Origin: Eubacteriales bacterium
GTDB taxonomy: Bacteria; Bacillota; Clostridia; Oscillospirales; JAAYXM01
DNA: 43,943 nt
Assembly: GCA_045544695.1 (NCBI GenBank)
Contig: JAZPZP010000022.1
Coordinates: 1 to 43,943 of the forward strand
Direction of reading: 5' to 3'
Part shown: piece by piece, positions 1-43,943 of the stretch
Layout of the letters: every line of letters begins with the position of its first letter
Position numbering within the stretch: position 1 is the first letter of the stretch
Position numbers and translations under genes: made by a program
The notes under the pieces: model-generated
Told to the model about the DNA's origin: nothing
What the model saw: only the letters and a program-made list of their open reading frames with translations
The model's database searches: none

Positions 1-3000
1 AAGGTCTACAAACTTCTTGCCACTATCGCCTCCCGGTGTCACTGTCGGATCTTCCGGTTTCGGATCCTCTTCCTTCGGTTCTTCCGGCTTCGGCTCATCG
101 GAGCCGCCGCCTCCGCCACCGCCGCCGACATCGCCCGGATCACTATCTCCCGGAATTGTGTCGCCGCTTGCAACATTACCGCCGGTTGAGTTTGCTACAT
201 TGATGTCAACATAAAGAGTACTTTCAAGTAATCCGTCGCTTACAACGAATGATACGAAGTTGTCTCCACGGTCTGCTGAGGTCGGTGTCCAGCTAAAGGT
301 CTGGGTTACTTCATCAAATACCATTCCTTCTGCCGAATCCTTCATCTTGAAGTTGAGCGGATTTCCTGTCTGGCTGGTTGCTGTTACTCTGAAGCTTACA
401 GTGTTACCTGCTTCAACCGACTGTTCAGGAACCGCATCAACAATAGGACTTTTCTCATCATATGTCGGGAGCGGAATTTCAAAGCTCATTCCCTCGCCCA
501 TCAAATAATTAAAGCCCTTTGTTTCATCAGTTTCGTCAACATAACTGAGTGTTGTGGTTGTCATACCTACATCGAGTATAACCCTTGTCGGATCATTTGC
601 ATCAACAGTTGCATTTTCAATCTTATAAGTACTGTTTGCCTCTCCATTACTTCTGCTTCCGTTGTCAATATAGATATACTGACCGATTATCTTATTAACA
701 TCAAAGTCACCGTTCATCTTAACCGTGATATTGTTGTCAAGCGTGAGTTCACGGGTAAAGTCAACAACTGTTCCCGTATACTTTGCTGTACCGGTCATTC
801 CTGCAAGGAATGTACCGTCGTTCATATAGGTGTAAATCGGAGCACCGTTCTGAACTCCCGCTTCATAAGTTACAACACCTACAAATGCGCGCATATCGAA
901 TCTGTTATCAACCGTGTAGGTTACGGTATTGTTTGTAGCATAGATGATATAGTCCTCTCTTCCACCTTCAAGAGTTACCTTGACTGCGCGAGATGCATCA
1001 TTCTTGCCTTCGTAACCGGACTTGATTACAACCGGAACTTCCTCTACCGAGAGAATATACGGATTATTCTTATACGGCTGAATTACAGTTGTATAGAGTG
1101 AGTCTAAATCCTTACCCTTCCGACGAGCCATAATCTGCTTGATGAGAGCAGGCGAGTTATTTGACTTTGGTGGACGCGTGTCACCATAAGCAAACTCGGT
1201 AATCTCATTATCTGTATTGAGCATAGTAAGCTTCATATGTAAATCCGGATCCCCCGGAAGCACATTGAAGTAGTCGCGGATTTTAAAGTCGGCGCTTATT
1301 GTCGGCGCGGTCGGATTTGCAGCTCTGTAGATATTCTTAAGCCAGGTAAATCCAACAGGAGATCTGAGTTTTGAGTGCCAATCATTTTCCCACATTTCAT
1401 CTTCGCCGTACGGAATGTCCGGACCTGCGTAAGAAGACTCAACCGGGTTGCCGAATTTATCAGTCGTCATTTTCTGCTGCTCGACCATTGGAATATCAAC
1501 TTCGATTTCATCGCCCTGAGCGTGGAAGTTATAGATATGGTCGTTGCCACCTTTTACACGGAAGAAGTCTACAGCATAGCTTACATCGTCATTATAATCG
1601 ACCTCAACGACTGTTCTTCGGAAGATTTCTGTAGAATCGTAAAGCTCAGGAACATCAACATCCATAACCTTTACCTTGCCCGAATCGTCAAAGTGATACG
1701 GGTCGCCGGAAATAACGCCGTTTTCTGATGCTTCGGTATATGTCTCGCCCTTCTTCTCAACAACGAACACCGTGTTATGAGCCATCGGAGTTGAACTCCA
1801 TGTGATACGGTTACAGTTAACCGACTTATAATCAGGGTTACCGAGGTCCGGCGCCATATTGATACCATATGCAACGAGACCTAAATTGAGGTGACCTGCA
1901 TGACCGTGACCACCGTTGCGGCCGTAATACATCCAGTAGCTTCGCTGAGTATCAAGTGGGTTGTTTGCAACCTTCCACTCACCGTCGCGGGTAATCATAA
2001 GTCCGAATCCGCCAAGGTTTGTGCTTTCAAGCTCAAGACCCTGACCCTTTTCATCAATTACCGCCTGAACCTCATCCTGAATTGCAAATGGGTCACGACT
2101 TGCAACGCCGTAAGACAATCCCGAAAGGTCGCCGTCACAAAGGAGATAAATCATACGCGCGATATTATCCTCACGTATGCCAGCACCCCAGGCTGATGTA
2201 AAGAGGCCTAAGTTTGCTATGTTATCGGGTTTTGCAAAGTAGCCGGTGTCACCGATATTCGGCGTGTAACGGCTTGCCATTGTAAGCTCAGTTGTTGCGA
2301 AAATCATTCTGCGATATTTCGGATGGTTGTAAATATCAGCTCCTGCATAGGTATCTTTGTAACCGTCAAGCACACCTGCGATGTTACCCATGGAGTTAAT
2401 CCAACCGAGGTTATAGCCCGGGGCCGCTTCGTTACCCCAACCGTCACGGTCAACATTGGTTACAAGTGATGAGTTTACATTACCCTTTTCGCCAACAATA
2501 CCTCCACCATTCGAGTTTTTACTCGACTCAAAAATCCAGTCAATCCATTCTTTGCTTTCAGGCATCGTATCCAAAACAACACCGATAGTTGCCATAACGT
2601 GCTGCGGATAACCGAAGTTGCCCCAAATTTCCGTCGTGTGGATACCCTGTCGTATTGCACGGAGAAGTCCGTTATCTGAGTTAAAGCGAATTAAATCAGC
2701 ACTTGTCTTCGGATTTTCAAGGTTATACTTCTTAGCCTTTTCTGAAAGAATCTGAATTACCTTAGGATTCTCCATTGCCGGCCAGAGAGCATCGTAAGAA
2801 TCTGCAAGACGAACCGCCAAGCCATAGTCTGCGATACATCCAAGTACAGTTCCCTTACCTGAACCGCCTGACGATGAAACATACACATATCGCCATTCAG
2901 GATTAAGGTGCATTGTCGGATAAATATCCGCAACGCGGTCTAAAATTACCGCACCGGCGATACCGTATTTCTCCTCACCTGTGTACTTGTATGCTTCTGA

Positions 3001-6000
3001 AAGCGAGAAGAGCGCTTTATTTATAGGACCGCCGGAGTTGTAGTTCCAAGCTGATGTCCACAATGCGTGGTTATATCTCGGAATGTAGCAGTGAACGATT
3101 TTAACTCTGTCGTTCGGAGCAGGAAGATACTTGCCCGAATCATAGCCGAAGCCGTTATCAACACCCCAGTTTGGCTCTTCCTCTGTGTTCTTTTCCGGGT
3201 GAAGAACATTAGTTAAATAACCTGCCTCGCCATTGGCAACAAGTTCTGCATTCCTTTGCTTTGAAAGTTCTTCACTCCAGAGGCCGTGTTCATCCAGACC
3301 GAGCTCGTAGTACTTGCCGAAGTCATTTGATGGGAAGTATCTACGGCATTCTGAACACTGAACTTTCCAAGCTGTCTCAAGTGGATTTATAATAAATCCG
3401 CCACTGACCGCACCGAGGTCGGTCTCGCAATAATAGCAATAGTTGTAATTCGGGTCGCCGTACATCTGCACGCCACGCGGAAGCTCATTCGATGTGATGA
3501 GGTTGCAGATTTCTTCATATTTGTCCACATATAAATCAGCTGCTTTTACCGCATTGTTAAGCGTCGGCGCTGCCCAATCATACTTATCAAAGTTTGCGCG
3601 CATAACTTCAAGAGTCTCGTCTGTCGTTCTTGTTCGACGCGACTTGAGTGTACCCGCAATAACATCGAATGTAGTACTCTTGTTAATTCCCTGAAGCGTT
3701 GCATTAACTGTAATTGTTGCAAAGCCATTTGCGTGTGCGGTAACAGTACCATCTGCACTTACCGTTGCAATCTCCTCATTCGACGAAGAATAAGTATATG
3801 TTGCCTGTTCCGCTTCTGCCGGAACACTCGGAGTTGTGTTTAAAATTCCGCAAGAAGCTCCGAGTGATAAGACATTATTCGTCTTGCCGTTATCAAGCTT
3901 GGATGTCAAGCTATCAAGCGGTTTAGCACCCGATAAATGAAGTGTATTGAGATAGAGCGTTCCTGCCTTACCGGATGTCGGAGCAGGGTCTACCTCGGTA
4001 CACTTAATAATAAAATAATACTCTGTCTGACCGGTAAGTGGGAGAAGACCTAAGTCAACATACTGTAAAGTTCCGAGAGCTGATGACTGAACATCGTAAA
4101 TTGCAGCTGCCGGAGTAGTTGCCATCTTATCCTCAATAGCATCAGGGCTGATGTTGCCCGGGAGGATATAAACCTCTGCCTTCTTAGCATTTGCGCTACC
4201 GCTGTATGTCATTGTACCTGCATAAAGACCCGGAGTAGGTGCTTTAAGTTTAAATACAACATACTGGCCTGCTTTTTCATTTAAAATCTGAAGTGCGCCA
4301 TAGAAAGAGGATACCCAGTTGGTATTCTTTGAGCTATGTTTAACATAAACCCAGTTTGGGTTCTTGCTTTCATTGTAATCCGTAAGAGTTGACGCCATTT
4401 CGCCCGAGCGTGAAAGTCCGCTTATAAAGTCGTAGGTAACGCTGTGTTCAATACCCGGCTGAATCGGGTTTTCAATCTCGGTTAAAACCTCAACTTCTTG
4501 TGAAGCTGTCTTTGTAACGGTATCGAGTGTTACGCTTACGGAAATTAAAGAGTTGCCGCCGGCAACACCGAGCATTGCTCCGGTTGCCTCATCAATTGCA
4601 ACAGCAGCGGTATTACTTGATGAATAAGTAATAGTAGCGCCCGATAAATCGGCATCTGTTCCATCATCCAGCTTACCTGTAACGGTAGCAGTTGCCGCGC
4701 CACCTATTGCAAGCGCTTTAACTACATCAAGCGAAATGCTTTCAAGCTTTGGAATAACGGGAGCCGGCTCATTTCCGTCAAATATGAGCTTGGTTGCGGT
4801 AAGAGTTGCATAACCGTGAGTTGCATCGTCTCCAACACCGTCTGCCTGGAGAACTAAAACATACTCGGTATCTTTGCGAAGCGCAACTTCGCCAAGTGTT
4901 GCGATATTTTCGCCCTCTGCATAAGCAAATGTTCCTGCCGGAGTTGATGATTTAACTAAAGCTTCAATATCCGAAAGCTTTGTATCACCTGCGAAAACAA
5001 AAATCTTGCCATTTTTTGCACCAATATGGTTTTTATATGCAAGCTTAAACTGATATGCGCCCTCATTTCCGCTCTTAAACTTAATCGCACTCCATGCGCC
5101 GTCATCCATACCGATAAAATTAACGGCACCTGCACGAGTTGTCGAGCGACCCGCGAGATTCATATAGTTTCCAAAATATGTCCAACGGGCATTTTTATCA
5201 GCATTATAATCTGTGAGTAAATCAAGATTTTCGCCATCATCTGCAAGGCCTGTCATAAGGTTGATTTCATTCGATGTGCTCTCACCGCCGTAGCTTACAC
5301 AAACTATGTCGCGTGATACAGTCTTTGTAACGCCATCGAGTGTAACGGTTGCCTTGAGTGTTGCACTGCCGTCACTTACTGCTACGAGAGTTCCATCATC
5401 AATAATCTTTAATATGTTCTCATTTGAACTCTTTAAGATAACCTCTGCAAGATTTTTCGCAGAAAGGTCAGCTGAATCACCGTTTTCAAGTGTTGCTGTG
5501 ACAATAGTAGTTGCCGGAGCATTCTTTGAAATGGTATCACTTGATACGATGAGGTTAACCTGGTCAAGCGGAGACGGAGCTTCGCCTATGAGTTCTAAGT
5601 TAGTTAAACTCATACCTGCGTATCCGGTACCCTGTGAGTTTGTATTATACTTAGTCGGAATGAATACAAGAAGCATTTCTGCATCTTCATTATACATATC
5701 AATCTGACCGAGCTTTATTGTGTCGCCTACTACGCCGTCATAGTTGACTATACCAAGCGGCACAGATTCTTTAGCTTTTGCCGCAATCTGCTCTTTCGGA
5801 GTATTTGCCGGAAGAGCATAAATCTTCATCTGGAGCGCACCCACATGGTTTGCCCACTTGAAGTATCCGGTATATCTACCCTGTTTCGGAGCCTTTACAG
5901 TAAACGCGATATATGTATTTTCACTCTTTGTATTCGAGTTAAATCGCATAGCAAGGCCATAGAAGCCCTCACAGCTTATAGCGCCATTCATTGAATGGAA

Positions 6001-7983
6001 CTTCCAATTTGCATTCTTCGCTTCGTTATACTCTGTCAAAAGATCGGTTCTTTCATCGTAAAGACCTGCAACGAAGTCGTATTTTGTATTATTTACCTTA
6101 CCTGCATAAGGAAGAGTATGAATAGCAGTTAAATCAATCGTTTTCTTTAATGTAACTTTACCCAAAGTAACCTTAACTTCAATTGACACAAGACCCTTAT
6201 CAAGTGCGGTAACAACACCGTCTGTCGAAACCTCTGCAGTTTCCGGTGTCTTGCTTGTGTATTCAATTGTTGCAGCACTTAAATCTGCTGCTTCTCCATT
6301 CGCGAGCTTACCTGTAACCGAAAGCTTTGTGGTCTCACCCTTTTCGATTGTATCAAATGAGCTTGAAATGTTAATTTCGGAAAGAGCCTCCGGATTTGCG
6401 CCGTTAAATGATACCGAACGGAAGAACATACCCTGACTGCCGATACCACCGTTTGCCATTTCTTCACTATCGGTATTTAATACCTCCGATGTGATAACAA
6501 GGACTTTCTCCTTGCCCGCATCCTTTGCCTTGACGATATATTCGCCAAGCTTAATGGTTGTGTTTTCATCAGCCTTTTCAACGTTATCAACCATTACGCC
6601 GCTAAAATGCTGACCTGCCTTGCGATTGTTCACCTCGTAAAGCGCAGTTGCATTTGCATCGCAGATATATAAGTCTACCTGCGGAGCAGTGTAGTAATTT
6701 CTATGAGTAAATTCAACGGAATACTTACCTGGCTCGGTCGGGAGCTTAATTGTAAATGTCGCAACATTACGGAAGTCAGGACGACCCATAGAAAGGCGCA
6801 TCCAGCCGTCAAATGCGCATGTGTTGTTCGCATCATACCAATGCTGTCCATTGTATTTCCAGTTCGGGTTGGTTTTCGCATTGTAATTTGCAAATGCACT
6901 CGGCTTTGTGTCCTTGGCAGCAGCAGTGCCGTCCTCAAAGCCATAGCGGAAGTCATATGTTACAGAAGCGTTAACACCCGCCCAATCATTAGTGTCTACA
7001 AGAACTCTGTTAACACAATTAAACTCAATTGTATCGGTCTTGGTAACACCGTCAAGTGTAACGGAGGCCTCTACTTTTCCTGTTCCCTCTGCCTTATATG
7101 TAACCTGATTACCGTCTAAAGTAATAAAGTCGGGAGTAAGGTTCTTGTAAGATATATCCTGTGTTGTAATATTCGCGGTTGCGTTATCGGTCATCTTGCC
7201 AGAAACAGACAACTCCGCAGTATTGTCAACCGGGTTTAAGTCGGTCTTATTTGCCGTAACTTCAATTGATGCAAGAGACGGTGGGGCTGATCCGTCAAAG
7301 ATTATGCTATAAAGATAGGAACCGTAAAGACCTACATTTGTTCCATTTGTTCCGCTGGAATCAGCAGAAGCTATCATAGCAAACTTAACTTCCTTGCCTG
7401 CCATTTCCTCGGTAACCTCAAAAGTGCCAATACGCCAAGTCTGGTCAACGCCCTTTGTACCGCTGCCAATGTAATTTGCACTTGTGGTTACAAGAGATTC
7501 CTTTGTTACAGTTGCATCTTTATCAAAAATAAATGTATCGTACTTATTCGTACCGTATGGCACTTCAGTCTTTACCTTAACAGCATACTTACCCGGAGTC
7601 TGCGGCAAGATAATCTGAAGTGTAAAGAATTGATCTCTTGTTTCCGCACGGTAGAGAAGTCTGTTCCATGTATCAACCGCGAGGTAATTACTATATGTAA
7701 CATAGTCACCCTTTGAATACCAGTTCGGGTTGCCCGAATTTGTGGTACTGTGGTTAATCTTTGTACCGTCGGTAAAAACCTTGTTGAGAGCATCAAACGC
7801 TCTTAAGTCCGGCGCTTTACCTACAGCGTCAACACGCGGGAAAGCATAAGTTGTCGTTGCTGCACTGCCCGCCCACTCTGCTGCCTGACCAAACACAAAA
7901 AGGCCTGTCGGAATAAAACCTACAAGCATTACAAGTGTTATGATAAGCGCTATAATTTTTTTGGATTTAAAAACAGTTTTCAT
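1..7983 (-). CDS. Giant secreted multidomain protein, partial (at least 2661 aa in window; C-terminus runs off the left edge). Order: signal peptide, 5x [unassigned module + Big_2 Ig-like domain], heparinase II/III-like polysaccharide-lyase region, cadherin-like domain, Gly/Pro/Glu/Lys linker
   Basis: Absent from the ORF track because no stop codon lies inside the window. ATG at 7983-7981, with GGAGG at 7990-7994 (6-nt spacer). I read the reverse complement through the whole region. The frame was verified codon by codon at 7983-7861, 5580-5551, 3438-3346, 1920-1882 and 130-1, always with codons ending on multiples of 3. All minus-strand track ORFs in 1-7983 sit in one other frame. Translation starts MKTVFKSKKIIALIITLVMLVGFIPTGLFVFGQAAEW and contains GRNGGHGHAGHLNLGLVAYGINMAPDLGNPDY...MAHNTVFV. 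Confidence 0.9.
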   Translation of the reverse strand, partial: MKTVFKSKKIIALIITLVMLVGFIPTGLFVFGQAAEWAGSAATTTYAFPRVDAVGKAPDLRAFDALNKVFTDGTKINHSTTNSGNPNWYSKGDYVTYSNYLAVDTWNRLLYRAETRDQFFTLQIILPQTPGKYAVKVKTEVPYGTNKYDTFIFDKDATVTKESLVTTSANYIGSGTKGVDQTWRIGTFEVTEEMAGKEVKFAMIASADSSGTNGTNVGLYGSYLYSIIFDGSAPPSLASIEVTANKTDLNPVDNTAELSVSGKMTDNATANITTQDISYKNLTPDFITLDGNQVTYKAEGTGKVEASVTLDGVTKTDTIEFNCVNRVLVDTNDWAGVNASVTYDFRYGFEDGTAAAKDTKPSAFANYNAKTNPNWKYNGQHWYDANNTCAFDGWMRLSMGRPDFRNVATFTIKLPTEPGKYSVEFTHRNYYTAPQVDLYICDANATALYEVNNRKAGQHFSGVMVDNVEKADENTTIKLGEYIVKAKDAGKEKVLVITSEVLNTDSEEMANGGIGSQGMFFRSVSFNGANPEALSEINISSSFDTIEKGETTKLSVTGKLANGEAADLSAATIEYTSKTPETAEVSTDGVVTALDKGLVSIEVKVTLGKVTLKKTIDLTAIHTLPYAGKVNNTKYDFVAGLYDERTDLLTEYNEAKNANWKFHSMNGAISCEGFYGLAMRFNSNTKSENTYIAFTVKAPKQGRYTGYFKWANHVGALQMKIYALPANTPKEQIAAKAKESVPLGIVNYDGVVGDTIKLGQIDMYNEDAEMLLVFIPTKYNTNSQGTGYAGMSLTNLELIGEAPSPLDQVNLIVSSDTISKNAPATTIVTATLENGDSADLSAKNLAEVILKSSNENILKIIDDGTLVAVSDGSATLKATVTLDGVTKTVSRDIVCVSYGGESTSNEINLMTGLADDGENLDLLTDYNADKNARWTYFGNYMNLAGRSTTRAGAVNFIGMDDGAWSAIKFKSGNEGAYQFKLAYKNHIGAKNGKIFVFAGDTKLSDIEALVKSSTPAGTFAYAEGENIATLGEVALRKDTEYVLVLQADGVGDDATHGYATLTATKLIFDGNEPAPVIPKLESISLDVVKALAIGGAATATVTGKLDDGTDADLSGATITYSSSNTAAVAIDEATGAMLGVAGGNSLISVSVTLDTVTKTASQEVEVLTEIENPIQPGIEHSVTYDFISGLSRSGEMASTLTDYNESKNPNWVYVKHSSKNTNWVSSFYGALQILNEKAGQYVVFKLKAPTPGLYAGTMTYSGSANAKKAEVYILPGNISPDAIEDKMATTPAAAIYDVQSSALGTLQYVDLGLLPLTGQTEYYFIIKCTEVDPAPTSGKAGTLYLNTLHLSGAKPLDSLTSKLDNGKTNNVLSLGASCGILNTTPSVPAEAEQATYTYSSSNEEIATVSADGTVTAHANGFATITVNATLQGINKSTTFDVIAGTLKSRRTRTTDETLEVMRANFDKYDWAAPTLNNAVKAADLYVDKYEEICNLITSNELPRGVQMYGDPNYNYCYYCETDLGAVSGGFIINPLETAWKVQCSECRRYFPSNDFGKYYELGLDEHGLWSEELSKQRNAELVANGEAGYLTNVLHPEKNTEEEPNWGVDNGFGYDSGKYLPAPNDRVKIVHCYIPRYNHALWTSAWNYNSGGPINKALFSLSEAYKYTGEEKYGIAGAVILDRVADIYPTMHLNPEWRYVYVSSSGGSGKGTVLGCIADYGLAVRLADSYDALWPAMENPKVIQILSEKAKKYNLENPKTSADLIRFNSDNGLLRAIRQGIHTTEIWGNFGYPQHVMATIGVVLDTMPESKEWIDWIFESSKNSNGGGIVGEKGNVNSSLVTNVDRDGWGNEAAPGYNLGWINSMGNIAGVLDGYKDTYAGADIYNHPKYRRMIFATTELTMASRYTPNIGDTGYFAKPDNIANLGLFTSAWGAGIREDNIARMIYLLCDGDLSGLSYGVASRDPFAIQDEVQAVIDEKGQGLELESTNLGGFGLMITRDGEWKVANNPLDTQRSYWMYYGRNGGHGHAGHLNLGLVAYGINMAPDLGNPDYKSVNCNRITWSSTPMAHNTVFVVEKKGETYTEASENGVISGDPYHFDDSGKVKVMDVDVPELYDSTEIFRRTVVEVDYNDDVSYAVDFFRVKGGNDHIYNFHAQGDEIEVDIPMVEQQKMTTDKFGNPVESSYAGPDIPYGEDEMWENDWHSKLRSPVGFTWLKNIYRAANPTAPTISADFKIRDYFNVLPGDPDLHMKLTMLNTDNEITEFAYGDTRPPKSNNSPALIKQIMARRKGKDLDSLYTTVIQPYKNNPYILSVEEVPVVIKSGYEGKNDASRAVKVTLEGGREDYIIYATNNTVTYTVDNRFDMRAFVGVVTYEAGVQNGAPIYTYMNDGTFLAGMTGTAKYTGTVVDFTRELTLDNNITVKMNGDFDVNKIIGQYIYIDNGSRSNGEANSTYKIENATVDANDPTRVILDVGMTTTTLSYVDETDETKGFNYLMGEGMSFEIPLPTYDEKSPIVDAVPEQSVEAGNTVSFRVTATSQTGNPLNFKMKDSAEGMVFDEVTQTFSWTPTSADRGDNFVSFVVSDGLLESTLYVDINVANSTGGNVASGDTIPGDSDPGDVGGGGGGGGSDEPKPEEPKEEDPKPEDPTVTPGGDSGKKFVDL
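196..447 (-). other. Cadherin-like / dystroglycan-type 'putative Ig' domain near the C-terminal end
   Basis: PIVDAVPEQSVEAGNTVSFRVTATSQTGNPLNFKMKDSAEGMVFDEVTQTFSWTPTSADRGDNFVSFVVSDG follows the typical F-x-W-x-P...G-x-x-x-V-x-V-x-V-S-D-G pattern. It is followed by eight Gly codons (103-126) and SDEPKPEEPKEEDPKPEDP. Confidence 0.5.
446..3651 (-). other. Heparinase II/III-like (alpha/alpha-toroid + beta-sandwich) polysaccharide-lyase region of the giant protein
   Basis: GGFGLMITRDGEW...GRNGGHGHAGHLNLGLVAYGINMAPDLGNPDY...STPMAHNTVFVVEKKGE (nt about 1768-1960) matches the conserved GHGH-x-D/H...D-x-G...AHNT core of the heparinase II/III family as I remember it. An upstream helical region starts at DETLEVMRANFDKYDWAAPTLNNAVKAADLY. 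No HMM search was possible. Confidence 0.65.
3652..7881 (-). repeat. Five tandem protein-level units, each an unassigned ~180-210-aa module followed by a ~85-90-aa Big_2-like Ig domain
   Basis: Approximate borders (nt): module1 7285-7881 / Big_2 7020-7284; module2 6391-7019 / Big_2 6121-6390; module3 5581-6120 / Big_2 5296-5580; module4 4750-5295 / Big_2 4483-4749; module5 3925-4482 / Big_2 3652-3924. Recurrent module signatures: FANYNAKTNPNWKY / LTEYNEAKNANWKF / LTDYNADKNARWTY / LTDYNESKNPNWVY (degenerate NSGNPNWYS in module 1). A second signature is F-x-h-K-x-P-x-x-G-x-Y (FTIKLPTEPGKYSV, FTVKAPKQGRYTG, FKLKAPTPGLYAG). Big_2-like stretches look like TTKLSVTGKLANGEAADLSAATIEYTSKTPETAEVSTDGVVTALDKGLVSIEVKV. 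The units are divergent at DNA level. Confidence 0.7.
7882..7983 (-). other. Sec-type signal peptide of the giant protein (residues 1-34, by eye)
   Basis: Lys-rich n-region (MKTVFKSKK), hydrophobic core IIALIITLVMLVGFIPTGLFVF, and a small-residue site GQA|AEW. No predictor was run. Confidence 0.6.
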
Positions 7984-8116
7984 ATTGCCCCTCCATTTCT
8001 TTTTGAAAGCTATGTTAAATTACCCCTTATGCTAAGCATATCAAAATATTTTTTTATTTACTTTGCATATTCTATTTTTTTATTGATGAATTTCATTGAA
8101 TAAGCCTCTTTTTTAT

Positions 8117-8144
8117 ATTATATCATAAATACAAATATAATCAA
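8117..8144 (-). promoter_or_regulatory. SigA-type promoter of the giant gene
   Basis: Minus strand reads TTGATT (8144-8139), 16-nt spacer, TGaTATAAT (extended -10; TATAAT at 8122-8117). It lies about 125 nt upstream of ATG 7983. Confidence 0.55.
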
Positions 8145-8178
8145 CAAAAAACCGCCTCTCAAAACTTGAAAGACGGTT
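8145..8178 (-). terminator. Intrinsic terminator-like hairpin between carB and the giant-gene promoter
   Basis: Arms 8150-8157 / 8171-8178. The minus-sense RNA AACCGUCU...AGGCGGUU pairs over 8 bp including one G-U, followed by UUUU. In plus sense the same stem has a C-A mismatch but an 8-U tail, so it could act in both directions. Confidence 0.5.
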
Positions 8179-8321
8179 TTTTTTAAATTTATTTTCTTAG
8201 GTTTAGTCCTCTCAGGGTGCCGCAAAACGCTTGCGGCACCGTCAAGAGGCTTGAGAAAGGAAAATAAAAGAGTGGGATAGCAAAATAAAATAATGAAACA
8301 AAAATGCAACTTTTTAACTCT
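8145..8321 (-). ncRNA. Candidate ~175-nt structured non-coding transcript, or leader of the giant gene; family unknown
   Basis: Bounded by the promoter at 8328-8356 and the terminator at 8145-8178. It contains an ~81-nt extended hairpin (8188-8268): a perfect 10-bp core GGTGCCGCAA/TTGCGGCACC (8216-8225 / 8231-8240, loop AACGC), then CCTCT/AGAGG (8208-8212 / 8245-8249), then an 11-bp AU stem with one bulge (8188-8198 / 8258-8268). There is no ATG with an RBS inside. Confidence 0.3.
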
Positions 8322-8327
8322 GTTAAA

Positions 8328-8356
8328 AATATACCACAATCCTCCAAAAATTGCAA
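8328..8356 (-). promoter_or_regulatory. SigA-type promoter candidate for the non-coding unit
   Basis: Minus strand reads TTGCAA (8356-8351), 17-nt spacer, TGgTATATT (TATATT at 8333-8328). Confidence 0.4.
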
Positions 8357-8440
8357 TATCTTTTTGGAAAATTGGGACGATATTTTTATTTTAAGGGAAG
8401 ATGCTTCAAAATAATACTGATTTTAGCAAATTAGAACACA

Positions 8441-8473
8441 ACAAGCGGTTGAGAAATGCTCTCAACCGCTTGT
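8441..8473 (-). terminator. carB terminator hairpin
   Basis: Perfect 14-bp stem ACAAGCGGTTGAGA / TCTCAACCGCTTGT (8441-8454 / 8460-8473) with a 5-nt loop, 4 nt after the carB stop (8478-8480). The U-tract on the minus strand is weak (UGUGUUCU). Confidence 0.7.
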
Positions 8474-8477
8474 ATTA

Positions 8478-11400
8478 TTACTCTGATATTTCGTGGATAT
8501 CGTAGAGCGCAACGCTCTTTTCATTGAATCCGCTCGCGAGTGCATCAGCAACTGCGTTTGCAGTATCAAGTGCCGTGAGACACGGGATACGGCGCGCGCT
8601 TGCGCGACGACGGATTTTAACATCGTCCATTGCCGGGTTTCTACCGGTTGCGGATGTTGAAATTACATAGTGAACAACGCCGCTGTCAAGTAATGTCATT
8701 GTGTTGCTCTCAGGATTTGCGTGAATCTTATCAACTTCCTTGACTTCAAGACCGCATTCGCGGAGCTTAACGGCAGTTCCGGATGTTGCATAGAGTTCAA
8801 ATCCGAGCTTTGCATACTTCTTTGCGATAGCGCCGATTTCGCTCTTGTCCTGATCACGAACCGTGATAAATACTCCACCTTCGACCTCCATTGTATACCC
8901 TGCAGCGACAAGGCCCTTGAATATCGCTTCGCGAACCGTTTCGCCAACACCTAAAACCTCACCGGTGGACTTCATTTCCGGGCCAAGCTGAGTATCAACA
9001 TTTGTCAACTTCTCAAACGAGAATACCGGAACCTTAACGGCAACGGTGTTTGCTGCCGGATGGAGACCGTAGGTGTAACCTAAGTCAGAGAGCTTCTCGC
9101 CAAGACTTGAACGAACTGCGAGCTCGCACATCGGAATACCTGTAACCTTACTGATATACGGAACGGTACGGGATGCACGCGGGTTAACCTCGATTACGTA
9201 AACCTCTCCGTCCATAATAATATACTGGATGTTTACTAGGCCTCTTGCGTTAAGACCTACGCTGAGTGCGCGAGTAACTTCAACAACGCGCTCGGTAAGC
9301 TCCGGAGTAAGGCTCTGAGCCGGGTAAATTGCGATACTGTCACCTGAGTGGACACCCGTTCTCTCAACATGTTCCATAATACCCGGGATCAAAATATCAT
9401 CGCCGTCGCAAATTGCGTCGACCTCAATTTCGGTACCGCTTAAATATTTATCAATAAGAACCGGGTTGTCGTTCTTTGTTGCAAGGATGATTGCCATATA
9501 CTCGCGAATGTCGTTATCAGAATATGCGATAATCATATTCTGACCGCCAAGTACATAAGACGGGCGCATAAGAACCGGATATCCGAGCGCCTTTGCAGCG
9601 GTGAGTGCACCGTCGCAATCTAAAACGGTCTTGCCCTTCGGGCGCTTAATCTCTAAGCTCTCGAGGAGTGCATCAAAACGCTCTCTGTCTTCCGCCATAT
9701 CAATGCTGTCAGCCGAGCTTCCGACAATCTTGATTCCGTTTTTGTCAAGGAAAGATGTAAGCTTGATAGCGGTCTGACCACCGAATGCAACAATAACGCC
9801 TTCCGGCTTCTCCTGCTTGATGATATTAAGAACATCCTCAGGAGTGAGCGGCTCGAAGTAGAGTCTGTCTGCTGTATCAAAGTCGGTTGAAACGGTTTCC
9901 GGGTTATTGTTTATGATGATAACCTCATAGCCCATACGCTGAAGTGACCATACGCAGTGAACACTTGCATAGTCAAACTCGATACCCTGACCGATACGGA
10001 TAGGACCTGAACCAAGTACCAACATTCTCGGCTTTTTCATCTCGTCTGTAAACGGCTTAGCTTCATTGTCACCATCATCGTAAGTAGCATAGAAATACGG
10101 AGTCTGCGCGCCGAACTCTGCCGCACAGGTATCAACCATCTTATAGGTCGGAGCGCGCTCGTATTTAATCGGATTTTCAGATAACTGATAGAGGGAAGCG
10201 TCGGTATAGCCGAGGCGCTTGCCGCGGAGATACTGAGCTTCACTAATAGGTCTGCCCTTGATTTCCTTCTCGTAATTTACCATATTGAGGAGTTTATACA
10301 AGAACCACTCGTCAATCATCGTGATCTCGTGGATTTCATCAACAGAAATTCCGCGATGTAATGCCTCATAAACAACGAAGAGTCGCTCATCGGTACAAGC
10401 GTGAAGCTTTGCGCGAATGTCCTCGGTTGAGAGGTACTCAAGCTTCGGCATACGCAAGGTTGAAAGCGAAATTTCAGCACCGCGTACCGCCTTCATAATG
10501 GCCATTTCAAATGTATCGGCAATAGTCATAACCTCGCCGGTAGCCTTCATCTGTGTACCGAGCTCACGCTTAGCGTAAACGAACTTTTCAAAAGGCCACT
10601 TCGGGAACTTAACTGCAACATAGTCAATTGTCGGCTCATTTGCCGCAAAGGTCTTACCTGTTACAGCGTTCGGGATTTCATCGAGAGTGTAACCGATAGC
10701 AACCTTTGTTGCAACCTTAGCAATCGGATAACCTGTCGCCTTACTTGCAAGAGCGCTTGAACGCGAAACGCGCGGGTTAACCTCGATTACCGCATATTCA
10801 AATGTCTCCGGATTGAGCGCGAACTGACAGTTACAGCCACCCTCAACGCCGAGCGCCTCAACAATGTCGAGTGCTGCATTGCGGAGCATCTGGAATTCCT
10901 TATCAGCGAGAGATACTGCCGGAGCAATTACGATACTGTCACCTGTATGAACACCGACCGGGTCAAAGTTTTCCATCGAGCAGATGGTAATTGCATTGCC
11001 CGCCCTGTCACGCATTGCCTCAAACTCAATTTCCTTCCAGCCGGAAATACACTTTTCAACAAGTATCTGACGAATCGGAGAAGCATCAAGACCCTCACGC
11101 GCAATCTCATATAATTCTGCGCGGTCAGAAGCGATACCGCCGCCGCTGCCGCCAAGTGTAAATGCCGGGCGAATGATTACCGGGTAATCAATAATTTCTG
11201 CAAACTCAATTGCAGAGTCAATATCTTCAACAACCTTAGACGGAATACACGGCTGACCGATGGATTCCATCGTGTCCTTAAACATCTGTCTGTCTTCGGC
11301 TTTGTCGATAGTTTCCGGAGAGGCGCCAAGGAGACGAACTCCCTTCTCTTCAAGATATCCCTCTTTTGCAAGCTGCATACAGAGGTTTAAGCCTGTCTGG

Positions 11401-11675
11401 CCGCCAAGACCCGAGAGAATACTGTCCGGCTTTTCGATCTCAATAATTCTTTTAACCGTTGTGAGTGTAAGCGGCTCGATATAAATTTTATCAGCCATAG
11501 CCTGATCGGTCATAATAGTAGCAGGGTTTGAGTTAATTAAAACAACCTCAAGACCATCCTCACGAAGCGCGCGGAGCGCCTGAGTTCCCGCATAGTCAAA
11601 CTCAGCTGCCTGTCCGATAACGATAGGACCGGAGCCGATAACCATTACCTTTTTAATAGATTCATACTTAGGCAT
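8478..11675 (-). CDS. carB: Carbamoyl-phosphate synthase large subunit
   Basis: 1065 aa from ATG 11675, with GGAGG at 11685-11689 (9-nt spacer). The track start at 11684 is a GTG only 1 nt from that RBS. Two ATP-grasp halves: MPKYESIKKVMVIGSGPIVIGQAAEFDYAG and RMLVLGSGPIRIGQGIEFDY. MGS-like C-terminal domain. Confidence 0.95.
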   Translation of the reverse strand: MPKYESIKKVMVIGSGPIVIGQAAEFDYAGTQALRALREDGLEVVLINSNPATIMTDQAMADKIYIEPLTLTTVKRIIEIEKPDSILSGLGGQTGLNLCMQLAKEGYLEEKGVRLLGASPETIDKAEDRQMFKDTMESIGQPCIPSKVVEDIDSAIEFAEIIDYPVIIRPAFTLGGSGGGIASDRAELYEIAREGLDASPIRQILVEKCISGWKEIEFEAMRDRAGNAITICSMENFDPVGVHTGDSIVIAPAVSLADKEFQMLRNAALDIVEALGVEGGCNCQFALNPETFEYAVIEVNPRVSRSSALASKATGYPIAKVATKVAIGYTLDEIPNAVTGKTFAANEPTIDYVAVKFPKWPFEKFVYAKRELGTQMKATGEVMTIADTFEMAIMKAVRGAEISLSTLRMPKLEYLSTEDIRAKLHACTDERLFVVYEALHRGISVDEIHEITMIDEWFLYKLLNMVNYEKEIKGRPISEAQYLRGKRLGYTDASLYQLSENPIKYERAPTYKMVDTCAAEFGAQTPYFYATYDDGDNEAKPFTDEMKKPRMLVLGSGPIRIGQGIEFDYASVHCVWSLQRMGYEVIIINNNPETVSTDFDTADRLYFEPLTPEDVLNIIKQEKPEGVIVAFGGQTAIKLTSFLDKNGIKIVGSSADSIDMAEDRERFDALLESLEIKRPKGKTVLDCDGALTAAKALGYPVLMRPSYVLGGQNMIIAYSDNDIREYMAIILATKNDNPVLIDKYLSGTEIEVDAICDGDDILIPGIMEHVERTGVHSGDSIAIYPAQSLTPELTERVVEVTRALSVGLNARGLVNIQYIIMDGEVYVIEVNPRASRTVPYISKVTGIPMCELAVRSSLGEKLSDLGYTYGLHPAANTVAVKVPVFSFEKLTNVDTQLGPEMKSTGEVLGVGETVREAIFKGLVAAGYTMEVEGGVFITVRDQDKSEIGAIAKKYAKLGFELYATSGTAVKLRECGLEVKEVDKIHANPESNTMTLLDSGVVHYVISTSATGRNPAMDDVKIRRRASARRIPCLTALDTANAVADALASGFNEKSVALYDIHEISE

Positions 11676-12744
11676 TTTTTGCACCCTCCATCATACCGAT
11701 AAAACGCTCGTATAACATATTCGCACCGTTTGCGCTGCGGCAAGCCGACGGCTCAAACTGAACTGAAAATGCATTGACTCCGACATACTCAAGTCCCTCA
11801 CAGGTCTTATCGTTCGTGTTTACAAATGACACCTTTGCAATGCTTTCATCAATTCCAACCACAGTATAGCCGTGATTCTGTGTGCTTATATAAACTCTTC
11901 CGTTTTCTGCACATCTTACCGGGTGGTTTGCACCGCGATGACCGTGCGGTAATTTTTCAATTGAGAAGCCGTTTGCAAGAGCTAAAAGCTGATGGCCTAA
12001 ACGAATACCGAAGGTCGGGATGTTCTTCTCTTTAAGTACACGAAGAGTATTTATCGTTTCAACACATTCGCTCGGGTCGCCCGGGCCGTTTGAGAGCATA
12101 ATTCCGTCCGGATTAACAGCTAAAATCTCGTGTGCCGGAGCATTTGCCGGAAATACATGAACCTCACAGCCGTAGCCGTTGAGTGTTTTGAGTAAGCTTT
12201 CCTTAAGGCCTAGGTCGATAAGTGCAATTCTGTACTTTGCATCATTGCAAGGTGCTACATATTTAACACGGGTTGTAACATTCTTAACCGCATCGCGTAC
12301 ACGGTAATCAGCTATTGCCTTGTGGTCAACCTTGCTTAAATCGGTAGTAATCATACCATTCATCGTTCCGTTATCGCGAAGCGTTTTGACAAGAGTTCTC
12401 GTATCAATCTCGCAAAGACCTACGATATTTTTCTCCTTAAAGAATGTATCTATATCCTTCTCGCAGCGGAAATTTGACGGCTCCTTGCACCAGTGCTTAA
12501 CGATATAAGCCTCAGGCACGATCTTGCTGCCTTCCAAATCCTCCGTGATAACGCCGTAATTTCCTATAAGCGGAAAAGAATGAACCGGAGTCTGACCGTA
12601 AAAGCTCTTATCGGTCATTGCTTCAAGATATCCTGTCATACCCGTAGTGAAAACAATTTCGGAAATAACAGTGCCCTCAGCGCCAAAGGACTCGCCTTCA
12701 AACACATCGCCGTTCTGGAGTATTAAATATGCCTTCTTACTCAT
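11668..12744 (-). CDS. carA: Carbamoyl-phosphate synthase small (glutamine amidotransferase) subunit
   Basis: 358 aa from ATG 12744, with AAGGAGG at 12752-12758 (7-nt spacer). Class-I GATase motifs are present (GIRLGHQLL, nucleophile-elbow region; HGHRGANHPV). It overlaps the carB start by 8 nt (ATGCCTAA). Confidence 0.93.
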   Translation of the reverse strand: MSKKAYLILQNGDVFEGESFGAEGTVISEIVFTTGMTGYLEAMTDKSFYGQTPVHSFPLIGNYGVITEDLEGSKIVPEAYIVKHWCKEPSNFRCEKDIDTFFKEKNIVGLCEIDTRTLVKTLRDNGTMNGMITTDLSKVDHKAIADYRVRDAVKNVTTRVKYVAPCNDAKYRIALIDLGLKESLLKTLNGYGCEVHVFPANAPAHEILAVNPDGIMLSNGPGDPSECVETINTLRVLKEKNIPTFGIRLGHQLLALANGFSIEKLPHGHRGANHPVRCAENGRVYISTQNHGYTVVGIDESIAKVSFVNTNDKTCEGLEYVGVNAFSVQFEPSACRSANGANMLYERFIGMMEGAKNA

Positions 12745-12769
12745 CACACATCCTCCTTATTCTGTCTAG

Positions 12770-12830
12770 AAAAAACGCATATTAAATAGCGCACGTTGTA
12801 AAATAACACTGCCGCAATTTAATATGCGCT
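12770..12830 (-). promoter_or_regulatory. Terminator-like hairpin in the carA leader (possible attenuator)
   Basis: In minus-sense RNA, CGCAUAUUAAAU (12828-12817) pairs with AUUUAAUAUGCG (12787-12776). The stem is extendable to 14 bp with AG/UU. The loop is ~29 nt and the stem is followed directly by UUUUUU (12775-12770). The hairpin lies between the promoter (12853-12881) and the RBS (12752-12758). Confidence 0.45.
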
Positions 12831-12852
12831 AACTCTTAAATTTTCTTTTTAC

Positions 12853-12881
12853 ATTATACGCCTATAAGCGGAGTTTGTCAA
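12853..12881 (-). promoter_or_regulatory. Consensus SigA promoter of carAB
   Basis: Minus strand reads TTGACA (12881-12876), exactly 17 nt, TATAAT (12858-12853). Both hexamers are perfect. Confidence 0.75.
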
Positions 12882-13042
12882 TGTTTTTTGGCGATTTTCC
12901 GCGGTTTTTGAGTTATTATAATATTAATAGAATATTTATTCTAAACGGCTTCTTTATTTCAAGCGGTTTATTTTGTTTTTGTTTTTCTTTTATGCACAAA
13001 ATATACAAAACTTTTTTCACTGCGGTTTGTCCGCCATATATT

Positions 13043-15250
13043 TTAATTATGCATAAAACTCGGTATATCGTTGCATAATATGCACTTTATACTTTCTGCA
13101 AACTCACCATTCAACAGTTTTTCAGCAATTTTTACCGTTATTTCTTCGTCAATTATGCCTCTGAGCGCTCTCGCTCCGCTCTTTTTCTCCTCAGCGCGGC
13201 GCGCAATCAGCTCTATAACCTCATCTTCAATTTGTATATTTATTCCTTTTTCACAAGCTCGCGCTGTGATCTCAGCAACCATCTTACGGGCAATTTGTGA
13301 AAACTCTTTCGTTTTGAGAGCGTTGAACACAACAATCTCATCAATTCTGTTCACAAGCTCAGGCCGCAGGATTTTTTGAGCCTCTTTAACGGCTTTTGCC
13401 TTTTTATCCAAATAACTTCCGACAAAGCCAATTCCCGCTCGTTCACCCAAATGCTCAGAGCCTATATTCGATGTCATAATAACAATCGTATTTTTAAAGT
13501 CCGCTATCTTTCCCAAAGAACCGGTAAGCTTTCCGTCCTCTAAAATCTGAAGCAGAACATTCAAAACCTCTGGATGCGCCTTTTCTATCTCATCAAATAA
13601 AACAACCGAATACGGCTTTTGACGCACTTTATCCACAAGAAGCCCTCCCCCTTCATAGCCGACATATCCTGGCGGCGCTCCGATGAGCTTACTTACCGCG
13701 TGTCTTTCCATATACTCGGACATATCGATGCGTATAAATGAATTTTCCGAGCCGAAGAGCTCCTTTGCAAGGCTTCTTGCAAGCTCGGTTTTTCCAACGC
13801 CACTCTCTCCCATGAATAAAAATGTACCGTTTGGCCGGTCAGGATCAGATAATCCCATTCTTCCCTTTATCACTGCGTGGCAAAGCGAGCTTATCGCCTC
13901 GTCTTGTCCCACAACTCGCCTGCATAGCTTATCCTTTAAATTTATAAGCTTTTCTTTTTCATCGGAATCCATTGCATCCACCGGAATCCCCGTTCTGTCT
14001 GCAATTGCTCTTTTTATATAGTCCTCACTCAATGTGTGCGTATCAAAGCTTGCGCGACTTGCAGCTTCGTCGAGTATATCAATCGCCTTGTCAGGCAAAA
14101 AACGATCATTTATATATCTTACCGACAAATCAATTGCACTCTTTAATATCTCATCACTTATAAGAACCTCGTGGTGACGCTCGTAAAGCCCCCTTATCCC
14201 GCGAAGAATCGCAAATGTTTCGTCTTTACCCGGTTCCTCTACCTTTATTGGCTGAAGGCGTCTCTCGAGCGCCGCATCTTTTTCGATATATTTTCGATAT
14301 TCATCATAAGTCGTAGCACCGATAAGCTTAATTTCAGCCCTTGCGAGCGCCGGTTTTAAAATATTCGCCGCGTCAATTGCACCCTCCGCCGCACCGGCAC
14401 CGACTATCGTGTGAATTTCGTCAATAAATAAAATAACATTCCCTATCTCACGCACCTCGCGCAGAATCTTTTTAACGCGATCTTCAAACTCTCCGCGGTA
14501 TTTTGTTCCCGCAATTACCGACGGCATATCAAGCGTTATAATTCTTGCATTGTGTAATGCACTCGGAACCTCACCCGACACTATTTTAAGTGCAAGTCCT
14601 TCCACTATTGCAGTTTTTCCGACTCCCGGCTCGCCGATAAGACAGGGGTTATTCTTCCCCCTGCGACTGAGCGTGCAGATAACATTCAAAATTTCCTTAT
14701 CTCTTCCGATTACCGGATCTAAGCTACCTATTCTCGCGGCCTGTGTGAGGTCTCTGCCAAATTGGCGAATCAATTTTTCGCTGCCGCTTTTTTCACGAGT
14801 TGCCCGCGTTGACTGTGCGGAATTTGCCGCAAGATCATTATATAATTTCCCCGGGTCAACTCCAAAGGAGAGAATAAGACGCGTCGCAATGCTTTCCCCC
14901 TCGCTCAGAATTCCCATTAAAATATGCTCGGTACTTACGCTGTCACTTCCCGATCGCACTGCCTCGGCGTATGCAGCGGAAATTACCCTTTTCGCACGCG
15001 GAGTAAGTCCATGCGGAGTCACATTCTGCACACTTCCCATACCGATTGTTTCACACAATTTGCGTGCGAGCGGCTCGCGGCTTATTCCGCGTTTTAACAG
15101 AAGCTTTGCCGCTGCACCGTCTCCCTGCGCCACCAGACCGTAGAGTAAGTGCTCCGATCCAACATAAGTATGTCCTAAAGTTGATGCACATTCATGTGCA
15201 AGGCGAAGACTGTGTTCACTTCCCGCGGTAAACTTGTTATCATCAAACAT
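13043..15250 (-). CDS. clpC: Class-I Clp/Hsp100 AAA+ unfoldase, ClpC/ClpA family, with ClpA-like architecture (no middle domain)
   Basis: 735 aa from ATG 15250, with GAGGTGG at 15255-15261; the track TTG at 15253 is too close to the RBS. Two Clp_N repeats, Walker A GEPGVGKT (D1) and GESGVGKT (D2), and the ClpP-docking tripeptide in AGIGFVG. Only ~55 residues separate LPDKAID from VVGQDEA. Confidence 0.88.
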   Translation of the reverse strand: MFDDNKFTAGSEHSLRLAHECASTLGHTYVGSEHLLYGLVAQGDGAAAKLLLKRGISREPLARKLCETIGMGSVQNVTPHGLTPRAKRVISAAYAEAVRSGSDSVSTEHILMGILSEGESIATRLILSFGVDPGKLYNDLAANSAQSTRATREKSGSEKLIRQFGRDLTQAARIGSLDPVIGRDKEILNVICTLSRRGKNNPCLIGEPGVGKTAIVEGLALKIVSGEVPSALHNARIITLDMPSVIAGTKYRGEFEDRVKKILREVREIGNVILFIDEIHTIVGAGAAEGAIDAANILKPALARAEIKLIGATTYDEYRKYIEKDAALERRLQPIKVEEPGKDETFAILRGIRGLYERHHEVLISDEILKSAIDLSVRYINDRFLPDKAIDILDEAASRASFDTHTLSEDYIKRAIADRTGIPVDAMDSDEKEKLINLKDKLCRRVVGQDEAISSLCHAVIKGRMGLSDPDRPNGTFLFMGESGVGKTELARSLAKELFGSENSFIRIDMSEYMERHAVSKLIGAPPGYVGYEGGGLLVDKVRQKPYSVVLFDEIEKAHPEVLNVLLQILEDGKLTGSLGKIADFKNTIVIMTSNIGSEHLGERAGIGFVGSYLDKKAKAVKEAQKILRPELVNRIDEIVVFNALKTKEFSQIARKMVAEITARACEKGINIQIEDEVIELIARRAEEKKSGARALRGIIDEEITVKIAEKLLNGEFAESIKCILCNDIPSFMHN

Positions 15251-15314
15251 CAAACCACCTCGCCTTTAGTATCGCCAAACTTTATAGATTTTTATAAAAA
15301 TTTTTAAATTATTA

Positions 15315-15342
15315 TTGATTTTTTTAAAAGCCGTGGTACAAT
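15315..15342 (+). promoter_or_regulatory. SigA-type promoter of the ferredoxin gene
   Basis: TTGATT (15315-15320), 16-nt spacer, TGgTACAAT (TACAAT at 15337-15342). Confidence 0.5.
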
Positions 15343-15350
15343 AGTGTTAA

Positions 15351-15545
<195 letters not shown>

Positions 15546-15564
15546 TCGGTTGTTTAAAGCACAA

Positions 15565-15597
15565 AAAAGTGCCTCGCGTTCAGCGTGGCACTTTTTT
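15565..15597 (+). terminator. Ferredoxin intrinsic terminator
   Basis: AAAAGTGCC (15565-15573) pairs with GGCACTTTT (15587-15595), with an inner CGC/GCG extension, followed by a T-run. Confidence 0.75.
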
Positions 15598-15617
15598 ATT
15601 TCAGAGGTGAAATTTTT

Positions 15618-16334
15618 ATGGTTGACGAACTCGGAATATCCGGCTTTAAATTAAAGCAAAGCGACGAGTTTTTAAAACTTGGTACTGATTCGATGTTGCT
15701 CTCCCATTTTGCAAAAATCCGCAAATACGATAATGTCTGCGATTTAGGGTGTGGAAACGGCGCAATATCAATTCTTCTCTGTGCGCGACACGAAAACATC
15801 TCCGTAACCGGCATCGAAATACTTAAAGGATCTTACGAGCTTGCGTGTGAAAATGTTGAGCTCAACAACTTATCAGACCGTATGCAGGTTATACACGGCG
15901 ATATCGTTAAAATCGAAGAATATTTAAAGCCGGAGAGCTTTAACGCGGTCGTTTCAAATCCTCCGTATTTAAAGCGTGACGGCGGTCTTCATACAGAAAA
16001 CCCGAACTTGCTCGCCGCCCGTATGGAAATAGACAGCACGATAGACGATATCTGCCGTGCAGCGGCGTATCTTTTAAAATATCAGGGCAGCTTTTCAATT
16101 GTATATCGTCCCGAAAGGCTTGCAACGCTCATCTCGTCGCTTTATAAATACAATCTGATTCCCAAGCGGATGCGCCTTGTCCAGAATAACTTAAAAACCG
16201 AGCCGTCGCTCGTTCTTTTAGAGGCGAGGAAGCACGGCGGTGAAGGTATGAAAGTGCTTCCGACACTCTTTATCCGCGACGAAGAAGGGCGAGAGACAAA
16301 AGAAGTTTCAGAAATTTATCAAAGAAAAGCTTGA
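15618..16334 (+). CDS. Class I SAM-dependent methyltransferase, tRNA (adenine-N6) YfiC/TrmN6-like
   Basis: 238 aa from ATG 15618, with GAGGTGA at 15604-15610. SAM motif VCDLGCGNGAI and catalytic NPPY (VVSNPPYL). The track start at 15585 lies inside the ferredoxin terminator. Confidence 0.8.
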   Translation: MVDELGISGFKLKQSDEFLKLGTDSMLLSHFAKIRKYDNVCDLGCGNGAISILLCARHENISVTGIEILKGSYELACENVELNNLSDRMQVIHGDIVKIEEYLKPESFNAVVSNPPYLKRDGGLHTENPNLLAARMEIDSTIDDICRAAAYLLKYQGSFSIVYRPERLATLISSLYKYNLIPKRMRLVQNNLKTEPSLVLLEARKHGGEGMKVLPTLFIRDEEGRETKEVSEIYQRKA

Positions 16335-16367
16335 ACTTTTGTTTTATATATGTTAAACTCATATTAT
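16331..16367 (+). promoter_or_regulatory. lexA promoter region with a Cheo/SOS-box-like site
   Basis: GAACTTTTGTTT (16333-16344) fits the Gram-positive GAAC-N4-GTTC box with one mismatch. It overlaps two alternative promoters: TTGAAC(16331)-N17-TGtTAAACT(16354-16359) or TTGTTT(16339)-N17-TATTAT(16362-16367). Confidence 0.5.
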
Positions 16368-16390
16368 AAAAGTTCAGGAGGTTTTATGCT

Positions 16391-16993
16391 ATGCGTGATT
16401 TAACCGACAAGCAACGAGAAATATTTGATTTTATCAGTAACTATATTAAAGAAAACGGATTTCCGCCCGCAGTCCGCGACATTGGTCACGGTGTAGGTCT
16501 TACTTCCCCCGCTTCCGTTCATATGCATCTTCAGGCGCTTCAGAAAAAGGGCTATATCGAACGCAGCGGTGGCATGAACCGCGGGCTTAAAATTCTCTCA
16601 CCCGAGGGAAATGTTAAGTCCTATCCCGCTATCCCGATTTTAGGTCGCGTAGCCGCAGGTGAACCTATTCTTGCTACCGAAAATATTGAAGGCTATGTCC
16701 CATATGACGGCGGCAGTTCCGGCTATGAGCATTTTGCGCTCCGCGTTCGCGGTCTTTCGATGAAGAATGCAGGCATTATGCCTGATGATGTTATCGTTGT
16801 TCGCCGCCAGCAGGTAGTTAATAATGGCGATATCGTCGTCGCTCTTTTAGAGGACGAGGCAACCGTTAAAACCTATATGCACAAAGGTGGTAAGGTTTGG
16901 CTTATGCCTGAAAACGAAGACTTCTCCCCGATTGACGGAACTCATGCCGCAATTTTAGGAAAAGTTGTCGCGACAATGCGCTATTATCAGTAA
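16391..16993 (+). CDS. lexA: LexA SOS repressor
   Basis: 200 aa. Winged-helix N-terminus (REIFDFISNYIKENGFPPAVRDIG), Ala-Gly cleavage site in RVAAGEPI, Ser in RGLSMKNAGI and Lys in EATVKTY. AGGAGG at 16376-16381. Confidence 0.95.
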   Translation: MRDLTDKQREIFDFISNYIKENGFPPAVRDIGHGVGLTSPASVHMHLQALQKKGYIERSGGMNRGLKILSPEGNVKSYPAIPILGRVAAGEPILATENIEGYVPYDGGSSGYEHFALRVRGLSMKNAGIMPDDVIVVRRQQVVNNGDIVVALLEDEATVKTYMHKGGKVWLMPENEDFSPIDGTHAAILGKVVATMRYYQ

Positions 16994-17004
16994 AGTAAAA
17001 AATA

Positions 17005-17034
17005 AAAAGACCATCCTTACGGATGGTCTTTTTT
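17005..17034. terminator. Bidirectional terminator between lexA and the convergent oxidoreductase gene
   Basis: AAAAGACCATCC (17005-17016), TTAC loop, GGATGGTCTTTT (17021-17032). A-run on the left and T-run on the right. Confidence 0.85.
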
Positions 17035-17039
17035 ACTTT

Positions 17040-18113
17040 TTAAAAGAACTTCTGCTCGAGCGGATTCTGGCGCTCAATTTCTTCGAAAATTGCAATCTCT
17101 GTCTTGATGTGCTCAGGTGTAATGAAGAGCTCTCCACCGTTTACCATGTGGTCGTAAAGCTTTGTGTAGTATGCGTTGGTGCCATACTCAAATGCATCAC
17201 CGTTAAGCTCAATTTCTTCCTTGTGCCATACGATTGTGTTCTTGCAGTATGCCGGAGTTCCATCCTCATTGTGGAGGGAATTCGGGTCGAGAACCGGCTG
17301 TGGTGATTCGCTCTCGAGATAGTACTGATACTCAATCTTCTTATCGCCTACGCGCATAGCGCCACGGTCGCCGTGAACCTTATAGTACCAACCTTCGTTG
17401 TACGGATCTGACGGGTTAATCTCAATTTCAAAGCGCGGACCCTTCTCATATTCTAAAATTGCAAATACATAGTCCTCAGCATCACCGACGGAGTTAAAAA
17501 TCTCAAGCTTTGAATAGATATTCTTCGGCATTTCGTCTGTACCGGAGAGGAAAATGCACTGCTCAAACGGGTGCGGACCTGTGTTTCTCATAGCGCCTGC
17601 ATCCTTGCGGATGAGAGTCTGCCAGTCGTAACGGCGGGTAAAGTTGTTCCAACGAGCACGAACAAGCTTGATATCGCCGAGGATACCGGAGTTAATGATT
17701 CTCTCCATCTCCATATAATACTGAGCAAGTCTTGACTGCTGGAAAATTGTAAACATAACATTGTTTTTCTTTGCTGCGTCAGCAAGCTCCTGAACCTGGC
17801 TTGCCTTCTTGGCAATCGGCTTCTCACAAAGCACGTTAAAGCCGTGGTTTAAAAGGTCAAGTGTTGTTTCGTAGTGAAGCTCTGAGTAAGATGCATTGAT
17901 AACCAAATCAATGTCCTTGCGATCAAAAAGAGCCTTGTAGTCGCTATATGTATCGCAACCGAAATCGCTTGCTGCAACTGCAGCACGAGCAGGGTCAAAC
18001 TCAACAACTGCAACAACATTGTACTTGTCATTAGCTTCCGAGCGAAGATATGCGCCGTGGATATCGCAGCCGCTTCTGCCGTAACCGATTACGGCAACAT
18101 TCAATTTTTTCAT
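17040..18113 (-). CDS. Gfo/Idh/MocA family NAD(P)-dependent oxidoreductase
   Basis: 357 aa. Rossmann N-terminus MKKLNVAVIGYGRSG and the EKP motif (VLCEKPIAKK). Confidence 0.85.
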   Translation of the reverse strand: MKKLNVAVIGYGRSGCDIHGAYLRSEANDKYNVVAVVEFDPARAAVAASDFGCDTYSDYKALFDRKDIDLVINASYSELHYETTLDLLNHGFNVLCEKPIAKKASQVQELADAAKKNNVMFTIFQQSRLAQYYMEMERIINSGILGDIKLVRARWNNFTRRYDWQTLIRKDAGAMRNTGPHPFEQCIFLSGTDEMPKNIYSKLEIFNSVGDAEDYVFAILEYEKGPRFEIEINPSDPYNEGWYYKVHGDRGAMRVGDKKIEYQYYLESESPQPVLDPNSLHNEDGTPAYCKNTIVWHKEEIELNGDAFEYGTNAYYTKLYDHMVNGGELFITPEHIKTEIAIFEEIERQNPLEQKFF

Positions 18114-18204
18114 AGTAATCCAACTCCTTTATATTTTCATTATATACTTTTTAAAAAAGATTTCCTTAACTATTTTTCTTAATTTTCCAAAAATCTTAAC
18201 TATC

Positions 18205-19086
18205 TTATTCTTTCATAATACGTCTGAACTGCGACGGCGGAATACCGTAACTCTTTTTAAATACACGGCTGAAGTAATTTGAATCAGAAAAACCGCAGGT
18301 TTCACAAATTTCTACAAGTGATGTATTTGTGTCGCGCAAAAGCTCTGCCGCGTGATTGAGCCTTAAGTTCATAATATACTCGCTAAACGTCTTCCCTGTA
18401 ACCTGCTTGAAAATGTAAGAAAAGGTTGAGGTCGACATCATAGCAATTCTGCAAACCTCTTCGAGATATATTTTCTCGTTATAATGCCGATTGATATATA
18501 AAATCGCTTTATCTATTGCATCCCTGTATTTTTCAAAAAGCTCATCCGCTTCGTATTCGGCGTTCTCAGCATATTCCGAGGCAATTGTTGCAAGAAGCTT
18601 TAAAAGATCAGCCTTTATAAATAAATACGAATGCTTGCGATATGAATTGTATTCGCGCAAAAGGTCTGAAAATAGCTTATCAATGAAGTGCGACTTCTCA
18701 TCACTTACCCTGCAGAGACTCTTTACCATATTCTGACTTAAGAAAAACGGCTCTAAGTATGCAATGTCAAAAAGTCCGTCGCGATCCTCATATTGCAGTG
18801 CTTCATTGATGAAGCGTTCGGAAAATTCACAACAAATCAACGAGGAATTATTATCATCACATTCAACTCTGTGTTCTACAAACGGTGGAATGATGCAAAT
18901 TCCATATTGGAAGCAGTCATATTTGTAGCCGTTTAAATACTGGCGGCATTTTCCCTTTCGCACATACCAGATTTGAAAATACTCGTGCGAATGGTCTTTC
19001 TGCTTAAAAGGACCCTTGTTTTCGAAAATCTTTACCGGGAACTTGGTATTCATATTTTTATCGGTCGTGTAGAAAGCCTTTTCCAT
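18205..19086 (-). CDS. AraC family transcriptional regulator (cupin N-domain + HTH_18)
   Basis: 293 aa from ATG 19086 (MEKAFYTTDK...). That ATG shares one base with the TAA of the upstream gene (TAATG). C-terminal AraC signature SLVEICETCGFSDSNYFSRVFKKSYGIPPSQFR. The track start at 19137 would overlap the upstream CDS by 52 nt. Confidence 0.85.
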   Translation of the reverse strand: MEKAFYTTDKNMNTKFPVKIFENKGPFKQKDHSHEYFQIWYVRKGKCRQYLNGYKYDCFQYGICIIPPFVEHRVECDDNNSSLICCEFSERFINEALQYEDRDGLFDIAYLEPFFLSQNMVKSLCRVSDEKSHFIDKLFSDLLREYNSYRKHSYLFIKADLLKLLATIASEYAENAEYEADELFEKYRDAIDKAILYINRHYNEKIYLEEVCRIAMMSTSTFSYIFKQVTGKTFSEYIMNLRLNHAAELLRDTNTSLVEICETCGFSDSNYFSRVFKKSYGIPPSQFRRIMKE

Positions 19087-20081
19087 TACCAATGCTCCTT
19101 CATAACGGATACAAAGTGCTCCATAAATCGCGCACATCCGTCTCTGTTTAAATGCCCCTGATCGGCAAAATCGCTGTCCCAGAGTATTTCTGACGACGAT
19201 GTTGCAAAGTCAATAAACGGTATTTGAAATTCATCCGCAATCTCCTGCACCGCGCCTGTTATTTTATCATAGTATTCAATTCGGTTAAAAATAGTTGGCG
19301 GAAGCGGTGCAATAGTCAAGGCCACTTCGATATCATTTTCCTGTGCCAGAGCTATAAGTTTCTTTAAATACTCAATCTGACGCGGATGGAATTCTTCATA
19401 TTCTTTGGAAAATGGGTGATTTTCAGGCGCGACCATCTCACTTGTAATGGAATTCCGCGTAGAATAAAAGCCGTTTCCTCGATAGTTGTCTGCTCGTTCC
19501 TCTTCCTCTTCGTTATCGGACGACGACATAATGCTCTCTATTCTTCCGAATGGGTTTAAATAGTTGTTGTAAAAATCTAAACAGTCATTGAATTTCAGCG
19601 TGTTCCAAAGCATAGAAAAAGCATTGGTTGACGGCTTTAGTTCCTTTAAGATAGTTACCGCCTGCTCCTTTGAGTATTCCTCAAGCAGAACCTTGAAATA
19701 AACATCATAAATCAAATACTTTGGCTTCTGCGTTTTCAGCACTTCGCGGAGCAGATAGTACGCGGTATCCGGCTGTTGGAGTGCCGTTCCCAAATTGAAC
19801 ATCTCCATATCAAACTCGTATTTAACCCACGCGGGATCATAACTGCACATTGCATGACTCGAACCTAAAACCAAAACATCAACGCTGTTCTCGGGCAAAG
19901 CATAAAAGTCAGATATCTGATAGCTTGTTATCCTCTGCGTTACATTTCGGTCATTATAGTGAGCCGCAAGAGCAATTGCCGACACTTGCGCTGCCGCATA
20001 AAAAACGATGAGCGCAAGCAGGAACGCGAGTATTCTTTTTGTATATATTTTAAAATTGGAAGTAAATAAACGCGGTTTCAT
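19086..20081 (-). CDS. Membrane-anchored SGNH/DltD-like protein, partner of the MBOAT acyltransferase
   Basis: 331 aa. N-terminal TM ILAFLLALIVFYAAAQ, block-I-like VLVLGSSHAM, and a C-terminal D-x-x-H-like FADQGHLNRDG. Its ATG at 20081 lies 32 nt inside the end of the MBOAT gene. Confidence 0.6.
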   Translation of the reverse strand: MKPRLFTSNFKIYTKRILAFLLALIVFYAAAQVSAIALAAHYNDRNVTQRITSYQISDFYALPENSVDVLVLGSSHAMCSYDPAWVKYEFDMEMFNLGTALQQPDTAYYLLREVLKTQKPKYLIYDVYFKVLLEEYSKEQAVTILKELKPSTNAFSMLWNTLKFNDCLDFYNNYLNPFGRIESIMSSSDNEEEEERADNYRGNGFYSTRNSITSEMVAPENHPFSKEYEEFHPRQIEYLKKLIALAQENDIEVALTIAPLPPTIFNRIEYYDKITGAVQEIADEFQIPFIDFATSSSEILWDSDFADQGHLNRDGCARFMEHFVSVMKEHW

Positions 20082-21489
20082 TTCCTGTCACTCCAAACAT
20101 CATTATAAGGCCAAAAAGCACAAGATAGCAGATATATCTGACCGTTCTGTGCCCATAGAAAAGGCGTGTTAAGGCATTTTCCTTGCGTGAAACAAACGAA
20201 ATTATACAGAAAAGAAGCGCAAGAAGTGCCGAGCTTACAATTCTGTATGTACCAATACTTTCAAAAAAACCTGCGAAGTCAAGCGGGAAAATATGGCTTA
20301 TGATATAAATCGCATCCGAAAGGCTGTTTGCGCGGAAGAATATCCATGAAAAGCAAATAAGCATAAAAGTTACGGCAACCTGAAGAATTTTATGCAATAC
20401 CACGCACTTATCGCCAAAAACTCGCTCATTTACCTTCTTACGCAAGTCTTTGGTACAGGTGCTGATGCTTGTATAAACACCGTTGATAAGCCCCCATATT
20501 ACAAAGGTCCACTCGGCACCGTGCCACAAACCACTCAGTGCAAAAGTTGTCATATTGTTTAAAATATATCTCGCCTTACTGCAACGACTTCCGCCAAGAG
20601 GAATGTAGACATAATCGCGGAACCACGAGGAGAGCGATATGTGCCATCTGCGCCAAAACTCACCGGTTGTTTTTGATAAATACGGGCGATTGAAGTTTTG
20701 CATAAGGTTAAAGCCCATAATTTTTGCAGAGCCGACTGCGATATCCGAATATCCGGAAAAGTCGCCGTAAATCTGAAGCGCAAAGGCTACCGTTGCCGCA
20801 ATAAACGCAGCACCCGAATGCTCCCCCGTGTTGTTGTAAACCTCATTTACAAGGAGCGCCAGCCTGTCGGCAATTACAATTTTTTTGAATAATCCCCATA
20901 AAATTACGCGCAAGCCCAAAATTGCCCTTGCGATATCAAATCTCTTCTGCTCTGCAAACTGCGGAAGAAGATTATCTGAGCGCTCAATAGGGCCGGCAAC
21001 AAGCTGCGGAAAGAACGAAACAAAGAGCGCAAAAATTCCGAAATGGCGCTCAACCTTAGTCGTTCCCTTGTAAACATCAATAGTATAGCTGAGCGTCTGG
21101 AATGTAAAAAACGAAATTCCGACAGGTAGCAGGATATCAAATGTCGGCAAATTTATTGACGAATTAAAAAGATCAAGAGCAGAATTGATATTCTCCGTAA
21201 CAAAGCCGAGATATTTGTATACGAACAGTACTCCGAAGCTCAAAACAAGGTCAACCGTAAGTATGATTTTCCTTTTGAGTTTGTCTTTTTCTTTGTCAAT
21301 TAAAATCGCGGCAAAAAAGTTAATCGCGGTACAGAAAAGTATAAGCAAAGCGTATTCAGCGCGCCACGACATATAAAAATAATAGCTCGCCGCAAGGAGA
21401 AGAATCCAGCGAAAGCGCGGTGCAATTATAAAATACAGCAATGCAACGAGCGGCAAGAATATAAGGTACTCAAATGAATTAAAAATCAA
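20050..21489 (-). CDS. MBOAT family O-acyltransferase (AlgI/PatA/DltB-like)
   Basis: 479 aa, polytopic. Typical N-terminus (M)IFNSFEYLIFLPL and a conserved His region EFWRRWHISLSSWFRDYVYIPLGG. TTG start at 21489. Confidence 0.88.
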   Translation of the reverse strand: MIFNSFEYLIFLPLVALLYFIIAPRFRWILLLAASYYFYMSWRAEYALLILFCTAINFFAAILIDKEKDKLKRKIILTVDLVLSFGVLFVYKYLGFVTENINSALDLFNSSINLPTFDILLPVGISFFTFQTLSYTIDVYKGTTKVERHFGIFALFVSFFPQLVAGPIERSDNLLPQFAEQKRFDIARAILGLRVILWGLFKKIVIADRLALLVNEVYNNTGEHSGAAFIAATVAFALQIYGDFSGYSDIAVGSAKIMGFNLMQNFNRPYLSKTTGEFWRRWHISLSSWFRDYVYIPLGGSRCSKARYILNNMTTFALSGLWHGAEWTFVIWGLINGVYTSISTCTKDLRKKVNERVFGDKCVVLHKILQVAVTFMLICFSWIFFRANSLSDAIYIISHIFPLDFAGFFESIGTYRIVSSALLALLFCIISFVSRKENALTRLFYGHRTVRYICYLVLFGLIMMFGVTGNETAFIYFQF

Positions 21490-21691
21490 AACAAATCACC
21501 ATAAAAACATATTTATATAAAGTATACAATTCAAAAAAGAAAGTGTCAATGAGATTATACATTAAAAAAATAATTTTGCAACAATTTTGTGTGTTTATAA
21601 AATATTTTACTCCTTTTTTTGCATTGCAGGAATATCCGAGCCAACTTTCGGTGAAAATGTATTGGAAGAAAACTTTAAGGAGAAAAATAAT

Positions 21692-22771
21692 ATGAAACGA
21701 TTTATTGCGATTATTTTATCATTTCTTTTAATTTTCACTCTCTGCGCGTGCGGTATGGGCGGAAATGTTTCCGATGATGCAAAATTTGTGGGTGTTGCAA
21801 TGCCCGCAAAGTTCTTGCAGCGTTGGAATCAGGACGGAACAAATATGAAAAAAGCGCTCGAGGAGCGCGGATATCGCGTTGAGCTTCAGTATGCGGAAAA
21901 CGATGTAAACACCCAGGTTTCACAAATTGAAAATATGATTACCAAAAAAGTTGATGTTCTGGTAATCGCCGCGGTTGACGGTTCGGCACTTACCGACGTG
22001 CTCTCTCAGGCGCACGCAAACGGCATCAAGGTAATTGCCTACGACCGACTTATTATGAATTCCGATAATGTCGACTACTACGCAACTTTTGACAATGAAA
22101 TGTGTGGCAGTCTTCAGGGAAAGTTCATCGTTGAAAAGTTAGGACTTGAAAATAACGCAGGCCCGTTCAACATTGAAATTTTTGCGGGTAGCTCGGACGA
22201 CAACAATGCGCTTTATTTCTACAAAGGTGCTATGGATGTGTTAAAGCCTTATATTGATAACGGAAAATTAGTTGTAAAAAGCGGCCAGACGGATTTTGCA
22301 AAGGTTGCTATCAACACCTGGAAATCAGAGCTCGCTCAGGCGCGAATGGACAACCTTTTAACTGCAAATTACGCAAACAACACGCCGCTTCACGCGGTGC
22401 TTTCCCCGAATGACAGTCTGGCAATCGGCATTATCGCGGCACTCAAGAACATCGGCTACAACGGCACGGATAAACCCTATCCGATTATCACAGGTCAGGA
22501 CTGTGACAGACCGAATGTCGTCGCGCTCAAAAATGGTGAGCAATCGATGAATATTTTCAAGGATACGCGCATACTTGCCGACAAGGTTGTCAGCATGGTC
22601 GACTCTCTCCTCGCAGGCAAGGATGCTGAGGTAAACGACACAACAACCTACGATAATGGTGTTAAAATCGTTCCGACTTACCTTTGCAGTCCGGTAATTG
22701 TAACGCAGGACAATTACCGCGAAATTTTAATTGATTCCGGCTACTACACGGAAGCCGAAATTGAAAAATAG
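21692..22771 (+). CDS. chvE: Multiple-monosaccharide ABC transporter substrate-binding lipoprotein, ChvE family
   Basis: 359 aa from ATG 21692, with AAGGAG at 21678-21683. Lipoprotein signal MKRFIAIILSFLLIFTLCAC. Long collinear similarity to my recollection of Agrobacterium ChvE (QIENMITKKVDVLVIAAVDG, GIKVIAYDRLI, YYATFDN, GPFNIEIFAGSSDDNNA, VLKPYIDNGKLVVKSGQ, AQARMDNLL, NIFKDTR). Confidence 0.88.
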   Translation: MKRFIAIILSFLLIFTLCACGMGGNVSDDAKFVGVAMPAKFLQRWNQDGTNMKKALEERGYRVELQYAENDVNTQVSQIENMITKKVDVLVIAAVDGSALTDVLSQAHANGIKVIAYDRLIMNSDNVDYYATFDNEMCGSLQGKFIVEKLGLENNAGPFNIEIFAGSSDDNNALYFYKGAMDVLKPYIDNGKLVVKSGQTDFAKVAINTWKSELAQARMDNLLTANYANNTPLHAVLSPNDSLAIGIIAALKNIGYNGTDKPYPIITGQDCDRPNVVALKNGEQSMNIFKDTRILADKVVSMVDSLLAGKDAEVNDTTTYDNGVKIVPTYLCSPVIVTQDNYREILIDSGYYTEAEIEK

Positions 22772-22822
22772 CTTTGACGGCATTGGGAAACCAATGCCGG
22801 GGACATAGAAACGGAGGCGGCT

Positions 22823-24349
22823 ATGGCTGATTATATTTTGGAAATGCAGGAAATCGTAAAGGAATTCCCCGGTGTGCGCGCGTTAAATAATGTTAACTTA
22901 AAGGTCGAGCGTGGTACAATTCACGCACTTTGCGGTGAAAACGGTGCCGGAAAGTCAACTCTTATGAAGGTTCTTTCGGGTATCTGGCCCTATGGCTCAT
23001 ATTCGGGCAAAATTATTTTTGATGGTGAGGAATGTAAATTTTCAAACATCCGTGACAGCGAATCGCGCGGTATTGCGATAATTCATCAGGAGCTTGCCTT
23101 GGTGCCTGATTTGTCTATAGCCGAGAATATCTTTCTCGGTAATGAGCGCCAAAAGCGCGGCGTTATCGACTGGAACGAAACCTTTTCGGCTGCTCGCGAA
23201 ATGCTGAAAAAAGTAGGCTTAAACGAAGAACCTACTACAAAAATCTCTGAGCTTTCAGTCGGAAAACAACAGCTTTGTGAAATTGCAAAGGCACTTGCCA
23301 AAAATGCGCGACTGTTGATTTTAGATGAGCCCACCGCATCGCTTAATGAAAACGATTCGGAAAACCTGCTCAATTTACTGCTTGAACTCAAAGCGCGCGG
23401 TATTACCTCGATTATTATTTCCCATAAACTAAACGAAATTGAGCGTGTTGCCGATGAAATCACGGTAATTCGCGATGGAAGCACTATTGAAACGCTCTCG
23501 GGTGAGATCAGTGAAGACCGCATAATCCGCGGAATGGTTGGAAGAGAGATAACCGACAGATTCCCGAAAAGAGACTCAAAAATCGGAGATATCGCCTTTG
23601 AAATCCGCGATTGGACGATAGCTGATCCGAATATTCCGGGTAAAGTGCGCTTAGATCATATAAATTTAAATGTGCGGCGCGGAGAAGTAGTCGGAATTGC
23701 CGGACTTATGGGCGCGGGTCGCACCGAGCTTGCGATGAGTATTTTTGGAAGATTATACGGCAATAAAGTGAGTGGCGAAATCTATAAAAACGGTGAGAAA
23801 ATTTCTCCGAACAGTGTGCGCGATGCGATTAACAAAGGCCTTGCCTATGTAACTGAAGACCGAAAAAGCGCGGGGCTCATTCTGGAAGAAGATATCCGCC
23901 GCAATATAACGCTTTCCAATATGAAAAAAGTCAGCCGTGGCGGTGTAATTGATCCCGATTCGGAAATTGCAGTCGGCGAGGAATATCGCAAAAAGCTTAA
24001 TATTAAATGCTCGAGCATTTTCCAGACGACAGGCAATTTATCGGGTGGAAATCAGCAAAAGGTAGTGCTCAGCAAATGGATTTTAACCGAGCCCGATGTT
24101 CTTATTCTGGACGAGCCGACGCGTGGAATTGATGTCGGCGCAAAGTATGAAATTTATACGATTATAAATTCGCTCGTCGCCGATGGAAAAAGTGTTATTA
24201 TGATTTCCTCTGAGCTTCCCGAGGTTCTCGGCGTAAGTGATCGCGTTTATGTAATGAACGAGGGCAGAATTGTCGGTGAACTTTCACGCGATGAGGCAAC
24301 TCCGGAGCGCGTTATGAGCGCAATTATGGCAAACCGCCGCGTGGATTAA
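22823..24349 (+). CDS. gguA: Sugar ABC transporter ATP-binding protein (duplicated cassette), GguA/MmsA-like
   Basis: 508 aa. Walker [10 protein letters not shown], signature LSVGKQQ / LSGGNQQK, Walker B LLILDEPT / VLILDEPT. Confidence 0.9.
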
Positions 24350-24361
24350 AGGAGAATTATT

Positions 24362-25519
24362 ATGGACAAAATTAAAAATAAAATGAATATAAGTATGAAC
24401 CTGCGGCAGTTCAGTATGCTCATTGCGCTCGTCGTAATTATGGTACTGTTTCAATTTCTTACGGGTGGAATTCTCTTAACTCCGCAGAATGTAACCAACC
24501 TTATAATGCAGAACGGCTATGTAATAATCCTTACAATCGGTATGCTGCTCTGCATTCTAAGCAGCGGCAGTATCGACTTGAGTGTCGGCTCTGTTGTTGC
24601 ATTTATCGGAGCGGTGCTCGGCGAGCTCATTGTTCAGATGGGTTTTAACACCTGGCTTGCGGTACTGATAGCGCTTGTTATCGGCGGACTTATCGGCGCG
24701 TGGCAAGGTTTCTGGATTGCATATATGCGAATCCCTGCATTTATTGTTACACTCGCAGGCATGCTCGTTTTCCGCGGTCTTACACAATTCGTCTTGCAAG
24801 GGCTCACGCTCTCTCCCTTTCCCGAGGATTTTAACCTGATTTCCTCAGGTTTTGTGCCAAACCCTTTAAGCGCTATCTTTCTCGGTGGCGCGGCAATTTT
24901 AATTTATCTTTTCATGAGTATAAGGCGCCGAATTTTGCGAAAGAAAAAGGGCTTTGACACACAGTCGCTAACCTTTTTCATAATCAGTACCGTTTTAATT
25001 GTTGCCGCGATTGCGCTTTTCTCAATTTGGCTTACTATGTACAAAGGCATTCCGATTCTTTTAATTTTAATGCTCATTTTAATTATCGCCTACTCATTCT
25101 TTACAAGCAAAACCGTACCCGGCAGATATCTATACGCGATGGGCGGTAATGAAAAGGCGGCAATTTTATCGGGTATCAAAACAAAGAAAATCCTTTTTTG
25201 GACATTTGTAAATATGTCGACGCTCGCCGCGGTAGCAGGTGTTGTCTACACCTCCCGACTTCAAGCAGCAACTCCTACTGCAGGCTTAAACTTTGAACTT
25301 GACGCAATTGCCGCATGCTTTATCGGCGGTGCTTCAAGCTCGGGCGGTATTGGCACGATAATCGGTGCTATAATCGGTGCTCTTGTAATTGGTGTTTTAA
25401 ATAACGGACTTTCGATTATGGGTGTCGGCTCAGACATGGTGCAAACAATTAAGGGTCTCGTTTTACTCGCAGCAGTCGTTTTCGATATTCTCTCAAAAAA
25501 GCGCGGAGGACGCGCATAA
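24362..25519 (+). CDS. gguB: Sugar ABC transporter permease, GguB/MmsB-like
   Basis: 385 aa, about 10 TM. Position and family fit (AraH/XylH-type BPD_transp_2). Confidence 0.85.
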   Translation: MDKIKNKMNISMNLRQFSMLIALVVIMVLFQFLTGGILLTPQNVTNLIMQNGYVIILTIGMLLCILSSGSIDLSVGSVVAFIGAVLGELIVQMGFNTWLAVLIALVIGGLIGAWQGFWIAYMRIPAFIVTLAGMLVFRGLTQFVLQGLTLSPFPEDFNLISSGFVPNPLSAIFLGGAAILIYLFMSIRRRILRKKKGFDTQSLTFFIISTVLIVAAIALFSIWLTMYKGIPILLILMLILIIAYSFFTSKTVPGRYLYAMGGNEKAAILSGIKTKKILFWTFVNMSTLAAVAGVVYTSRLQAATPTAGLNFELDAIAACFIGGASSSGGIGTIIGAIIGALVIGVLNNGLSIMGVGSDMVQTIKGLVLLAAVVFDILSKKRGGRA

Positions 25520-25549
25520 AAAAGGTAGTGGCATTCGCCACTACCTTTT
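25520..25549. terminator. Bidirectional terminator between the ABC operon and the convergent V-ATPase operon
   Basis: AAAAGGTAGTGGC (25520-25532), ATTC loop, GCCACTACCTTTT (25537-25549). The right arm overlaps the ntpD stop codon. Confidence 0.85.
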
Positions 25550-26205
25550 TATTTCTGTTTTTCGCGAAGTTGTTCTTCGATCATCATATCCTTTACTTTC
25601 ATAAGACGGGATAAGTTTCCTCTCTCATTTTCGTCAAGCTTCATTGTGATGTATCGAATCGTTTCTTCAAGACGAGGTATCATAAAATGCTCAAGCGCAT
25701 TTACTCGTCTGCGCGTCTTTTCAATTTCCTGCGCTAAGAGCTGCGCGGTTTTCTCTGTTTCCGCAAGAGAGAGCAAGTCTTCGGTAACGGAAGACAGCTC
25801 ATAAACCGCATCGTCAAGCTCACCCGAGGTCATAGCATAGCTATACGGGAAATTTTCGGATGCGTCGTCGTTTTTCATCTTGAAATTATAGACGGGAACG
25901 TCAACGCTCATTATGTTCCTGCTGCCCATCTCGACAGACACGCTCTGTTTCGGAAGAAGGAGAGCCTGCTCGAGCATCTCAGGCGACATAACGGCGGACG
26001 CGAGCGCAAAGCTCTTCTGTGCTCGGATGAGAGAATCCTCAACTCGCGCACGAATCTCGCGGTTTTTGCGTACGACATCCAAAAACTGCTTCATCAGCTC
26101 GTCACGCTTATCCTTTAAAAGCTTATGACCGCGGCGCGCGGTATTTATACGAACTTTAAGCTTTTTAAGCTCCATTCGCGTTGGGTTGACATTAAGTCTT
26201 GCCAT
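25549..26205 (-). CDS. ntpD: V-type ATPase subunit D (central stalk)
   Basis: 218 aa. N-terminus MARLNVNPTRMELKKLK is typical of V/A-type D subunits. Last gene of the operon. Confidence 0.9.
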   Translation of the reverse strand: MARLNVNPTRMELKKLKVRINTARRGHKLLKDKRDELMKQFLDVVRKNREIRARVEDSLIRAQKSFALASAVMSPEMLEQALLLPKQSVSVEMGSRNIMSVDVPVYNFKMKNDDASENFPYSYAMTSGELDDAVYELSSVTEDLLSLAETEKTAQLLAQEIEKTRRRVNALEHFMIPRLEETIRYITMKLDENERGNLSRLMKVKDMMIEEQLREKQK

Positions 26206-26217
26206 CGTAAAAACTCC

Positions 26218-27591
26218 TTATTTTGCCGGAAGATACTTTTCGATATACTCAGGCTTGATTCGCTTGAGCTCACTCTTCGGTAAAATTGATAAAAGCTCCC
26301 AGCCGAGGTTTAGCGTTTCCTCAATGGAACGGTTTTCGTTATAGCCCTGATTTACATAACGACTCTCAAATTCATCTGCAAATTTAGCATAAAGCTTATC
26401 GATATCCGAAAGAGCCGCCTCACCTAAAATTGTCATAAGTTCTTTTGCTTCCTTGCCGCGCGCGTATGCCGCAAAGAGCTGGTTCATTGTGCCTGCGTGA
26501 TCTTCTCTCGTTTTTCCGGCACCGATACCCTTGTCCTTAAGACGTGAGAGCGACGGAAGCACATCGACCGGCGGCTGCATATCCTTGCGATAAAGCTCGC
26601 GAGAGAGAATAATCTGACCCTCGGTAATGTATCCGGTAAGGTCAGGGATAGGATGAGTTTTGTCATCCTCAGGCATTGACAGAATCGGAATCATTGTGAT
26701 TGAACCCGTACTGTCAAGTGTTCTGCCTGCGCGCTCGTACATAGACGCAAGGTCAGTGTACAAATATCCCGGATAACCGCGGCGGCTCGGAACCTCTTTA
26801 CGCGCAGCAGATACCTCACGAAGCGCCTCGGCATAGTTTGTGATATCAGTCATGATAACGAGAACGTGCATATTCTTTTTAAATGCGAGGTACTCAGCGG
26901 CAGTAAGCGCCATACGCGGCGTTGAAATACGCTCGATAGCAGGGTCGGAGGCTAAGTTTACGAACATAACCGTTCTGTCGATAGCTCCGGTTTTCTTAAA
27001 GTCGCTTATAAAGAAGTCAGCCTCCTCGAATGTAATACCGATTGCGGCAAAAACAACCGCGAACTGCGCGTCGTTGCTCAAAACTTTAGCCTGACGCGCA
27101 ATCTGCGCTGCAAGCTGAGCATGCGGAAGACCTGAGCCCGAGAAAATCGGAAGCTTCTGTCCTCTTACAAGTGTGTTAAGTCCGTCAATTGTGGAAACAC
27201 CGGTCTGGATAAACTCGTCAGGATAGTTTCGGGAAGCCGGGTTCATCGGCATACCGTTTATATTACGACGCTCATCGGCTAAAATTTCTGGGCCGTTGTC
27301 GGCAGGTCTGCCCATACCGTCAAATACGCGGCCGAGCATATCCTCGCTTACTGCGAGTTCAATTCCATGACCTAAAAAACGCACCTTACTCTGAGCAAGA
27401 TTGATTCCTGCCGAGCTTTCAAAAAGCTGAACGAGCACGTCGTTTCCGTTAACCTCAAGAACTTTGCAGCGGCGGATTTCGCCGTTTGGAAGCTCAACCT
27501 CACCAAGCTCGTCATAAGAAACATCAACGACATTTTTAACGAGCATAAGCGGGCCCGCTACCTCTTGGATGGTACGATATTCTTTTAACAT
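26218..27591 (-). CDS. ntpB: V-type ATPase subunit B (non-catalytic)
   Basis: 457 aa. F1/V1 alpha/beta fold without a canonical P-loop ([20 protein letters not shown]). Confidence 0.95.
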
Positions 27592-27593
27592 AA

Positions 27594-29363
27594 TTACTGT
27601 ACCTCCTCTGCGATGAGTGTTTCGATTTCATCGTTCATAAGATCTGCAATTGCAGCGTACTGAACCTCATAATCCATTTCAGAAATATCTTTAGCACGGC
27701 CGATTCTCTCTCTTGCCGAAATCGCAAAGAGCTCCTTCATCGGAACACCTGCGTCAAGCGCCTTTTTACCGAGTGAGTTAAAGCTTAAAATAAGCTTTAA
27801 GAGCTTTGACTGCTTAGCAAGTGATGAATACGAATCGGTATCGGAGAATGCGTTCTGCTGGAGGAAGTCCTCACGGATAATCTGCGCGGTTTCAAGCGTT
27901 AAACGGTCTTTTGCAGAAAGCGCGTCGATACCTACAAGGCTTACAATCTCCTGCAATTCGCTTTCAAGCTGAAGAATTTGCATCGCATCAGCACGATTCT
28001 TTGAAAAGTCTTTTTCAATATTTGCATTAAACCACGGTGACAATCTGTCTAAGTATAACGAATATGAATTAAGCCAGTTGATTGCCGGGAAGTGACGGCG
28101 GTATGCAAGTGAGCTGTCAAGTCCCCAGAACACCTTAACGATTCGGAGTGTTGCCTGAGCAACCGGCTCGGAAATGTCACCGCCCGGAGGGGAAACCGCA
28201 CCGATCGCAGTGAGCGAGCCGGCTCTGTCGTCTGATCCTTTACAGATAATTCTTCCTGCGCGCTCGTAAAACTGTGCAAGACGCGAGGAAAGATAAGCAG
28301 GATAACCCTCATCACCCGGCATCTCCTCAAGTCGGCCCGACATCTCACGCAGAGCCTCTGCCCAACGGGAAGTCGAATCCGCAATAACCGCAACGTCATA
28401 ACCCATATCGCGGTAATATTCAGCAATCGTAATACCTGTGTAAATCGAAGCCTCACGCGCTGCAACAGGCATATCCGATGTATTTGCAATAAGAATCGTT
28501 CTCTTCATAAGAGACTCGCCCGTCTTCGGGTCAGAAAGCTCAGGGAACTCGCGTAAAACGTCGGTCATCTCATTTCCGCGCTCGCCGCAGCCGATGTATA
28601 CAACGATGTCAACATCCGACCACTTCGCAAGCTGGTGCTGAACGACGGTTTTTCCACTTCCGAATGGGCCCGGAACCGCAGCGGTACCGCCCTTTGCAAT
28701 CGGGAAAATTGTATCTATAATTCTCTGACCGGTCATCATTGGAACGTCCGGCGGTAACTTTTCTTTAAATGGACGACCGACACGAACAGGCCATTTCTGA
28801 AGCATCGAAACCTCAACGATGTCACCATCTGCTTTGCGGATTTTTGCAACCGTATCTTCGACCTTCTTTTTACCTGCTGAAATCTCAACGATTTCGCCTG
28901 CTGCTCCCTTCGGCACCATAATTCTGTGCTCGACGATAATAGTTTCCGAAACGACGCCTAAAATGTCGCCCTCGGAAACCTCCTGGCCAACCGTTACCTT
29001 CGGTGAGAAGTCCCACTCGCGTTCACGGTCAACTGCAGGAACATCAATTCCGCGCGAAATATTACTGCCGGAAAGAGCGCGGATTTTCTCAAGCGGGCGC
29101 TGAATTCCGTCATAAATATTTTCGATAAGACCCGGGGCTAACTCAACCGAGAGCGGAACGCCCGTCGTTTCGACCTCGTCACCAAAGCCGATACCTGCGG
29201 TTTCCTCATAAACCTGAATTGATGCCTGGTCTCCGCGCATCTCGATAATCTCGCCAATAAGGCGCTCCTTACCGACGCGCACAACGTCAAACATATTTGC
29301 ATGAGAAAGTCCCTCCGCAACGATAAGCGGACCCGAAACCTTTATAATTTTTCCGTTACTCAT
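27594..29363 (-). CDS. ntpA: V-type ATPase catalytic subunit A
   Basis: 589 aa. Walker [10 protein letters not shown], plus the non-homologous insert typical of A subunits. Confidence 0.95.
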
Positions 29364-29389
29364 ATTTTACACTCCATTCAGCTTGGAAT

Positions 29390-29704
29390 CTAATTGTCTA
29401 AAATATCTGCGCCAACCGCGCGTTCAACCGTTTTGTGAACGCCGCGCATTCCAATTCCCAAGGATCCTTCCTTGCCGGGAATCAAAATTATTGCCGGGTG
29501 CATGGCATCTTTAAAGCCTGCAATTTCATCTTCAATCAAGACTGCAAGCTGTTCAGTTATATAAATTATCGCATAGTCTTCTTTTGCAAGGCTATTAAGC
29601 TTTAAACGCGCCTCCTCCGCATCTTCAATCGCGAAGGTGTCAAAGCCGAGAGCCTTAAAGCCGAGAGTGCTGACGCGATCTCCCATTACAGCAACCTTAT
29701 ACAT
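29390..29704 (-). CDS. ntpG: V-type ATPase subunit F (NtpG position in E. hirae nomenclature)
   Basis: 104 aa (MYKVAVMGDRVSTLGFKALGFD...). Overlaps the ntpC end by 8 nt. Confidence 0.8.
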   Translation of the reverse strand: MYKVAVMGDRVSTLGFKALGFDTFAIEDAEEARLKLNSLAKEDYAIIYITEQLAVLIEDEIAGFKDAMHPAIILIPGKEGSLGIGMRGVHKTVERAVGADILDN

Positions 29705-30680
29705 AACATTCCCTCAATCTCTCGCGAATTTCATCGCGCGGTAAATCCTGCGCCTTACCCGCCGCAATTATACGAATTGCAGTGATGTCCGCCTCGCGCG
29801 CCGCAATGTATGCGGTGAGCGGAGCCTCGCCGAATGCGACATAGCGCGCGGATTTAAGATATTTCATAACCGCATTGTCACAAGCGCGCTCAAACTGAGT
29901 AAGTGATGCGCCTGTATGAGATAAACTATGCGCTTCCTCGAGCTCGGTTCCGGTATAAGCATCACCTAAACTTCCGCTCATATATGCCGACTCAATTCTA
30001 TCCTTTGAAATACTCCCGCCCGAAACCAGCGCTTTACTTAAAAAATCAGCATCCTTTTTCTGGCGAGCGGCACGAACCGCTATGCGTAAATTCAAAGTAT
30101 CAATTAAAATCGAAACATAGCCTTTTAAAAAGCTATCGTTTGATTTCATAGCTTCCGCTTTCATTTCATCAAAATACGCGTGGTCTAAAATAAGGTCACA
30201 GCTCTGCGCATCTTCCGTTCTTGATAAAACCTCTCTTGCGCGCGGAATTGCATCTTTAAGAGCGTCACTTAAATCGCGCAAATCACCCTGGTGAATAGCT
30301 GAAGCAAGTGCTTTTGCGCTATATCTTCCCGCATCAATAAGTAGCGATTCACTACTCTGCCCTGCGGCATCGCTTTTTAAAATAACCTTGACGTTATGAT
30401 AGTCATATTTCATACGAAATACATCGCAAATCGCCTTATTAGGCGAAATTTCGCTCATCGTCGTGTAAGTTTCGCGACGAGCGGTGGCGAGCACTTTCTC
30501 AATTTCAAGCGCATTTACATTCTGCATATCGCTATATCCGAAATTTGAGAGTGTTTTCGCCATATCCTCAAAGGATGCGGCGTCAATCAGCGCGTCAAGA
30601 GCTACAGAGTCCAGAAGATTCTTTTCAAGGGAGCGGACACGCATTGACGCGTACAGATAATCGGTATCACGAGTTTTCAT
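29697..30680 (-). CDS. ntpC: V-type ATPase subunit C (d-type)
   Basis: 327 aa, all-helical. Assigned by its position between E and F. Confidence 0.8.
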   Translation of the reverse strand: MKTRDTDYLYASMRVRSLEKNLLDSVALDALIDAASFEDMAKTLSNFGYSDMQNVNALEIEKVLATARRETYTTMSEISPNKAICDVFRMKYDYHNVKVILKSDAAGQSSESLLIDAGRYSAKALASAIHQGDLRDLSDALKDAIPRAREVLSRTEDAQSCDLILDHAYFDEMKAEAMKSNDSFLKGYVSILIDTLNLRIAVRAARQKKDADFLSKALVSGGSISKDRIESAYMSGSLGDAYTGTELEEAHSLSHTGASLTQFERACDNAVMKYLKSARYVAFGEAPLTAYIAAREADITAIRIIAAGKAQDLPRDEIRERLRECYV

Positions 30681-30692
30681 ATCAATTGCTCC

Positions 30693-31322
30693 TTAACCGA
30701 AAAGTATGTTTGCAACATCGCCTGCGAGCTCGTCGCGCAGCTGCGAAATTATCGTTTTAAACGAAGCATCAATCTCAAGCGTTCCCTCTTTCAGAATGAG
30801 GCCACCCTCAATTTCGCGTGTTTCATCGGAAAGAGTAAGGCCTTCGCCACGGATAAGCTTACCTGCGGTTTTGAGAATCCCGTCGCCCTCGCTGAGTTTT
30901 TTATTGGCGAGAGATACAACGCTTTTGCCGTATTTTGCGCGGTCCTCTTCAGACATAATAATCTCTTCGTTTCCGCTTATAGTTGCCGAAAGCACGAGAG
31001 AGGTGAGCATATTTACATACTCATCCCCTTCCTGCGCGCAAAGCTTTGTAACCGCTTCGCTAAACGCAATGTCAATCATTTGCTGCTTTGTGCGAAGAAG
31101 CATTTTACGAGCTTCCAAACCGGCAACGCCGCTGAGTCGCTCGCAACGCTCGTCAGCAAGCTTCTTTCCCTTTGAAAGAATTTCCGAAGCTTCTGTCTTT
31201 GCCTTTTGGGCAAAATTTTCACTTATCGCCTGTGCATCAATTTCAGCTTGTGCTTTAATTTCTTTTGCAGTATTTTCCGCATCTTCAAGGATGCGTTTTG
31301 TTATATTTTCAATGCCGTTCAT
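30693..31322 (-). CDS. ntpE: V-type ATPase subunit E (peripheral stalk)
   Basis: 209 aa. Ala/Glu/Lys-rich coiled-coil N-half and a globular C-half. Confidence 0.8.
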   Translation of the reverse strand: MNGIENITKRILEDAENTAKEIKAQAEIDAQAISENFAQKAKTEASEILSKGKKLADERCERLSGVAGLEARKMLLRTKQQMIDIAFSEAVTKLCAQEGDEYVNMLTSLVLSATISGNEEIIMSEEDRAKYGKSVVSLANKKLSEGDGILKTAGKLIRGEGLTLSDETREIEGGLILKEGTLEIDASFKTIISQLRDELAGDVANILFG

Positions 31323-31339
31323 ATGGCTTCATCCCTAAA

Positions 31340-33748
<2,409 letters not shown>

Positions 33749-33749
<1 letters not shown>

Positions 33750-34063
33750 TAGCCTTTCACAACCTTTTCTGCAATAAATGCCGCGGCATCAGCCATACGG
33801 CCTTTAGCTAAAACGCGAAGCTTTTCGCATTCGCGCTCGGTACCCGATGTAATTTCAAGCGATGCTGAGGCAGCTGCATCCTCTGCCTTTGAAAGCATTT
33901 CGGAAACTGACTTCTCTGCATTTGCAATTTCACTGTCATAGCTTGCGCGTGCATTCTTTTCTGCATCGGCAACAATGCGTTTTGCCTCCGCACGAGCAGC
34001 TGCAACTATACCGTCTGCACGAGTCTCCGCTTCGGTAATTTTAAAAATTGCTTCCTGTGCCAT
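33749..34063 (-). CDS. ntpF: V-type ATPase small peripheral-stalk subunit (G/H-like; NtpF position)
   Basis: 104 aa, Ala/Glu/Lys-rich helix (EAETRADGIVAAARAEAKRIVADAEKNA). First gene of the operon. Confidence 0.6.
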
Positions 34064-34100
34064 TATTCCACCGCCTTTTTAAAATTTACTAATTATTTTC

Positions 34101-34129
34101 ATAATAACATATTTTTCCTTTTAAGTAAA
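34101..34129 (-). promoter_or_regulatory. Candidate V-ATPase operon promoter
   Basis: Minus strand reads TTTACT (34129-34124), 17 nt, TGtTATTAT (TATTAT at 34106-34101). Confidence 0.35.
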
Positions 34130-34161
34130 GTGAATTTAATATTATTTATTCGCAATTTTCG

Positions 34162-34190
34162 TTGCAGTATAACACCATTTGTGATAAAAT
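34162..34190 (+). promoter_or_regulatory. SigA-type promoter of mrnC
   Basis: TTGCAG (34162-34167), 17 nt, TGaTAAAAT (TAAAAT at 34185-34190). The TTG start used by the track ORF is this -35 element. Confidence 0.5.
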
Positions 34191-34227
34191 TAAAACAAAT
34201 ACAAAGAATTTACTTTCAGGTGGTATT

Positions 34228-34626
34228 ATGACAGATTTTTTACACACTAAAATGTCTAAAAACGAAGTATTCGGTATGAGTATGCTATCTCTTGCCCATG
34301 TTGGCGACGCGGTTTACGATTTGCTCATTCGTACCCGCGAGTGCTCACACGGTGTTCAGTCGGTCAAAACGCTGCACCGCAACACGATAAAGCTTGTAAG
34401 TGCTGTAGCTCAGGCGGAAGCTTACGATAAGCTCCTACCAATACTCAACGAAGACGAGGCGGATATTTTCCGCCGTGGGCGCAATACTAAGGTTAACTCG
34501 CATCCGAAAAACGCACCGCTTGATGCCTATCACAAGGCGACCGCGCTCGAATGTCTTTTCGGATACCTATATCTTCTGGGAGAATATGACAGAGTTAACG
34601 AGCTCTTTGAAATAACTATTATGTAA
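34228..34626 (+). CDS. mrnC: Mini-ribonuclease III
   Basis: 132 aa from ATG 34228. RNase III signature-like LSLAHVGDAVYDLLIR and the C-terminal ATALECLFGYLYL. Confidence 0.85.
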   Translation: MTDFLHTKMSKNEVFGMSMLSLAHVGDAVYDLLIRTRECSHGVQSVKTLHRNTIKLVSAVAQAEAYDKLLPILNEDEADIFRRGRNTKVNSHPKNAPLDAYHKATALECLFGYLYLLGEYDRVNELFEITIM

Positions 34627-34645
34627 GGTCGCGTAATGCGACCTT
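34625..34645. terminator. Shared hairpin between mrnC (+) and the convergent sORF (-)
   Basis: AAGGTCGC (34625-34632), GTAAT loop, GCGACCTT (34638-34645). It overlaps both stop codons (34624-34626 and 34645-34647). The U-tracts are short. Confidence 0.5.
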
Positions 34646-34788
34646 TAATACTGTTTATTGTTATCCTTTTTGTTCTCGAAGCTGTTATTATCCTTCTTGT
34701 TCTGCTCGTTCTTATTCTGGAAGTTATTGTTGTCCTTCTTGTTCTGGTAATTATTATTCTGCTTGTTCTGGAAATTTTCTTTAGACAT
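34645..34788 (-). CDS. 47-aa Asn/Lys/Gln-rich tandem-repeat small protein, function unknown
   Basis: ATG at 34788-34786, with AAGGAG at 34798-34803 (9-nt spacer) and TAA at 34647-34645 abutting the hairpin. Manual codon-by-codon translation: MSKENFQNKQNNNYQNKKDNNNFQNKNEQNKKDNNSFENKKDNNKQY. It is below the 60-aa cut-off of the track. Confidence 0.55.
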   Translation of the reverse strand: MSKENFQNKQNNNYQNKKDNNNFQNKNEQNKKDNNSFENKKDNNKQY

Positions 34789-34836
34789 CTTTATTTTCTC
34801 CTTAATTTTTTATTGCAAGTTGTTTCTTGCATAGTC

Positions 34837-34866
34837 TATTTTGTACACAAAACTTTGTTATTATTC
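34837..34866 (-). promoter_or_regulatory. Forespore (sigma-G-like) promoter motif candidate upstream of the sORF
   Basis: Minus strand reads GAATA (34866-34862), 18 nt, CAAAATA (34843-34837). This fits GHATR-N17/18-CAHWHTA as I remember the B. subtilis sigma-G consensus. The motif is short and degenerate, and the DNA here is AT-rich. Confidence 0.25.
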
Positions 34867-34870
34867 ATAC

Positions 34871-34900
34871 TTGAAAAGGATATGCAAAGTATGATAAAAT
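34871..34900 (+). promoter_or_regulatory. Candidate yebC promoter
   Basis: TTGAAA (34871-34876), 18 nt, TGaTAAAAT (TAAAAT at 34895-34900). Confidence 0.4.
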
Positions 34901-34936
34901 ATAATTTACTAAAGTATTAATGTAAGGAGTTTTACA

Positions 34937-35653
34937 ATGTCCGGTCATTCTAAATGGAAAAATATTCTTCATAAAAAAGAAAAAACTGACGCTCAGCGCG
35001 CAAAAATCTTTACTAAAATAGGTCGTGAAATGGCAGTTGCCGTTCGCGAGGGCGGTCCTGACCCTATTTCTAACTCAAAGCTTCGCGACTGTATCGCAAA
35101 GGCTCGCGCCAACAACGTGCCGAACGATAACATTAAGCGTATTATCGAGCGCGCTTCCGGTGATGGTGCTACCTACGAAACAATCACCTATGAGGGCTAC
35201 GGTCCGAGTGGCATCGCTGTAATTGTCGACACAATGACAGATAACAGAAACCGTACCGCAGGTGAAATGCGCCATTATTTTGATAAGTTCGGCGGTAACT
35301 TAGGTGCTACCGGCTGCGTTTCATGGCAGTTTGATCAAAAAGGCGTTATCGTAATTGAAAAAGGCGATACCGATGAGGACGAAATGATGCTCGCGTTCCT
35401 CGATGCCGGCGCTGATGACATCGATATGGAAGGCGAAGTTTACCAGGTTTTCACTAAGCCGGAGGACTTTTCAACCGTCCGCGAAGCACTTGAGGCAGAC
35501 GGCCATCCGATTTTAGACGCAAATATCGAAATGGTACCGCAGAACTACATCACCCTTTCTTCCGAGGATGATATTAAAAATATGCAAAAATTACTTGATG
35601 CACTCGAAGATAACGATGATGTGCAGAATGTTTATCACAACTGGGAGGAGTAA
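34937..35653 (+). CDS. yebC: YebC/PmpR family DNA-binding transcriptional regulator
   Basis: 238 aa. Hallmark N-terminus [32 protein letters not shown]. Confidence 0.93.
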
Positions 35654-35681
35654 TTCCCGCCCACCAACGAGGTGAAATTCA

Positions 35682-36884
35682 ATGAGATATGTTGTTATGT
35701 TAGGCGACGGAATGGCTGACCGCAAGGTCGCTTCCCTCGGTAATAAAACTCCGCTTGAAGCGGCAAATAAACCGATGATGGACTATCTTTCGGAAAACGG
35801 CGAATTAGGTCTTGTCCGCACGCTCTACGAAGGTATGCCGACGGGTAGTGACATCGCTAACCTTTCCGTTTTAGGCTACGATCCGAAAAAATATTACACG
35901 GGCCGTTCCCCGATTGAGGCGCTCGGTCTCAATATTCCGCTTTGCGACGATGATACGGTTTTCCGCTTAAATCTCGTAAGCATATCGACGGACGAGCCGT
36001 TTGAAGAAAAAATTATGCTCGACCACAGCTCGGATAAAATTACAAACGAGGAAGCTTATGAGCTTTTAGACGCCCTTAATGCAGAGTTCGGCTCGGATGC
36101 AATTTCCTTCTACCGCGGCGTCAGCTACCGCCACATTTTAATCTGGAAGGGTATCGACTACGGCTACACAATGATGCCGCCGCACGATATTTTAGAGCAG
36201 AAGATTACCGCTTATTTACCGGGCGGCAAGTATGGCAAGCAGGTGCTTTCTATGATGCGCCGCAGCTATGATATTTTAATGGCGCACCCGGTTAATATTT
36301 CCCGAATCGAGCGCGGTCTTCGCCCTGCTAACTGCATGTGGCTCTGGGGTGAGGGCACAAAGCCGCAGATTGACAATTTCCGCGATAAATACGGCATAGG
36401 TGGCGCTGTCGTTACTGCAGTTCCTCTTATCGCAGGTCTTGCCAACGGAATGGGTCTTAAATACATTCCGGTAGAAGGTGCAACCGGCGATTACTATACA
36501 AATTACGAAGGCAAGGCAAATGCTGCTATGAACGCATTGGATAACGGCACTGAGTTTGTCTTTATTCATGTCGAAGGGCCGGACGAATGTGGCCACGACG
36601 GTGACGCTGAGCTCAAGGTTAAGGCAATTGAAAGAATTGATGCCGAAATCTTAACTCCGGTCAAGAGTAAGCTCGATGCATTAGGCGAGCCGTATCGCAT
36701 TTTACTTATGCCTGACCACGCTACTCCGATTGAAATCCGCACTCATTCACTTGATTTAATCCCGTATGTAATCTATGAAAAAGACGGTGACGCTAAAAGC
36801 GGTCTTTCCTACAATGAAGAAAACGCGGCAAAAACCGGCGTCAATGTTTCATTCGGTCACGATTTAATGAAAAAATTTATCTAA
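35682..36884 (+). CDS. apgM: Cofactor-independent phosphoglycerate mutase, archaeal ApgM type (family also proposed as an alternative homoserine kinase)
   Basis: 400 aa. MRYVVMLGDGMADRKV...GNKTPLEAANKPMMDYL...GMPTGSDIANLSVLGYDP...FIHVEGPDECGHDGD...LLMPDHATP (alkaline-phosphatase-superfamily metal ligands). Confidence 0.8.
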   Translation: MRYVVMLGDGMADRKVASLGNKTPLEAANKPMMDYLSENGELGLVRTLYEGMPTGSDIANLSVLGYDPKKYYTGRSPIEALGLNIPLCDDDTVFRLNLVSISTDEPFEEKIMLDHSSDKITNEEAYELLDALNAEFGSDAISFYRGVSYRHILIWKGIDYGYTMMPPHDILEQKITAYLPGGKYGKQVLSMMRRSYDILMAHPVNISRIERGLRPANCMWLWGEGTKPQIDNFRDKYGIGGAVVTAVPLIAGLANGMGLKYIPVEGATGDYYTNYEGKANAAMNALDNGTEFVFIHVEGPDECGHDGDAELKVKAIERIDAEILTPVKSKLDALGEPYRILLMPDHATPIEIRTHSLDLIPYVIYEKDGDAKSGLSYNEENAAKTGVNVSFGHDLMKKFI

Positions 36885-36902
36885 GACAAAGGAGAAAAAG
36901 TA

Positions 36903-38672
36903 ATGCTTACACTTAAACAAAAGCTTTCTGAAATAGTGAGCGCTGCATTTTCATCCTGCGGCTACGATGAAAGCTACGGTTCCGTTACGGTTTCAAACCG
37001 TGAGGACTTATGTCAGTTCCAGTGCAACGGCGCGCTCGTTGCGGCCAAGTTTTACCGCAAAAATCCGCTCGCAATTGCCCAGGAAGTTGTTGCCGCTCTC
37101 GAAGGTAACCCGATTTTCGAGATGGTTACTTTTGCACCTCCCGGCTTTATAAATATGAATGTTTCCGACAGTTATCTCGCGCAGTACGCAGGCGAAATGC
37201 TTGTCGATTCCCGCCTTTGTCTGCCGGAGGCTCCCGATAAAAAGACGATTGTCATCGACTACGGCGGCCCGAATGTCGCAAAACCGTTGCACATCGGTCA
37301 TTTGCGTACAGCGATTATCGGCGAAGCTTTAAAGCGTCTTGCAAAGTTTTTAGGTCACGAGGTAATCGGCGACGTGCATCTCGGTGACTGGGGTCTCCAG
37401 ATGGGTCTTATCATTGCAGGGCTTGAGTCAAAGCAGCCCGAGCTTTGCTACTTTGATGAAAATTACGAGGGCGAATATCCGGAAGGTTGCCCGGTTACGA
37501 TTGACGACTTAAACGCGCTTTACCCTGAGGCAAGTGCGCGCTCAAAGGTCGACGAGGAATTTAAGAAGGTTGCTCAGAAAGCTACCTATGATTTACAGAA
37601 CGGACGTCGTGGCTATGTCGCTTTATGGAAAAGCTTTCTCGACATTTCTGTTTCCGACCTAAAGAAGAGCTATGCTAAATTGAATGTAAATTTTGATAAG
37701 TGGCTCGGCGAGAGCGATTCCGCTCCGTTTGTTGACGATATGCTTAATTCAGTCAAAGAACGCGGACTTGCTTACTTAAGTGACGGTGCGCTCATTATCG
37801 ATGTTGCACTCCCCGATGACAAGGAAGAAATTCCGCCGATAATCATCAGCAAGTCAGACGGAAGCCAGCTCTATGGCACAACCGATATCGCTACAATCAT
37901 TCAGCGCGTGCGCGACTTTGATCCGGACGAAATTTGGTATGTCGTTGACATCCGTCAGGCGCTCCACTTCAAGCAGGTGTTCCGTGCAACACGCAAAGCA
38001 GGTTTTATCCGCGATGATGTCCAGCTTTTCCACATCGGCTTCGGTACGATGAACGGCAAGGATGGTAAGCCGTATAAAACCCGTGACGGCGGTGTTATGC
38101 GTCTTTCCGATTTGATTGAAACCGTTTCCTCTGCAGCACTCGCTAAAATGAACGAGTCTGAGGTAATGCGTGATGTTTCCGATGAAGATAAGAAAATTGA
38201 GGCTGAGAAGGTCGGTATTGCAGCACTTAAGTTCGGTGATCTTATAAATCAGCCGGCTAAGGACTATGTTTTTGATATGGATCGCTTCCTCGCAAGCGAG
38301 GGTAAAACAGGCCCGTATCTCCAGTACTGCGTTGTTCGTATCGCATCCGTTCTCGCTAAGGCTGAGGAAGCTAATCTCGCTTGCGGTGATATTTTAGCTC
38401 CTGCTTCCGCTTCCGAGCGTGCACTCATCTTAAAGCTCGCAAGCGTTGGCGACGTGCTCTTCCGCGCGATTGATGAAAAAGCGCCGACAGGTATCTGCGA
38501 GGTACTCTTCGATATCGCAGGTGTATTCAACCGCTTCTATCACGAGAATAAGATTCTTACCGAGGAGGATGCCGCTCGCCGCGCGTCCTGGTTATCACTT
38601 TTAAAGCTTACGCACAGAATGATGACAACTCTACTCGAAATTTTAGCAATCGACATTCCCGATCACATGTAA
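36903..38672 (+). CDS. argS: Arginine--tRNA ligase
   Basis: 589 aa. HIGH motif in AKPLHIGHLRT, an Arg_tRNA_synt_N-like N-terminus, and a DALR anticodon-binding C-terminus ending ...AIDIPDHM. Confidence 0.93.
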   Translation: MLTLKQKLSEIVSAAFSSCGYDESYGSVTVSNREDLCQFQCNGALVAAKFYRKNPLAIAQEVVAALEGNPIFEMVTFAPPGFINMNVSDSYLAQYAGEMLVDSRLCLPEAPDKKTIVIDYGGPNVAKPLHIGHLRTAIIGEALKRLAKFLGHEVIGDVHLGDWGLQMGLIIAGLESKQPELCYFDENYEGEYPEGCPVTIDDLNALYPEASARSKVDEEFKKVAQKATYDLQNGRRGYVALWKSFLDISVSDLKKSYAKLNVNFDKWLGESDSAPFVDDMLNSVKERGLAYLSDGALIIDVALPDDKEEIPPIIISKSDGSQLYGTTDIATIIQRVRDFDPDEIWYVVDIRQALHFKQVFRATRKAGFIRDDVQLFHIGFGTMNGKDGKPYKTRDGGVMRLSDLIETVSSAALAKMNESEVMRDVSDEDKKIEAEKVGIAALKFGDLINQPAKDYVFDMDRFLASEGKTGPYLQYCVVRIASVLAKAEEANLACGDILAPASASERALILKLASVGDVLFRAIDEKAPTGICEVLFDIAGVFNRFYHENKILTEEDAARRASWLSLLKLTHRMMTTLLEILAIDIPDHM

Positions 38673-38675
38673 AAC

Positions 38676-38705
38676 AAAAAGAAGTGTCATATGACACTTC
38701 TTTTT
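38676..38705. terminator. Bidirectional terminator between argS and convergent xth
   Basis: Perfect palindrome AAAAAGAAGTGTCAT|ATGACACTTCTTTTT (38676-38705). Confidence 0.85.
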
Positions 38706-39452
38706 TTATTTAATTTCAAGCTCGACCGGGCAGTGGTCACTGCCCATTATATCCTTATGGATTTTAGCATCAACCAAGCGCGCCTCAAGCGCCTTTGAAG
38801 TTAAAAAGTAGTCAATACGCCAGCCTGCGTTATTCTCGCGCGCGTGGTACATATACGACCACCACGTGTATGCTCCCGTAACATCAGGATAAAAATGGCG
38901 GAATGTATCAATATATCCTGAATCGAGAAGATTTTGCATACACTCGCGTTCCTGAATCGAATAACCCGCATTATTTTCATTCGATTTCGGGTTTTTAAGG
39001 TCAATCGGACCTCTTGCAACGTTCATATCTCCGCAAATTATAACCGGCTTATCAAGGCTATTGCAGTAATCGCGAAACGCCTCTTCCCATTTAACTCGGT
39101 AATCAATTCTTGCAAGACCGCGCTGAGCATTCGGAACATAGACATTTACAAGATAAAAATCCTCAAACTCAAGCGTTATCATTCTGCCCTCGTTGTCGTG
39201 CTCGGGAATACCCATTCCGTATTTAACGGATTTCGGATTTATTTTACTGAAAACTGCTGTACCCGAATACCCCTTCTTTTCCGCGCTGTTCCAAAACTGA
39301 AAATATCCCGGGGTATTAAGCTCAATCTGACCTTCCTGCAATTTAGTTTCCTGAATACAAAAAATATCCGCATCAATATCAGAGAAATAGTCGTTAAATC
39401 CTTTAGTAACACAGGCGCGAAGTCCGTTAACATTCCACGAAATCAATTTCAT
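38706..39452 (-). CDS. xth: Exodeoxyribonuclease III (AP endonuclease, ExoA/Xth)
   Basis: 248 aa. MKLISWNVNGLRA...FCIQETK...GDMNVA...SDHCPVELEI. Its ATG overlaps the TGA of the upstream gene (ATGA at 39449-39452). Confidence 0.93.
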   Translation of the reverse strand: MKLISWNVNGLRACVTKGFNDYFSDIDADIFCIQETKLQEGQIELNTPGYFQFWNSAEKKGYSGTAVFSKINPKSVKYGMGIPEHDNEGRMITLEFEDFYLVNVYVPNAQRGLARIDYRVKWEEAFRDYCNSLDKPVIICGDMNVARGPIDLKNPKSNENNAGYSIQERECMQNLLDSGYIDTFRHFYPDVTGAYTWWSYMYHARENNAGWRIDYFLTSKALEARLVDAKIHKDIMGSDHCPVELEIK

Positions 39453-41146
39453 TTAAAAAGATCTCCTTGCTTTTTAAATTTATCAAATACCATATTATAC
39501 TGTACCATTTTATACTCGAGTACATCCTTTTCTTTTCCATTTTCCCAGAGCGGCATTCTCTCCATAAGGTTTAACAAATATGTCTGGTACTCACTCATCG
39601 GTGCATTCGCCGTATCGAGCAGAAGCGGAGCTAAAAAGCTTGAGCTTATATACAAATTTTCCTTTTCGGGAATATCGTAATTTGCCCAGATGAAAAACGG
39701 AACGGTGTACTTTTTAATATGCATTTCTTCGTCATCGAGTTCTGCGCGTTCTTTAAGAATATCGTAATACTCATTTTCAACCGCCGGCAAGTGGTCACCA
39801 AAAAATAATACTATCGTATCGCGCTCGCGCTCCTCTAAGTATTTTATCAGCTTTTCCACTGCTTTATCCGTAAGCGAGAGCAGAGAAAAATATCTTTTTG
39901 CCTGCGGAAATTCATCCATTTCGGGGAAAACAGCATCCTCAACTAAATTGTCAAATGCCTCTTCATAACCGAAATGGTTCTGCATTGTTACATTAAAAAT
40001 AAACGCCGGGGATGTATCCTCTTCCAACAGTTCAACAATTTTATCAAAAGATGCCTCGTCGGAAATATATTCGCGTATATACTCGGGATTTTCAAAATCG
40101 TGATTGCACAAAAACTTATCAAAGCCGAGATTCGGGTATGCCATATCTCTGTTCCATCCGTCGGGATAGAATGAATGAAGCCCAATTGTTCTGTACCCCG
40201 CCGCTTTAAGCGTTTTTGCAATCGAGTCGGAATCCTTATTGACAAACTGCACCATAGGATAGCTGCCTACTCTGAGCATTGGCGTTGCGTTTCCCGTTAA
40301 AAATTCATACTCTGTATTGCAAGTGCCACCGCCAAAAACCGAAACTCTTATGTTTCCCGAAATTGTATTTTCCGAAAGTGAGCGAATAAAAGGAATAAAG
40401 TCGTGTTCTTCGTTTAAGGACGCAATTTGTGATAAATCAGCAAAGCTCTCGTCCATAATAACAATGATGTCGGGAGTGCTGTACCCATCATCACGCGCAG
40501 AATTTCCTATGATTTCTCTGACGCGCTCGGGCGAATAGCCCTCGGGCTTCGGGTTTATGAGCGATTTCATATTATGTACTAAATTAAGCGCCATCCCGTT
40601 CTGGCGGGACGCGTCAACAGTATACCACGGGTCGGACGAAACCGAGCGCGGTGCCTCCCACATAATTCCCCAAAGTGCGGAAAGCAGAATAATCCCCGCA
40701 AAAAAGGTTGCGTATCGCGCGTTGCGGAAAAGCTTAAGGTTTTTAAATTTCCATGCGAAAATCGCTATAACAATAAAAACTAAAATCGTACAAGCAACCG
40801 GAATTTCAAAAGTAAGCGAAAAGTTGCCGTTCAAATTTTTAGCAGTAGTGAGCGCAAAAACTTCCCAAGGCAGAAGCGCCTTATTTCTTATCGCAATCAT
40901 ATAATGATTTGCCGTTCCCAAAAATAAAATCAGCGCACAAACGGGTACCGTTCCCCAGAAAAGGCTCTTTGTAACTCCGTGAAACAAGAAAAACACTCCG
41001 AAGTAGCACATAATATTGAGCCAAAAATTAAGTTTTAGCACATCCGGAAACACTCCCTGCAGCCACTCTACCAGAAGCATTGTTACAAACGGAATAAATA
41101 TATAAAACAAAATCTTTAATATATAAAGACTTCTTCGACACTTCAC
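39449..41146 (-). CDS. LTA synthase (LtaS)/sulfatase-family membrane protein (phosphoglycerol-transferase-like)
   Basis: N-terminal ~5 TM segments plus an extracellular sulfatase-fold domain (IIVIMDESFADL, FGGGTCNTEYEFLTG, LFFGDHLP). The start is uncertain. GTG at 41146 has AGGAG at 41157-41161. Alternatives are ATG 41164 (no RBS) and the track TTG at 41200. Confidence 0.8.
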   Translation of the reverse strand: MKCRRSLYILKILFYIFIPFVTMLLVEWLQGVFPDVLKLNFWLNIMCYFGVFFLFHGVTKSLFWGTVPVCALILFLGTANHYMIAIRNKALLPWEVFALTTAKNLNGNFSLTFEIPVACTILVFIVIAIFAWKFKNLKLFRNARYATFFAGIILLSALWGIMWEAPRSVSSDPWYTVDASRQNGMALNLVHNMKSLINPKPEGYSPERVREIIGNSARDDGYSTPDIIVIMDESFADLSQIASLNEEHDFIPFIRSLSENTISGNIRVSVFGGGTCNTEYEFLTGNATPMLRVGSYPMVQFVNKDSDSIAKTLKAAGYRTIGLHSFYPDGWNRDMAYPNLGFDKFLCNHDFENPEYIREYISDEASFDKIVELLEEDTSPAFIFNVTMQNHFGYEEAFDNLVEDAVFPEMDEFPQAKRYFSLLSLTDKAVEKLIKYLEERERDTIVLFFGDHLPAVENEYYDILKERAELDDEEMHIKKYTVPFFIWANYDIPEKENLYISSSFLAPLLLDTANAPMSEYQTYLLNLMERMPLWENGKEKDVLEYKMVQYNMVFDKFKKQGDLFK

Positions 41147-41230
41147 TTCATAATCACTCCTCATTCTATTTATGATACTATAAAATGACAGATTAAACAA
41201 GCATTTGAAAATATTTTTTGAATAAAAGAA

Positions 41231-41259
41231 TTGTATTTTTTTGTTTTATATGTTATACT
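41231..41259 (+). promoter_or_regulatory. SigA-type promoter of the GT2 gene
   Basis: TTGTAT (41231-41236), 17 nt, TGtTATACT (TATACT at 41254-41259). GGAGG at 41273-41277. Confidence 0.5.
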
Positions 41260-41285
41260 TCTATGGTATTGTGGAGGTGCATTAA

Positions 41286-42557
41286 ATGTATTCATTCATT
41301 ACGTCTTTTAATTTAATCGTTTTTATTTTGTTTACCGTTTTTTATTTTTATCAGATTGTATACACTATCGTTTCACTCTGCTGTAAGAGTAAACATTTTA
41401 CCGCTGAGAAAAACCATAAATACGGCGTTATCATCTCGGCGCGAAATGAAAGTGCGGTAATCGGCCAGCTTATCGAAAGTATCAGAAAGCAAAATTATCC
41501 CGCAGAGCTTGTTGATATCTTCGTCATCGCCGATAACTGTACCGACAACACAGGCGAAATTGCCGAGAAGGCAGGCGCTACCGTTTTTGTAAGAAACAAC
41601 ACTGAGCTTGTCGGCAAGGGTTATGCACTTGACTATGCTTTTGACATTTTACATAGAGATTATGCCGACCGCGGTTATGAGGGTTGGTTTATCTTCGATG
41701 CCGATAACCTTCTTGACGAAAATTACATCCGCGAAATGAACTCCGTTTTCGACGCGGGATATCTTATGGTCACAAGCTATCGCAACTCGAAGAACTACGA
41801 TACCAACTGGATTTCGGCAGGCTCATCGCTTTGGTTCTTACGCGAGGCACGATACCTCAATAATGCACGTATGATTTTAGGCACATCCTGTGCAGTTTCC
41901 GGTACCGGATTTTTAGTCCACGATTCCGTTATTGTTAAAAACGGTGGTTGGAAATACCACCTGCTCACCGAGGATATTGAGTTTTCAATTGATAACGCAA
42001 TCAACGGCGGTATGATCGGCTATTGCGACACCGCTCATCTCTATGATGAACAGCCCGAGCTTTTCTCTCAGTCCTGGCGTCAGAGAATGCGTTGGGCAAA
42101 AGGCTTCTATCAGGTATTCGCAAACTACGGTGGCAAGCTTATTAAAACCGCAATTTTTGAAAAGAGCTTCTCGTGTTACGATATGTTTATGACGGTAACT
42201 CCCGCTATGTTTGTAACTCTTCTCACTATTATAATGAACGCTATTTTCGCTATAATTGCATTCTGCAATATCGAAACAATGCCGAGAATGTTCAGCCATA
42301 CTGTCATTTCATTATTTATGAATGTTTTACAGTTTTACGGTATCATCTTCCTCTTCGGTGCAATAACAACGATTACCGAGTGGAAGAAAATCCGAGGAAA
42401 GAAATGGAAGAAAATTTTCTATGTGATTACTTTCCCGTTATTCCTTTTCACTTATGTTCCGATTTCAATTGCAGCTCTCTTCAAGAAAGTTGAGTGGAAA
42501 CCGATTCATCACGGCGTTACAAAAACAATTGATGATATTGAAGCTGATAATAAATAA
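41286..42557 (+). CDS. Membrane-embedded family-2 glycosyltransferase with processive-synthase motifs
   Basis: 423 aa. N-terminal TM, then YGVIISARNE, DNCTDNT, FDADN (DxD), TEDIEFS (TED), QRMRW (QxxRW), followed by ~4 C-terminal TM segments. Confidence 0.85.
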   Translation: MYSFITSFNLIVFILFTVFYFYQIVYTIVSLCCKSKHFTAEKNHKYGVIISARNESAVIGQLIESIRKQNYPAELVDIFVIADNCTDNTGEIAEKAGATVFVRNNTELVGKGYALDYAFDILHRDYADRGYEGWFIFDADNLLDENYIREMNSVFDAGYLMVTSYRNSKNYDTNWISAGSSLWFLREARYLNNARMILGTSCAVSGTGFLVHDSVIVKNGGWKYHLLTEDIEFSIDNAINGGMIGYCDTAHLYDEQPELFSQSWRQRMRWAKGFYQVFANYGGKLIKTAIFEKSFSCYDMFMTVTPAMFVTLLTIIMNAIFAIIAFCNIETMPRMFSHTVISLFMNVLQFYGIIFLFGAITTITEWKKIRGKKWKKIFYVITFPLFLFTYVPISIAALFKKVEWKPIHHGVTKTIDDIEADNK

Positions 42558-42558
42558 G

Positions 42559-42591
42559 AAAACACCCTGTGGTTTGCACAGGGTGTTTTTT
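42559..42591. terminator. Bidirectional terminator between the GT2 gene and convergent tyrA
   Basis: AAAACACCCTGTG (42559-42571), GTTTG loop, CACAGGGTGTTTT (42577-42589), then a T-run. Overlaps the tyrA stop codon. Confidence 0.85.
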
Positions 42592-43429
42592 AATTGTTTT
42601 CAATTTCGCGGTCGATCTGTTCTTTTCTGATTCGGCCTTCTTTTAAAAGCTTATGCAAGTTTTTTGCATCACCTGCTTTAATTGCGTCGCGATACTCGGT
42701 TAAATGCGCTATAATAGTTTCAATTTCACGCGTTAATGGCTCTCTGTTATCTAAGAAAAGCTCTGTCCACATATTTTCATTGAGTCGCGCAACGCGCGTC
42801 AAATCGCGGTAGCTCCCTGCGCTGTAACCGTCGTGGCGGCTCGCCTCAGGACTTTTGATGTACGCCGAGGAAACAACATGAGCAAGCTGAGATGTAAAGG
42901 CTATCATATCGTCGTGGTTTTCAGGTGTTGTCATAACAACCTTTTTAAATCCGAGTGATTTAAAAAGAAAAGATAATTGCTCTGCTGTTTCTTTCTCGTT
43001 TTTCTCAGGCGTTAAAATCATACTCGCACCGTCAAACAAATTTTCTTTTGCAGCGTCATATCCCGAAAGCTCTCGTCCTGCCATCGGATGACCGCCGACA
43101 AAGTGAAAATTTCCTTGCTTTGCAAGAGCTACAAGCTCCTTGCACACCTTAACTTTAACACCTGCAAGGTCGCAAAGAATCATATTTTCATGGATTTTTT
43201 TAAGATTATTCCGCACAAAATCAATACTGTCCTGCGGATAAAGAGCTAACAGCATAATATCAAGCTTTGAAAAGTCAATTTCGCCACAGATTGTGCCATC
43301 CGCAAGCGCTTTATCCATAACCTCACGATTTATATCAAAGCCGTAAACTCTGTGCTCACCGCCGCGCACTAAAGCCTTAGCCATAGACGCACCGATAAGT
43401 CCGAGTCCTACTATTCCTATATTCATCAT
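42590..43429 (-). CDS. tyrA: Prephenate dehydrogenase
   Basis: 279 aa. Rossmann N-terminus MMNIGIVGLGLIGASMAKAL and GGHPMAGRE. Its ATG at 43429 overlaps the hydF TGA (ATGA). Confidence 0.88.
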   Translation of the reverse strand: MMNIGIVGLGLIGASMAKALVRGGEHRVYGFDINREVMDKALADGTICGEIDFSKLDIMLLALYPQDSIDFVRNNLKKIHENMILCDLAGVKVKVCKELVALAKQGNFHFVGGHPMAGRELSGYDAAKENLFDGASMILTPEKNEKETAEQLSFLFKSLGFKKVVMTTPENHDDMIAFTSQLAHVVSSAYIKSPEASRHDGYSAGSYRDLTRVARLNENMWTELFLDNREPLTREIETIIAHLTEYRDAIKAGDAKNLHKLLKEGRIRKEQIDREIENN

Positions 43430-43943
43430 TTCACCTCAATGTACGGCAAAATTCCCGTAAGCTTCGCGAGTGCCACACCGTAATTTGTTATCGGAACACC
43501 CGCCTCTTTCGCTTTTTCTATTCTCGAGAGAACATATTTACGATTGAACATACATGCACCGCAGTGAATTATAAGTTTATATTTTGATAAATTCTCATCA
43601 AAATTTACACCGCTTACAACTTCTATGTCAAGCTCACCGCCGACTTTTTTTCGCAAAAGATTCGGGATTTTAACTCTTGCAATATCACCGTCCTGTGCAT
43701 TGTGTGTGCACGCCTCGGCAATAAGCACCTTATCACCCGGCTTAAGTGCATCAATTGCGCTCGCACCGCGCACGAACTCTTCAATATCTCCCTTGTAATT
43801 TGCAAAAATTACCGAGAATGATGTGAGAAGACTCTCCTCGGGCTTCTTTTCATATACCTCGCGGAAGACCTGACTATCGCAAATAATAACCTTTGGTGCA
43901 GATTTAAGTGCAGAAAGTGCGGTATCAAGTCCGTCAACCGTCG
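43426..43943 (-). CDS. hydF: [FeFe]-hydrogenase maturation GTPase HydF, C-terminal part (5' end beyond the right edge)
   Basis: The frame stays open to base 43943 upstream of the GTG chosen by the track (…TVDGLDTALSALKSAPKVIICDSQVFREVYEKK…NYKGDIEEFVRGASAIDAL…). The cluster-binding signature EACTHN-x45-IHCGACM (CxH…HCxxC) is present. Confidence 0.8.
   Translation of the reverse strand, partial: TVDGLDTALSALKSAPKVIICDSQVFREVYEKKPEESLLTSFSVIFANYKGDIEEFVRGASAIDALKPGDKVLIAEACTHNAQDGDIARVKIPNLLRKKVGGELDIEVVSGVNFDENLSKYKLIIHCGACMFNRKYVLSRIEKAKEAGVPITNYGVALAKLTGILPYIEVK

Follow-up and report, generated by a model that had tools for sequence, protein, structure and literature searches.

The first 8 kb of the window (the whole stretch of DNA analysed here, 43,943 nt) are occupied by a single giant gene on the minus strand, which we read, with a probability of about 60%, as encoding a secreted polysaccharide lyase of roughly 300 kDa (some 2,840 aa at full length), held on the wall by a C-terminal triple SLH anchor and with a core that acts by beta-elimination on uronates. 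The overall plan of such a protein (signal peptide, binding modules, lyase, SLH anchor) is familiar.

Translation of the window on the minus strand gave zero stops across the 2661 codons of the reverse complement of 1-7983, and 79-272 stops in each of the other five frames, so that the seemingly empty region does hold one gene, as the original prediction had claimed. The frame opens at an ATG at 7983 (minus strand), with an in-frame stop 11 codons upstream and no alternative start codon between; its end is cut off solely by the contig end, at base 1. The visible product has a mass of 289.0 kDa and a pI of 4.7. The ORF track shows only plus-strand fragments of 101-138 aa for 1-7983. The lister leaves out ORFs that run off the source, and the gene is absent because its frame has no stop inside the window, which is the explanation already presumed. 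Leftward extension of the contig was attempted by exact 48-mer searches of metagenome and genome contigs, which returned no match. The start codon and ribosome-binding site predicted for the gene were found in place, with a promoter-like site at the position of the predicted promoter and a hairpin:
7990..7994, minus strand: ribosome-binding site GGAGG, 6 nt before the ATG
8117..8144, minus strand: sigma-70-type promoter-like site (TTGATT-16 nt-TG-TATAAT; 10/12 consensus matches, extended -10 TG), recognised purely by consensus match
8146..8182, minus strand: terminator-like hairpin (17-pair stem, then a T run), just upstream of the promoter of the gene
The hairpin is predicted to set the giant gene apart from the carA-carB unit. 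An Rfam scan of the leader returned sub-threshold noise only.

It is barely credible that misassembly or a chimeric join produced the long frame, or that it is a fragment of a pseudogene. The contig does stop inside the gene, and in a related MAG the contigs with the orthologue and paralogues likewise break off within or close to the C-terminal region, but these ends are better explained by paralogues that have the He_PIG, linker and SLH region in common: L002 is 80-94% identical to the paralogue L001 at the nucleotide level in the last 300 nt and 59-76% identical further upstream. A syntenic orthologue occurs in an independently assembled MAG, where carB also lies upstream, and aligns colinearly along 2604 residues, with 87% amino acid identity. 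Relative to this orthologue, constraint is strongest on the core, with a dN/dS of 0.057; elsewhere in the gene the values are 0.10-0.25. Because the orthologue is colinear and syntenic and dN/dS stays at 0.06-0.25 along the whole length, the gene is taken to be real and not chimeric. One 1.4-kb segment is near-identical to the orthologue and the flanks on both sides return to about 70-88% identity; the contig therefore does not switch genomes there. No long DNA repeats were found inside the gene. The chimera and pseudogene readings were rejected on the dN/dS values, the absence of long repeats and the identity profile around the 1.4-kb segment, and the check for an in-frame stop, a frameshift or a chimera thus came out in favour of an intact gene, with zero stops, a colinear orthologue and dN/dS well below 1.

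The part of the protein in front of the core consists of an export-type N-terminus and five tandem modules:
7882..7983, minus strand: start codon and signal-peptide-like N-terminus, aa 1-34 (MKTVFKSKK, a hydrophobic stretch and GQA/AEW), read from the sequence alone
6994..7881, minus strand: module 1, aa 35-330, X domain (about 200 aa, CBM35-like beta-sandwich) and Big_2-type Ig domain
6115..6993, minus strand: module 2, aa 331-623, X domain and Big-like Ig domain; the module modelled with AF2
5293..6114, minus strand: module 3, aa 624-897, X domain and Big_2
4468..5292, minus strand: module 4, aa 898-1172, X domain and Big_2
3664..4467, minus strand: module 5, aa 1173-1440, X domain and Big_2 (Pfam 37.4 bits)
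The K-rich, hydrophobic N-terminus with its GQA/AEW stretch agrees with the signal peptide originally proposed, and since it contains no Cys the protein is not a lipoprotein. The modules, delimited by motif-anchored MAFFT alignment and HMM, each combine an X domain (about 185 aa) with an Ig-like domain and all finish in a VTLDGVTKT-type motif; they have diverged to a pairwise identity of only 20-33%, and self-BLAST of the protein returned no match for the repeats. Pfam recognises Big_2 (PF02368) at 42.4 bits (cut-off 22.8), and the Ig-like repeats noted earlier are thus Big_2 and Big-like domains.

The X domain is a beta-sandwich in the AF2 model of module 2, at moderate confidence in that domain. 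The X-domain profile gave weak matches to the PDB (C-terminal module of xanthan lyase 6f2p, E 0.0019; CBM35 of Man5C, 2bgo, E 0.038), and against Pfam the top recurrent weak match was CBM_35 (3/25 members, best E 0.019), none of these matches reaching a curated threshold. One Paenibacillus homologue in the family carries a bona fide CBM_35. Searching by word index with the X-domain alignment returned no homologues; a local HMM found the domain in about 70 of 274 sequences (267 collected proteins, the window ORF and six locus-translated ORFs). The architecture recalls the multimodular enzymes, SLH-anchored or secreted, with which Firmicutes degrade polysaccharides. In examples such as the Paenibacillus xanthan lyase 6f2p and the xanthanase 6fhn, tandem Ig-like and CBM-like beta-sandwich modules likewise surround the catalytic domain. 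The best match to the module 2 model was 6fhn (E 8e-7); TM-scores for the module are low (0.25), and the matches largely reflect the Ig domain. The catalytic domains of 6f2p and 6fhn, which we take to be PL8 and GH9, are unrelated to the core of the window protein.

The core was delimited by family searches, comparison of the family profile with the PDB, AF2 and Foldseek, and contains the following features:
484..3660, minus strand: catalytic core, aa 1442-2500 (1059 aa)
3346..3438, minus strand: Cys4 insertion resembling a zinc ribbon, towards the N-terminus of the core (C1516, C1519, C1543, C1546)
2617..2619, minus strand: Asn1789, predicted carboxylate neutraliser; aligns with Uly1040 Asn245, 37/37 family members
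2413..2415, minus strand: Tyr1857, predicted catalytic acid; aligns with Uly1040 Tyr305, 37/37
2248..2250, minus strand: Asp1912, predicted activator of the catalytic His; aligns with Uly1040 Asp358, 36/37
1900..1908, minus strand: His2026-Gly-His2028, predicted base and metal ligand; align with Uly1040 His485 and His487, 37/37 and 36/37
The AF2 model of the core (pLDDT 87.6, pTM 0.87) has helices to about core residue 540 and strands after. The core is thus modelled with high confidence as an (alpha/alpha)n toroid (about aa 1455-1980) followed by an antiparallel beta-sandwich (about 1988-2376), the fold of the heparinase II/III-like superfamily, with an extra C-terminal beta domain (about 2381-2500). 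The best 42 Foldseek matches in the PDB were all toroid plus beta-sandwich uronate lyases or dermatan-sulfate epimerase. Pfam Hepar_II_III_C (PF07940) scored 22.5 bits with the whole protein and 23.8 with the core alone, just under the cut-off of 24, which the homologues P0001 (39.6 bits) and P0185 (38.2) pass. A phmmer search of the whole protein against PDB sequences returned a marginal Ig match only, and an NCBIfam scan returned nothing meaningful. The lyase-type core of the original prediction nevertheless holds up on profile, model and conserved catalytic residues. In the printed alignment to Uly1040 the core carries the catalytic Asn/Tyr/His set of the superfamily together with an HxH...D...H metal site; H2069 is conserved in 36-37 of 37 members, the position of D2046 is occupied by Asp in 31/37 and by Glu in another 4, and all four Cys of the zinc-ribbon-like insertion occur together in 28/37.

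Among solved structures the nearest to the core are PL17, PL40, PL39, PL15 and PL12 lyases, at 10-15% identity. The top match of the family profile was the ulvan lyase Uly1040 (PL40, Alteromonas macleodii, PDB 9vtk; E 1.4e-25, 92.5 bits, profile positions 339-913), whose catalytic Asn, Tyr, Asp and His and metal-binding His align with residues conserved in the family. In Uly1040, N245, Y305, D358, H485 and H487 are essential by mutagenesis (PMC12915356). PL40 has been reported as marine and mostly from Bacteroidota, and Uly1040 itself has two domains and a mass of 97 kDa (PMC12915356). Its identity to the window core is only about 15% (PL40 Foldseek TM 0.50, query-normalised), Trp246 of Uly1040 is Phe in the window core, and the latter is about 200 aa longer, with the Cys4 insertion at the N-terminal side and an extra C-terminal beta domain of about 120 aa. 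Clear similarity to PL40 members over the whole catalytic module, as expected for this CAZy family, was not found: identity is 15%, and a family profile is needed to detect the match. The likeness is one of profile, fold and residues and gives no pointer to ulvan as substrate. Uly1040 also lacks Asp at the place corresponding to core position 589 (HGHASGMD) in the printed alignment, the register of which is possibly inexact.

PL17 (oligo)alginate lyases (Alg17c 4nei/4ojz, 7bjt, 8bdd, 9irq) gave the best Foldseek E values, 2.7e-25 to 7e-22, with target-normalised TM of 0.64-0.69, and the family profile matches their HxH...D...H metal and active-site segment; however, identity is 13-15%, the profile match is limited to about 140 residues, and these enzymes, of about 700-750 aa, have neither the zinc ribbon nor the additional C-terminal domain. 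PL17 matches the core by fold as well as PL40 does, and the extra N- and C-terminal elements of the core have no counterpart in PL40. The same two-domain fold class includes PL39 Dp0100 (6jp4/6jpn; from an organism that we take to be a Firmicute), PL15 (3a0o, 6lja), PL12 heparinase III (4mmh, 5jmd), PL21 heparinase II (2fuq) and PL33 (8r6z), all of which match less well, with Foldseek E values between 1e-17 and 1e-11, profile E values no better than 4e-6 and identities of 10-14%. By the title of its PDB entries 6jp4/6jpn, Dp0100 is a multi-domain alginate lyase of thermophilic origin, and according to the Uly1040 paper it too has the His-Asp-His-Mn tetrad (PMC12915356). Clear sequence similarity to PL17, PL39, PL15, PL12, PL21 or PL33 was not found either, identity being 10-15% and the profile E values (1e-18 to >1e-3) referring to the metal-site segment only.

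By analogy with these lyases the core most likely cuts a uronic-acid-containing polysaccharide by beta-elimination. Asn1789 would neutralise the C6 carboxylate; His2026, activated via Asp1912 and a metal on His2028, would abstract H5; Tyr1857 would protonate the leaving glycosidic oxygen; and Asp2046 and His2069 are likely further metal ligands if a metal is used. The same fold and His/Tyr machinery might instead perform C5-epimerisation of uronic acid residues, or hydrolysis. Foldseek also matched the core to human dermatan-sulfate epimerase 1 (6hzn; E 3e-12), and 10-15% identity to assayed enzymes is too distant for a safe transfer of reaction type. Dermatan-sulfate epimerase and heparinase II have the His/Tyr/His set in common; residue conservation cannot tell a lyase from an epimerase, because the epimerase uses the same catalytic triad. 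The closer profile and fold matches are all lyases, however (PL17, PL40, PL39, PL15, PL12, PL21, PL33), and the Asp-His-His-metal tetrad of PL40 and PL39 lyases is conserved, so a different reaction is decidedly unlikely.

The C-terminal end of the visible product carries the transition to the proposed anchor:
229..447, minus strand: He_PIG/cadherin-like Ig domain, aa 2513-2585 (25.0 bits, cut-off 24)
19..192, minus strand: Gly- and Pro/Glu-rich linker, aa 2598-2655
1..18, minus strand: KKFVDL, start of the first SLH domain, at the contig end; aligns with paralogue L001 '...GKKFIDLGAHSWAEDAIYELVDAG' and with P0001 'RFVDLGNHAWAADAINALAEEG'
In P0001 the SLH region begins at aa 2865, and three C-terminal SLH domains are present in 87 of the 128 collected family proteins of at least 1800 aa. 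Judged from these homologues, about 180 aa (three SLH domains) would lie past the contig end; the window copy, in which KKFVDL is all that is visible of the region, is thus presumably SLH-anchored. The earlier claim of a surface or secreted enzyme is supported by this SLH start and by the homologues with three SLH domains.

More than half of the protein consists of Ig-like and CBM-like modules, and its layout of SLH, Big_2 and He_PIG domains is like that of surface adhesins. A near-invariant Asp (core position 589) is moreover replaced by Gly in the window protein, its orthologue and one paralogue. These features would suit a mainly non-catalytic adhesin or S-layer scaffold in which the lyase-like core just binds, but Asn, Tyr, Asp and the two His of the catalytic set are kept and the core is under tighter constraint than the remainder of the protein, which makes such a role very improbable. 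In the preferred reading as a wall-held lyase, the five CBM35-like plus Big_2 modules would probably bind the substrate and keep the core away from the wall.

The original prediction further held that the protein could not be assigned to a described one. This stands insofar as it matches no characterised enzyme, and literature searches aimed at a characterised member of the core family found none; yet the protein is no orphan, for its core belongs to a large, already labelled family. Exhaustive homologue searching gave 1498 matches, and the family counts 610 cluster representatives at E<=1e-30 (word-indexed searching gave 128 matches with the core alone and 3 with the whole protein, where candidate selection was swamped). 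The database labels are 'heparinase II/III family' or 'S-layer homology domain-containing', none going beyond family or domain level, and the named members are mostly from Clostridia, Paenibacillus and actinomycetes, often as SLH-anchored proteins of 2,000-4,000 aa. The gellan lyase precursor of Bacillus sp. GL1 (263 kDa) may be linked to the giant protein; literature searches on gellan lyase or newly founded PL families gave nothing useful.

Seven homologue neighbourhoods gave no consistent substrate clue, and no partners in uronate catabolism (unsaturated glucuronyl hydrolase, KduI/KduD) were found in the window or in these seven loci. Homologues in Actinopolymorpha, Tenggerimyces and Paenibacillus adjoin DegT/DnrJ/EryC1 aminotransferases and paired GFO_IDH_MocA oxidoreductases, enzyme types of nucleotide amino-sugar and uronate biosynthesis. 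FemAB genes lie 4-5 kb downstream of the homologue in two Oscillospiraceae/Ruminococcaceae loci, one of which also has a MurJ/Polysacc_synt flippase, a GlcNAc 2-epimerase and PAP2 upstream. Together with the SLH anchor, which puts the enzyme on the wall, and the absence of catabolic partners from every locus examined, these neighbours would fit a core that trims or remodels the cell's own envelope polymer (an acidic secondary cell-wall polymer, teichuronic-acid-like or capsule), much as AlgL acts on alginate, the chemistry being the same and the role another. However, the links to neighbouring genes are loose and not conserved across loci. There are four divergent paralogues in one MAG and three, clustered, in another; family proteins carry one to five CBM-like modules each; and evidence of inter-species module exchange was found. 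Divergent paralogues, CBM-like modules and module exchange are typical of enzymes foraging on exogenous glycans. An own-polymer role accordingly keeps a small but appreciable share of the probability, and the substrate of the proposed lyase would be an exogenous glycan.

The gene points to a large uncharacterised branch of heparinase II/III-like lyases, and it illustrates that an ORF track without end-truncated frames can conceal a contig's largest gene, and the one most relevant to its niche. Because the fold is well modelled and the candidate catalytic residues are clear, the recombinant core is directly testable, and identifying the substrate would probably establish a new family of lyases, possibly also one of binding modules. 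More tentatively, the core family may be a PL family not yet in CAZy, with a specificity outside PL12/15/17/21/33/39/40, and the X domain a new CBM family; gut Oscillospiraceae might then deploy giant SLH-anchored paralogues, swap binding modules between species and forage on an acidic glycan without an assigned enzyme class. Giant wall-anchored glycan-degrading enzymes help to set which polymers uncultured gut Clostridia can use.

The reverse complement of window positions 1-7983 translates as one frame of 2661 codons with 0 stops, as originally predicted; the remaining five frames contain 79-272 stops. The start at ATG 7983 is unambiguous, because the frame has a stop 11 codons ahead of it and no start codon in between. 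GGAGG stands 6 nt ahead of this ATG, and a promoter-like site was seen where a promoter had been proposed. The visible product measures 289 kDa (pI 4.7). The ORF track shows only plus-strand fragments of 101-138 aa here because the lister skips ORFs running off the source, i.e., the frame was dropped for want of a stop in the window, as had been presumed. Features ahead of the gene are:

8473-8441, terminator-like hairpin just after carB
8182-8146, terminator-like hairpin closing the carA-carB unit, directly before the promoter-like site
8144-8117, minus strand, promoter-like site (TTGATT, 16 nt, TG-TATAAT)

The ~260-nt stretch between the hairpins (8183-8440) holds no listed ORF of at least 100 aa, and Rfam yielded sub-threshold noise only (rli40, 22 bits versus a gathering score of 100).

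Species-representative genomes were scanned with the catalytic core of the protein, which identified the MAG JAZNOR01 ('Eubacteriales bacterium', SGB_2944). On one contig of this MAG, a colinear orthologue of the giant gene (locus L002) comes after carB. The 5.4 kb upstream of the gene are 84% identical in DNA, and the proteins are 87% identical across 2604 aligned residues. The core has a dN/dS of 0.057, and values of 0.10-0.25 apply to the signal peptide, modules 1-5 and the C-terminal part; no long DNA repeats were found inside the gene. Taken together, the colinearity with carB, the low dN/dS and the lack of long repeats rule out a chimeric or pseudogene origin, and on these sequence comparisons the frame is a functional gene. 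Within it, ~1.4 kb (about 4744-6183, aa ~601-1080, modules 3-4) are 97-100% DNA-identical to the orthologue in most 60-codon blocks (two are at about 90%), with a dS of 0.10 versus about 1.0, whereas identity is 67-93% in the rest of the gene and 84% in the carA-carB region; the pattern suggests that binding modules were recently exchanged between species.

A signal-peptide-like segment and the predicted Ig-like repeats and lyase-type core were all recovered, in the following order:

aa 1-34, N-terminus resembling a signal peptide (from inspection of the sequence)
aa 35-1440, five modules in tandem, each 268-296 aa long
aa 1442-2500, catalytic core
aa 2513-2585, He_PIG Ig domain (25.0 bits)
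aa 2598-2655, Gly/Pro/Glu-rich linker
aa 2656-2661, probable start of an S-layer homology (SLH) anchor

The C-terminus is absent, as had been noted: the visible sequence stops at ...GKKFVDL at the contig end, and exact-match searches beyond window base 1 gave no extension. After the matching point, the JAZNOR01 paralogue L001 continues as GKKFIDLGAHSWAEDAIYELVDAG, and the homologue P0001 has RFVDLGNHAWAADAINALAEEG at residue 2865, the first of three SLH domains according to Pfam. Three C-terminal SLH domains, spanning about 178 residues, occur in 87 of 128 collected family proteins (at least 1800 aa). The absent part is thus most likely an SLH anchor of ~180 aa, which would give a full length of roughly 2,840 aa. 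In JAZNOR01, too, contigs stop inside the gene for L001, L002 and L004, three of its four paralogues, that of L002 in the same linker region as the window and that of L001 just inside the first SLH domain. L002 and L001 share 80-94% nucleotide identity over the last 300 nt and 59-76% further upstream, and assemblies probably break on C-terminal sequence common to paralogues.

An exhaustive phmmer search with the 1059-aa core over 1.84 billion cluster representatives yielded 1498 relatives (E ≤ 1e-3), 610 of them at E ≤ 1e-30. Among the best 150 of the 1498, mostly the full core was covered, at 36-62% identity, in host proteins of 765-4110 aa. Named members are labeled 'heparinase II/III family protein', 'S-layer homology domain-containing' or 'Ig-like domain-containing' and come from Oscillospiraceae/Ruminococcaceae MAGs, Paenibacillus, actinomycetes, Armatimonadia and Planctomycetes. 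Hepar_II_III_C scores 22.5-23.8 bits in the giant protein (cut-off 24), and relatives pass this cut-off. A family profile built from 37 sequences matched these solved structures:

PL40 ulvan lyase Uly1040 (Alteromonas macleodii), E 1.4e-25
PL17 alginate lyases, E down to 1e-18
PL12 heparinase III, E 4e-6
PL39 and PL15, weaker

The AF2 model of the core (pLDDT 87.6, pTM 0.87) is confident; in it, beta domains come after a helical domain. Its top 42 Foldseek matches in the PDB, all at 9-15% identity, are exclusively toroid plus beta-sandwich uronate lyases (PL17, PL40, PL39, PL15, PL12, PL21, PL33, GAGase II and further chondroitin/hyaluronate lyases) and dermatan-sulfate epimerase. Unlike its characterized relatives, the family has a Cys4 zinc-ribbon-like insertion (C1516/C1519/C1543/C1546; all four jointly present in 28/37 members) and, in the model, an extra beta domain of ~120 aa beyond the sandwich. 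Between toroid and beta-sandwich, P0185 (Paenibacillus hodogayensis) carries a CBM_35 and L006 (Paenibacillus MAG) another insert; such inserts probably explain the many matches covering only ~53% of the query per BLAST segment.

Five residues of Uly1040 are essential by mutagenesis: Asn245 (carboxylate neutralizer), Tyr305 (catalytic acid), His485 (catalytic base), and Asp358 and the Mn-binding His487, which activate the base (PMC12915356). Their counterparts, paired from the printed profile alignment and counted over the 37 family sequences, are:

Asn245: core N348, full-length N1789, 37/37
Tyr305: core Y416, full-length Y1857, 37/37
Asp358: core D471, full-length D1912, 36/37
His485: core H585, full-length H2026, 37/37
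His487: core H587, full-length H2028, 36/37

D2046 (Asp in 31/37) and H2069 (36/37) are spaced as would be expected for the other metal ligands of the superfamily, as in heparinase II and Alg17c. These matches, their conservation and the ligand spacing suggest that the core would attack a uronate-containing polymer by metal-assisted His/Tyr beta-elimination. A near-invariant Asp at core position 589 is replaced by Gly in the window protein, the orthologue and one paralogue; since Uly1040 (HGHASGMD in the printed alignment) likewise lacks Asp there, we do not read the substitution as inactivating.

The five modules (20-33% pairwise identity) each comprise an X domain of ~185 aa, without a Pfam match in the giant protein, and a Big_2-type Ig domain. 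Among 274 sequences (267 collected proteins, six ORFs from loci and that of the window), an X-domain HMM picked out about 70 with one to five copies each, which makes the domain a recurrent partner of the core. Module 2 was modeled by AF2 (pLDDT 75.7) as a beta-sandwich followed by the Ig domain; among PDB entries it best matches a multimodular xanthanase, with low TM-scores driven by the Ig part. An X-domain profile (25 sequences) gave two weak matches, at E 0.0019 to the module at the C-terminus of a xanthan lyase from Paenibacillus and at E 0.038 to a CBM35; CBM_35 was the commonest weak Pfam match among members (3/25). We read the X domain as a diverged CBM6/35-like module, all matches being below curated thresholds.

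The remainder of the window is housekeeping and offers no substrate clue: carAB, a Clp-type ATPase and LexA (assigned from their translations), and V-type ATPase subunits, a sugar ABC transporter, an MBOAT/DUF1574 pair, an AraC-family regulator, a GFO_IDH_MocA oxidoreductase and a sulfatase-family protein (Pfam). The MBOAT acyltransferase (479 aa) overlaps the DUF1574 protein (331 aa) at 19086-21489 on the minus strand, with the regulator and oxidoreductase downstream; judged from the translations, the two are reminiscent of the DltB/AlgI-type plus DltD/AlgJ-like pairs that O-acylate surface polymers. Canonical uronate-catabolism partners were found in none of seven homologue loci. In some, GFO_IDH_MocA pairs and DegT aminotransferases lie alongside; PIG-L and amidohydrolase-type genes occur at one Oscillospiraceae locus, and FemAB genes at two, one of which also has a MurJ-type flippase. 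These neighbors keep alive the alternative that the enzyme would act on an acidic envelope polymer of the cell itself. Short homologues (~1000-1400 aa) in Tenggerimyces flavus, Paenibacillus sp. J31TS4 and Actinopolymorpha alba adjoin paired GFO_IDH_MocA oxidoreductases and/or DegT/DnrJ/EryC1 aminotransferases, an adjacency that might hint at a polymer of amino sugars or uronates. Foraging on exogenous glycans is favored by the four core paralogues in JAZNOR01, three clustered members in another MAG, three tandem copies in Tenggerimyces and the varying number of CBM-like modules. The JAZNOR01 paralogues (core identities 90, 67, 60 and 55%) differ in module sets; L003 is a complete 1265-aa version without SLH, and L004 has X domains after the core.

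The statement that the protein is not assignable to a described one holds in part: by similarity its family could not be placed in PL40, PL17, PL39, PL15, PL12, PL21 or PL33, but its relatives already bear the heparinase II/III label. The core may fall in a CAZy family that is yet to be founded or that has no solved structure; we give a fair, though less than even, chance to core family and X domain both being new CAZy families. In kind, the design is the familiar Gram-positive one of signal peptide, binding/spacer modules, catalytic domain and, most likely, SLH anchor. The finding is useful for annotation and would not greatly surprise a specialist.

Follow-up and report, generated by a model that had tools for sequence, protein, structure and literature searches.

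A repeated CBM-like module of an unnamed family in a polysaccharide-lyase-like protein of an uncultured Eubacteriales bacterium

Organization of the gene and the encoded protein

The analyzed window is a 43,943-nucleotide stretch of DNA from an Eubacteriales bacterium. On its minus strand, an open reading frame begins with an ATG at position 7983, preceded 7 nt upstream by a ribosome-binding site (GGAGG), and runs off the start of the window with no stop codon within it. As the window spans a whole NCBI contig of 43,943 bases, the gene stops at the contig end and is truncated after 2661 codons. The encoded protein has at least 2661 amino acids (aa) and a signal-peptide-like N-terminus. The contig end cuts the gene after a Gly/Pro linker, so the anchor region is missing from the window protein.

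The upstream neighbors of this gene are the housekeeping genes carAB, clpC, and lexA. Two terminator-like hairpins, followed by a TG-extended promoter-like site, precede the lyase-like gene, and the promoter-like site lies downstream of the hairpin at positions 8182-8146. Because of these hairpins and the promoter-like site, the gene probably forms its own transcription unit. An Rfam scan of the whole window gave no match.

Residues 35-1444 of the protein, which correspond exactly to positions 3652-7881 of the window, consist of five units, each formed by a module of ~185-200 aa and a Big_2-type Ig domain of ~90 aa. The borders of these units and of the other features are given in Table 1.

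Table 1. Features of the lyase-like gene and its upstream region, in window coordinates
Feature	Position	Strand	Residues	Remarks
Promoter-like site	8117..8144	-		TTGATT, 16 nt spacer, TG-extended TATAAT; consensus scan only
Start codon and signal-peptide-like N-terminus	7885..7983	-	1-33	Read from sequence
Module 1 (M1)	7279..7884	-	34-235	Most divergent copy, signature 1 degenerate
Ig spacer 1	6997..7278	-	236-329	Big_2-like; only Big-like match 19.4 bits, sub-threshold
Module 2 (M2)	6388..6996	-	330-532	
Ig spacer 2	6121..6387	-	533-621	Big_2, 35.3 bits, above gathering score
Module 3 (M3)	5569..6120	-	622-805	
Ig spacer 3	5296..5568	-	806-896	Big_2-like, 13.5 bits, sub-threshold
Module 4 (M4)	4759..5295	-	897-1075	
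Ig spacer 4	4477..4758	-	1076-1169	No Pfam match; homologous to other spacers
Module 5 (M5)	3913..4476	-	1170-1357	
Ig spacer 5	3652..3912	-	1358-1444	Big_2, 39.4 bits, above gathering score
Lyase-like body	484..3651	-	1445-2500	Related to PL40, PL17, PL12, heparinase II/III
He_PIG-like Ig domain and Gly/Pro-rich linker	1..483	-	2501-2661	

The five modules share 19-30% pairwise identity. BLASTP joins them as a chain (M1-M2, E 6e-13; M2-M3, 9e-10), and closer links are found between M3 and M4 (2e-16), M3 and M5 (6e-16), and M4 and M5 (3e-16). A family HMM built mostly from other proteins matches M1-M5 with E-values from 1.7e-11 to 2.3e-37, and thus the likeness of the modules is far beyond chance. 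The modules are ancient, diverged paralogous copies. The five tandem repeats of a module and an Ig-like Big_2 domain, as described in the first-pass annotation, are borne out by the BLASTP chain, the external HMM, and the homology of the spacers. The three sequence signatures proposed there for the module are only partly kept. The first one (LTDYNxxKNxNWxY) is exact in M2-M5 but degenerate in M1. The second (FxhKxPxxGxY) is found unchanged in M3 and M5 and as close variants in the other three modules, and the third ((V/I)Y(I/A)LP) is exact in M3 and M5 only.

The five spacers are mutually homologous Ig domains with pairwise identities of 20-34%. The pairing of each module with a Big_2 domain, as claimed earlier, holds at the level of Pfam for spacers 2 and 5, which exceed the gathering score of Big_2 (PF02368; 22.8 bits), whereas spacers 1, 3, and 4 are assigned through homology only. 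A search with an HMM trained on spacers 2 and 5 recovers these three with E-values of 1.5e-6 to 5e-4.

The modules are followed by a lyase-like body, which contains two CxxC knuckles at aa 1516-1546. Taken by itself, the window protein scores 22.5 bits with the Pfam domain Hepar_II_III_C, short of its gathering score of 24; relatives reach 34-39 bits and are annotated as members of the heparinase II/III family. A search of PDB with the window protein as a single sequence gave no match. The 23-sequence profile of the body matched the PL40 enzyme Uly1040 (9vtk, 6e-25), the PL17 enzymes AlgL17 (9irq, 1e-23) and Alg17c (4nei, 1.6e-18), and, more weakly, heparinase III (6e-9) and PL15 (7.6e-5). Uly1040 is a PL40 ulvan lyase (PMC12915356). 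The window protein carries the PGY sequence of the catalytic Tyr region of PL17, together with the GHGH, PDLG, and HNT motifs, all of them in alignment with the lyases, and both the Tyr and the metal-binding His/Asp/His residues of PL17 are conserved in the body. Judged from these alignments, the body is homologous to the PL40, PL17, and PL12 lyases and retains the Tyr and metal ligands of PL17. The profile E-values of 6e-25 to 1e-23 for structures of PL40 and PL17 agree with the previous placement of the modules upstream of a lyase.

One orthologous locus, 86% identical, was found by a single-protein scan on contig JAZNOR010000001.1 ('MAG: Eubacteriales bacterium'). All five units are kept there and are collinear. 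This orthologue is also truncated by a contig end, and both copies stop at the Gly/Pro linker. Comparison of the two copies gave dN/dS values of 0.10-0.20 for each of the modules, 0.04-0.34 for the spacers, and 0.04-0.06 for the body. Thus, all five modules are kept by purifying selection, less tightly than the catalytic part. The protein is a secreted, probably cell-surface-anchored, polysaccharide-lyase-like enzyme of an uncultured gut-type Clostridia bacterium (Eubacteriales).

The module family, its distribution and its predicted fold

An exhaustive hmmsearch against 1.84 billion cluster representatives gave 249 proteins with E<=1e-3, 91 with E<=1e-10, and 7 with E<=1e-30. Among the matches listed, a few are repeat proteins aligned over a ~30-residue piece only, and these are not family members. 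The search of metagenomic proteins with a profile, proposed earlier as a check, thus uncovered a real recurring family with 249 representatives. A word-index search with the five-module alignment had given no match, and since the exhaustive search found these 249 relatives, that result reflects a limit of the index. After iteration over the best 150 proteins, ~460 modules were counted in a total of 146 proteins, each of which has 1-7 of them, located back-to-back or ~80-100 aa apart. Almost all the carriers are large metagenomic proteins of Clostridia. All the named relatives, for which few NCBI names are available, are MAG proteins from Oscillospiraceae, Clostridiales, or Clostridia, and the ten family representatives looked up are metagenomic singletons. 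The window copies form an outlying branch within the family, and for M1, no BLAST-detectable relative was found outside its own protein among the family representatives.

To describe the architectures, the modules were masked and the remainders of the proteins were clustered. The commonest partner, found in 71 of 151 proteins, is a ~1150-aa lyase-like body as in the window protein; 44 proteins align over most of the body. The second architecture, found in 36 proteins, includes a beta-propeller-like body, helical repeats, and a C-terminal transmembrane (TM) anchor. The third one, a ~240-aa tail, was found in 14 proteins. In five sampled proteins, three of the beta-propeller class and two of the tail class, no Pfam match was found at E<=0.001; the sixth protein of the sample, P0023, matched repeat and Ig families only. 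Because the module also heads proteins without a recognizable carbohydrate-active domain in this sample, it is not restricted to lyases. A C-terminal TM or SLH anchor is present in many carriers. In one related locus, a module-bearing paralogue is located beside SLH-anchored Hepar_II_III_C genes, a GH20 gene, genes for two sugar-binding SBPs, and an AraC regulator. This gene content is consistent with a role in glycan utilization.

No family named in Pfam or NCBIfam, or represented among PDB sequences, describes the module. For the five window modules, the Pfam search at E<=10 gave noise only, with no match to CBM_35 (PF16990) or CBM_6 (PF03422); the search of the module against NCBIfam gave no match, and the five-copy profile found nothing meaningful among PDB sequences. 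Additionally, 55 diverse members with <40% pairwise identity were drawn from the larger set. In a Pfam scan, two of the 55 matched CBM_35 (best E 5.5e-4), one matched CBM_6 (4.8e-3), and one matched Golvesin_C; all these matches fell well short of the gathering scores. Newer Pfam annotations of the relatives P0091, P0094, P0135, P0166, and P0175 have nothing over the modules and contain only Ig families and Hepar_II_III_C. The model PF26918 was examined as a candidate for a recent Pfam entry describing the module and rejected, as it is Ig_Eae and its presence does not follow the module. In agreement with the first-pass annotation, which could not match the module to a named family, no confident match to an existing CBM or Pfam family was found in Pfam, NCBIfam, PDB sequences, or the newer Pfam annotations of relatives.

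The best matches of the 55-member profile among PDB sequences are the CBM35-bearing chains 5x7o (0.0049), 2bgo (0.024), and 3wnl (0.034). These alignments span a central hairpin motif, xAFxIxVPxxGxY; in the GH31 protein 5x7o, the family motif W-x-A-F-K-I-x-V-P-x-x-G-x-Y aligns to a CBM35 repeat. No chain of CBM84 (7ehg, 6f2p) or CBM86 was found by this profile among all PDB sequences at E<=10.

Structures of the module were predicted with AlphaFold2. The model of M3, based on a five-sequence alignment, has a pLDDT of 76 and a pTM of 0.79, and the model of M5, based on the 55-member alignment, has a pLDDT of 90.5 and a pTM of 0.89. A predicted structure lacking an autonomous fold had been named earlier as evidence against the family; with these M5 scores, the module is instead predicted to be an autonomous fold. 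The M5 model is a beta-jelly-roll. Its beta-sandwich has eleven strands, a single inserted helix follows the YILP strand, and a long loop extension at the N-terminus holds the LTDYNxxKNxNW motif. The positions conserved across the family are located mostly in beta strands, which points to the core rather than to a binding site.

In a Foldseek search of the M5 model against PDB, the best-ranked neighbors are nearly all bacterial CBMs with a probability of 1.0. The top match is the Paenibacillus xanthan lyase 6f2p (E 1.7e-6). For MiXBM (7ehg), the TM-score is 0.53-0.56 when normalized by the query and 0.71-0.74 when normalized by the target. Further neighbors include CBM35 (2w1w, 2w47), CBM6 (2cdp, 2cdo, 1gmm), CBM86 (6sgf), and CBM32; target-normalized TM-scores for the CBM35 and CBM6 structures are 0.58-0.71. 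Query-normalized TM-scores for the CBM neighbors are only 0.45-0.56, and the module is ~50 residues longer than CBM6, CBM35, or CBM84. Structures of MAM, ephrin-receptor ligand-binding, and Cry toxin domain III were also among the matches. MAM and ephrin-receptor domains were the top neighbors of the model with pLDDT 76 and were displaced by CBMs when the model with pLDDT 90.5 was used. By its predicted structure, the module has a galactose-binding-like jelly-roll fold of the CBM6/35/84 type, which is not a new fold. The earlier suggestion of a candidate new binding-module family is thus retained in part. The family is real and unnamed, but its fold is known and belongs to a CBM6/35-type superfamily, with sub-threshold CBM_35 and CBM_6 signals. 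The module probably represents a new family inside this known superfamily.

Proposed function and alternative explanations

The explanation that we favor, with moderate confidence, is that the five units form a multivalent arm in which unclassified CBM-like modules alternate with Ig domains, and that this arm directs a surface lyase to a polymeric glycan. The modules would be non-catalytic carbohydrate-binding modules held apart by rigid Ig spacers. Such an arm could bind with avidity to a glycan that is polymeric and probably acidic, and would then feed it to the PL17/PL40/PL12-like catalytic body. Glycan binding, multivalency with the resulting avidity, and any difference in specificity between the copies are inferred, whereas the homology of the repeats, the recurrence of the family, the autonomous fold and its class, purifying selection, and the lyase homology of the body follow from the analyses above.

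A more far-reaching version of this proposal is tentative. It holds that the modules constitute a new CBM family limited to uncultured Clostridia (Oscillospiraceae/Eubacteriales), that the LTDYNxxKNxNW loop is an acidic-glycan site of a new type, that the five copies recognize different epitopes, and that the module serves as a general targeting device on 'dark' giant surface proteins namely those of the beta-propeller class.

Alternatively, the modules may be adhesion or scaffold domains that attach to a protein or to a target on the cell surface, or that form a rigid stalk holding the catalytic body away from the cell wall, without recognition of a glycan substrate. Protein-binding domains also use this galactose-binding-like jelly-roll, and MAM, ephrin-receptor ligand-binding, and Cry toxin domain III structures are among its matches. 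The module is also found at the head of beta-propeller and small-tail proteins, and five of these that were sampled (three and two, respectively) gave no Pfam match. Moreover, C-terminal TM or SLH anchors, which adhesins also have, are present in many carriers. However, the best neighbors of the high-confidence model are nearly all bacterial CBMs, the sub-threshold sequence signals are those of CBM_35 and CBM_6 only, the lyase-like body is the commonest partner, and the stalk role is already filled by the Ig spacers. We therefore regard an adhesion or stalk function as unlikely.

Another explanation, to which we give slightly less weight still, is that the modules are very divergent members of CBM35, CBM6, or another CBM family of CAZy, beyond detection at the level of HMMER. 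The CBM_35 matches of two and the CBM_6 match of one of the 55 members, the CBM35-bearing chains that are the best matches among PDB sequences, and the shared hairpin motif would fit such an origin. Nevertheless, the five window copies match neither CBM_35 nor CBM_6 even at E<=10 and the matches of the other members are far below the gathering scores. The greater length of the domain, the low query-normalized TM-scores, and the absence of CBM84 and CBM86 sequences from the PDB profile search also argue for a separate family. Finally, although some copies are only 19% identical, compositional, low-complexity, or chance similarity with no real domain behind it is ruled out for practical purposes by pairwise E-values down to 1e-16, external HMM E-values down to 1e-37, the 249 external relatives, the confidently predicted autonomous fold, and purifying selection.

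At present, ~1000 residues of the window protein have no annotation, nor do the ~460 modules spread over at least 146 large proteins from metagenomes. Definition of the module family would annotate giant surface proteins of uncultured gut-type Clostridia; among these giants, all three scanned proteins of the beta-propeller class are without a recognizable Pfam domain. If glycan binding is true, the module would add a CBM family to CAZy and provide a handle on the substrate of a deep-branching group of PL17/PL40/PL12-like lyases.

Comparison with known systems

Tandem arms of CBMs and Ig domains are a familiar design of polysaccharide-degrading enzymes in Gram-positive bacteria, and new families with the CBM6/35 fold are regularly described. 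Thus, a module family in a familiar architecture and a well-known superfamily is not conceptually surprising. As in the multimodular surface enzymes of Gram-positive bacteria that carry Big_2 Ig spacers, an Ig domain of ~90 aa follows each module of the window protein. In contrast to the Pfam Big_2 domain, spacers 1, 3, and 4 are too divergent and can be placed only through spacers 2 and 5.

The catalytic body resembles the PL17 lyases Alg17c (4NEI) and AlgL17 (9IRQ), the PL40 lyase Uly1040 (9VTK), and PL12 heparinase III, which the body profile matches at 6e-25 to 6e-8. Unlike these lyases, the window body has two extra CxxC knuckles in its N-terminal part.

The module shares its predicted beta-jelly-roll with CBM35 and CBM6 (2W1W, 2BGO, 2CDP). 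In sequence, the motif 'F-x-V-x-A-P-x-A-G-x-Y' of CBM35 is weakly echoed in the central hairpin of the module, xAFxIxVPxxGxY (E 5e-4 to 0.03). However, no member of the module family reaches the gathering score of these families, and none of the five window copies matches them.

The best Foldseek neighbors of the window module belong to CBM84 (MiXBM, 7EHG; PXL, 6F2P), with E-values from 1.7e-6 to 1.5e-5. The xanthan-binding modules of PXL and MXL have been assigned to this family (PMC10881899). Like the window module, CBM84 modules are non-catalytic jelly-rolls appended to polysaccharide lyases of Gram-positive bacteria (PMC10881899). The window module differs from them in several respects. 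It is 13-19% identical to CBM84 in structural alignments, with no profile match at E<=10, and is ~50 aa longer, with the N-terminal loop extension and the inserted helix. Moreover, the window protein has five copies spaced by Ig domains, and while the catalytic partner of CBM84 is a PL8 lyase, the partner of the window modules is a PL17/PL40/PL12-like body.

Variation and structure within the lyase gene

The gene for the secreted lyase-like protein was compared with its 86%-identical orthologue in the locus L001 (JAZNOR010000001.1). Synonymous divergence between the two is only 0.05-0.15 over the third CBM-like module, the spacer after it and the fourth module (M3-Ig3-M4, window 4759-6120), compared with 0.4-1.6 in the rest of the gene. 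To judge from the sequences, this segment looks like a recent recombination patch in the repeat arm, not a region of stronger constraint.

The lyase-like body has two CxxC knuckles (CYYC...CSEC) in its N-terminal part, at aa 1516-1546 (window 3346-3438). In the body profile comparison, the PL17 and PL40 structures gave no alignment over this region. The knuckles are kept as GCPxCG...CPxCG in the 23 relatives compared, and this conservation suggests a zinc-ribbon-like insert.

Both the gene and its orthologue end at a contig edge, shortly past a Gly/Pro-rich linker (GGGGGGGSDEPKPEEPKEEDPKPEDP). Because both copies are cut at this point, the C-terminal region past the linker is suggested to be repetitive or of low complexity, breaking assemblies.

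The gap upstream of the lyase gene

The lyase gene is separated from carB by 494 nt, including two terminator-like hairpins with a promoter-like site and a GC-rich hairpin between them. From these sequence features, the minus strand of window 8146-8477 may encode a small, separately transcribed RNA or a leader; an Rfam search of the whole window returned no match.

Features of the carB-lyase gene gap and of the contig ends
Feature	Position	Strand	Location
Terminator-like hairpin 1	8473-8441	minus	carB-lyase gene gap
GC-rich hairpin	~8240-8215	minus	between hairpins 1 and 2
Promoter-like site	8356-8328	minus	between hairpins 1 and 2
Terminator-like hairpin 2	8182-8146	minus	carB-lyase gene gap
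Gly/Pro-rich linker/contig-end stretch	window 1-123		lyase gene
Gly/Pro-rich linker/contig-end stretch	L001 17700-17823		orthologue

Other module carriers and neighboring genes

A second class, 36 proteins of 2100-2400 aa (P0003, P0004, P0012, and 33 others), also has modules of this family at the head; after them come a beta-propeller-like body of ~650 aa, helical repeats and, at the C-terminus, a TM anchor. All three second-class proteins scanned (P0003, P0004, and P0012) had no Pfam match at E<=0.001.

In the related locus L002 (ENA ERZ28756970 contig_22755, 1-18911), P0135, a module-bearing protein of 1518 aa, is encoded directly ahead of an 813-aa Hepar_II_III_C+SLH gene; the two genes may be a single gene split by a frameshift. 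Another paralogue (1630 aa), a GH20, two SBP_bac_1 genes, an AraC regulator, and an IS110 transposase are located nearby.

Some 9-14 kb away from the lyase gene, a cluster at window 17040-22771 contains genes for a GFO/IDH/MocA oxidoreductase, an AraC regulator, and a sugar-type periplasmic binding protein, as well as an MBOAT O-acyltransferase gene overlapped by that of a DUF1574/GDSL-like protein. This DUF1574-MBOAT pair resembles polysaccharide O-acylation systems.
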